A stretch of 64,000 nt of DNA, taken from positions 4,464,001-4,528,000 of the forward strand of contig NC_081396.1 in NCBI RefSeq assembly GCF_030684315.1, read 5' to 3'. The notes below the pieces were generated by a model. That model was not told the origin of the DNA, searched no databases, and saw only the letters and a list, made by a program, of their open reading frames with translations. Below, one piece after another: positions 1-64,000 of this stretch. Origin of the DNA: Stegostoma tigrinum (lineage: Eukaryota). Positions within the stretch are counted from its first letter, which is position 1, and every line of letters begins with the position of its first letter. A program made the position numbers and the translations under genes.

Positions 1-574
1 AATTATCAGTCAAGATACTGTTGCATGGCAGAATCAAACAACAGAAAGGGCACAGCATCACTGATTTACTTCCTTAATCCAAGACATTTAATGGAGTCAC
101 GAGTCAATGTTGATCGCTGCCTTGCAACTCTACCCCAAGTATCTGGCAATGCCCTGCCACTTCAGATGGATCTGTCTGGCAGTTGGAATGGAATTTTTTT
201 TTAAATGGTGAAATAGATCAAATTTGTTGGCTTGCAAAGACCTAATTTCCTTGCAGACAAATCCATTTTCTGTAATATTAGGCAGGAATTAGTTGGAATG
301 TGTTCACTCTGTCTCCCACAACACAGGAAATCATAAAAGTTGCTTCACATTCTTACGTCATCAGGTTTTTATGATTGTTTCATTGTGATCCTGTAATAGG
401 GATTATCCAGTCACTTTTCAAGCTTAGTCAATTTAAACAGCTTTGGGCGCATGGAGAACCTGATGTAGTATGAGAGACAGTGCTCAATTTTAACAAAATG
501 CTTACAGAAGCACAGTCATAGAAAGGACAAGACAATTTAAATTTCACAGAAATCTCTTGATTGACAAATCTCTC

Positions 575-705
575 NNNNNNNNNNNNNNNNNNNNNNNNNN
601 NNNNNNNNNNNNNNNNNNNNNNNNNNNNNNNNNNNNNNNNNNNNNNNNNNNNNNNNNNNNNNNNNNNNNNNNNNNNNNNNNNNNNNNNNNNNNNNNNNNN
701 NNNNN
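575..705. other. Assembly gap (N run)
   Basis: Run of n. Confidence 0.99.
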
Positions 706-1019
706 CTGAGGAAGGATCACTGGAAGAGAAAATTTAAGAACTCTCTCCTTGGATGTTGCCAGAGCAACTGAGTTTTTCCAGAAATTTCTCTTTTGGTTTC
801 TCATTTGCAGCACCTGTTGTATTTTAGGTTTTATTCAATTGAACTCCTCCTCTATTCAGTTGTAGTCCAACTGAAATATCAAACTTGTTATTGAGAAATT
901 CTTATAAAACTGAATGGTGATGGTATTAAAGTGTTTTTATTACTTAGTTACAACAGATAAGACGTGCTCCTGGAGAGCAAAGTAAAAGATCATGACCAAC
1001 AAATGACATAAAGCAAAAC

Positions 1020-1345
1020 TAAGCTGAATTTATGCTGCTCAAGGTACCCAGTCTCCCTTTCATCCACAGGCATCGGTCTGTGCTGATATTGCACATTCTC
1101 CACATGTCTGCGTGTGTTTCTGCCGGGTGTTCCCGTTTCCATCCACAGTCCAAAGTGTCCAGGTGAGCTGGAACGGCCATTCATTATTGCTCAAAGTGGA
1201 AAGGGGTCTGTATGTTCGGTGGATGAGCCATGAGAAATTCAGTGTTAATGGGGAGGGGACTGATTCTAGTTGTGCTGCTGTTCGGAGCGGCAGTGTGGAT
1301 GTGTTGGACTGAATGTCTGTTTTCACACTGTAAGGATCCTATGAA
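1020..1345 (+). mobile_element. HE1-like V-SINE, degenerate
   Basis: V-domain-like core 'tgcacattctccacatgtctgcgtgtgtttctgccgggtgttcccgtttccatccacagtccaaag' and LINE-type tail 'tttcacactgtaaggatcctatga'. Ends approximate. Confidence 0.75.
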
Positions 1346-1386
1346 TTGATAGAGTTTAACTTGCTTAATCCGACATTCTTTCCCAG

Positions 1387-1683
1387 TGACTCCGTCTTCG
1401 CCGACACTTTATGGTCTAGTCTCCTGTCGTGAACACAGCACTCATGACTCTGTGATTTTTGGATGCTTGGCGATGGACTACTCCCCTGATGTCACTACTG
1501 TGACCTGGAAGAAAGATGGGACGCAGATCACGAATGGATTTAAGACATACCCATCGGTGAGAAACAAGAAGGGAACTTATACCCTGAGCACCCAGTTAGC
1601 CCTGACCGGTGCAGCTGCGCATTGTGGAAAAGTCTCCTGTGAGGTTCGACACAGCGGGTCCGACAAGAGCAAAGAAATACAAT
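1387..1683 (+). CDS. IGHM: IgM Cmu1 exon (open reading frame)
   Basis: cccag|tg acceptor, t|gtaagt donor; TPSSPTLYGLVSC...FGCLAMDYSPDVTTVTWKKDG...TYPSVRNKKGTYTLSTQL...VSCEVRHSGS; both domain Cys, Trp and the light-chain Cys present. Confidence 0.95.
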
Positions 1684-1754
1684 GTAAGTGTTGTGGGAAT
1701 GTGGTAGACAGATAAGTGTGCTTTACATAAATACGGTCTGATTCATAACACCAT

Positions 1755-4380
1755 TTCACAGAATCGTAGATCTATACAGCAGAAAAAATAGCCCCTCGGC
1801 CTATCTCGTAGATACAAAAGAAAACTACCCATCTATTCCAGCCCATTTGCCCACACAGAATGAATTGCCTTGTTGATTTGACATTGCAAGTGTAGGCTTC
1901 AATATTTCTGACATGTTATAAAGTTTTCAGCTTCAACATGACTCACAGGCATGCGGCTCCAATTCCAACATTGTCTGGATGATTTATTCCATTCAAAACA
2001 TCTTGGCTTTATCTAAAAACGATGTAACTGATTGTGAAATTTGGATAATTTAAGTTACCGGGAAAGGCTGAGTACGATGCATTTAATTTCCCAAGAGATT
2101 CAAAGTCTGGAGTCCTGACAGAAGTTTTTTTAAAAAATCATGAGCAAAATGGACAGAGTGAACAGTCAATGTTTTTTTTTCGCCACGGTCGGGAAATCCA
2201 AAACTGGAAGGCATAGGCTTAAGTTCAGAAGGCACAGATGTAGCAGGGGCCATGCAAATAGTGATATGTGAATGGATTGAGGTGCCAGTGGAATTGGTGG
2301 AGTGCAATGAGATAATTTAAAAGTTATCTGGATGGGAACATGAATAGGAAGCATTTAGATGGACATGTGGATTACATCGGGCTATATGGTCACAATAGAT
2401 GTGTTACACTGACGTGACTGTTCCCATGCTATACATGTCGACGATTCTGTGACTTTTTGGCAAGTTATAGCGCTACAAACGGTAGGTGGGGATGCACACA
2501 AAAGAATTTCAGGCATCTCAGGATTCCACTCTTTATAGTGTTAAACATTGCATGTTCTCTTTCAGGATGCATGGCTCACCTCAAAATTAGCCAGAATGAT
2601 TTCCATTTTCCATAAGCAGCCCATCGAGCCAGTCCTTCTTTATTCTACATTACCGCACAATCTTTGATTTCACTACTTACAGCTCAACAATTTTTATTTC
2701 ATCTGTGAAATTTCTGAGCAACACTTCTAGATTCAAGTCTAAATATTTTATAGGCATCACGCACAGTAAGAATATTTATACTGATCCCCACAGAGGATCA
2801 TTCGGCACAGATCGCCAGTCGCATAAACACACCACGACCATCGGCCTCCACTTCCTACCACTCAGCCAGTTCTGGAACCAATTAGACATTTTTTTTCAGC
2901 TTCCATTTGCTCTTAGCTTTGCTGTCATCTCCCCACCTGGCAACTCTTTGAAAACTCCTTTCAAGTTCGTTCGGCATGATTTCCCCTGAATGAAAAACAA
3001 ATGCTGACAATGTTTGATTAAACTCTTCCAAATGAAGATTAATTGTGTTCCTAGGAATTGCTTCCGATATTTTCCTTACAACTGAGTTGAGGTTGACTGT
3101 CCTCTGCTTCCATGGTTTATTCTTTGTTTCATCTTGCTCCATGGTATACCTTAGAACGATTGACAGTCATTTGGGATATACCCCGTGGCGAAAGAGGAAG
3201 TCAAACATATTGCGATGACCTCATGCACTACCTTTTGTTCCTCACTAAACAGCCCTGGATATTTTTAATCTGCCCTGTAATACAAAACGTGAGCATCCAC
3301 TCATCTAATGCAGATTTTTGAAAGCAAATCACGACCGTTCCCCATGATATTCTGGCCTCATTGTGTTTTACATCGCATGTCATTTCTTTGTTGGAACAGG
3401 TTGGCCTTTTCGTCTTTCTGTTTCCTCCCTGAATGCGTCCAACTGTTTTGACTCAAATTTAAAATTAAGCGTCGATCTTAGTTCACTTTGGTCAAACTGT
3501 ACCCTATCATGTTAAATATGGCCTTCCCATATTTCATAACTTTGGTTCGGATCCTTGCCTATTGCTTTCCAGAACAACTATGAATTCAATGGATTTGTGT
3601 TCAATCTCTGGAAAACGTTTCTCCTTTCACACATTAAGCACTTTGTCAGCCTCAATACCTAAAGTTAAGCCGAGGTGCAGTGTCTCTTGCAAGGCATTTT
3701 ACAGGCTGAGTTTCAAATGTCAATTTCTCAATTCTGCTCCTTCTCGACATTTGAAATGATGAATTTGAAGAATTTGAAATCCTTACAATGATTACCCTAT
3801 TTACCTACACCTGTCTGAAATTTTGCTGGAGGTATCCATATTCATATCTCTCGGACCTTTCGAGGAGCCTTTTCTTGCATTCCTGACAGACATTTTGCTT
3901 TATTTTGCTTTTTCAGTACTTTTCATTTGCCTTCATTTGAGGATGTATCTAGGATTTCATTCCTCTTTACTACTGAAAACATCCTGCTCAATATGGCAAC
4001 AGACACCACCACCTCTCCACCGCTCCCCACCCCGCGTCCATTTTATAACTTCCCACAATTCGTCTGAAGGCGACATCTCCAGGAATAATGTGCCTTGTCC
4101 CTCTCTCAACATATCTCCGTGATGTCACTACTTAATTTCCTCATTGTTCTCTTGAACTCGTCGGAATCTTTTCATTGATTTGACTGATGAATAATTTCTG
4201 CACCATATTTCGGACTTGCTATTTCTTCCAATTTTGGCACTTGCTATCAACTTTCTTATCTTTCTGCCTGAATTCCATATATTGCTGTTTTGTGCATAAT
4301 TTGTATCCTTGTAATGTTTAGGCAAACATCTACTAAACACAATGAACACTGAAAGAAAATTGTTGACTCTATTTTTCACC
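1755..4380. mobile_element. Degenerate CR1 LINE fragments in the Cmu1-Cmu2 intron (3' end minus ~1755-2010; 3' end plus ~2170-2450; long minus relic ~2750-4380)
   Basis: CR1-type 3' UTR/tails ('cagaatcgtagatctatacagcagaaaaa', 'gattctgtgac') and decayed ORF2-like sequence. Boundaries approximate. Confidence 0.55.
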
Positions 4381-4414
4381 AAACAAGATAACTTACACGA
4401 TCTGTTTTCTTAAG

Positions 4415-4626
4415 GTTCATACGGTAGTGTCACTCCGACTGTTCTCCTTACTGTGAGTTCCAGTGAAGAAATCGAGAGCAGGAAAGTTGCAACCTTAGTC
4501 TGCTCAATCTTTCACTTGAATCCAAAGGAAATCTCCGTGGTTTGGTTGAAGAATGGAAGAGTGGTAAATTCTGGTGTCTTCACTTCTCCTGTGTGTGAAG
4601 CGAATGTAAACTTCTCACACCAGTAA
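4415..4626 (+). pseudogene. IGHM: IgM Cmu2 exon, 3'-truncated
   Basis: taag|gt acceptor; SYGSVTPTVLLTVSSSEEIESRKVATLVCSIF...VVWLKNG...FTSPVCEANVNFS then HQ* (TAA 4624-4626); second Cys, F/G strands and donor missing. Confidence 0.92.
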
Positions 4627-5198
4627 TGCAACTTATTTTCCATCGTGTTAAATTACATTAAGCAGAATTTCCGTGAAAGTTCACCACTCCTAAAACATAA
4701 AGTATCCATAATTACAAAAAGAATAAGAGGATGACTACTTTTGATTACAGGTTTACTGAAATTGTTATTTTTCTTCGCACTCACCATGGCCAGCAAAATT
4801 TACATACATACCTCATGAAAGTAAAAATGAATTTATTATATTGATTGGAGATTAGTTCAAAATTATCAGTAGTTGGCCTTATGTGACGGAAGAACTGTGA
4901 AAGGAAATAACTCCATGAGTTAAATCATGGTACCATTGGTTTTTATTTTTGACACATGATTCACTTGTTTTAAAGCTTGTTTGCTTTGGTAATAATTATA
5001 CAGGAAATTTTATAGGTAATCAACAATGTTTTCACAAGTCAAAATGTATAGACAATAGTAAATATCGTTGCAGGAATAGTTGCAAGTTGCCCTCTCAAAA
5101 GTGTTTTTCTATAACGTTGTGAGTCAATAGACTGAACACTGAGGTTTTATTTCTCAAGAAGCATTTCATCATTGATTCTGATTTCTGCTCCATTGTAG

Positions 5199-5504
5199 TT
5201 TCAGAGTGCCGTGATTAAACAGCTAAAATACTACCGCCACCAGTTGAACAGGTCTTACTGGAGGCCACGGTGACATTAACCTGCGTTGTGTCCAATCTTC
5301 ATTTTGAAGCCGACTTCACCTGGTTACACGACAAGAAGACTCTGAAATCAGAACTTGTTGACCAGTCCGGAGAGCATTCCGAAGGTGTGATCAGCAATTT
5401 AGATATTTCTACTGAAGCCTGGCTGAGTGGGGATACATTTGAACGCGTGGTGAACAATCAGTATCTACCGACTCCACTGAGAAACTCCATCCACAAAGAG
5501 AAAT
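5199..5504 (+). pseudogene. IGHM: IgM Cmu3 exon, disabled
   Basis: tgtag|tt acceptor, t|gtgagt donor; [32 protein letters not shown]...FTW...[32 protein letters not shown]; TAA 5216-5218, second Cys->Arg (CGC 5444-5446). Confidence 0.95.
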
Positions 5505-5949
5505 GTGAGTTAAGAAATGAAAGCACAAAGCATTTATAATTTAGATCCAGTTTCATCGATGGCATGTTTTGATTGGTATTAAAGTAGCTCCGTTGATGGC
5601 ATTGATGATACATTTCCTGACAAGAAAGATAAATAAAGAATGAGGGAAAAATCAAAACTCGATTAGCGGATATTCTGTCGAGATTATATTAAAAATTGGA
5701 AGAGAACTGGAGTTTTGTGACATAAACTCCAGTAATGACAAATGTGTAAAATTTCCGAGTTCTGGGCTAATGACATGCAGATGGCATTTGAACTTTTTTT
5801 TTGTAATGAATAGAACGGATACTATTCTACTACTTTAAAAAAAATGAAAGTGAATAAAATCCAAAATAAACATGGAATAGATGAAGATAATAAAATGTGA
5901 GGCTGGATGAACACAGCAGGCCAAGCAGCATCTCAGGAGCACAAAAGCT

Positions 5950-5977
5950 GACGTTTCGGGCCTAGACCCTTCATCAG
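5950..5977 (-). ncRNA. Minimal type I hammerhead ribozyme motif in PLE pseudo-LTR
   Basis: Minus strand CTGATGA-agggtctaggccc-GAAACGTC: intact core, stem II gggtc/ggccc, GUC triplet. Confidence 0.75.
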
Positions 5978-6862
5978 AGAGGGGGATGGGGGGAGGGAAC
6001 TGGAATAAATAGGGAGAGAGGGGGAGGCGGACCGAAGATGGAGAGCAAAGAAGATAGGTGGAGAGGGTGTAGGTGGGGAGGTAGGGAGGGGATAGGTCAG
6101 TCCAGGGAAGACGGACAGGTCAAGGAGGTGGGATGAGGTTAGTAGGTAGCTGGGGGTGCGGCTGGGGGTGGGAGGAAGGGATGGGTGAGAGGAAGAACCG
6201 GTTAGGGAGGCAGAGACAGGTTGGACTGGTTTTGGGATGCAGTGGGTGGGGGGGAAGAGCTGGGCTGGTTGTGTGGTGCAGTGGGGGGAGGGGATGAACT
6301 GGGCTGGTTTAGGGATGCAGTGGGGGAAGGGGAGATTTTGAAACTGGTGAAGTCCACATTGATACCATATGGCTGCAGGGTTCCCAGGCGGAATATGAGT
6401 TGCTGTTCCTGCAACCTTCGGGTGGCATCATTGTGGCAGTGCAGGAGGCCCATGATGGACATGTCATCAAGAGAATGGGAGGGGGAGTGGAAATGGTTTG
6501 CGACTGGGAGGTGCAGTTGTTTGTTGCGAACTGAGCGGAGGTTCATCCCCTCCCCCCACTGCACCACACAACCAGCCCAGCTCTTCCCCCCCACCCACTG
6601 CATCCCAAAACCAGTCCAACCTGTCTCTGCCTCCCTAACCGGTTCTTCCTCTCACCCATCCCTTCCTCCCACCCCCAGCCGCACCCCCAGCTACCTACTA
6701 ACCTCATCCCACCTCCTTGACCTGTCCGTCTTCCCTGGACTGACCTATCCCCTCCCTACCTCCCCACCTACACCCTCTCCACCTATCTTCTTTGCTCTCC
6801 ATCTTCGGTCCGCCTCCCCCTCTCTCCCTATTTATTCCAGTTCCCTCCCCCCATCCCCCTCT

Positions 6863-6890
6863 CTGATGAAGGGTCTAGGCCCGAAACGTC
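6863..6890 (+). ncRNA. Minimal type I hammerhead ribozyme motif in PLE pseudo-LTR (sense to IgM)
   Basis: CTGATGA-agggtctaggccc-GAAACGTC. Confidence 0.75.
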
Positions 6891-7075
6891 AGCTTTTGTG
6901 CTCCTGAGATGCTGCTTGGCCTGCTGTGTTCATCCAGCCTCACATTTTATTATCTTGGAATCTCCAGCATCTGCAGTTCCCATTATCTCATGGAATAGAT
7001 GAATATTGGGTAAAATCCCAATCCTGTTTCCTTACGATTTAAAAATAATTCATACTTTTTTCAAACATTTTGCAG

Positions 7076-7468
7076 TGATAAATCCACTGGAGCCATCGGT
7101 GTCCATCCTGCTGCCAACGACATAAGAAGTCTCCGCACAGAGATTTCTTTCACTCACCTGTTTAGTGAGAGGCTTCAGGCCGCGAGAGATCTTTGTCAAG
7201 TGGACAACCAATGACAAGCCAATTAATCCCAGTAACTACAAGAACACCGAGGTGACGGCAGAGAGCAACAACACTTCATTTTTCTTGTACAGCCTATTAA
7301 CAATTGCAGCGGAGGAGTGGAGCCAGCGGTGCTTCTTACTCCTGTGTGGTGGGACATGAAGCGATTCCATTGAAGATCATCAGCAGAACAGTTGATAAAT
7401 CCAGCGGTGAACCGAGTTTTGTGAATATTTCGCTTGCACTGATGGACGCCATCAATTCATGCCAATGA
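7076..7468 (+). pseudogene. IGHM: IgM Cmu4 exon plus secretory tail, disabled
   Basis: tgcag|tg acceptor; [41 protein letters not shown]...[14 protein letters not shown] (+1 A at 7321) [48 protein letters not shown]; TAA 7123-7125; internal donor G|GT 7406/7407. Confidence 0.95.
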
Positions 7469-7490
7469 AATTTTAAGGTTACAGTAAAGA

Positions 7491-7496
7491 ATTAAA
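7491..7496 (+). promoter_or_regulatory. Candidate secretory poly(A) signal (ATTAAA)
   Basis: ATTAAA 23 nt after the secretory stop, followed by a GT/T-rich tract. Confidence 0.5.
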
Positions 7497-8679
7497 TGAA
7501 AGTAATAATGTGTTTTCTTTCTTCAATTTGTCATTTAAATAGACAATCGTTTAATTTATGGTATTTCTCACTTTTCATAATATTCCGCCCTTCCAGTAAA
7601 AGTCGATAGATAGCAGGACTAGGAATCGTGTCTTGTGCAGTTAATGCTCCTTGCTCAGACCAGTCCTTGTTCAGTGACAGACAAAAGCTCAATCATTACG
7701 GCATTCAGCAAAGCACCTTCCCCATCTTAAATGTTACTGCGACAAAATTTGACAATGTCTATTCCATCACAAATGAGCATCATGGATTTTGATCTTGGCT
7801 TCCCTGATTCCACAATCGCCTATATCTTGAAAATTCATGCCAGCTTTTAAATGCCCCATTGCACCCACTTGGAGTATACCCTTTCGTGGCATTTAAAACA
7901 ATGTTTGATTGTGACACACCAAGAAGGAAGTATTGCTTTGGTTACCAATCATATTGAGTTCAGAGTAACTTGAATTTCTCCTTTTATCGGTGCTATGCCA
8001 GGGACCTAAGACCAGTGCATCAGTTAACAGAATCCATTTTTTTCAAGTCCACAGCAAACATAATAGAAAGAAACGTTGTTATTTCAAACATAGGGAGAAG
8101 CGGGTAGAATGAGTAATGGATGATATGCAGACACCACTTGCCTAGAGTTCACGTTATATGCCCTCTGTATTGTGATTTCTAGCTGACAGGAAGAGTCAGC
8201 TCATTGCTTACTGGCCAGTGATTCAAATCTACCAAGCAATATAATTCATTTGAAACCTATTCTATACCCTTGATCCCGTTAATCATCTGTTAACATTGTT
8301 TCTGCGGAATCAAAACCAACTTGGCATTGTTCCAGTTTATTTTCAACAGTTCTGACTCAAATTCCTGGAACCCGAGGGATCAGTTCTGGGATACAAACAC
8401 AGGACATCATTTTCTTTCACTTGCTGTGGACATATTTTGCACACAAATTTCTCAGAAATGTAATTCTCCATCTCGAGAATGGTCGGAATTTTATTTGAGG
8501 AATTTCATTTCAGAGACAGAAATTCTGACTTTGCAACAAGAGTTATTCACGTAGCGCTTATCTGTTCACAACAGTGACAAATCTTCCCTTCACCATCAGG
8601 GGCAAAGCTAATCATTGGCAATTGATGATAGTTACAAAACAGTAAAAAAAAACTCAGTCCGGTAGAAGAGCAGAAACAA

Positions 8680-9800
8680 ATACAAATGCTCACAAACGCT
8701 CGCATGACACAGATATACAAGCTCTCACCAAAAGGGACATAATTATGTTCAAACATAACTGCGCATACACGTAAGTTGCCACACTGTATGCATGCACACC
8801 ATACATACTGAACGGCACATAAACTGTCCCATAAAGACCAGTGCATTGAAAGAAACACACCCAAATAAACAGGGTCCACCATGCAAAATCATGAAAAACA
8901 TAGACCCACGTCAGCACACAAACTCTCTTTAATACATATCCCTTCATAACCATGATACGTACAGATATGCATTTATAAACGCACACATACAATATCCAAG
9001 ATATATCCTCCCATGTACGCACTCACACACATAGACATATGAGTGCAGAGGCAAACTTTAATTTCATCATTATCCCACTTGCAGAAATCTCGACATCTGA
9101 GTTAAGAGGCGGCTTAGTTACTTATTTTACAAAATACTTTAATATACACATCAGAACGTCCACGCATGAACACAATTTCTGAGTCTCACAGGCAGACACA
9201 GAAGTGCATTGACCAATGCACAGTGGGGTATTTTCAATGAAGGGGAATAGCACAACATCAATAAACATCCACACCTAATAGCACAAAAAAAATCATTTCA
9301 AGAGTTGGTTTAGAATGTAATGACATGCAAATAATAACATCACATAAATTTAAACATGAATCAATACATGAAGTTACACACGAACATAACATGTTTATGG
9401 AGCACAAACATGAAAATAGTTTGAGTCTGGCAGAGTCTGCAATCGATACATAAACACACATTTTCAATCGCACTATACAAACAAAAACTCTCAACGTCAT
9501 TAAAAAAATATGGTAGGTATCAACGAATGAGGTAGCATATTAACATAACGTTGCTAACATGTGAAATGAACACAATTTACCGAAAAAGCACAAAGATGTT
9601 AATGAACATAACGGCGCCCAAGCAACTAGAATATGCTTGGCCATGCATAATCTCCAAAGAGAATACATGTGAAGGAAGAGACACTCATAACCACATACCC
9701 AAACAATAAAGGGAAAAAAAGTACACACCAAGCTGCAGACAAAAAAAACTAAGGTAGAGTTCACAAAATTAAAAAAATCTCAGCGTAGACAGATAATGCA
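8680..9800. repeat. CA-rich low-complexity region (decayed microsatellite) in the Cmu4-TM1 intron
   Basis: Strong A/C bias with many acac/cacat runs; explains the V/C/Y/M-rich minus ORFs. Confidence 0.6.
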
Positions 9801-10284
9801 AACAAATATATGAAATAATGATCGTACTCTTGACCAATTTATATTCATGATTTGTCGAGCAATTAATCACATATAAAAATGAAAGATCAGTCGTCACATT
9901 TGAACTCATATTCACTGATGACCACAATTTTCAACTTAACAGCTGCCGCTGCCTATATTGCAAATACAATGCCATAATTAATGTAATCGTTCCCAATCTG
10001 TGAAATGACAACAGTGATTATATTCTCCATTAATATTTTAAATAAAGAAATGCGTCAAAATGTTCAGACGTGGCTAACCAAGGAAGAACATGTCCAAATG
10101 GGATTAGCAAGTCTTTGCTGGCAAGAAATAAAACAACAATAGGTGGAGATCAAAAGTCAAATTTGAGAACAACCTGACAGCTTGAAGAACGCGTGACAGT
10201 TCTTAATTACAATATTTAGAGAAAGATATATCAGACTGGGTCAATGAACAATCTCAACTCGTTGTCTCGTTTTTATATTCATAG

Positions 10285-10412
10285 ACTCCAGAGATCATAA
10301 TTGGATTGAACACTCTGAGGATGATAACGGCAACATGTGGACAACTGCTTCTACATTCATTACCTTGTTCTTTCTGAGCATTTTCTACAGTGCTGCCGTC
10401 ACACTGGTCAAG
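10285..10412 (+). CDS. IGHM: IgM TM1 exon (open)
   Basis: atag|ac acceptor, aag|gttaga donor; (D)SRDHNWIEHSEDDNGNMWTTASTFITLFFLSIFYSAAVTLVK with intact antigen-receptor (CART) TM motif. Confidence 0.95.
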
Positions 10413-10551
10413 GTTAGACAAATGAAATCGCTTGCACCTCAAACAGGCCATTGTTGTTTGTGCAATCTGGTTGTGTGTCAATGAATTAAAATTAAAACCT
10501 GAATGCCCTGAGCATAAATATTTACATCTTTACCTGATCACTCTTTTTCAG

Positions 10552-10560
10552 GTCAAGTGA
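10552..10560 (+). CDS. IGHM: IgM TM2 exon (VK*)
   Basis: ctttttcag|gtc aag tga gives the KVK cytoplasmic tail. Confidence 0.93.
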   Translation, partial: VK

Positions 10561-11049
10561 ATGAACTTTGCACCCCGTTGAATTTCCTAATCTGTTCATC
10601 GAGGCCACTGAACTCCAAATGTATAATCAGTCATGTGGTTGAAAGTAGCAGTGAGATAAATTCACTTTACGAGTCTGTAAATGAGAAAATCTTTGTTGTG
10701 TTTTCAATTTCCCTTGCTTGGTAACGCCAAGATAGTTAGTGTTTCAATAATTTGTAGCTTCCTAATAGGTGAAGTCAATTTGTGTTGTTGTTGTTGTTAT
10801 TCCTCACTCAAAATTGTTGTTCGTCTTCTATGTTGAGTCTGTAATTTCTTTTTCTGATGACTATTACCGATGAGTATGAAATACAGAGCTCAGATGGTAT
10901 GTGTTATCGACTGAATGTGGCATCAAATCATTATGTTCACTTTTGGTAATTTTAACATAAATATTTTGATTTAAATGCAGTCTGAATCAGGAAATATACT
11001 GAGACTGAATATGTACAAACCTTGAGTTTGCTGTATTCTTTCTTCAAAG

Positions 11050-11530
11050 GTCATCAGTAATGGCAGTAGAATAACGGTCGTGATTTTTATAATGACTGGG
11101 CAAATGAGTGTGAGCTGTGTGCAGAACAGGATACAATAATGGACTGCTTGCGCTGAAATCACTCTGCCTCTGCATTATTCCATGAGAAAGATCGAGTGAA
11201 AAATGGGTTTATATTCATGGGCTGTAAGATGGAGAAGCTGAAGATGGAGAAGCTGAAGATGGAGAATTTTCCTAAATTTTACTGTCCCGCTCCGATTCCC
11301 GTCAAATGCTTCAGAGTTAGATCTGATTGTGTTTCCTGTCGTCATTAGGTTCAAGATTCTCCATCTTGCAGCCCATTTTTCACTCGATCTGTCTCATGAC
11401 ACAATCCAGATACAGAATGATGACAGCGCAAGCAGGCCATTGTGGTATCCTGTTATGCAGACAGGTCACACCCGTTTGTCCAGCCATTATAAAAATCACA
11501 GCAGTTGTTCTATTGTGAAACTGCTGAAGG
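11050..11530. repeat. Imperfect long inverted repeat (arms ~11050-11275 and ~11345-11530) with an internal 15-bp tandem (aagatggagaagctg)
   Basis: tgatttttataatgactggg / cagccattataaaaatca; gatcgagtgaaaaatggg / cccatttttcactcgatc; ORFs 10971-11162(-) and 11327-11518(+) translate to similar peptides. Confidence 0.85.
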
Positions 11531-12639
11531 CAGGCAATGGAGTTAGGAAGATTACTTTGTTCTGACTAAAAGCACAAAACCTCCAGGATCGGTAGACCTT
11601 CAGTTACGCACTGATAAATGTCCACCTAACATGCCCAATTAAACGTTCATCAGTCAAGAATATCACATTCAGTCGCGAATACAGACACATTGAGAACTGT
11701 GAGACCCATGACAGAATTCGGCACCGATAAAATAAACCGTTCTCAGCATCTGAAACCTGTCCATTCTGGACACACTGAAGCTTCCTCTGCGAGTTTGATT
11801 TTATTTAGTTTGGGGGCTATTCATGTAATATGAATCCTTACGACAACAGCTGTTTATAATCACCAACCAATTAAAATGATCTTTGGTCAAATCTGATAAA
11901 TTGGCCAGAAAGAGCATCAACAAACGAGGTACGTATGTCAGGTATTTTCTTTATTTTCTCAATTTACTATTCAACACTTAAACGTGAATATTATACCTGA
12001 ACGAGAGACTGATGATCACCTTAAATGCATGCAACCATTACACAAGTGCAAATGCACAAAATTAAAATGAATTGCACGCTAAATTAAATTGGGCACACAC
12101 GGAGAATCTTCCAAACTATTGGAGCAAGAGTCGTATTCTTTCACCACTGCTGGAAGATTTAAATGGGCAAAGTATCTGAAAGAAACACACAGGCAGATTT
12201 GCAGTGTGGAAATCTAAACGACAACAGAAATTGATAGTGTACAAACCATTACGTTCATATTGACTATAGAAGCAGTGCTGTTAAATGTGCGAGATGCTCG
12301 GACAAATTTCTGTGCCTACTCTGTGACAGACACAGAAATTAATCTCGATCCATCACAACATTTCTTTCAAAGCATCTTGCCAGGCTCGTATTTTTTGGAA
12401 TGTCCCAAATAATCCCGAGGTCACAGCGCAGTTTACAGGAAATTTAATTGATTGAACCACTCGCTTCTTTAAAATGAACTTCACTTTATCTAATTTTGAG
12501 TTGTTTCAATTGTCAATTATATTTGACCAGCGTCTGAAAGTTTTCCAATCCTTCCTCAGTGGAAGTAATTTCTCACTATCCAATTCTACTAAAACCATCA
12601 GGATTTTCAGAAAATCAGCCATATTTAAAATTGCTGATC

Positions 12640-13600
12640 AAAGGAGGAGAACAGTCCTGACTTTGCAATATCGGTGAGGTGCATCATCCCAGGAAACGTG
12701 CAGTGATATTGACATGCTGGTGGCTCCAGACTTCGTCTTCATCAAAAAAAAGTGTCTTCTGAAACTGGACGCAGTTTTCCAGGTGAGCTGAGCGACTGTT
12801 TTATTTAAGTTTAACGTAATTCCTTTCATTTTTACCTCCAGCAGTATTAATGAAGAAATGCATTTTCTGCACTTCCCCTGACATGTCATGGCACATTCAC
12901 TGATTTGTGCACATAGTCAGGGAGGATCCTCAGCAGATTGGATGGCTCGGCAACTCTTTCCCACATGCTGAGCGTTGAATGGCTTCTCCCCAGTATCAGT
13001 TCGGTGCTGTGTAATGAATTTACAAGACTGCCTGAATATCCTTCCACAGGTATGGCAGCAGAATTGTTTTCCTTCATTTTGAGATGGAACGTATGACAAG
13101 GGGATGATGGACTTTAAAAATTCCTTCCCACACATGAAGCGAGTCAATGACTTAACCCACAAATAGCTGTGATGATGTTTTCCCGGAGAAGAAAGAATCG
13201 AATTCTGCAGTGCCCAAATACTCATGGATATTCTGTGGTGCTGGTCTCCTTCTGAGTGTGGTCATGCTTTGTTAGCCTGGGTGGATAATTAAATACTCTG
13301 CCACAATTCTGACATCGCCACAGTTTCTTCATTTTGCTGGTTTTCTCTTGTCTCTGCAGTTTGAATGATCAGTTGAAGTCTCATATACACACACTACACT
13401 TAGTTTTGTGTCAATCTGAATATTGCATTTGTTTTAATTTCGACAATTGAAACCTTTCCCATATTCAGTGAGGTTGAAATCTGTCACTGAAATGCATATG
13501 TGCCTCAGAGAATTTGCAGTCACACTGACCTTTGAACTGTTATAACACAGGCAGGGCAGGCAAATATTTCACATATCATATTTAGTGATCAATTACAGTC
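12640..13600 (-). pseudogene. C2H2 zinc-finger gene relic
   Basis: FCCHTCGRIFRQSCKFITQHRTDTGEKPF and further broken CGK/TGEKP repeats with frameshifts. Confidence 0.75.
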
Positions 13601-13700
13601 AGGTCCAGATAATTCATGCGATTGACAAATTTTCGTGCATTGTTTTGTTTGCGTTTCCCATCTGAAACTTGCAACACTCTAAAATGAGTTTACCAAAGAC

Positions 13701-13905
13701 AACAATATAATGCTGTGGCTGGAAGAACACAGCAGGCCAGGCAGCATCTTAGGAGCACAAAAGCTGTCGTTTCAGGCGTAGAATGAAGGGTCTAGGCCCG
13801 AAACGTCAGCTTTTCGGCTCCTAAAATGCTGCTTGCCCTGCTGTGTTCATCCAGGACCACAATTCATTATCTTGGATTCTGCAGCATCTGCAGTTCCCAT
13901 TATGT
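13701..13905. mobile_element. Miniature palindromic Penelope pseudo-LTR element
   Basis: Two opposed copies of the pLTR end (gaacacagcaggc...aaagctg / cagctttt...gctgtgttc) plus the same tail as 6957-6988; hammerhead core truncated. Confidence 0.85.
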
Positions 13906-14004
13906 CATGAGATAATACTAGTTTCTTTCCGTTGAGTTCCAAACATATTCTAATTATTTCATTCCTCAAATCTTCGTGTTTTACCATCATATCCCATGTT
14001 TTGT

Positions 14005-15285
14005 TTCAATTCCATCTCCTATTCCCAACTCCTCCACCTCCGCCACATCTCCTCCCAGTATGAGGCATTCCACTCCCGCCCATCCCAGATGTTCACGTTC
14101 TACAAGGACCGCAACTTTCCCCCCACAGTGATCGAGAACGGCCTTGACTGCGTCTCCCACATTTCCCGCAACACATCCCTCAGACCCAGCCCCGCCACAA
14201 CCGGCCCAAGAGGATCCCCCTCATTCTTAGATACAACGCCGCCAAACGCTGGTTACAACGCATCATCCTCCGAAACTTCCGTCATCTGCAATCCGACCCC
14301 ACCACCCGAGCCATTTTTCCATCCCCAACCTTGCCTGTCTTCCGGAGAGACAACTCTCTCCGTGACTCCCTTGTCCGCTCCACATTCCCCTTCAATCCCA
14401 CCACACCCAGCACCTTCCTCTGCAACCGCAGTAAGTGCTACACGCGCCCCAACACCTCCTCCCTCACCCCCATCCCAGGCCCCAAGATGACCTTCCATAT
14501 TAAGCAGGTGTTCACCTGCACATCTGCCAATCTGTTGCACTGTATCCATTGTACCTGGTGTGGCTTCCTCTACATTGGAGAAACCAAGCTGAGGCTTGTG
14601 AACCACTTTGCAGGACACCTCCTCTCATTTCACAATAAACAACTGCACCTCCCAGTCGCGAACCATTTTAACTCCCCCTCCCCTTCCTCAGACGACATGT
14701 CTACCATGGGCCTCCTGCAGTGCCACAATGATGCCACGCAAAGATTGCAAAAACAGCAACTCATATTTTGCTTGGGACTTCTGCAGCCCAATGGTATCAA
14801 TGTGGACTTCACAAGCTTCAAAATCTCCCCTTCCCCCACTGCATCCCTAAACCAGCCCAGATCTTCCGCTCCCTCCACTGCATCACAAAACCAGCCCAGC
14901 TCGTCCGCTCCACCCACTGCAACACAAAACCAGACCACCCTGTCTCCGCTTCACTCACCTGTTCTTCCTCTCAGCCAGCCCTTCCTCCCACCACAAACCA
15001 CACCTCCATTTCCTACCTATTGCCTCATCCGACCTCCGTGACCTGTCTGTCTTCCCTGGACTGACCTGTCCCCTCCCTCCCTCCCCACCTATACTCTCCT
15101 CTCTACCTATCTTCTTTTCTCTCCATCTTCGGTCCGCCTTCCCCTCTCTCCCTATTTATTCCAGTGCCTTCTCCCCATCCCCATCTCTGATGAAGTGTCT
15201 AGGCCCGAAACGTCAGCTTTAATGCTCCTGAGATGCTGCTTGGCCTGCTGACTTCATGCAGCTTTACACTTTGTTGTTTTGGTTT
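14005..15285 (+). mobile_element. Penelope-like element 3' part (RT C-terminus, GIY-YIG endonuclease, pLTR)
   Basis: ORF 14331-15041: FTCTSANLLHCIHCTWCGFLYIGETK...HLPVANHF...GINVDF; same family as 5884-6988; hammerhead core CTGATGA...GAAACGTC at 15187-15214. Confidence 0.9.
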
Positions 15286-17394
15286 CAGTTCTCCAGCTTG
15301 TGGACACACGGGAAAGTAAATCAAGAAGCAAATGATTTTCTTGTCAGGTCATTGACATCTTAATTGTCTCTTCTCCAGCTCTACAAATGGACACATTCAA
15401 ATGGCTCAATTTACAAAATGTTTTTTTTCCTGTATGCACCTCTGACGACCTGTTCCTATTTCCACAGCACATAGTCTGAACTCAGAGTCAGGTGTCTCAG
15501 ATTGCAGTTCGGAAACTCTCGAGATGGCACCGGCTGTCACAAAGTCATCATGCTGTCACGGAAATGACATTTGACGTTGTTCTCAAACAAGATAGCTGCC
15601 AGTTGGTCCCGTGGGTGATACACGTGACCTGAGACCAATGATCCTGGTGCTTTGGCATCAACCAAATGTTTCCAGTCCTACTGCCTTTGACACACTCCAT
15701 CATTGGATGCAGTGGAGCCTTGTCATTCAGCCCCAGCGAACTCCCCGGGATATTACTGAAACTTCCCGCTCACCGGGTAATGTCATTCCTCCCCAAAATT
15801 CAGACGCATGATCTGCAACCCTCTGCGCATACTCCAGGTCACTGTGGGGCTTGGATGATTGATATCAGGTCCATGCCAAGAGGAAGACCACAGAGGGAAG
15901 AGGCCGAAGGGCCAGAGGCTCTTTTGAAACCAATCGGGAGAATGAAGTGTGAAGCTGAGCCTGTGTATCGTTCATTGATTGCAATTTTGCCTCATTTGGA
16001 GACCTAATTTGCCCGACACTCCATGGTAAAATTGGATCTTTCTGTTGGTGGATTTAAAAATGTAAATATCGGTGGTGATGAAGCTAGAATTTCCACAAAT
16101 ATCATTGAAATGAGGGAACGCAGCGAAATAATTTACAAACAATTAGAATACTACCTAGAAGAAATAAGCACACAGATAACATTGTTACATCATTCCAACA
16201 GAAGTCAAAAATTCAGAAGCAGAAATTGTACAAATGGTCATGTCAGCGAGCTGCAGACACAAGATCGATGAAGTGGGGATTTTCGTTCTCATTTCAAGTG
16301 CTGCGGACGAAAGAGCTTTTGCACAATTTGTTTTGCCTTAATTAGCACTGACATATTTTATCAGTGTAAACTTGCTTAAAACAATTTAAACAATTGATGC
16401 TTTGTGCGTTGTCTTTGAACAATATAAAGTGAGTGTTCATTTTTTCTTCCATCTATTTTAACTTTTGAACAGATGAGTGCAGTGACAGAATCTTCAAAAG
16501 TCAGATCTGAAGAACATGTTTTAATGGATGAGACTTGCTCATTTCAACAAAACAGGCATGAATAGATTTTTTTAAAATTAAAAAGAAAATAAACGAACTG
16601 CAATGCTACTTATCTGTCAGAAATGATCCATTAACAAAATTCCCAGCACAGCTGAGAGACCATTCAGTGCTGTGCTGTATTTGAGACATCGTGAAATGGA
16701 ACACAGTCAGTGCCAGTCGAGGAAAAATAATTGATAAAGTGAATCAGAACTAAATACTTAATAGGAATGTTTAACTTTGCATGAGTGCTGACTGTGCCGG
16801 CTACAGAATGTATACTATGAGAAGTGAATAATATTTTATTTTCGACATCAGCTAATGGAACAAGCTGCCGTTGTATGTTGTTTGTCCATGTCAACGCCAA
16901 ATGTTCGTGATCATTGGGAAAATCAATTATCGAAAGGCCAGATAGAAACATGGAGGCCAATTATATCCAAATCATGACACCACTTCCCCGGCCACACCCC
17001 ACCCAACAGTCCAACGACAAGAGAGACAATTATCATTTTGAACAAAATTAGAATGCAATGCCAAACTCACATTCAGCATGTTATTGGAAAAAGCCATCAC
17101 AGATGATTAGTCCAATTTAGCTCTCTGTTCTTCTATTGTCTCTGCAACGCCTTTATGTCTGAATTCAAGTAAACGATTTTTTTCTTTTCTTTGTTCTCTG
17201 GTCGTGTTTCATCGCTTTCGAAATTGCCATGCCATCAGTGAACAGCTAACGCCAAATTGAAATAGTTTGAAATTTCTCTCTTACCAGCTGGTGTTCATGT
17301 CAGACCGGAAAATGTGTTAAAATTTTATAATATTGAGCGAATCGTTGTTCACTTCAGATCGCAGAGTATTTGCAACATACATTATCCATTCAAC

Positions 17395-17610
17395 ATCCTG
17401 GCTTAGAAATAGATCATCATCCTTCATTGTTATAGAGTTTTAATCCTGGAAATCTGTCTTGGAAGGCATTGAGGGTCGAACAGCAACATTTGTCCACCAG
17501 CTGTCAAAGAAGGCAGATAGCACCATCATCCGAAGGTGCAACGAGAGACGGGCAATAGATGCTGACCCTGCCTGGTCCATCTACCTTCCAAGACTACGTT
17601 GAAAAAAAGA
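17395..17610 (+). mobile_element. SINE/LINE 3' fragment of a common shark repeat (related copies ~36490-36640 -, ~38000-38345 -, ~43170-43350 +)
   Basis: Shared 'caaagaaggcag...caccatcatc...gggcaatagatgctg' tail motif. Confidence 0.55.
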
Positions 17611-19939
17611 AATAATCTATGTGCTCTGAGGACAGAGAATGGAGAGAAGTTGTACAGAAAACAAAATTGTGAGAGAATCATCAGGACTCTAGGGATATGT
17701 CTCATTTGGATCAGTGACGCGTGGAGAGACAGAGAAAGTGTAATTTCCACAGCAACGGGATGTTTGAGCACTAACCATCATAGAGTTTCAGAGCAATGAA
17801 TTAATTTTCATATGCATTGGAGCCACAGTTCTGAATACTGGTTTCAGAGCATTGTGATATGCTTATTTAATAGGGAAAACAGAGATAATGTGAGTGTGTA
17901 AAGCTGGCAGAAGAACAATCGTCTTATCGAATGAGAGAGCTGCAAGACCTCGATTTGCAAGTAAAGAATGATATCTGTTTTCTGATTATAGAGATAGAGA
18001 GGGAAAAATATCAAAACGTACGAATAGAGGGACAGATACAAAATAAAAACAAGACAGGGACGAAGTGAGAGAGAGAGATGAACAGCACTTAATTTATTTC
18101 CTCAATAGTAGATGAGATTAATTTGTTCAGAAATTTTGAAACCTTCAGCAAGTTAAAGATCTGCTCTGGCAGAGACTGATGTTAATGCATCAAAAACATT
18201 CAGATTAGAAACGCTTAACTTTCCAGAATTTAATAGAACAGAACAGAAGATATGGAAGAATTATATGTCCATTTCGTACGTCGAGTCGTCTCTACCATTC
18301 GATAATGGTCTAAAATGAAACATTCCAACATTTTTCATTTGCCTCAGTTATATTGCGGTCAACTACAGTGACCCGTGCAAATTGGGAAAAAAAACTCCTT
18401 TGCAAAGTATGAACGTTTCCACTTTCAAACTACAGAATGTAAGAGCACGAAAGGAGATCACTGTACCTGTTGCACCTTCGCCAGGTCCGAATAAGAATGA
18501 CTGAGCTATCTCCATCGCCCACTGAACTCATCACTTTCTAAAGTATCCCCAGTTCTCTTCCGTTTTGAACCTCCAAAGGAATCCGCCTCCCCGAAACAAT
18601 CTTGACAGCATATTCCAAATCTTAACACTCTCTCAGTTAAAAAAAACCCTCGATCTTTTGCTGACAATTTTGCAGCTATGAGCCATGATTACTCAACTAC
18701 GATCCTCAGAGTTTGAGAGCAATGCATCTATCAACGTTTTTTTTCTCTATTCAGTAGTTCATTTGGACTAAAAACCGATGAACATGTGTTTTTGTGTAAT
18801 GTAGCTGCTTAAAGTCCCATATCTTTTGATTGTGAAAACTCGTGGTAATTTCTATTGGAATCGCAAAGGAGGAGAAGAACGTTTTTTTTAAAAAAAGCAG
18901 AATCAGAAGCGTTCTTTTCCTTTCTCTTACTCTCTATTCCTTATATTTTTTGCATTCCTCACTTTGTCTATTTCTCTCCGTCTCTTCCTGGGTATCACAT
19001 GTTCTCTAAGAAAACTGTATTAATCCTTGCAGGGATTGTTCTGCCGATTCATGTCTCACAGAATTTTGCTGCCCCTATCATCCTCACGATTTAAAATTGT
19101 TTTCTTTTATCCTGTTTTTTTTTTCGGATATTGCTGAACGTTGAATGATTAAAGGTGTCTTTCAGGATCGGTTAACCTATTACTTTTGATGTAATTGCAG
19201 GCCAGAAATTGGCGTTTTCAAATTCCAGTGTGACCAGGACTGAAATGCACTCTTCATGAATCGATTTACTCCCAAAACAGTTATAATCCAATCAGTGACA
19301 ATTTGTACATGCAGTCTGCACAACTTGTTTCATGGTGAATATTCTGCTCAAAACACTCTTGCTCATTTGTACATCTTACAGACTTAACAGTAAGAAACAA
19401 TCTGATGCCAGGCATATTGAAGATAATCTGCTCCCAACTCCCTCTGTTCTCTGCCCTTCTCCTTCGGAGTTACAATTGATTGCATGCAGTCACACAGTCC
19501 TTTGACAAGACCAGAGGAGATCATGTCGGCAACTGTCTTCAGACAGTGCTCAGGGAATAACAATGCATTCTTTATCCAACCATGAAAAAGTTGTTGCCGT
19601 TTGCTGAAATAAACCAGAATAAGCATGCATTTCAGTTAAGATTAAGAAAACGAAGCGTTTTAGACAAGGAAGTCTTTTTTTAAAATTGCCTTACTCTTCA
19701 TTTTTTCTGAATTTTCGAGCATGCATTTCCTCCGCTTGTTCAATGATTTCATTCAAACAATTAGATTTGGGACGAAATACTTTAATATCTGTTAAGAGTA
19801 GGAGCAAAGCATACGTCGTCAGCCGCCCTCATGCCATCACTTAGCAACATAATTGCTGATACATTCATGTTTCTAGTTCCACCAACTCATTTAATAGTAA
19901 TAGCTTTTCTTGTTTTTGTATCACTTAGATTTTACAAAA

Positions 19940-22900
19940 GACTTTTGCATGGGTTTCAGATTGAACTTGCCATTTGCGTACATAGTTAGCTTAATTGCAG
20001 AAAATGGAATTAGTGGCAGATGTTTTATTTCGGCCTCGAGGTTTGTGAATGGCAGTGTTCAACAGGGGTTGGTTTCGGGTCTTCTTTTTAGTTGTCATTG
20101 ATAAAAATGATTTGTTTGAGAAATATAGAAGGCACAGTAAGTAAGTTTTTGGATGACATGAAATTTGTTGTTTTTTGTGGACAGTGAAGAAGGCTTTCGA
20201 ATATCACAAAGGGAGCTTGATAAAATGGATCAATGGGCTGAAAATGACAGATAGAGTTTAGTCTATATGTGTGTGAGGTATGGTGTTTCGTTGCAACAAA
20301 CAAGGACATAGCTGATACAATTAATGCTCGAACAATATAGGGGACAAATCTCGGGAACCAGACACGTAATTCGTGAAAGTTTGTGTCACTTGCACAGGAT
20401 CATTTAAAAAGGCATTTGGCACACTTGCCTTCATTATTTAATCCTTTGAACATAGGGTTTGAGATGTTGTACAGGACATTGGTGAGGCCCCTGCTGGAAA
20501 AAAGGTCCCCAGTTGTGGTTCACCCAGTGATAAGAGGATATTATGAAGCTGGTGAGGCTTTCGAAGAGATTGATCAGGATGTTGCCGGGTGTGGATTTTT
20601 TGTCATTATTATTATTCACTGGAGCAGAGGAGGTTGAAAGGTGCCATAATAGAAGCTCGTAAAATAATGAGAGGCAAGGGCAGAGTCTTTGGCAGGTCTC
20701 TTTGCCAAAAGAAGTGGAATTTGGAGACTAGGCAGCATATTTTCAAAGTGAGACGGGAGATACTGAAAAAAAAAATGTCATGAAGCTTTTTTTTATCCAC
20801 GAGCCTGTTTTCATCTGGAATGAAATTCCGGCTGAAGTGGTGAATGAGGATAAAATTAGAATGCTTAAAATACATTTGGATGGGGATGTAAACAAGAAAG
20901 TTTCGAAGACATATGGTCCAGGAGCAGGGCGTTGGGACACGTTCAGCTTGGAATTATTTATGGCATGGATTAACTAGGCCGGAGTGTCTAATCTATGTGT
21001 CTCCAGAGCAAAAAAAGCATCTGCCTACCTACTTCTTTAAGCATTTAATGTTCCTTCCACTACTGTCTTCTGAATCAATGTTCCAAAGGTGAACGACTAC
21101 CTTGTCTCACTGCTAAGCAATAGCTGCCAATTTGAAAACCATTATCCATATTTGTGGATTGATGAAGCAGACAAAATATGTTTTCAGTGCAAACCTTATC
21201 AAGAGCATTCTGGAATGTGCAAACTTAAATCAAGTCACTGCTCATTTGTACCAGCTTCACTCCAACCTATCTTGATCAGACACTCCACTTTGTTAAGGTC
21301 AAAATCTCTCCTGAAGCATTTATAATTACATCCTATGTTAAAGCTGAAAGCCAAGCTCCGCACAGCTTGTGTGTCATAGCATCATCAATGCCCTCTAGAA
21401 TTAAAGCACATCATTGTTAACTTTCTGTTCAACTCATCTAGCAACAAAGATTAGCATCTCATTTGCCTTCTTGCCAGCTATCTGTGCCAGAATACTGACT
21501 TTTTGTGATTCGTGCACATGAACAATTAAATTCTTCGAAAACTACGCAGTTGTTCTCCGTTTTGTAACTTCCGGGTGTTTTCAAATCTTATATTGTTGCA
21601 CATTTTGCTATTGTCTGCAAACTTAACGACAATATCTTCGTTCAACTGACCAACGTCATTTATTTACGTTTTCAATATTTGAGCATCCAACAAAGTCAGA
21701 TTCAGCTTGTCACATCATTCCAATTCGGAAAATAAATGCCCCCTGATGATTTGTTATATTTTCCCCCGTCATCCAATCTTGTATTCAACATCGTATCCAT
21801 TCTCAACTGCCAAAGCTTTTATTTACCACGACAAACATGACAATAATCTCTGAATGTCGAAGTGCAGTAGCCTTAAGGTTTTCCTTTTTTCACGATTCAT
21901 TTTGCTTCTTCATGAAGCCCAACAAATTGGTCAAACATCATCTCCCATTGAAGAAGCCACGGTGAACCTTCCCTAGTGCTATGGATGTTGTCCATGGGCT
22001 CAGTGAGAACAAATTGGAGAAATACAGGTGCTGGACATCTGAATCATATACATAGAATAAAGGAGAAACTTAGCATGCCTGGCTGAATTTGTGGGAAGAA
22101 AGCAGAATTAGCAATTCAAGTCTTGTGGCTCTTCAGAAAACTGAGCTTTGGGAAAGAATAAATCGGCCGGAAACTTTACCACCGCTTTCAACCAACAAAT
22201 TCACGAAAGCAGTGTCAAACGTATGGTTATTGATGTTGTCAGGACATCAGATCAAGATTAATTTTCAGGAAGTGATTTCAAATTGAAGCCAGTCCAAACT
22301 GTCAACATTTTTCTTCTGGATGACCTATAGATTTTAGAGGTGCAGACTTGTTCTTTGAATGCTTTAACAGCAGCGTTGTTTGTTCTGTCTGTGTATTGGG
22401 TAATTTCCATTGTTAGTTCGGCATTTGTACTTTAAAAGAGTATTTAATGGTTCAAGGAATAAATTTAAAAAACATAATCAAGCATTCGACAAATATCGGA
22501 GCTGGATTGCAGCACATTTGGTAATGTGTATAATTCTGGTCTCTCTTCATTAGAAAATGCAGGAATGTAAAGCACAATATAAGAAAGATTATGCAACTGT
22601 GACTAGAATTGAGAGATAATAACTCACAGAAAGAAGTGTGTTGACTTGTGTTCCTTTCTCTACTAATGGGAAGACTAACGGTTAACTGGACTGATGTCTT
22701 TAAAATGTTTAAAAGATCTTATGTTGCGTACACAGAGGAGAACGTTGCAATTGAGGAAGATTCGAGAACTATAAATTTTAAAAATCAGTGGCACACAACA
22801 ATCGAATAAGATTTCAGTGGAAAAATTGTTTAGCCTTAGAACAGGAAAAATATGAATCTTAATGCAACAGTGGTGATTTGATTTGAAGAATAAAGTTGTG

Positions 22901-23050
22901 TTTTAAAGGGAACGATGCAAACTGTGGAGTGGGACAACGATGCAGGGTTTTGCTAATAAAATTGAGGAAGAGGTAGGAAGGATGTTTGTGGTAATTTCAG
23001 ACACAGGCATGAGCCAAATGATACGAACGAACTTTCACTCTTCTAACTTC
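19940..23050. mobile_element. Degenerate CR1 LINE relics (~19940-21000 +, ~21010-22000 -, ~22420-23050 +)
   Basis: LYRTLVRPLLE, SVQQGLVSG and WNEIPAEVV match CR1 ORF2 motifs seen in the better-preserved copies. Confidence 0.7.
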
Positions 23051-23231
23051 CACCTACTTCAGATAACATCATGAATTTCTGAATTGACACTACTTTGCTC
23101 GAATGTTTAAATCACTGATTTTGGCTGTGTTCACCTTGTGATCCACAGATGAGTGATGGGGTTTCTCTAGCTCTGTAGGATTCCTTGTTCATACAGATCG
23201 AGCTTTATCACTGACGATGTTTATTATTTGT

Positions 23232-23550
23232 TCTGATACCGTCAGTACCTCGGTAGATAGCCCGAGTTCGCAGTCTGAATGTTCAAATGCTGCGGTTCTG
23301 AAACAAAATGGCTTTCACGAAAATCCGCTTTTCTGATGTAGTCCAGCACTCGGACAAGTTCTACCACTTGACAATCCCGCAGCCCCTGTTGTCTGACTCC
23401 CCAGTCTATGACTGTTTAATGAGTCTCCCCATGATTGGACTCAGTGAAAGCCTTGTACAGTCGCCACGAGAGGTTTCTGGGTCACATCTGCTGCCTGCTG
23501 ATGGCGACAATAACAGCAGGCCATCCACTGAAGATGCAGCAGATGGCCGT
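23232..23550 (-). pseudogene. TCR alpha/delta-type V segment relic, leader apparently uninterrupted
   Basis: (ACG)AICCIFSGWPAVIVAISR / ADVTQKPLVATVQG / DWGVRQQG / RKADFRESHFVSEPQ / QTANS-AIYRGT (cf. D-x-A-x-Y-Y-C-A); several frameshifts. Confidence 0.55.
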
Positions 23551-23644
23551 GAGGGAAAAGTCCCTGAAGACAATTCAGACAAAGAGCATTTAAAGTTGGA
23601 TAATTCTGATTATTGCATTTGGAACGAGGAGTGAAACGGTTGTT

Positions 23645-24055
23645 GTTTGTTTTGTAATCTCTCCAAACTCTCCTTTCATTTTGGTAGAGAAAACAAACTC
23701 TGCAACCTGGCCATCACTGGCTGTATCCAGGGAACACAGATTCGTGAGGGTGAAAACATTAATTTTCGATGCGAAATTCCAGAAAGTCTCATGGACTATA
23801 GACTGCCAGGTGAAGAAATTTCGAATAATTGCAGTAACCTGATTCAACAACACTCAAAGTTAAGGATACACATGGTAAAGACTCTGAATCTATTCCATAA
23901 CAAAGGAAAATGGATATGTTTCAAGTACATAATGCGATGATGATGTTCAATGATATATATGGCGATAATCTGAAAGGATTGGCAAGTGGTTTCCTCGGAA
24001 ATCTTCGTCAGAAAATCGATTAAATATTCAACTCTATAGGAGTGCTTTGACAAAT
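23645..24055 (-). pseudogene. Antigen-receptor V segment relic with degenerate RSS
   Basis: ttcag|at acceptor; SKHSYRVEYLIDFLTKISEET...NVFTLTNLCSLDTAS; heptamer-like caaaatg (23683-23677) followed 21-23 bp later by an A-rich nonamer-like tract. Confidence 0.4.
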
Positions 24056-24484
24056 CTGAATTTTAAGTGCACAAAAAGCATTTGCTTTATTTAAGAGTGA
24101 CCCATCTCACGTCACTGTCATGTTTCAGTCAAAATGAACGACTGGAAGACAATGCCCACAGATATTTTGGAAGCCAGTCTTTCTGAAAAGATTAAGTTAT
24201 AATTTGGCATAAATTCCCTCATCATATGTTTGAATGATGTTTGCAATGCACCGACATAAATGGAGCAAATGCAACCTTCTTCAATCAGCACCTATTAATC
24301 TCTGTTGTTGAATGTTCGATTTTATCTCAATTCACAGCTTAACAAGAAAACGTTCAATAAGTCCTGCTTTCTGTACAGGTCACACGGCCTGTGCATGTCC
24401 CACTGTCCACTCCACTTACGTTTTTTTCCCAATGACAAAATGTTTTCTTTCGTCCAAGGTTCCTCTGGTTCCAGTAACAGGATA

Positions 24485-24905
24485 TCTCAGCCCACAGCAA
24501 TACACAACGCTGTCAGACGGCTGCAGCTCACTCATAGTGGAATTCCCCTCACTTCTGGAATTGGCCAGAAATAGCAAAAATCAAGCAACAATGTCAAAAT
24601 TCTGACAACATTCCCATATTTAGTGATGAGGATTCTTAAGTTTGGAGACTTTCTGGGGTCCTGAAGGTACAATTCCAAGTAATATGTACAGTCTCTTGAC
24701 AAACAAGTGAAATAAATAGCCAGTGCATTACCTTCAAACTGTACCACAATAACTGGCTCCAGCGAAATCGAATCTGCACAATTAATGCGGACAGAAATAT
24801 CGAAAGAAAATGTCATTCAAATGATGATGATACCCCCTGTTACCACGTGATTGCTTACATTGCCATTTGGAGAAAGAAAACCAAAGTGAAATTTGCAATA
24901 AGCAT
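24485..24905 (-). pseudogene. TCR alpha/delta V pseudogene (leader exon 24905-24859, V exon ~24784-24485)
   Basis: Leader MLIANFTLVFFLQMA|gtaagc; V: DSISLEPVIVVQFEGNALAIYFT...YYLELYLQDPRKSPN...KYG / NSRSEGNSTMSELQPSDSVVYCCGLR; frameshift, stop, lost acceptor, decayed RSS. Confidence 0.8.
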
Positions 24906-25159
24906 ACTACCTAGATTTCGGCATTTGAAGACACCTTAACTTTCAAGTTAAGAGAGTTACAGCAGTGAGGAAAGAGCAAATATAAAGACCACACATGTTT
25001 GCAGAATTTATGGTTGGTTTGTAAAATAAAGCTAATTGAATTTAAATTGTTTCAGCAAAGATTCAACAATGTGTCTTATCAGGCCTCCATACCCATTGGG
25101 TTAGTGTCGGGCAGAGACACAAGGTTTCACACCATCAGCTTTTATTCTTCCTCTTCTCC

Positions 25160-25450
25160 AACCAATGACATCAAACTGCTGCTCAGTTGACCTGAGCGTG
25201 GGAGCTAGAGGAGATTGCTTGACCAATCAAACCGACTCGAACATGAATAAACTCGTGTTTGAAAGAATTCAGTTCAGGCAGAATCCATGTATCATTTCTG
25301 TGTTTCAAGATTCATTCATTTGTCAACAGTGGATTAAAATATACTCAAAGCCACAGCGAGAAGCATTTTCTGAGCCCAATAATGCCGAAAGGAGTTTTTT
25401 TTTTGTCTTTAACGGAGACAAGTTGGATATTTATAGTTCGGAATTAATGT
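25160..25450 (-). pseudogene. Highly decayed V segment relic
   Basis: ...NE*ILKHRND...NSFKHEF...SHAQVN*AAV*C resembles V C-terminal half; in register with neighbouring Vs. Confidence 0.33.
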
Positions 25451-25599
25451 CGTTGTTGGACCTCCTCCATTTGGTGCAATGCTCACTGATCATGTGCAAC
25501 TCGCATGTGAATTCTTCCACAGGAATGTACTGAATTGTCAATGTGAGACCCTATAAACTGCCCTCAACAGAGTGCAGATGGGACACAGATACCTGAAAT

Positions 25600-25638
25600 A
25601 GTTATTGTACGAGCGTTTAACTCATTCGCATCACAGTC
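25600..25638 (-). promoter_or_regulatory. Recombination signal sequence, 23-bp spacer
   Basis: Heptamer gactgtg (25638-25632), exactly 23 bp, nonamer acaataact (25608-25600), directly after YYCVIWS; the first heptamer base is not C, so probably non-functional. Confidence 0.8.
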
Positions 25639-25665
25639 AGACCAAATTACACAGTAATAGTCAGT

Positions 25666-26757
25666 GCCAATCATCCAACCTAAACTTTGGGTCCACGATG
25701 TGGATGACACCTTTGTCATCACTAAACAAAACAAATTAGAGGAAACCTTCAAGATCATCAATAATACCCTTTACTGGCATAACATTCACAAAAGAGGAGG
25801 AAAACAAAAATAAACTTCCATTCCTAGATGTCACAGTCGAGCGAACAGCCAGTGGGGAACTTCAAACCAGCGTCTACACGAAAACAGCACATATGGACGA
25901 AATACTGAACTACAGGAGCAACTATCCAACACCCACAAACGAAGCTGCATTAGAACATTATTCATACGAGCCCCGACACACTGCAGCACAGAGGAACTAC
26001 GCAGAGCAGAGGAAAATCACCTATACAGTGTATTCAAAAAGAACGGATGCCCTACGAAAACAGTCAGCCGATTCCTCAGCAATAAACCCAAACAAACAGA
26101 CAAAACGGGCTCAGAAACCATACCCACTCTCCCCTGCATCAAAGACATTTCCGAAATGATTGCCAGACTACACGGACCTCTGGGCATCAGGGGAGCCCAC
26201 AAACCCACCAACACACTAAAACAGCAGCTATGAACTTAAAAGACCCCATACAGACAACAAATAAAGCGAATATCATCTACAAAATACCTTGCATGAACTG
26301 TGACAAACACTACATTGGACAAACAGGCAGACAGCGAGCCACCAAGATACATGAACATCTACTAGCCACAAAACGACATGATACACTATCACTCGTATCC
26401 TTACAAACATATGAGGAAGGACGCCACTTTGATTGGGACAACAAAACAATCCGAGGACAAGCCAAACAGAGACACGCACGAGAATTCCCAGAAGCATGGC
26501 ATTCCACCCGGAACTCCATCAACAAACACCTTGATTTGGAGCCAATCTACCATCCGCTGAGAAAAGGAACAGGAAATGACATCACCAACGAAAGGAAACC
26601 GAACCAGATAAATAGAAAGTGCGACATAACTCCAGTGCTTCGTCGGAGGCTCACTGATGATGTTACCCAGAATGGTGACGAAACTTCTGAAAACTAACCT
26701 TGCAGCTCGGCGAGCAAACGGACATCCAGAACCTCAACCTGAACTACAAATCTTCTC
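25666..26757 (+). mobile_element. Penelope-like element (second family), 5'-truncated
   Basis: RT motif LWVHDVDDTFVI, LPFLDV; GIY-YIG NIIYKIPCMNCDKHYIGQTGR...HEH; 10-bp TSD aatagtcagt at 25656-25665 and 26758-26767. Confidence 0.92.
26651..26690 (+). ncRNA. Minimal hammerhead ribozyme motif in PLE 3' repeat
   Basis: tca-CTGATGA-t-gttacc-cagaat-ggtgac-GAAACTTC-tga; stem I tca/tga, stem II gttacc/ggtgac. Confidence 0.65.
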
Positions 26758-27519
26758 AATAGTCAGTTGTGTCAGACATCAGCATCTCCGAGATATTCAA
26801 TTGGAACAATCAGTTTATCGGTTGGAGGGTATCAGAAAAGTATGCCTCAGAGAAATTTGCCTTTACTTCAGCAGAACGTCCCGAGTGCCTCCAGGCTTTA
26901 AACTCAGGCTGTCTACCTGGGCACTGACGGCGCCAGCTTAAGGAATCAGCATAATCAGAGACGGTGCACTTTCAAGTGACATCTTCTCCATCTGTCTTTG
27001 TTGTTGTTGAGAAACAGAAGCTCCACCGCTCAATTCTGGAACACAACGTTATAGAAAAACAGCGATTAAATATTGCATTGAACTGAATTGCAGGTGGGAA
27101 GACACGGCACTACGAAAACAAAGCGAGGATTGAAAGGAGAAAAGAAGACCATTTCGTGCACCAGGCCAATGTCTGTGAGTGTTATAACTAGCAACAACCT
27201 GTCTACATCAGCCTTTAATTTGATGAGCAAATCTCCACATCCCTTCCTCCGATGCACATTATTCTTGGCTCATTTTAATTTGCTATTTGTTATTCACTCC
27301 AAATGGCCACGGCCATGACAACCACATTTTACTTGATCTCTTGATGAATGAAATTCTCAAAAAGCCTTCATGGATCATTCTATGGCAAACAATGTGTTCA
27401 TTTAAATTTATCAATGTGGAATCTTTCTCCGGTGGGAATGTGTTATCTTTGTCCAGAACAGAAGATATGTCACCAATGAAATGTCACCAGTCTGGTTCCT
27501 CGTTCGTCTTCTCGCCAGC

Positions 27520-28570
27520 TCAGAAACTCAGGGGTTCATTATGACTGGCTTTATGAACAGCAGGTATGAGATGGTAAACTGTGAAAGTTATTCTGTTCTC
27601 TCAGACCAAATTCACATGTTGATATTCATGTTGATAACAATGAATTAATTGTTCATAAATCCGTTTATAGTAAACTACAACATGTACTTCATTGAATTTC
27701 AAATGACGCTACCTCTTGCCGAAGCATATGCTGCTATTGGTGCGATTGGAGAGAGTGCAGACTTTCTTCAAACGTTAGCATGGTGACTGAACAAGTTCTA
27801 AATAGAAAGAAGGTAGCTTTGAAAAGTTGTTAGTTGATTTCTGTAGTTTGAAGAATGTGTAGATTTTAAAATGAGTTACTTGTTATGAGATCTGCAGTTG
27901 TAAATAATAAATTTAGACTAACTGTCATGTTTTTCGGCAGTTAATGTGGCTTGAACAAAGTATCATGACATTGAAGTTGTTAAAATGAAGAATTGTGTTA
28001 ATGTTGAATAACATCCGAAGTCTCCATAGATTGGTTCATTGTTGAACATCGTCAGCAGGTGAACTCCAACAGCCTACTGCTCGTTTCTGCACCAGGTTCT
28101 GACATAAGATGTGCAGCAGTGAATGGAACAAGGACTGAGTCAAGAATTAAACTCAATGTTATTCTTTGAATATTTTCCATCTTCGAGCTGGATGGTCTTA
28201 AGTGAATCAGCTCACGTTGCCCTGGTATCAGCACCGAATATTCCCTTTAAAATATCTGTGCAATGACTTTTAACCTCCCTACGGGTGACGTAATGTGGGG
28301 AATAGACCAACAGTGCGATTATAACGGGTCACGCTCAGGGGTTTAATATGAATAGCTTTTTGAGCAGCAGATATGAAATGACAAACTGTGACAGCTATAT
28401 TGCTCTGAAAAACCAACATCACATGTTGATATTTACAACAAATTAATTATTCATTAAACCATTTATAATAAAATAATGCCGGTATTTTATTGAATTTCAA
28501 ATGAGGCTGCCACCTGTGGAAGCAGCTGCTGCGATTTAAGAGAGTGCAGACTTTCTACTAAGTGTTTGCT
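27520..28570. repeat. Diverged direct repeat (~27520-27785 and ~28330-28570)
   Basis: Shared ctcaggggtt, cacatgttgatatt, attgaatttcaaatga, gagagtgcagactttct. Confidence 0.85.
27860..28260 (-). pseudogene. TCR-type V segment relic
   Basis: RAT*ADSL / RPSSSKMENIQRITLS / SYVRTWCR / TSSRLLEF / YFVQATLTAENMTVSL; CRE-like tgacgtaa at 28285-28292 just upstream. Confidence 0.45.
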
Positions 28571-28789
28571 GGGAACGAGAAGAAATCTATTCTTAAGGAC
28601 AGAACTTTCCAATAGAAAATATCCACCTCAATTAAAAACACTGCATTTTACAATTTCTTTCATTGCATTTTCTGAGTTTATGATCACGATGGTCAGGAAT
28701 TTTGTCTTCTAGCAATATGGTTGAGAGTTTGGAGAGGTGTTTGGTCAGATTTTGACACTTCACTTGGTGGAAACCTGTTACAATGCAGG

Positions 28790-29290
28790 GGCATGTGCAT
28801 GCCCTTTGTCAGTTCAGTCTCAGTCTGACATGTCAGAATCCTGCAATTGTTCTGTATTGAAGCAGAGTCTTTCAAGTAAGTGGAGGACGTTTTTGAATTT
28901 AACAACAGACGCCACAATGGCAATGGGTTTATTTCATGAAATCTATTGCTGCAACTGAGTACAGATAGATGTGACCTCTTTGCCCAGCTTCACATTACTG
29001 ACGAAAGTTTCCTTCTGCAAGAGGAACAAGCGCTAAATCTTAGAATGCAATGGGAAAAATGTAATAATGTTTCCCTGCTTCAAAGAAATAGTATGGGTCA
29101 CTATGCAGTCCTGTAAACGAAAGGATACTTGCTTGTTTCTACATCAGAGGTGGCACAGGCCAGAAAATGATGGAGACTCTGGGAGAAAAATTAAGGGGTG
29201 TCAGCAGACAAAAAGCTGATTTATGTACAGGGAAGTAAAAATATTGAAAGGCAGTCGCGGAAGGTTGAGGTGATTACTCATATTAACATG
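28790..29290 (-). pseudogene. TCR-type V segment relic with leader and intron
   Basis: Leader-like ~29290-29230; tttacag| GLHSD / TISLKQGNIITF ... TSSTYLK / TEQLQDSDMSD. Confidence 0.38.
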
Positions 29291-29539
29291 GAGGGAATCA
29301 GTTGACGAGCCATTGAGAGAAACACATGAAGTGTCAGGGAGCCATGGCAACTGACAAATACGGAGAAGCAACGAACGTCACTATGCATGAATAGGAGAGG
29401 GGGAAAGGGTGAGTCACAAGAGATATACTGAGAGAAACGTTGATTGAAATGTCAACATGAATTTCAGGAAATGCAATAAAATAAAATGAAACATGGAAGT
29501 TGTGTAAATTCTGAGAGACATTAGAATTTCTCCGGTCGA

Positions 29540-30115
29540 CATAACAAGATTGATCCTATGTATTCATCAAGAATTTATGAATGTCAGCGTTTTAACTACA
29601 ATTTGGGATCTATCTGGGATCTATCTGCTTCTACTTCACACAAGTCATTCGACAATTCTAATGGACAGATGATGACATCACTGAATCGGTTTCGAAGTGT
29701 TTCAAAAAATGCAGNNNNNNNNNNNNNNNNNNNNNNNNNNNNNNNNNNNNNNNNNNNNNNNNNNNNNNNNNNNNNNNNNNNNNNNNNNNNNNNNNNNNNN
29801 NNNNNNNNNNNNNNNNNNNNNNNNNNNNNNNNNNNNNNNNNNNNNNNNNNNNNNNNNNNNNNGTACATTGAAACTTTTTTTTCTGTTTAGCCTAAGCTTT
29901 CTGTGTTAATCTTCATTTCAAGGCTACTGCTGGAGGTGGAAGATTTCTTTCTCTCTTGTACATTAACGAAGCATATGGTATTTTCTGACAATGCCTGTCG
30001 TTTAATGGTCACCACTTCACCTTTGATTCCTTGTGATTGCAGACTGACTAAAATCAAATTTGCATGTTGCTCTGGGCAAACTTTAAATCAGGATGAATAC
30101 CCAAATTTTCCTAAA
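29540..30115 (-). pseudogene. V segment relic(s) spanning the assembly gap
   Basis: KIWVFILI*SLPRATCKFDFSQS / GIKGEVVTIKR / YKRE before the gap; FFETLRNRFS ... PKL*LK after it. Confidence 0.36.
29715..29862. other. Assembly gap (N run)
   Basis: Run of n. Confidence 0.99.
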
Positions 30116-31009
30116 TGAATTGTTTGGGTGGTTGATCACTATGTTAGCGATTTCATAACCGATGGCGGGAATGTGCAAACACTATGTCATAGCTCCCTCT
30201 TTTGAGGATAAGAAATACAGAATCCTTTTTTACTTCTGCAAATACATTGAATTCTCAAGAAATCGACAGATTTTGCTGCCTGTCTATGTGAACTATTCTT
30301 ATCATCACTGTTCCTCGCATAATACATTTTAAACAGATGAGCGTATTTTCCAGGATTTCTTATCAACTTCAGCTTGAATTATCTTCATTCATTTTGATTT
30401 TTTTTCAATCAGTGTTTTAGAAACACCTGGCATATACATTCAAACTAATGTGAAACCACAGTGATCACCACAAATGGACATGTTCACACAAATAAAGAAG
30501 ATAGACAAAATTCTGTTTAAAAATATATCCTAAATACCGTGGAACTTCAATGAGGTCACATCGATGTGAAGCTTTCCCTCGTGTTCAGTGGGTTGTTACT
30601 TTTGTGTCAGTTGTAACTGCTCGCATGACCTGACTTTGGCATTGATAACTGGGAGATTAGTGGAAGAAACTGAAAATTGATAACCTGGAAAGTATTGTCA
30701 GTGCCTCATTGTTTGAGGTTAGAACAGAATCATCGAGAAACTTTCGGATTTCTAGTAAACAGTATGTTTGGTTAATAGTTTTGTCCGAGTATTGAAAAAT
30801 GCTACTGCTTTTGACAATTTCACCCATACCCCCTGGATTGTGAAGTTAGAATGTACTAGATATAGATTCATAAACATTCAGTGTGAGGTGCTTTATCTGC
30901 TCCAGGCAAAGGACAAATGCACAAGGAATTCTGGATCATGCACGATCACAAGGCAAAGTATCAGCTCCCGTTATAACCAAAACAAATGGTGTAGAACAGT
31001 AACCTGCGA

Positions 31010-31458
31010 CATGTCGCATGATAAACGGCTAAGGATCCTCGGATTGTACTCATTAGCGTTTAGAAGGTTGAGGGGAGATCTAATAGAAACGTACAAGATA
31101 ATGTATGGTTTAGAAGGGGTGGATGCGAAGAAGTTGCTTCGGTTAGTTGAGCAGACTAGGACCCGTGGTCACAGCCTTAAAATTAAAGGGGGTAAATTTA
31201 CAACTGAAATGACGTGACATTTCTTCAGCCAGAGAGTGGTGGGCTTGTGGAATTCTTTGCCACGGAGTGCAGTGGAGGCCGCGACGTTGGATGCCTTCAA
31301 GGCAGAGATCGACAAATTCTTGATCTCAGAAGGAGTCAAGGGCTACGGGGAGAGTGCAGGGAAGTGGAGTTGAAATGCCCATCAGCCACGATTTAAATGG
31401 TGGAAAGGACTTGATAGGCCCAATGGCCTTACTTCCACTCCTATGCCTTATGGTCTTG
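31010..31458 (+). mobile_element. CR1 LINE 3' fragment
   Basis: RLRILGLYSLAFRRLRGDLIETYKIM...TRGHSLK; tail cttatggtcttg. Confidence 0.9.
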
Positions 31459-31719
31459 TATCTCATAAACCCATTAATGCTGCTGCCATCTGTTGTGGAA
31501 CATTTCTTTCATTATTCTGCATCTTGGTTGAAACTTTTGAAAGCAAAGTTAAAACACGAGGGGCGTCCTTGGCGTCTCATCTTAAAAGCAGTTTCTACTG
31601 ATTAATAATCAAAGGCACCACATAATGATCAGTGTTCAAACCTAATCGACCATTTCACAGGAAGATTTATTTTCTCCACGCGCTCCTTTGTGAAGACAAC
31701 ATTTTGTTGATCCCTAAAT

Positions 31720-32340
31720 ACAGGTGCTTATTTTCTTTGGCCCTGACGAAATTATTGTGCATAGGTTTAGCTTTTTCAGTCTGTGGTTTTTGAGATGTAT
31801 TTTCGCCACCAAAAGTGATGGCAAAACCTCCATTTGTGGTGGAATGTTTATACTTCTTTAGAACAAATTTTGGAAAATCAATCTGTTCCACTCGAGGCAA
31901 CAGCACTTCGCGAAAGATGAGCTGCCTTGTAAAAGCCTCCGACTTGGAGAAGCACCTCATTTTCTTCTGTTTGTTTCTCCTGACACACAGTATCCAAATT
32001 ACACTCAGCTGAAGAATTGAATGAATTAATTTGCTTCAGCCATGTCTTTCACTGAATCAAAAATGCCTTCACTGCAAGATAAAGTGTGACGCCGGAAGAA
32101 CAGAGCAGGCCAAGCAGCATCTCAGGAGCACAAAAGCTGACAATGAAGGGTCTAGGCCCGTAACGTCAGCTTTTGTGCTCCTGAAATGCTGCTTGGCTGC
32201 TGTGTTCATCCAGCTGCACACTTTGTTGTCTTGGATTCTCCAACATCTGCAGTTCCCATTATCACTGCCTTCACTGCAGGTGTGTTTTGCACATGAGTCC
32301 AGACCCACAGCAGCGCAGTTGATACTGATTTGCTTTGTGA
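31720..32340 (-). pseudogene. TCR-type V segment relic (leader ~32340-32292; V exon from 32008)
   Basis: Leader-like STALLWVWTH; cttcag|ct acceptor; ECNLDTVCQEKQTEENEVLLQ / FPKFVLKKYKHSTTNGGFA / ISKTTD*K; mini-PLE in the leader intron. Confidence 0.5.
32077..32265. mobile_element. Miniature palindromic Penelope pseudo-LTR element
   Basis: Opposed pLTR ends plus tail; 13-bp TSD tgccttcactgca at 32064-32076 and 32266-32278. Confidence 0.9.
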
Positions 32341-32989
32341 TGCGGCATCGCAGCGACTCAGTTAAAATTGTGATTGCTAACAAACGTTGCTCTTGTCCAT
32401 GATTTCAACATCCATGAAGCAGCAAGTAAATTCATAATTTGAGTAACTGGCCCAGCAAAATTCTCAGCACTGAAATCTGTCGCAATTATTTTTTCGAGTA
32501 AGCTGCAATTAATCAACAGCCATATGTACACTTTTTGTTTGTTTCCAAAATAATTGTTGTTTATTTTACCATGTAAATATTTTCTGTCCTTTTTTCATAC
32601 ATTTACGTTATATTTTTATTCCCTTGCTTCCTCTTTACTTTGTTGCATTTTTGATTATTCCTCTTACTTTCCCTTCATGTTCTGTTGGAAATGTTTACAG
32701 AACTTTGTTTTGGACAGACTTCATTTTTCAGGAAAATGAATGTTTTTAAAAACAGCAACAGTTTTCCAAGCACAAAATACAATTCTCTCAAGGTTAAATG
32801 TTTCACAAAATTTCTCCGACAATATGACCTTGTTTTGAATTGAAATGCGAACTTTCTAGTTCCTCCAATTTCTCAAACAGATTGTCTCAGTCTTCTTTTC
32901 CCGCATAACATAGGAGTGATTTGATCCATTCTCAGAGAATATGTGGGCAGGCTTGGTGTATCAGTTATTAATTAATCATCGTGGCGTCG

Positions 32990-33298
32990 ACAGTTCTGCT
33001 GTCAGTGGCCACACTGGTGTAATATTCATCAGTGTAATTTAATTGTCGTTCAGTTTCCTGTCAATCACACCGATGTGCTGTCTCTGTTTTTGTCTTGCCC
33101 TCCATAGCTGAAGACAGTCTCCCTGGTTGACAGTTGATTTCACCTTTGACCAACACGTGCCCATTTCTGGTCAGAGCTGAAAATAAACTATTGCACTTTG
33201 AAAGCAGCATCTCGTTCTTGTCCGCACACACACCAACATCAAATTTATGCTGTTATATTCTGTAATTGAACACTGGAATAAACTTTTTAGCATGTGGC
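32990..33298 (-). pseudogene. Possible V segment relic
   Basis: ctgcag| acceptor; ~300 bp ending ETERQLNYTDEYYTSV (cf. ELQLxDTAxYYC). Confidence 0.3.
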
Positions 33299-34429
33299 TC
33301 TGCAGAGTAAAACTGATATTCGATTTGATACCTGAATAGGCTGCCTATGATTGCATCTATATCATTTTAATACATTCTCTCCCAATGATTTTGATCTTAC
33401 TGACCAATGTATTTCTGTTGCATATTTTTCAGTGATACAGAAATTATCCAAAATACTCCAGCACCTCAACAATAACGAGTGTCAACCTGTCCCAGAGGCT
33501 GAGAAGCCGAGAAAGTGCATTATTCCACTCTTTATGATCTCGTGAATTTTAACCTGCATTTTGTAACAATCAAGATGCTCTCACCACACTGTCTTGTGCT
33601 TCCACTGGTGCTGTGAAACTGGGAAGGGGAGCTGTGTTTTTTTTTCTTTTTAAGTTAATCGACAGCCCACATGGAGGGCCAAACTATTTTTGGGAAAATA
33701 TACTCGTACAATTTGAGCAATAAATTTGTCTTTTAGCGCATCTGTTTCTGACTTTCAGAATATAATGCCGACACTCAGGCATACCTTCATAAAAAGACTT
33801 ATTGATGGCCCATACAAGAGAAGCAGAGCCTAGCCAGTCATCATTCTTAGGATGGATATTTGATAAACTATCTAGATGGATCCACACCTCGATATTTTAA
33901 ACAAAATTTTATTTTACAATATATTTATTCAACTTCAGTTTGAATTTTACTCGTCAGTTATTTATCCAGACCCCTGTCTGGCCTCAGTTTCAACATCAAC
34001 ATTAATTTATTTAACAAAAGAAAAGGAATTACGATTTTTATCGATATCCTACACTGATCAAAAGTTAGAAAACTTTTTTTTTCAGTGTAAGTTATGAAAA
34101 CAATATCAATCCAACTCTTGAGGAAGAAATCCCCATGTTACTCTTGTATGACGGGAGATCAAACTCAATCAGACGGGAAAAAATGGACCTCAGTCTCATT
34201 TAGAGAGATTACATTTCTAATCGTGCCAGACTCCTGCAGAACTGGCTACAAGAATTGGATTGTAGGATAAGGCCCCGATTGATGCAGTTTGCATTTTTGA
34301 AATTGAATTGACGCCTCTGGTTTAAAGATCAGATGGGCGACATTTGATTCCACATGGCGAGCTAACTGGACAGTGGAGAAACAAAATCACGAAGAGATAA
34401 ATGGCATGAGGTTTGCACGGAGGGCGATG

Positions 34430-35332
34430 AATATATTATTTATTTCCCACTGTTTAATAGAAGCAATGTCAGTGACGGTGGAGCACAGCAGGATGCTCTT
34501 CATCCCCTCTCAAAAACGTTTCTGGGTCACCGCAGAGATGCAGACATTCTGGTTGGGGTTAAATATTAGGGACGTGTTCGTCATCTCTGAAAGAATGCAC
34601 TGTAGCCATTGAAATCATCAAGGCTGAAATAGAATCTGTCCGTGGAGGAAATGCACAAAACATGTGGTCCACAGAAGGAGGAAGCTGAGAGAAACAGTGA
34701 AGAGGAGGACAATTGACTTGTGGCTGATTGACTTCTCCAGTGCTTCTTGCTTACGTTTGTCCCAGAGTCTCCTTCGGTCTTGGCTGGCTGCAGTGATGAG
34801 TCTGGCGGTCAGAACATTGAGAAGCAGAATGAAATTGTATCAGATAAACGGAATGAAGATATATTCCAGCTCTTGGTCAGCCTCTCAGGTGAGTGAGGTG
34901 TAAAATGTATGCCTAACGTCACAGAACGACGGCACACCATCCCGTATACGCATGGGCTGGTAGCTGACGTCCAACAATGATCTTAACACTGATCAGCAGA
35001 CAAATTACTCCTATGGTCAGAGGTGCAACTTGGTCAGACCAGTTTCTGTTCTTCAGGCTCTGGAAGCAGGTGGCCACAAAATGGACACTGATAAAGACCA
35101 CAATCCACCAGGGTGAGAAATCCTGGGAGGCAAATGCCAGGACATTATTGAGCTTGAAAGAGGGAGTTGTTACAGGACGCATTCATGAAAGTTGCTCCCA
35201 ATGATCTGGCTGATAATGATGGCACGGATGTTGACAAGGAAATCAGGCAACACAATCGCCATCAGATAGTAGCATATGAAAAACGAAATGCCACTCGGTC
35301 CTGGGGTTAGGATCACAATCGCTACATATCAG
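34430..35332 (-). pseudogene. GPR139/GPR142-like orphan GPCR pseudogene, main exon (possible first exon ~36250-36141)
   Basis: VAIVILTPGPSGISFFICYYLMAIVLPDFLV (TM1-2), DFSPWWIVVFISVHFVATCFQSLK (TM3), HKSIVLLFTVSLSFLLLWT (TM6), NVCISAVTQKRF*E (TM7/H8); stops and frameshifts. Confidence 0.8.
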
Positions 35333-38300
35333 CTTGGTGAAAAATATTACTCAGTAGCCATCAGTAAAAAATAAAAATCCTCGACCAGGTTTGATTGAAA
35401 CCTTCTTAATTCCTCCCCTGGCCACATCCTAACTCTGATTATTATGAAGCACAGATAATTTTTCACCTTCCAATGTTGGATGAAGCAATTGTCATGGAGA
35501 CTTTGCAGTCAGTGTCTGAAATAAATTTGGTTCTTTGGCAACTGAGTCAAATCCGTGCTCAACTATAACATGTACGCCAATCATAAAAAAAAATTGAGGC
35601 CAGTCCTGTATTCGTATCAAGACCCATTCTGCACACATTCTCTGTTAGCTGATCGGAAGTTACTTCTTGCCTGGCAACCGCTGGGTTTCAGTCATCACTT
35701 CCATCGAATTTCCAACTAATTTGATAGTCCTGAACTCCCTGTCCTTATTCATTGTTCAATGATCACCGATTTCGGGGATCAGCTTTTTTAACATTCCTGA
35801 TATCACCTGCTCAGACAGTGCCGTTTATGCCTGACATATCGATATCCTGATGTATTTAAGTTCACTCCTTCATGGCTCAGCATTACCTAATTTCTTTTGG
35901 ATTCTTCTGTTGCCCTAACTCCTTCATCAAACTTTGAATCAAATACCTCTTGATATTTTTTCTTTATGAAATTTCTTGTTATTCCTGCTCTGAAATATCC
36001 ACACGATGTGAAATGCAAAGACTGAACAAGAAGACAGAACTGGCACAGGTAGAAATTAGCAATAAAATGCAACTTTCTCGGAGATATGAACACACAAGCA
36101 AAATGTACAAATGACACACTCAGCAAGACAACTTTCATTTACCAGTGATCCAGCTCGCTCACAGTGAAAAGGATGTCCAATACTCTTGTACCCTTTAACC
36201 AGGGTTTCCTGAGTAGATTAGGTTAACAGCCTCCATTGGGGGACTCATGTTCAACAGGGCCCACCACCGGTCTTCGTTACAGTCATTAGACCCCAATCTA
36301 ATCTTACCTCTTTTCTTCCTTTGCATCAGCGGACACAACCACAGCCTAGACAACCATTCTTCCGAGCTGTCACGTTCCAGTCCAGTCGAGTATCTTCTCA
36401 CCAATAAAATCACATATTTTCTTTGAATAGGTCTGTTTGGATATGATATGCCACATCTCCAAGGCAGCTAGTGCTTGACCACAATGTTTGGCAAAGCAGC
36501 ATCACTGATTGTGCCAGCGTTTAATCCCCACCCTAGGGTTCCATTGAGAAGGTGGTGATAAGCTGCCTGCCTGAACTGCTGAAGCACCTCTGCACTCGGT
36601 AGACCCACAATGCCCTGAGGGAGGGAATTCCAGGATTTTAAATCTTTTGAAGTATTGCTGAGATTGAGTACACCTAAATACTTTCTGTTATGGGATGATT
36701 AGTCTGAAGACAGGATTTGAGTGCTGGCCTCATGAATAACATACATACGTTGTCTTGTTTTTTTTAATCAGTCTCACATCAATGGATTGCTTGTTGAGGG
36801 TGTAGTGATTTACAGTGTTCCAATGAATCTCTGGAAAATTGAAACCAAAGGAGTGACTCTCTGAAAATCAGTTTTTAAAATCTGAGAATGAATTGGATTT
36901 CTTTTGACAAGGGTGTCTCTTGCATTTTAGTCAACTTGATTTCTCATGTCTTTGCTCATAATGATTTCTTTAACTTCTGCATTTTGTCAAGCCATTGGCA
37001 GCTCATTATTTTCAGAGATGTTTTTGTTTACTACCATGAGAAAATTATTGCAAAACCTGGGGCATTGACGGGTTGCCATCTGAACACAACGTGCACTTGT
37101 GCGAGACCATGCCCCCCCAAAATTCAGAAAGCTCATCTTGTGTGCTTCTGTTCTGGACTGATGGACAGGGAATTTAGAAAGTCTTCTTAGAGGGGAGTGA
37201 AGGAGATGACTTACACATTGAAAACTCAAACCAAGGGAAATACTTGTCTCCTCGAATGTTCTGTCAGTCACTGACACTCATGACCTTTGTGATACAATTT
37301 TCTGGGGAATTAAACGAGTTGACACTGAAAGATTTTTTCTCATTTCCCTCAAGAATATGGATCCAGCCAGATTGCTTAAAATTGAAGGCAGTGAAATTGT
37401 TTTTAGAGTTTAGAATTATTAAGCTTTTCTTTGCAAATTGAAGCCTTCGCTCTCCTCTCTTCCTCCATGTTTCTGAAGCTGGTGAGGCTCCTTTACTGTG
37501 GATTCCAGTCAATACCCATCCATTGCTTCATTACACCTCTGTACTCCCTGAACAGCTCTGACTCTAATCATGTTTGTCTGTTAATTGTGTATCATATTTT
37601 GTTAAGGTTTCTGCAGAATGCGTGTCAATGAATTTTTCACTGATACCAATTTACCGGATTTACTTTCCCATCATCTGAAACTGCTTTTCCTCCATTAGCG
37701 TGCATTTCTGCCTCTGAGCTTATGTAGACAATGGCATTCTGCACCATTTTTATGACCTGGAATTCATTCAGCTCATCCAGAAATGTGGCTATTTATCTCC
37801 CACAGATTGTTTCCTCACATTAATTAATTGCAAAATTTTCTCTTCTTGTATCAGATTCAATGTATCCACAGAGTTGACAAACAAGTCTTGAAACACAGAT
37901 GGACCTGTCAACACAAAGCACACAAGTTGCAATATTTTGGATCACGTCAAAATTAACGAGACGCTGAAGATGTAGAGGCAGTTGTGACGATTTTCTTAAT
38001 TTTATTCACAAGATGAGGGTGTCGCTGACTAGACCAGCATTTCTAACTCATTACATATTGACCAGAGGGCAGTAAAAGAGAGAACACTGTTGCTGTGTGT
38101 CTGGGGTAGCTGGAAAGACGGGCCAGGTAAGGACGTTTGTTTCCTTACTTGAAGGCCTTTTGAGAACAAGATGGGATTTTTTGACTGTTGATCGTGGATT
38201 CACGATCATCGTTACTTAATTCTAGATATATTTAAATTCAATTTTAATTCACCCAAATCAAGTGATCGGAATCCAACTTGTTCTTTTGGCAAATGTAAGC

Positions 38301-39229
38301 CAATATTACTATATTATCATTCAGCAAGGACACATGAAGGCCATTGTCTCGCTGTATGGATGCAGGAAAATGGTTAAGCCCAGAGGTAACAACACAATGG
38401 AGAAAATTAAAAACCAAATCAGTTGAGATTAAATGAGAGGTGAATGGAGTCCCTTTGAAATTCGGTCTTGTCAGTGATATTGTGACTACATTGTTTTGTT
38501 TCATTCGGGTTTGACACGATTGTTCCAAACAGATTGTTTAGGAACTAGATAGTTGCAGGAGATAGGGCTGATATTGTGGACAAGGAGGTTGAATTTTCAG
38601 CTGAGACTGAAGCAACTGTTTTATTATTTCCAGTGTTTCAATGGAGGATATTTCTGCCGATCCCTTTCTGGATGTCAGACAAGTCAGGATTGTGAGAGCT
38701 TTTAATGGAATTTGGAGGTCATGCGTTCACATACATCCGCTGCCCTGGCCCTTCTAGACGGTGAAGGGTGAGAGTTTGGGTGATTCTGTTCAAATGCTGG
38801 TCAAGCTGGGAGAACGTACAATTTATCTTGTTTCCCTTTGCATTGCTCATGTCGCTGTGGTCCACGTGCAGGCTATGGTGGCAAATGCATTTTCTGCTTG
38901 ACCTGAGTGAGCCACTTGTGTTTTTACAACATTCGAGCACATATAATGATGAATTTCACTCAATAATAATTTACCATGTTCATTCTGCACAGTGTCACAA
39001 CCTGACTTGTGCTGTTGTTGGTGGGCTGTCACTTTTCGTTTTCGTTATTTTCTGTTTCAAAACAATTTCAGAGGGTGCCGGAAGAGGAGGGATTACAATC
39101 AGGGATCATATGTCTCGTAGCATGGAGGTTTCAGATTTATTACAACCAAAATGTCATTGGACTTTAAACATGGACGGAATAAGGACAATTCACTTAGAAG
39201 GGAAACCCTACCGATGATCTGTGGGTGCA

Positions 39230-39965
39230 CAAAGCTTCAATCATTCTTCTGGCCAGTCGAGACACGTACACCGTCACATTGGGGATAGACCACAGAATCG
39301 GGAGGACTGTGATGCAGAATTCAAATTCCTGCCTGACTGGATATCCATAGGCACAGGCACATTGGGAGGAATTAAACACATGCTCAGTGTTTGGGAAAGG
39401 ATTCATTTTGCAATCCAAAATGTCAACACACCAGCAAGTTCTCAACGCAGAGACAACTTTAAAATGCACACACCCTGCAATGTGATGTAAATATTCGTAT
39501 GAACTGCTGTCCCATCAACGTGTTTCCAGTGTGGAGAGACCATTCACGGGCTCTCACTGACGAAAAGAATTCAACACATCATCTGAAGTCACTGTGCACC
39601 AGAAAATTTACAATTTGGAACAGACTGTTAAATGCAGTGTTTGGTCATCACACCTCATAATACACAAGCTAGTTCATTCTGATAAGAGACGTTTTAATTG
39701 TTCAATTTGCAAGAAGTACTTTAAAAGTTCTAAAGAAGTGAGAAGTGCTTTAAAAGTGCCTAAGAAGTGATGACACATCAACGTGTTCACACTGAGGACT
39801 GACAATTCAGAAGTTCTTACTATCGGACTCGGTCCAACAATTCAACTCAACTCATTGCCCACCAGCGAAATCACATTGTGGAGAGGCCATTCACCTGCAC
39901 TGAGTGTGGAAAAAGGATTCACCTTGAAAGCCCACCTGCTGACTCACCAGCGAGTTTACATGTAA
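39230..39965 (+). pseudogene. C2H2 zinc-finger gene relic
   Basis: HIGDRPQN, ERPFTCTECGK, AHLLTHQRVY; many frameshifts. Confidence 0.8.
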
Positions 39966-40619
39966 CGACAGGAGTTGGACATTGCTTCTCGTTGCATCCA
40001 GGACTGAACATTGTTCATCGTTTAATAAACTCCAGCTCAATTTTAGCTCTTAATATTATGCATAAAAGTAAATTAAACCAGATTTGTCAGTGAACACAGC
40101 TTGGGAAATTCTTTTTTAATCTCTCACACGTTTGTTCTGACTGAGCTAGTTTGGGAATGCTGACGTTCTCCCCATTTCTTCCATCCTCATCAGCAACACC
40201 AAGTGCGTGGAGATTATGGAGCTCCTTTCTCACTGAATTTGAGACTACCTGATTGCCTGTTTATGCTGCCTCCCTTCCTCCCACTACCACCCTGGGTAAA
40301 AAAAATTCCTCCACAGTTCCTCCCTGCCTGAACCCTGAACGTTCATCTTTCTCCAGATTCTCTCTGACAAAACTCATTGTGACTGTGAGAACCACCATGT
40401 CGTAACTTAACTCTCGTCCCAAAATCTGTTGACCATTCAAGTTCTCTGTGTTTACCGTTCTTTTTTAAGATTGCCTCTTATTCTCTCTCCCTCACCTTGA
40501 AATCAACAGCATCATCCATCCTACAATAACCCCTTCACATAATGTCTGAAACAATTACCACACAATCCCCCACATTCTTTCTTTAAACTTGATTGTCCCC
40601 GAGTATCATACAATGCTTA

Positions 40620-40925
40620 AACATTAGAAAGTATCCATTCAGCCCATTGAGTCAGCAACAACCCAAAGAAAGCTCCATCCAAACTCATTCCGTCCCCGTC
40701 GCCCCTCTTGGGATTTTACAGGGCCAACCAACCTAACTTTCACATCATAGGTATTTTGTCTTTTTTTCGCATGGTCAATCCATCCACACTGCAGATTTTA
40801 TTTTGAGTGGAAACACGCACAGTCATAGGGAGATATCAAAACTCCACAAAGACCATCGCCCAAATTTGGAATCAAGCCGGCTTCCTTGGCATTCTAATGC
40901 AGCAGTGCTAAACAATAAGCCACTC
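40620..40925 (-). mobile_element. HE1-like V-SINE, degenerate
   Basis: tRNA-like head (gtggcttattgtttagcactgctgc on minus), V core 'aaactccacaaagac', LINE-type tail. Confidence 0.7.
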
Positions 40926-41371
40926 TGGATTGTTCCTTCATGCCTAATATTTCAGGTTTCAGCTCTGTTACATCATCTGGAAGCATTGTTTTCTCATCTG
41001 CACTGCTACACCAAGCTCCACCCCAATACCATCAATCTCCCTTCCTTCATTGTCACTAAACAATCTGACTGTGTAAACCACATCCAGTATTAGAGGAAAG
41101 GAAACATCATCCAATTAAAAATTGCTGAGATCAATGTCTCTGTCTTGGATTGCCATTACAAAAATATGTTTCTCAATTAACTTAGTCTCTCCTTGGAACT
41201 ATGACTCTTCAACACATGGTTCATAATCTCTGGCACATACTCAGCCACAAGATGAGGTTCTGACCACATGTAATTCTAATAGCAGTCCCAGACATTTCAA
41301 TTTTATGATGTTATCCATTGCGATTTGATCACAGCTCATCTGCTGGTGAAACCCACATCCAAGCCAATGTT

Positions 41372-41472
41372 GGGTCAGCTGCTCTGTTGAAGGGTCTAGG
41401 CCCGAAACGTCAGCTTTTGTGCTCCCGGGATGCGGCTGGACCTGCTGTGTTCATCGAGCCTCACATTTTATT
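41372..41472 (+). mobile_element. Solo Penelope pLTR end
   Basis: ctgttga-agggtctaggccc-gaaacgtc (core mutated); 15-bp TSD atccaagccaatgtt at 41357-41371 and 41473-41487. Confidence 0.88.
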
Positions 41473-41533
41473 ATCCAAGCCAATGTTACCTTCCGGCTTG
41501 ACCTTTGGTTTGCATTCCTGGCTAGCGTCTCAC

Positions 41534-43466
41534 CTGGCTGCATGGGATCATTCAAAAACCTGTTTGCCGTGTGTTTTTCCATACCTCGTCCTTCACCTAA
41601 CATCCCTGTGATTTGATAGTTCCAAAATTTATCTCGGGACACTTTCCAAACTAAAGGTGTGATGTAAAAGAATTAAAAGATAAATCAGATTGTAACAGAG
41701 TGTAAAGAATGGTATAACAGTAAATACCCAGGTGAGTGAGTTGGGTCGCATGACCCTGAATGACAGAAGAGATCTGAGTGACAGAATGGCTTCCTCCTGT
41801 AACCATATTCCACAGAAACTTTGGTTCCAAACACAAAGGACCAAGCCCCTTAAAGAATGCAAAGTTGCCCTGACTGTCACTGCTCATTTGTGCACGTTCA
41901 CCCTTCGATTTCTACTGATTCTTTCTGCAAATGATATTCACAAAGCTCAACACTGAATCTTGTGTTTCGGTTCCTTTCCACTTCCTGGAGCTGAGTGAAT
42001 TCCTCAGTGTGTATGGGAAACTGAAAGCTCGCCACGAGCAGTTTGTTGGATTATTTCACCTTCCAACTCTCAGTTAATGCTGGGAGATTGAAGCTGATAT
42101 TCCCATGGACATGAAGTGATCTGAGGCATCAGGAATTCAAGACTTATCCCAGCTTCATGGGAATCAGAAAACTTTGTGTAGAAGTATGGAAAACGTGAAA
42201 AGAGCAGCCAAACCATGTCGGATTTGAATCTGCACTCTGCTGACCTGTCACCTGCGCCATCATCGATTGCATTGGTACCCGACACATATCCAGCTTCCAC
42301 CTGCTGCAGATTTGTGGTGTGATCGGGAAAAGGAGCATTCACAACGTGAGAAAGAAGCAAGCGTAATAATTGTCACTGTTTCACTTCAATGGTCCCCATT
42401 TTGTGAAGTGGTGAATATCACTGGCAAAGGAAACACATTTGTCACAGTCGTCAGTTGTCTGCTTCAGTGTCGGCTCTCTCTGCGAGACGTTTCGATCATT
42501 TTATTCAAAGTTTCTTCGCGATTTTATGACTCACCCCCGTGAATCTTATTTCACACTTTGACCGTGGCCTTTTCCAGGTGAGGCCCCAAACAAATTCACC
42601 GACAAACGTTTGGTTCTTTGTCGACTGGGCTTTGGAATCAGACAAGTAGAACGACATTTTTATTGGTGCTACCCTTCACTGGAGCTCAGTACCTCAAAGC
42701 AGATCCCTCTTACCATCGGCCTGTTTTGCACCTTGCTAAAATATGTTTGCTGAACATCAGATGTTCACAACTCCTCATTCTTCACAGTGAAATAAGGTGC
42801 GATAATATGAACCAGTTCAAAATTAGAGAGAGACACTGTACTGCTGAAGTTGGCTTTGACATCATGAATTGACACAAGTGTGAGTAGAATTTAGTTCGCA
42901 AGAGTTTGCCTCGGCAACACTGGTGTTAACTGCCTCGGATTTATAATTTACTTCACCCTTGACTGGACACAACTCCAAGTCGAGAAATAAAGATTTATTG
43001 CAAATTATCTGAATGAAAATTAATCCCTCGTAACAAGCAGAACACCCATCCAGAATCCGTTCGAATCAGTCCAATGAGAGTTTACTTCATGACTGAAGGA
43101 CAATGACAGTAGAAATACGGGAAACTATCATCCATCAATCCCCTCAAAGCACTCACCATTTCGAGTTTGAATACATTACTGTTGCTTCACAGCCGCTGGG
43201 TCTAAAACCTTAAACACCATATGTAATAGCAACAACGTTTTACCTACGGGTCAACGAGTTCAATGGTTCAAGAAAGCCACTCATCACCTCCATATCTAGA
43301 TTAATTCGGGATGGGCAACAAATCCTATCTCATTGATTGACGTCCATATCCGAGACTTAATTTTCAGAACTTGTCGTTTCTAATCAGAGAAATGTAATTG
43401 CAACATGTCCAGAGTCAAAGCCAGGGAGCGAAATAAAAGTGAAAAACAATGATCACTGGGAAGCAT
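41534..43466 (-). pseudogene. Decayed IgSF gene: leader (~43466-43405) plus two V-set exons (42300-41985, 41924-41534); NKp30/VJ-type-like
   Basis: Exon A: TWFGCSFHVFH / VF*F / HEAGISLEFLM / HGNISFNLPALTES. Exon B: GQLCIL*GAWSF..YRRKP..FSLESVPR / NYQITGMLGEGRG, ending ccag|gtgaga. Kozak cgccATG. Confidence 0.4.
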
Positions 43467-43558
43467 GGCGTAAGAGGAGAGTATGGAGCTGATGGTGCAA
43501 GGTTCAGTGTTGGTGCTCATTGAGGCTCACATTTCAGTCCCAGCCAATTCACCACAAT

Positions 43559-43594
43559 GACATCACAATCCTCTTGTGATGTCCAACTTTGCAT
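43559..43594 (-). promoter_or_regulatory. Palindromic TGATGTC pair plus octamer-like ATGCAAAG, candidate lymphocyte promoter
   Basis: gacatcacaa-tcctc-ttgtgatgtc perfect 10-bp inverted repeat, ctttgcat 3 bp away, ~95 bp upstream of the ATG at 43466. Confidence 0.35.
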
Positions 43595-46500
43595 ATTAAC
43601 ACAGGTTATGGTCCTCGATAGAATGAACATATCCCCTTCTTACCGTTAGTTTTCAGATGAATATTTCAGTTTGAAACCACTTCCAGAGGAGATTGACTAC
43701 TTCTGTGCATTTCCATTGGATAATATTCATCTGAGAACTGTCCATAAAAGCAAGAGTTTTGAAATTCTTGCTGAGCAATTTGGAAGGAAAAAAAAAACAA
43801 AAAATACAATGCGCTACTGTGAACTAGTTGTTAAAAAAAGAGGGCAAATGGCTGTAGCCAGGCCAAGAGTATTGTGGTGTAGTTGATTAATGCCTTTCCT
43901 GGGAAACAGAAAAACCTGTAATCAAGCTCCCGTTAGGATGTATACCTCAAATTATTGATTCCTTGCGCAAGCTTCTTTCAAATGCCCTGTGTTGAGCCAA
44001 TTTTTTAATGTGAAACGAGACACCTATTGACTAAATGTGTTTCCTGTATTTCAATGAAACCTATTTTTATTCTCATTTCTGTTGTTTGTATTTGTACCCC
44101 ATCAAATGTTCATAATTATTTTGCGAACCATCACAATTGATTGAATTTTTCCTCATTTTCACAAACCCAAAACTCATATTTATAACTCATTCATTGTCTG
44201 CTTGATACGAACAACGAGGAAACTCAAGATAAAATGCAGAGTGAATTTTGAATTTTATGGTAATGGCACACCGTATGATCTTATCACTCAGTTTTTCTGC
44301 CGTCATCATTCATTATTTTGCATAAGCAGCAAAGAAGTTATTCTATATTTTGCAACTGTTGCAGATTGTTTTTATTTCTGATGGTGATCAATTGCATTCA
44401 GAATTCCCAAGATTCACAATTAATTGAGGAAGTAATGTCTCCTCACATCAGTCCAAATCAACAGGCAATTATCGAGAGAATTTGAAAACAATTCTCAACC
44501 ACTCCTGGCAGAGGGAGAAAACCTCTCAGCAGCTCTACTCTCAGCCTATTTACAAATTTCGTACTTCTGAAGGAATAAAAATGGAACGAATTAGAACTTC
44601 TTTTAAGTTTGTAAAATTGCATGTTGCATTCTGATGAGAGAGAAAGTTTGATTTTTTTTCAAAAATTCTGATTCCACAGATCAACTTGATTTCTTTTCCC
44701 TCCAGAATTTTAAAGTACGGTTGCATAACTGTTCAAATTCCAAAAAAAGGCCCACTCGATCCAAAATATTAACTCCGTTTTCGAGACACAGATGCTGCCA
44801 GACGTGCTGAGTTTCTTCAGATAATTTAGGTTTTGCATCAAATTTCCAGCATCCACTGTTCTTTAATTATATTTCCCTGTATAAAGTATGGGATGACAGA
44901 TATTCCTTTGACATCTCTTTTGCTTATTTCCTGTATTTGACATCAATTATAAATTGCATCTTTCTGTTAAATTGGCAGAATGCTGACCTCTTGGCCTCTT
45001 TAAAATGATTTTGCCACATATCCGTACCTCCATTTCATCACGTTTATATAGCATGGAAAAAGAGGTTTCAGCTCATATTGTTATTGTCGGCCATCAAACA
45101 TCCATCTGTTCGACACTCAGTTTCCAGCACTTGACCTGTAGCCCTGTATACTCTGACATTTTAAGCATTCATACAATGATGTTTTCCCTGTTACACTTTC
45201 GTCTGGAAAGACGCAACGAATGTGGCTGGATTGTCAGATGGTCAGACTGTGTTCACTTCCCTTTGGGAATCTGATCTTCATTTCACTCATAGGGAGAGAC
45301 ATACAAACATACTCTTCGACAGTGACAGAGGCCTTAGGAAAATAACAGCTCCCAGCCCTTCACGTCATCCCTGCATGGCAGGATAGGTTATTCGAGCATT
45401 TAAAAGTCAGACAGAACACTTGCCCGACTCAATGGAGACATGTGATGGAACGGCAGGGAGATTATTTTGGAGCTGCATGGGACTATTTTCAGACCAGGCT
45501 TTGAAGCTCATTGCTATCAAAAAATATATGGTTGGCCACTTGAAATGTCATATTCATGAATGAAACTGATAGATTCCTTGAAAATTGGGCCAATGTCGAT
45601 TTCGTGTCGTTGTGGTTGTGCAGCCTTAATGAGCAGAGGGGTCCTTTCTGTATTGATGATTGTATGATTTAATGTAGAGTTCCCAGTTATGATCGACGTT
45701 GCAGACTTGCACCTCGAATGTGTTTAACAGAGCTGTTGTGTTATATTGAGCACCCAACAGATGAGACGGATTGTTCAAATTAAATATTCTTGGAATGTGC
45801 AAGGCGCTGGAAAGAACTCCCATTCACAATTCTCCCGTGACACCCACGCCATCTCCAGCCATGCATTGACCTTCACGCTTGTGGAATCTATGCTCACATT
45901 GTGAACTAAGCTGTGCTTCAAGTTCATTTGCACTCCGTATCGCATGCCCAGCGCTGCCAATAACTCCAGATACATTTCAGAATTCTTAAACTTCACATTA
46001 TCTCGTTCTCACTCAGTCCCCTGAGTGGAAGTGACTGCAGATGTTTAGCTGCTCCACACTGCCTATGGTATTTTGCTGGTAATGAAGGTACTCATATTGC
46101 TAAAGTGCACACCAACTTCAGTGGATGATCACTGGGAGCTGTTATGGGGGAAAATATTTGGCACTTAACCCCAGCACATTTTCTTTTGTCTTCAGAGATG
46201 AATGAATGCAGCACATTTTCTAAATCTGCTCCTGTTCGTGCCTGTAAACAAAAGGAGAATCATCACAGATCAAGATGTCCTGCTGCTTGTCATCTGTACC
46301 CATTCGAACTTGAAGCAACAACTGACATTAGTCGTCTCAAACACGGAGCTCAACATTATTCTCCACAGCAATGTTTGACCTTGTCAGATGAGTCAGGGCA
46401 CTGATTTAATTAATGTATTCATCAAGTAGATTTGTGGTGCTATAACATCTCTTCTCACCTCTGGTATTAACATACATTCCTGCAGAGTATGGCCAGACTG

Positions 46501-46689
46501 AAGTATCAGTACCCATGAACGATTCAGTAAAACAGACGGAAGCAGGTATGAGTGGGCCTGAACAAATCGTATTCTATCTTTTTCCATTAAATGATATTTT
46601 ATTGTTTCATTGATGTTATTCATGTCAGTCCACAGCTCCTAACTGAACACCAACACGAACAGAAAGGCGAAAATGTCATATGCGCCGAG

Positions 46690-47110
46690 AATTTAAAAAA
46701 ACTGAAGGAAAGAGTCCGATATGCCCTCTTCACCATCTTGTTCGCCTGTCCTACTGACGTCACCATTCACCCCAATATCATTTTTTTACCAGCCTCAGTA
46801 CCCTCTCTTTGTGTATTACAAATGGATAGCATCATACGTTTTCCAAATTGAATTCCATTTGTCACTTCTTAGCTCACCCATCCAAACCATTGTTGACTTC
46901 TCAAAGTCAGCTGGTATCGCCTTCATTGTCCACTGCCCTGTCAAATTTAGGTTGTTTCGAAATTTCACAATCAAGCTTCTCATGTTAATTTCAACATCAC
47001 TAATGAATAATGTGAAGAGCAAGGCACCAAACTGGGCCCTATGGAGCACTACTCCATTAAATCAATCAGTTATCAGACATGATGAAAAGTAATTTTCCTG
47101 TCACTCCTGC
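46690..47110 (-). mobile_element. Degenerate CR1 RT fragment
   Basis: FGALLFTLFISDVE..SLIVKF..WMGELRSDKWN. Confidence 0.65.
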
Positions 47111-47826
47111 ATTTTCTTAATTCAATTCATTTGCAAGCATTCACTGAATTTACAATGGGAAAATCAAACATAAACAGGGAGCAATAACCATTCATGTAGA
47201 GTTTGAGAGAAAGTATTTCTGACAATTGTATAACAAATCGTTTCATAACCATTGGACCAGTGAATCACGTTCCAACTCATTAATTTTGTTTGAACTGGAA
47301 TCATTCTTGTGATTCGGAAACTCTGCAAACCCTCACAGACAGCAGGTCCAGAATGACCATGTCAGAGGCTCTTGAGCAAAACTGTGACATGGGCTGATAC
47401 ATATCCCCCTGAGGGCGAAGAGGGCTCTTTATTCTCTGATTCAGCGACTCCAAGTCTCTCAGTTCTCTGCTGGTCTGCACTGCTGTGCTCACGCTTTGCT
47501 ATAGGATTTTGAAGTGCAAAGGGTTTGATTTAGACGTTGAATGGATGTATTATGAAATGGCAATTATTTTTGATTTTCAATTTCCAAAGTTGCCCAGGAA
47601 CTGGTGTATCACGCATCAGACTGTGATTCCAGATTGCAAATGTAATAGTCAACTCCAAGATCTGCAAGAAACTGCTGAAATCAGATTCCAGTCTGTGACT
47701 AGCAGGGCATTGAAACCTCAGGACACAGAGATGTTGTGGTGTTGATTGAGGGTCAGTTCATCCACCCGATCAAGGCGAGAGTTCCTGCTTCAAAAAACGC
47801 GTTTCAGGTGCATCAAAAGCATGTTA

Positions 47827-49602
47827 ATAGAACATAGAACATAGAACAGTACAGCACAGAACAGGCCCTTCAGCCCACAATGTTGTGCCGACCATTGATC
47901 CTCATGTATGCACCCTCAAATTTCTGTGACCATATACATGTCCAGCAGTCTCTTAAATGACCCCAATGACCTTGCTTCCACAACTGCTGCTGGCAACGCA
48001 TTCCATGCTCTCACAACTCTCTGCGGAAAGAACCTGCCTCTGACATCCCCTCTATACTTTCCACCAACCAGCTTAAAACTATGACCCCTCGTGCTAGCCA
48101 TTTCTGCCCTGGGAAATAGTCTCTGGCTATCAACTCTATCTATGCCTCTCATTATCTTGTATACCTCAATTCGGTCCCCTCTCCTCCTCCTTTTCTCCAA
48201 TGAAAAGAGACCGAGTTCAGTCAACCTCTCTTCATAAGATAAGCCCTCCAGTCCAGGCAGCATCCTGGTAAACCTCCTCTGAACCCTCTCCAAAGCATCC
48301 ACATCTTTCCTATAATAGGGCGCCCAGAACTGGACGCAGTATTCCAAGTGCGGTCTAACCAAAGTTTTATAGAGCTGCAACAAGATCTCACGACTCTTAA
48401 ACTCAATCCCCCTGTTAATGAAAGCCAAAACACCATATGCTTTCTTAACAACCCTGTCCACTTGGGTGGCCATTTTAAGGGATCTATGTAGCTGCACACC
48501 AAGATCCCTCTGTTCCTCCATACTGCCAAGAATCCTATCCTTAATCCTGTACTCAGCTTTCAAATTCGACCTTCCAAAATGCATCACCTCGCATTTATCC
48601 AGGTTGAACTCCATCTGCCTCCTCTCAGCCCATCTCTGCATCCTGTCAATGTCCCGCTGCAGCCTACAACAGCCCTCTACACTGTCAACGACACCTCCAA
48701 CCTTTGTGTCGTCTGCAAACTTGCTGACCCAACCTTCAATTCCCTCATCCAAGTCATTGATAAAAATTACAAACAGTAGAGGCCCAAGGACAGAGCCCTG
48801 TGGAACTCCACTCACCACTGACTTCCAGGCAGAATATTTTCCTTCTACTACCACTCGCTGTCTTCTGTTGGCCAGCCAATTCTGTATCCAAGCAGCTAAG
48901 TTCCCCTGTATCCCATTCCTCCTGACCTTCTGAATAGCCTACCATGGGGAACCTTATCAAATGCCTTACTGAAGTCCAGATACACCACATCCACAGCTCG
49001 ACCCTCATCAACCTTTCTAGTCACATCCTCAAAAAACTCCATAAAGTTTGTAAGGCATGACCTACCCCTCACAAAGCCGTGTTGACTGTATTTGATCAAG
49101 CCATGCTCTTTCAGATGGTCATAAATCTTATCCCTCAGAATCCTTTCTAACACCTTGCAGACGACAGACGTGAGACTTACCGGTCTATAATTGCCGGGGA
49201 TTTCCCTATTTCCTTTCTTGAAGAGAGGAATTACATTTGCCTCTCTCCAGTCCTCAGGTACGACTCCAGTGGAGAGCGAGGATGCAAAGATCTTCGCAAG
49301 TGGCGAAGCAATTGCATTTCTCGCTTCCCAAAGCAGCCGAGGACAAATCTGATCCGGGCCTGGCGACTTGTCAATCTTAATGCTTGACAAAATTTTCAGC
49401 ACATCAGCTTCGTCTATCTCTATCCATTCCAGCATGCACACCTGCTCTTCAATTTTTTCATTCACTACAAAGTTCGTTTCTTTCGTAACGACAGAAGCAA
49501 AAAACTCATTTAGGGCTTCCCCTACCTCCTCAGGCTCCACACACAAGTTCCCTATGCTATCCCTGATCGGCCCTACTCTTTCTTTGACCATTCTCTTATT
49601 CC
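47827..49602 (-). mobile_element. CR1 (HER1-like) LINE, 5'-truncated, young
   Basis: ORF2 RT: KSPGPD, NYRPVSLTS, LDFSKAFDKVPH, GVPQGSVLGPLLF, KFADDTK; one frameshift near 48935; (gttctat)3 tail. Confidence 0.97.
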
Positions 49603-50564
49603 AAGTGTTACTTGCGATTTGCCATTGTGCATGCTAAGGATCTGAACACCAAGCAACTGATGGCGCAACAAAATGCCCACTTCAAGAATGTTGAGTAATG
49701 ATGCAAACACCCTGCATATGGACTGTACATGGGAGAGGATCCTGAGTGGCTGAGAGAAACGGTAATTTTTACAGTGGTTTAACATGAACCATAAGGATGA
49801 CCGGATATCAGACTTAGGCACCAAAACTGAAGTAAATAACTAATAACTGACATTTTGTAGCTATTGTTGGGAGAAACAGCCACTTAAGAATCGGTCTCTT
49901 CAGGAATCGTATAAAAGTTCCTTTGCTTGAAGTCAAGCAATCTGAGCATTTCAAAGACCTGACATTGGTTTAGGCCTCTGAAAACGAAATTGGCCTCCAT
50001 AAAATATTATCTTCCTCAAGTGGCCTCAGAAACAGAATGGACATACAGACATATCCCCACAGACTGAAGAACAGTCATGCATGGAACAAAACGTTATCTC
50101 GTGCTAAGAATGAGCAAAAACCATACTTCAGACAAAAAATATTCACACACTGGAGGGTCCACGTCATCGAAATTTGAGAGATCATGTCTCTTCATTGTCT
50201 TTCAGGTGGGGCAATAAATGAAATTTTGAGGGAAATAGGAAAGCATTAATTATTGCTCCACTTTTCTCTGAGAAATTTCCTCTCAAAGGAGATGGACAAA
50301 AATACATGACCAGGAATTGACACATTTATGTCAACGGTGACTATGATATTCTACTAATTAACCGTGACCATTTTCAATGATTTGTTTCATAAAATGTGAT
50401 TACACCAGTTGAAGGCGATGATGTGGAAAAACAACAAAACTGCTTTCTCCACCGATGGTATTCAGAGACCTTTGTTGATATTTTGATGGTAGAAACAATA
50501 GCTGTGTTTCTCCAGTAGATGGAAGTGAAGACTGATAATTCAATCAACATATTAAGGGCTGTTA

Positions 50565-51930
50565 TAGAACAGAGAACAGAGAAAAGTACAGCATAGTACA
50601 GGCCCTTCGGCCCACGATGTTGTGCCGAAATTTGACACTCATTCTAATGTCTATAAAACCTCTACCTCTACCTTAGACTGTCATCCAAAGACCTTACTAA
50701 TAGATGCTTAAATGCCGCCAATGAGACCGAATCCACTACCCTCTCTGAAAGTGCATTCCACGTCCTTCCCACTCTCTGAATAAAGAAATTAGCTCTGACG
50801 TCGCCCCTATATCTACCTCCATTCACTATAAACCTACGGTGCCGCGTCATAGCTACCTCCACCCTTGGAAAAAGTCCCTGGCTGACGACTCTATCTCTGC
50901 CTCTGAACATTTTGTGCACCTCTGCCAAGTCACCTCTCATTGTTCGTCGTTCTGAAGAGAAAAACCCGAGCTCTCTCAAACATTCCTTGTGAGATCTTCC
51001 CTCCGTGCCAGGAAACATCCTGGTAAATCTACTCTCCACCTTTTTCGAACGCTTCCACATCTTTCCTGTTCTGAGGGGACCAGAACTGGACACAATGCTT
51101 CAAATGTGGCCGATTCAAACTTTTGTGTAGCTGAGCATTTATTCATCGTTCTTGAAATGAATCCCTCTCTGAATAAAAGCTAGCACACCATTTTTACAAA
51201 AAATATTTTACAGCTCTAAACACCTGGCTGGCCGTTTTCAGGGATCTGTGAACATGAACCCCGAGATTCCTCTGCTCCTCCACACTGACAAAGAATATTT
51301 CAATTAACTCTGTATTCTGTTTTTAAGTGTGTCCATCCAAAATGATTCACTTCACACTTTTCAAGGTTAAACTGCATCAACCACTTTTCAGCCAAGATCT
51401 GCACTCAATCAATGTCCCTTTCGAACTGAGAATAGCCATCCACGCTGTCCACAACGTGACCCATTTTTGTATCATCCGTGATATTGTTATTCCAAACTTC
51501 CACTCTTTCATCCAAATCATTTACAAAAATCACAAATAGGGCAGTACCCAGGGAAGATCCTTCGAGTACACCACTTGTAACTGAGAACTTTTTTCAATAT
51601 TTTTCAGTTCCCGACCATTCTTTGTCTACTGAGAGTCAGCCAATTCTGAAACCAATCGGCCACATGTCCCCCTATCCCATCCCTCCATAACTTCTGCATG
51701 GGCCTTCCATGGGGAACCTTATGCAATGCCTGAATTTAATACATGTATATCACGTGGTCGACATTCACCCACATGCTTGGTCATCTCTTTAAATAATTCA
51801 ATAACTTTTGTCTGGCTTGATCTACCCAACACAAATCCACAATGACGATCACGAATCAAACTGTGTGTTTCCAAGTGATCATAAATCCTGACTCTCAGAG
51901 CCCTTTCTACTAATTTTCCCACCACTGGTG
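50565..51930 (-). mobile_element. CR1 LINE, older degenerate copy
   Basis: RFTRMFPG..ELGFFS..RGDL..WNAL; IYDHLETHSLIRD; ttctgttctc tail. Confidence 0.9.
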
Positions 51931-52489
51931 TTATGACGCTATGTTGGAAACTATGAGACTTGATTCTGCGTTTTCATGGTTGGGTCACGATCACTGAAAT
52001 ATAACAGCACTCGATATTGTTGGAAAACATGGTATCAAGTTCGAATCGCATCAACTACGACTCAAACATAGACTTCAGATGTAGAATGGAGGAAAGCAAT
52101 GAAAAGGAAAAGAAGACACTGATGGCAAATATTTATTCAGAGATAGATATATTTACAAAGAACATCAGAGAAAGCTCTGACGATAATCAAGAGGGAAAAA
52201 GACATTACATCAATCATCGCCAAATTAAATCTTCACATGAATAGACAAAGTCACAACAGCAACGTCATTCATGAAGAAGAATTCATCGGCTGTGTGTGCA
52301 ACAGATTCCTCGAACAATAGGATATGGATCCAGCCTAGAATCTTAATATGATTGATCTGATAATGTGCAATGACGCAGGCATAATAAATGATGGCAGACT
52401 CAAAGATTTGATTGTAACAATAAAATTTAACATTCAGTTTGAGAGACAGAATTTATGTGTTGGAAGCAAGATTATATAGGAGGAATTTC

Positions 52490-55400
52490 AAAGAAATGAG
52501 GGCTGTGTTGCTGGAATGGACTTGGAAACGACCTTAGCAGCAACGATATATGAAGAGGAAGGGCAGAGGTTTCAGAAAATTATTTCATAGTTCACAGCAA
52601 AGATATAACCCAGTGAGAAGGAAGGATTATAGAAAGGAGACAAGTTATTGTGGATGAGGAGGGAAGTTAAAGGCAGCAAAAAAATAAATTTAAAAAAACA
52701 TGAAAAGTGATGAGTATTGTTGGTAAGAAGAGTATTCGGGAATATTAGAGAACTATCAAAACGTAAACAGAAATTAATGATGCAGGAGAAGGTAAACATT
52801 TTAAGCAAAGTTATAGTTAACGTTAAAAGGAACGGAAGATGCTTCCTTAAATGTGTAGAATGAAAAGAAAGGCCAATTTGAACAAAGGGCCCACTTCAGT
52901 GAAGTTGGAAAAGAACGTTTGGGAACCAAAATGAGGTTGATCAGCTCAATAAGTAGTGTGCATATGCATTCACCGCAACATTCCAAAAATACTAAACACA
53001 GAATTGCGAAAAAAAACGATGAACCAATATAACAAATTTCACGGGGACAAAGGGCAGAGGAGTTAATAGGCCTAAATATGGTTAACTGTACGACAACTGA
53101 TGAGATCCAATTGAGGATAGAAAAATAAATAACAACAGAAGAGTTAAATGTACTGGTTTTAACTTTCCAATGAACATTAAATTTCAGGAAAGACCCAGAA
53201 GATTGCATAAAACCTTTATTTAAATAAAATGGACAGCAAAATCAGAGGTGACTGAGGTCATTTTGTTTAACATCACTTACTGAACAAATGGTGTCGTCCA
53301 CCATGAAGAATATTACAACAGAACGTTTAAAAAGTACATGGCATAATCAAAAAGACTGAAAATACTTTTATGAAAGCAAAGTCTTGCCTGATAAATCACG
53401 TGGAATCATTTGATAGCATAAAAGTACAAAATAAGGAGGGATCACGACTCGTAACATGCTGAGGTTTTCCGAAGGCATTGTACAAGGCGCCACATGAAAG
53501 AAAGCTTCATTAGATAAGAGGCCGTGGCTTTGCAGGTAGTGCATTAGCGAGGACAGGGGATTGGTGAAATCAAAGTAGAAAGACTTTTGGATGAAGAGAT
53601 TTGTTTGACAGGATGTCAACCTCTAAGTAATGTAACATCACATGAATCAGTATAGAGTGCACAAATATTTGAAATAAACAACAATGAATCGGACGTGAAA
53701 GCTCAATGTACTGTCGGAAACAAACAAAACAAAAAAACAGCAGAAACGTTCAATATTGTGTATGACACAAAAGGTTTGCTGAGGGATACAGACAGGACAA
53801 GAAAGTCAGCAAAATGAACTTGGCATATTAATGCAAAGTTAATGAAATAATTGAGAATAGATGGAATAAGCGAGGTTATGCAGCTGACAGCAAATATTGA
53901 GTAGCTGCATCTGATATAAATTTTAAAAAAGACAGAAATCAACATGAGAGATTTGGGAGTCCTATTCCTGGAATCTCAAAAAATCTCACTTTTAATTTCG
54001 CAATTAATAAGGAGAGCAAACTTGGTGTTGTGTTTTCTTTCATATCTAATGTAACATTGACAGTAGGACCAAAAGGATTGAACACATGGTCGTCTCGGAT
54101 GATGTTTTTCACGGGACAAGATTCATCTTTCAGGACCATTGGGATCTCTTCAGTGGTAAACATGACTTGAGCCAGATGGAAGAGTTCAGCGCGAATTGGA
54201 AGAGCACCAATATCTTTCAAGGGGAATGTGCTAACGTGACCTCGGAGGCTCTATATTGTTCAGAGGCATAGCATTGCATTGTGGAACCTTAGCAAGATTC
54301 AAAAAAAGAGAAAGGCTGTGAACAATACAATAGGTAATGTGAGCAAGTTTAACAGACATTGCTGGCAAGGGTTTGACAGAGCCGAGATAATACCAATAAA
54401 TTAAACTGTATTTATTGGAAAGCAAAAGGCCTGACACGTCATGCAGATGAGCTTCGGGCATGGTTGCGAGCATGGGATAGGTATATCAATGTTATTAGAA
54501 ATATTTGCCTCAGAGACGGACAGGACTGGCAGCTTCATATTCCAAGGATATGGCTTTAGCAGGGACAGAAATGAAAGCAAGAAAGGAGGTGGAGTGGAGC
54601 TTTTGGTTTTGGAGAACAATACAGCTGTTCAAAGTGAAGATATTGCTGGGAGACATTCCGGTGAAGTCATGTGTGTCGAATTTCAAAACGCGAAAAGGAT
54701 GATCACCTTATTGGGTTTTTATTATATTCGTCCAGCAATTTGCGGGAAAATAAACAAAATATGTCAGTGAATTTCAGATATCTGGAACAAAAGTTTGATC
54801 ATGGTACAGGGTTTTAACTTTCCAAACTGAGAATGGGACTGTCACACAGTTGAGAGTTTGGATGTGGAGAAGTTTGAAAATTGACACAAGAAAACTTTCG
54901 TATTCAATATTTGTTTGTAACTACAAAAGAAGGAATTTTGTTTGATGTTCTGTTTGGAAATAAGGAAAGGCAAGTGACTGAGGTCTTTGTGGAGGTGTAC
55001 TGTGGGACAAATGGACATAATTCTAATAGTTTAAAATAGTTAGCATAAATGATAGAACTGTTCAAAACTTAATGTTCTGAGCTGGAGGGAGGTCAATTTT
55101 GATGGCATGGGACAGCGGCTTTGAAAAAATTGATTGAGAGAAGATTTGCACACTTAAAGTAACGACTGTGAGTGGGAGGCCTTTAGGAATGCGACAAGTA
55201 GTGTTAGATTCGGTAAGTTCTTAATTGTGTAAAGGCCAAGTCTGTTATGGGTAACAGTGCAGAGAGCACTTCATGACTGGAGAAACATAGGCTCTGGTCA
55301 ACTAAAAGAGTGGGATTTGAGATATGAGCAATTGGGATCAGGTGAATCTCCAGAAGAGCATTATGAAAGTCGGAGTATACTTGAGTGGCCTCTTGGGAGT

Positions 55401-58400
55401 GCAAAGGGCAACATGAGATAGTTTGGCAAATGGGGCTAATGAGAATCTAAAGAGACGATGTGTTGACATTAAGGGCAAAACAGTGACCAGTAAGAATGTA
55501 GGGACACTTGAAGGTCAACGTACCGTCTGTGTGTTGAACTATAGGAGATGGGTGAGATTCGAAATTAATATTCTGTATCGGGGATTACTGTGGAGCGGGC
55601 CGTGGAAATGAGGGAACTTGAGGAAATTGATGGCGATGTCCTGTAAAGAGTACCTATTACAGAAGAGGATGTGCTGCTGTTCTGAAAACATGGAAAAATA
55701 CCAATAACTATCCAGGAAATGATAAGATGTTCCCCAGTACTTTTTGCGAAGATGGGAAGAGATTTCTGTGCCTCCACGGAGATATTTGTGCCAAAATAGC
55801 CACAGTAAGGGGCAGGAAGCCTGGAGGTTGGCTCACCCGGACCTATAATTTTAAAAGGAAACGCTCTTTGAAAAAAGCCTGGGAACTATCGGCTGGTGAG
55901 CCTCATGAGAGTGATGGATGAATGTTTAGATTCTGAGGGAAAGGATTCACATGCATCCTGAAAAGCAGGAACTGCTTCGAGACAGTCAGCATGACATTTG
56001 TGTGGAAAATGTTACCTCACAATATTGAATCAGTTTATTGAGGAAATTACAAAAAACATGAATGGGGCAGATGAGTAGATGTTGTTTACTTAGACTTTCA
56101 TCAAGGCTTTGACACTTTTCCGGTTGTTCGATGAATTTATAAAGTTATGGATTCAGGATCAGCTTGCCAAAGAGATTCAAAATTGGCTTATTAACAAGAG
56201 AAAAAGTTGGTACGGATGGGTTGTCTTTTGGACGTCTGTTATCAGTGATGCCTCACGTGGATCGCTGCTGGATCTGCTTTTATTGGTCATTTATTTCAAA
56301 GACTTTGATGAGAATACAGAAGGCAGTATTAGTATGTTTAGGGAAGACACCAAAATTAGTGTTATAGTCAACAGTGAAGAAATTTATTCAAGATTATAAA
56401 AAACCTTGATTGATTTGGTCAGTGGACTGCGGACGAGCAGAAAGACTGGAAATAGATAATTGTGAGGTACTGTGTTTTTGGTGGAACAACGAAAGGTAGG
56501 TCTTTTAAAGTGAAACTTGGCCTTTGTTTCGTATTTTACAACAGAGAGAACTTTTCGGATAAGTTTGTTTCACAGGTTGAAAGAATGGTTAAGAAATCGT
56601 TTAGCATGCATGACTTCACTTCTCAGCCTGCTGAGTATTGGAGTTGCAAAACCATATTGAGTTTTTATGGAAGTTTGGTCAGGCCTATTCTGCAGGATTG
56701 TATCCAGTTCTGGATTATTATTTAATATATCACTGTTTATTTCCGCAAGTTCTCAGCCTTACATGGTATTCTCCAAGTCGATAATGACGGGAAATGTTTG
56801 TTTATTGTCTGACCCATCAGATGTGGTTCCACACAGAGGTGGCCTTGCTGATCTTTAAGGGGTCCGATTATCTCCCCAGTTAATCCGCTGTCCTGAAAGT
56901 ATTTGAAGAATCACTCTGTAATCTCCTTAACGATGTTTGCCAAAATTATATTTTGTCCTGGTTCTGAAGAGGTGAATGTAGGGAGGGGTTGAACAGATTT
57001 AATCTTTTATCACTCGAGGGTAAAGTTTGAGAGGTGATCGCTTTGAACTTTTCAATGTCATTACGTGTTGAGATAGGGTGTGTATAAGATGCATGGGTGT
57101 GTTTCAAGACTAAGTTGCAGATATTTAAAGTTAGAGGACGACGATTGAGAAATGACACAAAGGCATTTTTTTTTACACAGAGAGTCATTCCTTTGTGGAA
57201 TGAACTTCCACAGGAAGTGATGGATATAAGTACAGTTACAACATTTAGAAGCATTTGGATGAGAACGCGAGTGGAAAATGATTTGCGGGATATTGGTAAA
57301 GTATGTGTTTGTAATTAGATTGTGATTATGGTCATCATGGACTGATTGGCCAGTCAATTCTTGTTCTGTGCTGTCAGGTGAAGAAGACATTTGGCACAGT
57401 TATCTTCATTGGCGACAACATTGAGTTTAGAAGTTGTGATGTCATGTTGCGGCTCTGCAGGACGTTCATGAGGCCACTTTTGGAATACTGCACACAATGT
57501 TGGTCGTCTTGATGTCAGAAGAACTTTTTTCAACTTGTGAGAGTGAGATGAAGATTCGCAAGGATGGTGCAGCAAATGGAGTGTTATAGCCTTCGGCAGG
57601 GGCAGCTTAGGTTTTTTCCTACAGCATCGGAGGCTGTTAGGTGAACTTGTTGAGATTTATAAAATCGTGAGGGGCTTTGATCGTTTGAATATCCAAAATT
57701 TTATTTTGGCGAGTGTATGTACAAAATTAGAGATCATGGGATGAAGATGAAAGAGGAAATATTTACAAACGAACTGATGGGTCCGTTTTTTTTCAGGCAA
57801 AGGGTGCCTTGTGTGTGGAAGGGGCTCCCAGAGGAAGTGGTGTAGGCGTATGGAATTACAACAGTTAAAACGAACCTGAATGGACATATGGCCAGGAAGT
57901 GTTCAGAGCAATGTGGGCCAAATGTTTCCAAGTGAAACTCAGTTACATTGGCATCTCGAGTTTGTGCAGAGTAGTCAGACTGAAAGGATTTCTTAGTACA
58001 GTATGATCGTATGAAGCTGCACACTTTGTTAAAACTGCATAAGCACTCGTCAGACAATAGCTGACAAGCTGTGAACTGTTTTGTGCCTCTTTTTGAAGAG
58101 AAGACACAATAGAGTGCGAGATAATCTGCATTAGATTCAGTCGACTGATCCCAATGATGCGGGGACTGTTTTGTGAATGAAGTTTGAATATTTCAGTGCC
58201 TGTTCCAAATGGAATGTAAAATATTCAACGGTGACACATTGGAAGAGATGTTATGTTTTGGAAAATTTGTGGTTTCAGAAATGTCATTTCCGTTTGTGAA
58301 AAAGTTTAGGAGCAAACGGTATGATCTCTGAATTGGAAACCACAAATTTAAGGCAGAAGATAATTCGTTCTCCCAAAATGAAATGAATCTGTGGAATTCG

Positions 58401-58600
58401 TTTTTTACAGAAGACAGCGTAGGTTAAATTCTTATGTATTTTCAAAGGCGAAAAGGACTGATTTTGAATCGGTCATGGAATCAACACATGTGAAGGCAAA
58501 TCTGAAAAGTGGAGTTCAGGATTAAATGTTCAAACACGATGTCATTGAATGGAAGAGCAAACTCCATCGTCAGAATACCTACGTCTTTTCTTCTGACGTT
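52490..58600 (+). mobile_element. Stack of old CR1 LINE relics (~52490-54330, ~54430-57372 with endonuclease remnant, ~57375-58015, ~58030-58600)
   Basis: FQGYGFSRDR..KKGGGV (APE), LVRPILQDCIQFW, FFTQRVIPLWNELP and repeated CR1 3' ends. Confidence 0.8.
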
Positions 58601-59249
58601 ACAAATGACATTGGCTCTACGTTGCTCACTTTAGAATGATTACATCCCTCTTTCATAATTACCCCGAGTTTCACGTTTTACAAAACAACCCAGTCCCTTC
58701 ACAATCCCTTCCTTGTGAAAAAGACGACCATAACACAACCTATTGATCTCCTCTCTCCATCTATGGTGTGACTGCATCCTTTCTGTCGTGCAATAATTGT
58801 ACCGATATACATTTACTGTTGTTGAATATTTTTCAAACAGATCAAAATAAACAGGGAAGGTGAAAGACAGGTCAAAATCTCATAAACTACCACATCACAC
58901 ACACCATTGACCTACAAGCCAGGAATATGCACAAATTACACATATCACTTGTTATGTAGCTCTACACATACACCAGACAGAAATCTAAAATTCAAGAGTT
59001 TAATGTGGGAATTTGTCCTTGTTGATTCAGATATCAAACATTGCAAAATCACGAAGACAATGGTCGTAGTTGAAGACTTATTTACACTGTCCTATCAGAT
59101 CCTGTCAGTGATTGCACAGATCACAGGATGTTCAAAATAAATATTCCTCCGCATTGTTCAAACTAACATGATCATGTCGAATACACTGTGATTTATACGC
59201 AGAGTAGAACTGCGTCCACCATTCCCTTAAAAACAATATCTCCGGAGAT

Positions 59250-59860
59250 ATTTGAGGTTAGCTGTCTCCCCAAACTGATTTGTTGTTGCGCAGATATTTC
59301 GTTATCATGCTTGGTCACATTCTCTTTGCAGCCTCTGTTAAAGCGTCGGTGTGTTTTGCAAGCTGGCTTTTAAATTTTGGGGTCCGTTGTGTTGGATTGT
59401 CACACTTGATGAAATCCTCCAAAGTGGAATGTATATGGGGTCGTGTTCAATGTTTTTATTAATCGCCTGCTTCATGGATCGCCCTCATCACAATCCATAT
59501 GGACAAGGAGAATCACGTTGACAACTCGGGCAACACCAAGATCGTTGGAAAGGCTTGGCAGAGAAAAGCACGAGAATTCCTGGAATCATGGCACGATATG
59601 AAACAGGTTATGAATAAACACATTGAATTCGACCCCATATATACATTCAACTGCGGACGAAATCCGGAAGTGAGGCAATGCATTGCATGGGACCCCAGAT
59701 TTTCAAAACCAGGTGGGAAAACACAACGACACTTCATCAGAAGCTGTACATTGGATGAAACCATGTATGGTAACGAAGCGACTGCGAAACAACAAACCAG
59801 CTCAGCGAGCCAACCAACCTCAACACCCACAACCCAAGACAAAAATCTGCTCCAAAACTT
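59250..59860. mobile_element. Old Penelope-like fragment with inverted ends
   Basis: ORF 59499-59921 NTKIVGKAWQRKAREFLESWH..NKHIEFDPIY is homologous to 26230-26697; left arm ~59250-59475 is a diverged reverse complement. Confidence 0.75.
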
Positions 59861-60159
59861 TACAGTCTCCTCGGATATGGACAAAACATTCTCGATAGAG
59901 GAAATCACCCCTTCAATTTAATTTTCAACATTCCATCAGATATGCAAGAAAGATTAATTGGTGAGGTACAATGAAAGGCCATTTCAATGCTATCACAGTA
60001 AAGCCGCACACCCTCTGTACCTGATCGACTAGATCCAGTTCAAGGACTCCTCCGGTGGTTCTGCTCAATTACTCCCAGATTGCTGGATACTCAAAGAGAA
60101 AACTTTGATCGAGTGACTCAAATATCTCAATAAAGAAAGACGTCAGTTTGACTGAGAGG

Positions 60160-62068
60160 ACATAGAACATAGAACATAGAACAGTACAGCACAGAACAGG
60201 CCCTTCAGCCCACGATGTTGTGCCGACATTGATCCTCATGTATGCAGCCTCAAATTTCTGTGATCATATGCATGTCCAGCAGCCTCTTAAATGTCCCCAA
60301 TGACCTTGCATCCACAACTGCTGCTGGCAACGCATTTCATGCTCTCACAATTCTCTGTGTAAAGAACCCGCCTCTGACATCCCCTCTATACTTTTCTCCA
60401 ACCAGCTTAAAACTATGACCCCTCGTGCTAGCCATTTCTGCCCTGGGAAATAGTCTCTGGCTATCAACTCTATCTATGCCTCTCATTATCTTGTATACCT
60501 CAATTCGGTCCCCTCTCCTCCTCGTTTTCTCCAATGAAAAAAGTCCGAGCTCAGTCAACCTCTCTACATAAGACAACCCCTCCAGTCCAGGCAGCATCCT
60601 GGTTAACATCTTCTGAACCCTATCCAAAGCATCCACATCTTTCCTACAATAGGGCAACCAGAACTGGACACAGTATTCCAAGTGCGGTCTGACCAAAGTT
60701 TAATAGAGCTGCAACAACATCTCATGACTCTTAAACTCAATCCCACTGTTAATGAAAGCCAAAACTCCATATGAGTTCTTAACAACCCTGTCCACTTGGG
60801 TGGCCATTTTAAGGGATTTATGTATCTGCACACCAAGATCCCTCTGTTCCTCCACTTCGACAAGAACACTATCCTTATTCCTCTACTCAGCTTTCAAATT
60901 CGAACTTCCAAAATGCATCACCTCGCACTAATCCAAGTTGAACTCCATCTGCCACCTCTCAGCCCATCTCTGCATCCTGTCAATGTCCCGCTGCAGCCTA
61001 CAACAGCCCTCTACACTGTCAACGACACCTCCGACCTTTGTGTCGTCTGCAAACTTGCTGACGCATCCTTCAATCCTCTCATCCAAGTCATTTATAAAAA
61101 TTACAAACAGTAGAGGCCCAAGGACAGAGCCCTGTGCAACACCACTCACCACTGACTTCCAGGCAGAATATTTTCCTTCTACTACCACTCGCTGTCTTCT
61201 GCTGGCCAGCAAATTCTGTATCCAGACAGCTAAGTTCCCCTGTATCCCATTCCTTCTGACCTTCTGAATGAGCCTACCGTGGGGAACCTTTTCAAATGCC
61301 TTGCTGAAGTCCATATACACCACATTCACAGCTCGACCCTCATCAACGTTTCTAGTCACATCCTCAAAGAACTCGATAAGGTTTGTGAGGCATGACCTGC
61401 CCCTCACAAAGCCGTGTTGACTGCATTTAATCAAGCCATGCTCTTCCAGATGGTCATAAATCCTATCCCTCAGAATCCTTTCTCACACCTTGCAGACGAC
61501 AGGCGGGAGACTTATGGGTCTGCAATTGACAGGGATTTCCGTATTTCCTTTGTTGAAGAGAGGAATTACATTTGCCTCTCTCCAGTCATCAAGTACAACT
61601 CCAGTGGACAGCGAGGATGCATAGATCTTCGCAAGTGGGGAAGGAATTGCATTTCTAGTTTCCTCAAGCAGCCGAGGACAAATCTGGTCCACGCCCGGCA
61701 AGGTGACAACCTTAATGTTTGACAAAATTTTCGCACATCATCTTCCTCTATCTCTATCCATTCCAGCATGCACACCTGCTCTTCAAATGTTGCATTCACT
61801 ACAAAGTTCGTTTCTTTCGTAAAGACAGAAGCAAAAAACTCATTTAGGGCTTCCCCAACGTCCTCAGACTCCACACACAGGTTCCCTATGCTATCCCTGA
61901 TCGGGCCTACTCTTTCTTTGACCATTCTTTTATTCCTCACATAAGTGTAAAATGCCTATGTGTTCTCCCTAATCCGTTCTGACAAGCCTTTCTCGTGCCC
62001 CCTCCTGGCTCTCCTCAGACCATTTTTGAGCTCCTTCCTCGCCTGCCTGTAATCCGCTAGAGCTGAGC
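60160..62068 (-). mobile_element. CR1 (HER1-like) LINE, same subfamily as 47827-49602
   Basis: Very similar ORF2 pieces and identical (gttctat)n tail; more frameshifts and stops. Confidence 0.97.
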
Positions 62069-63119
62069 TGAGCTGATACGTTAGTCGTTTGTTGAATTCA
62101 TGCTATGGAGGAAGTCAAACTCTGATGGTAGACAGACGAAACATGTCATCACATGATATTTTTCAAAAATATCAGCGTGAAAACCAGAGGGGAAGAAAGA
62201 AATAGAGTAAAAAAACAGACAGAGACAGAACCATTGGCTTTGCCAACATATCTTGCAAGTCAAAGTGCATATATTTGCTAACATGAAAATAGTTATCGCT
62301 CTGATTGTGCACTCAGAAAAAAAAGGTTTTAATACGCATTCACAAGAATTAGTGCTCGAAACGTGTGCTGTTTGTGGGAAAAGATACACTGTTTTTTTCC
62401 CTTAAGTCATCTATTCTGAGAGTTCAATTTCTGTTTATTTACATAAACGCTTCATTGGTTTCAAAGACGAATTGATGTGAAACACAGATGGTCGAGGCTA
62501 GTATTTATTAGTTTTAAATCAAAACAACTTTATTTTAAGAATGTTCGCAGTTATCAGAGATAAACACAAATTTTCGACATTAATTGAAACAGACGTTATT
62601 TACTTCCAAAAGATAATTTTAAAAGCCCAATTTAGGTTAAGAATTCAGTAATGAAAATCTTCAACCACTGCCAGTGAAACGTTTCTGTATAACTGGATTT
62701 ACTTCAACATCCTGTTCATTGTCCTTTAATACGTTTTGACCACGACGTATCCAAGAACTCATCATCGCGCAAAGTTTCTTTCAGAATTTTTATTTGAGAA
62801 AAGTTGAAATGACATTATGAGCTGGCACAGTAAATTAAATTAACTGTTATTGTTTACTGAGTTTTAGTCATGCTTATGTTTTATATTATTATTTTATAGA
62901 ATGTTGATGTTGGTGCCTCGGCAACGTTTGGTCATTATCACAAGCCACCCATTCAGCAGGTTGGCACTGCGGCTCCAGAAGGCCGTCAATTAAATTGCTC
63001 TGTGCCTGGAGACAATGAAGGCCAGATCAAGTACAGCCTGCAGATTTCATTTCCAGTGGACATGAGCAAGACATCTGTTTTTGAATTTTCGATTGACTTG
63101 GAATTACACCTCTGACAAA

Positions 63120-63310
63120 TAAAACCAGAAGAACTGAAAATGCTGTAAATCAGGAAGACAAGTAAAGTTGCTAGAAAAGCCCACAGGTCAGGCAGCATCT
63201 GTGAAGGGGGAAAGAAAGAAAAAAAAACAGTGCTCACGTTTCGGGTCCGGTGGCCCTTCTTCAGTTCTGAAGCATTCTGAAGAGGTGAAGTCTTTTCCAG
63301 CAATTTTGCT
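63120..63310 (-). mobile_element. Short Penelope-derived repeat with hammerhead-like core (related fragments ~22015-22142, ~44750-44865)
   Basis: Minus strand ctgaaga-agggccaccggaccc-gaaacgtg at 63264-63235; triplet GUG is non-canonical. Confidence 0.6.
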
Positions 63311-63627
63311 CATTCGAAATCCAACACCTGTCCCCTAACCATTAAACTGGAGTATTGAAGCAGTGGCTCAGTGGTATTTCCACTGACAAACTGAAGCTGC
63401 CAATGTAGCCAGCACGTACAGACAGCTGTCACAAGTAGAAGTGCATTAAAAGTGACACTCTAAGTCAGGAATAAATTTTGGAATCGATGACTGATGAAAA
63501 TTCTCTTGCTGTTTGCAGAAATATCACAGGAGACTTTTCATACAATTACCAGTCTGAATTCGATATCTGATTCTCTCTCTGCAGAAACTCACTCATCTAG
63601 TCATGTTTCCAGTTTTTATCATATAAT

Positions 63628-63890
63628 AACAGAATCCCCAGAGTCTGGAAACAGGCCGTTCTGTCCAGCAAGCCCATCCCGAACCATAGGGCATCCCTCC
63701 CAGACCAATCAGCGATAACCCACCCTTTCTCCTCATGCCAGAACACTACGGGCAAATTATCATGACCAATTCACGAAGCCTGCTTATCTTTGGACTGTGG
63801 GAGGAATGCACATCACCCTGGGAAGACCCACGCAGTCGCGGTGAGGGTGGAATCAAACTGAGCAAGCACTGCTCATCACTGAGTCACCAT
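63628..63890 (-). mobile_element. HE1-like V-SINE, internally deleted
   Basis: ctttggactgtgggagg...acccacgcag core; 'gaaacaggcc' tail. Confidence 0.7.
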
Positions 63891-64000
63891 CAATTCTGGT
63901 TTTGTCTTACATTTCATTTCTCCACTACACTTCTCACTTTTAGAATACTTGGTTAAAATTTGAAAAAAAAATACATTCGCTCCATATCCAAAAATGTGGT

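Follow-up and report, generated by a model that had tools for sequence, protein, structure and literature searches.

Decayed TCR alpha/delta V genes within a repeated IgM unit of Stegostoma tigrinum

How do TCR alpha/delta-type V genes come to lie behind the constant exons of an IgM cluster, how many of them are there, and do they play any role in that place? These questions are raised by a stretch of 64,000 nucleotides of Stegostoma tigrinum (assembly GCF_030684315.1, contig NC_081396.1, positions 4,464,001 to 4,528,000 of the forward strand), which is referred to here as the window and within which all feature coordinates are given. Its span 23232..33298 comprises three TCR alpha/delta V pseudogenes, designated V-A, V-B and V-C, and a single leader-only stub.

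V-A (23149..23426, plus strand) carries a 20-nt and a 1-nt deletion as well as stops, and is matched at E 2e-27 by profiles built from V sequences of the same genome. V-B (24483..24788, minus strand) shows a 1-nt deletion and has lost its splice acceptor; its leader exon (24945..24996, minus) is without a donor site, and the gene shares 69% identity with a paralogue that is intact (blastn, E 9e-43). V-C, belonging to the V-A family, reaches from 27035 to 25639 on the minus strand and is divided by a 1.09-kb repeat into a 5' part with a net 10-nt deletion (26758..27035, minus) and, beyond the insertion, a 3' end reading TDYYCVIWS (25639..25665, minus), its identity to paralogues being 66-68% (E 2e-33). 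The two segments that the sequence-only reading had regarded as clear TCR alpha/delta-type Vs on the minus strand (24485-24905 and 25600-27152) are thus borne out by homology as V-B and V-C. The intervening repeat (25666..26757, plus) is a high-copy element with a GIY-YIG-like frame (Atlas GIY-YIG 0.94) and a 10-bp target-site duplication; 7195 candidate copies occur genome-wide, the best dispersed ones being 89-93% identical, and a Pfam search of the repeat gave no match. We presume it to be likely of the Penelope type. The stub (27771..28680, minus), having no V exon, preserves what preceded the exon in a V-B-family gene, namely its upstream region and its leader (ATG at 27928), and aligns for 974 nt, at 61% identity, with upstream sequence of an intact counterpart (E 6e-68); the tract 27.5-28.7 kb holds the promoter and leader of a V gene minus its exon, together with an upstream segment in duplicate. 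Leader exons could be defined for V-B and the stub, V-A and V-C having family-homologous upstream DNA without a defined leader. Outside the span, a strongly decayed fourth TCR V relic, V0, is located at 16214..16491 (minus; nhmmer E 3e-4 with a profile and 4e-8 with a single V, the orthologous copy reaching E 2e-15).

The V exons of the relics show homology to the locus's own TCR alpha/delta V families (E 1e-20 to 1e-43 by blastn, tblastn and nhmmer). In the evolutionary tree, which took in no named NARTCR-V reference, V-A/V-C and V-B fall in two TCR V families with support of 100/100, both apart from IgM VH, other IgH-like Vs and IgL; the IgM VH, a V at 0.39 Mb and the IgH-like Vs at 1.05-1.19 Mb, the last of which we take to be TAILV, form a separate clade. 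The relics accordingly do not group with IgH Vs or with the IgH-like Vs of the TCR locus. As judged from their sequences, none of V-A, V-B and V-C combines an open frame with splice sites as a functional TCR V does, every copy bearing frameshifts and stops. Pfam recognised no V-set domain when given the single open frames of V-A and V-B, since they are too broken, and their homology comes from paralogues of their own genome.

RSS remnants are found behind all three V exons, those of V-A and V-C with a 23-bp spacer, and in the window each of them is without CAC. That of V-A (23427..23465, plus), recognised in a six-copy alignment against intact family RSSs, has a decayed heptamer and nonamer, CCCCATG / ACAGTCGCC; that of V-B (24445..24482, minus) lacks CAC in all six copies. 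Behind V-C (25600..25638, minus), the window and its twin copy read GACTGTG-23-ACAATAACT, the essential CAC therefore being lost, whereas the other four copies have CACTGTG-23-ACAATAACT or a one-base variant of it; the nonamer is identical to that of intact family members. V-C is hence the sole relic with a plausible 23-RSS, in four of six copies. The 23-RSS ascribed earlier to V-C stands as far as the 23-bp spacer and its position (25638-25600) are concerned, but not for the heptamer in the window, and a strict scan of the span requiring CAC found no V RSS.

The IgM constant region does lie upstream of the relics, as had been read, all its exons being on the plus strand. It comprises CH1 within an open frame (1353..1715; Pfam C1-set, E 1e-14), CH2 shortened by a deletion of about 1.45 kb (4414..4617), CH3 with Arg in place of the second cysteine (5219..5539), CH4 with the secretory tail, bearing a premature stop at 7123 and a frameshift near 7323 (7090..7465), and the transmembrane exon at about 10.3 kb (10310..10430, approximate ends). 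The VH, D1, D2 and JH of this cluster, positioned 8-10 kb upstream of the window, have RSSs in the layout V23 / 12-D1-22 / 12-D2-12 / J. VH, D and J appear intact; a functional cluster, however, has intact VH, D, J and CH1-CH4, and with CH2 truncated and CH4 interrupted by a stop and a frameshift this one is a pseudogene.

On the chromosome, the TCR V field is divided in two by 17 IgM-type clusters standing in one block, to which the window belongs. The relic V families are present on both flanks of the block, often as a matching tail-to-tail pair, and intact minus-strand TCR Vs follow just past the array at 5.15-5.17 Mb. The TCR D-J-C core, 3.5 Mb from the window, occupies 0.84-0.96 Mb on the minus strand and contains 58 J-alpha, 8 J-delta, one D-delta and two C exons, the alpha and delta labels resting on gene layout; a TCR chain model from the whale shark shares 75% identity with the C-delta exon. 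A PDB search with the C-alpha exon was not diagnostic, and one with an intact family V returned mainly antibody and some TCR V domains, from which no classification was drawn. Minus-strand Vs face this minus-strand core, so that their "inverted" orientation is explained without any link to IgM. The two alternatives offered by the sequence-only reading—an IgM cluster inside the TCR alpha/delta V field, or TCR Vs co-duplicated with an IgM cluster—prove compatible and true together, the same V families standing on either side.

Evidence for the co-duplication comes from the neighbouring clusters. The IgM cluster and the relics form a unit of about 100 kb present in six tandem copies, a count that takes in a 99.8% identical twin unit (a putative duplication). 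The window aligns with its sister units over tens of kb, and V-B and V-C each occur six times at a spacing of about 100 kb, 86-100% identical; the relics thus recur at other IgM clusters, as had been suggested for checking. The lesions recur as well: the 20-nt and 1-nt deletions of V-A in all five copies that keep the exon, and the 1-nt deletion of V-B and the net 10-nt deletion of V-C in six of six. Divergence to the oldest copy amounts to 8.6-10.9% in exons versus 9.5-11.5% in spacers, and in three mid-distance copies to about 5.6% versus 6.6% (hand-pooled, the comparisons not being independent). Lesions common to all exon-keeping copies, together with an exon divergence close to that of the spacers, indicate that the V relics were likely already dead before the unit was duplicated. 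The flank of V0 was found in a genome search at 14 of the 17 IgM-type clusters, in both arrays, and other IgM clusters hold different, paralogous V relics in the corresponding interval. A look-alike trio behind a seventh cluster was rejected as orthologous to V-A/V-B, its identity being 61% versus 77-80% for orthologous flanks. As a side observation, contigs of four runs of one sample, possibly the source sample, cover 26-28 of the 30 bins of 22900-25660 with neither joints nor loose ends; given that possible origin they lend no independent support, and they have no bearing on the reality of the 99.8% twin. A look-up of RNA holders listed none, which speaks neither for nor against expression.

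The following history is proposed. A single ancestral IgM cluster would have been located among the TCR V genes of the field; duplication would have acted on this cluster along with TCR V cassettes in a tract downstream of it, which likely numbered eight or nine genes (a reconstruction from pairwise alignments of four regions only). Unequal crossing-over then likely expanded the unit into two divergent arrays, the redundant V copies decaying and each lineage losing different parts of the tract; the repeat, whose site is empty in the oldest of the six copies, would have entered V-C once that copy had split off. It is very probable that the three frameshifted pseudogenes and the stub, carried in a unit that the TCR V field contains six times over, are passengers, likely neutral and without any role at present. 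Two observations sit less easily with neutrality, namely the lower exon than spacer divergence in the three mid-distance copies and the family-typical V-C RSS in four of six copies.

A larger number of segments had been proposed, about ten every 0.5-1.5 kb and uniformly on the minus strand. When the span is searched with profiles made from 39-68 V sequences of this genome, no more than three V exons emerge, all within 23.1-27.1 kb, and V-A is on the plus strand, so that neither the number nor the uniform orientation holds; three supported segments come close to the one or two at which the array was to be given up. That an array of about ten members is nevertheless real, six or seven of them being too decayed, or from unsampled families, to score, is most improbable. 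It could draw on a mild surplus of short V-like motifs in 27.1-33.3 kb (17 versus 10.6 +/- 3.0 in shuffles), on the existence of one exon-less stub and on the likelihood of more Vs in the ancestral unit. Of these motifs, however, 13 of 17 belong to the loose pattern L.I..[LV] at scattered positions, and common repeats make up parts of the interval, in which the profile search revealed no V exon at E<=0.5 either in the window or in its five sister copies (a reversed-window control gave nothing below E 0.02). Moreover, profiles from which the family concerned had been left out still recovered V-A, V-B and V-C (E<=0.01). The stub and the duplicated segment at 27.5-28.7 kb may perhaps have been counted as Vs. 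Weak tblastn matches elsewhere in the window (12281-12358, 18350-18457 and 42261-42488; E 0.01-0.04) were rejected, a reversed control having reached E 0.014.

The other alternatives assign the segments a part in recombination. The suggestion that a TCR V could be joined to C-mu by inversion is formally allowed by geometry and the 12/23 rule, the 5' 12-RSSs of D1 and D2 and the V-C RSS being some 34.5 kb apart in inversion geometry, and the opposite chimera, in which TCR-delta carries an IgM/IgW V, has been published (PMC5931798, PMC12227049). Here it fails, with CAC lost in the window and an inversion join yielding no product, since every copy of the Vs is frameshifted and C-mu is a pseudogene; the minus orientation, besides, fits the TCR J-C core, and V-A faces the opposite way. 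It is therefore extremely unlikely that these segments make such chimeras now or that their ancestors did. The V-C 23-RSS might instead be a live RAG substrate in the four copies with CAC, inversion to the D1/D2 12-RSSs producing non-productive alleles and so acting as a cluster-silencing decoy. The family-typical nonamer, the inversion geometry and the open CH1, CH2 and CH4 in three of the four clusters keeping CAC would agree with this; it is still very unlikely, as 16 bases can survive at 6-11% divergence without selection, the window and its twin copy have lost the RSS, and shark Ig rearrangement is described as within-cluster only, among segments 250-500 bp apart (review PMC5192425). A wider reading, in which RAG would pair the 23-RSSs of TCR Vs with the 12-RSSs of IgM Ds as well because the IgM clusters amplified within the TCR alpha/delta V field—the V-C RSS serving as decoy in four units and the intact Vs at 5.15-5.17 Mb giving TCR-V/C-mu antibodies—is likewise regarded as distinctly unlikely; if true, a TCR V domain on C-mu would mirror the IgH-V/TCR-delta chains already known. 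The relics demonstrate no new receptor type or function.

Neutral passengers of this kind have a counterpart in the mammalian TCR and Ig V loci, where duplicated homology units carry pseudogenes along. Birth-and-death decay of Vs in tandem cassettes is common to both, but the duplicated unit here is a whole antibody cluster with the V genes of another receptor.

In elasmobranchs, an antigen receptor complex (AgRC) linking IgM/IgW/IgNAR clusters to TCR alpha/delta has been described, with TCR alpha/delta-type V exons between IgH clusters (Flajnik et al. 2025, PMC12227049); for the great white shark and the stingray, its table S1 places TCRa/dV genes of either orientation, including 'pseudo' ones, between IgM clusters. 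The presence of TCR Vs, including pseudogenes, among IgM clusters, as seen here, is thus already known, and the co-duplication history is a modest addition: that study relies on NCBI gene models, and its sections 6 and 15 and table S1 describe neither relics as part of an IgM unit nor shared lesions. Shark IgM miniloci are V-D-D-J-C-mu clusters separated by over 100 kb (review PMC5192425), to which the V23 / 12-D1-22 / 12-D2-12 / J layout and the spacing of about 100-116 kb correspond; unlike in that description, the spacer between clusters is here a decayed TCR V field and the cluster a pseudogene. The chimeric IgH-V/TCR-delta rearrangement of sharks (Criscitiello 2010 and Deiss 2019, cited in PMC5931798 and PMC12227049) also depends on the physical interleaving of Ig segments with those of the TCR and on matching 23/12 RSSs, but it brings a live VH to TCR D-J-C, whereas here dead TCR Vs adjoin IgM. 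The literature searched, most subscription papers being outside its scope, listed no report of TCR V relics duplicated along with IgM units, nor one of TCR-V/C-mu chimeras.

The V relics may serve as fossil markers for the origin of IgM clusters. The V0 flank at 14 of 17 clusters indicates that most of the IgM clusters here descend from one cluster already situated in the TCR alpha/delta V field, whose halves the amplification of IgM likely drove apart by about 2 Mb of antibody genes; the published Ig/TCR linkage is thereby supplied with a concrete history. In such an arrangement, the VH-to-D-delta rearrangement described as 'trans' could be in cis, the minus-strand array using deletion and the plus-strand one inversion.

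Searches with the intact V genes of the window's own contig (C55) indicate that the relics of TCR alpha/delta-type V genes in the span 23232-33298 are real, fewer than claimed in the sequence-only reading, and non-functional. Three V exons score clearly: V-A on the plus strand (23149-23426; 70% to L077, another stretch of the same genome, E 2e-36), V-B on the minus strand (24788-24483; 69% to L051, E 9e-43) and V-C, also minus (66-68% identity, E 2e-33), the last being interrupted by an insertion of 1092 bp (25666-26757), flanked by a 10-bp target-site duplication and absent from the oldest sister copy. The insertion is a high-copy repeat with a GIY-YIG-like frame, a lead only, its Pfam search giving no match. 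At 27771-28680 a V-B-family gene is reduced to a stub of leader and upstream sequence, its exon being gone, and a fourth, older relic, V0, lies beyond the span at 16491-16214. Repeat-derived frames are seen in the window at 5888-6989 and 14008-15275, as are CR1-like LINE reverse-transcriptase fragments at 47827-49633 and 60160-61955.

Profiles built from 39, 53 or 68 V sequences had no match in 27.1-33.3 kb of the window, and the 39-sequence profile drew a blank in the equivalent region of the five sister copies, too. This blank is informative, since profiles built without a relic's own family, or without all three, still recovered V-A, V-B and V-C (E<=0.011), a far more decayed V being nevertheless able to escape them. 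Short V-like motifs in the same region show a mild excess (17 vs 10.6 ± 3.0), a single loose pattern accounting for 13 of them. The array of some ten V segments, all on the minus strand, is therefore unsupported, V-A itself being in plus orientation.

The DNA tree (59 rows, using 49 of 68 references, some near-duplicate and broken rows omitted, and sampled without NARTCR V) puts V-A together with V-C in a single TCR V family and V-B in a second one (100/100 each), with V0 joining a third group that takes in the Vs nearest D-delta (96/95). A whale-shark gene model combines a V of the latter group (77% to L068) with a C-delta-type exon. The IgM VH and IgH-like Vs form a separate clade. The IgH-like V genes near D-delta (L023, L115-L117 and L119; C55 1.05-1.19 Mb), which are probably TAILV, have a clade of their own, the 23-RSS of L023 being canonical.

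The closest named proteins are those of Chiloscyllium punctatum and Rhincodon typus, which makes a carpet shark the likely source. The contig C55 (16.4 Mb of a 3.2-Gb genome) carries the TCR alpha/delta core on its minus strand: two C exons, located at 844 and 947 kb, 58 12-RSS-bearing J segments at 851-916 kb (the J-alpha field, counted within a scan of 850-970 kb), eight J segments at 951-960 kb and one D segment at 961 kb, named alpha or delta from their layout. The interval separating C-delta from the J-alpha field has three identical 23-RSS-like sites (923074, 928718 and 934013) in ~5.5-kb tandem repeats, and a V exon was found next to none of them. TCR-type Vs, for which mixed orientation is normal, occupy 0.97-2.30 and 4.88-5.80 Mb, with further ones at 9.10-9.18 Mb; there, over 8 Mb away from the D-J-C core, L007 and L014 contain open exons, one with a 23-RSS. 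Within 3.06-4.87 Mb, 17 V matches (10 minus, 7 plus) are each paired with C1 exons, which are present at 8.07 Mb as well; all 10 translated matches are IgM-type VH, most of the seven untranslated clusters being assigned to this type by position. The window, C55 4464001-4528000, starts just past the VH-D-D-J of the third plus-strand IgM cluster. Tail-to-tail pairs of V-A-family and V-B-family genes, ~1 kb apart, recur in the TCR V field on either side of the IgM block (L047, L049, L050, L053 and L060).

V-B and V-C exist in six copies each, one per plus-strand ~100-kb unit, from 4.28 to 4.80 Mb. The window aligns over tens of kb with the preceding unit at 99.8%, with three others at 92-93% and with the oldest at 84-94%, and the V0 flank is found at seven clusters of each array, 14 of the 17 in all (75-100% identity). 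At the seventh plus cluster and both minus clusters checked, the same interval is filled by different V relics; none was seen behind a third minus cluster (30 kb checked, 3.03-3.06 Mb). With 61% identity, against 77-80% for orthologous flanks, orthology of those relics was ruled out, and by sequence comparison they are classed as paralogues. The order of flanks held in common, in four regions, suggests that the founding IgM cluster would have had eight or nine V genes behind it, forming an ancestral tract trimmed differently in each lineage. C55 4.35-4.56 Mb (the window, L033-L034, L012/L013) is a ~104-kb tandem duplicate (99.8-99.9% identity) with its ends within IgM units, the VH matching the next unit, and the C region together with the relics matching the one before. 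Either the duplication is very recent or a haplotype was left uncollapsed. A non-coding block at 41835-46642 of the window is shared by plus- and minus-array IgM units (72-80%), its neighbours being deleted; it is conserved no more than IgM introns and contains no V matches exceeding the control.

The lesions are shared among the copies: V-A has 20-nt and 1-nt deletions in all five copies still having the exon, V-B a 1-nt deletion and V-C a net 10-nt deletion in six of six. Exons diverge from the oldest copy by 8.6-10.9% and spacers by 9.5-11.5%; from the three mid copies, the exons are slightly lower (about 5.6% vs 6.6%, computed by hand). No V RSS of the window retains its CAC; in four other copies the V-C RSS reads CACTGTG-23-ACAATAACT or a one-base variant, its nonamer being that of intact family members. 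The window's IgM cluster and its twin in the preceding unit are pseudogenes with a truncated CH2 and a stop and frameshift in CH4, the former also lacking the second Cys of CH3. On a CH1/CH2/CH4 basis, four of the remaining five plus clusters have these exons open and one has a CH4 stop. The minus orientation of the relics matches the TCR J-C core. The relics are very probably dead passengers of IgM cluster amplification within the TCR V field. The proposed joining of such a V to an IgM D by inversion is geometrically possible, because the 5' 12-RSSs of D1 and D2 lie 34.3-34.7 kb from the V-C RSS, but it could only yield a dead allele; shark Ig rearrangement is reported in a review only inside clusters (PMC5192425).

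The arrangement is already published, the present case being a further instance: Flajnik et al. (2025; PMC12227049) describe the linkage of IgH clusters to TCR alpha/delta, V exons of TCR type lying between these clusters, and pseudo-Vs adjoining IgM clusters, and chimeras of IgM/IgW V on TCR-delta are cited by Ott et al. (2018; PMC5931798). A literature search with incomplete coverage of key papers found no report of co-duplicated relics or reciprocal chimeras. What the relics add is a useful duplication history. On another contig, C11, a large cluster at 96.0-97.4 Mb (L001, L002, L009, L017, L028 and L029) consists of VJ-type exons that are germline-joined and lack an RSS; these are likely Ig-superfamily genes that do not rearrange.
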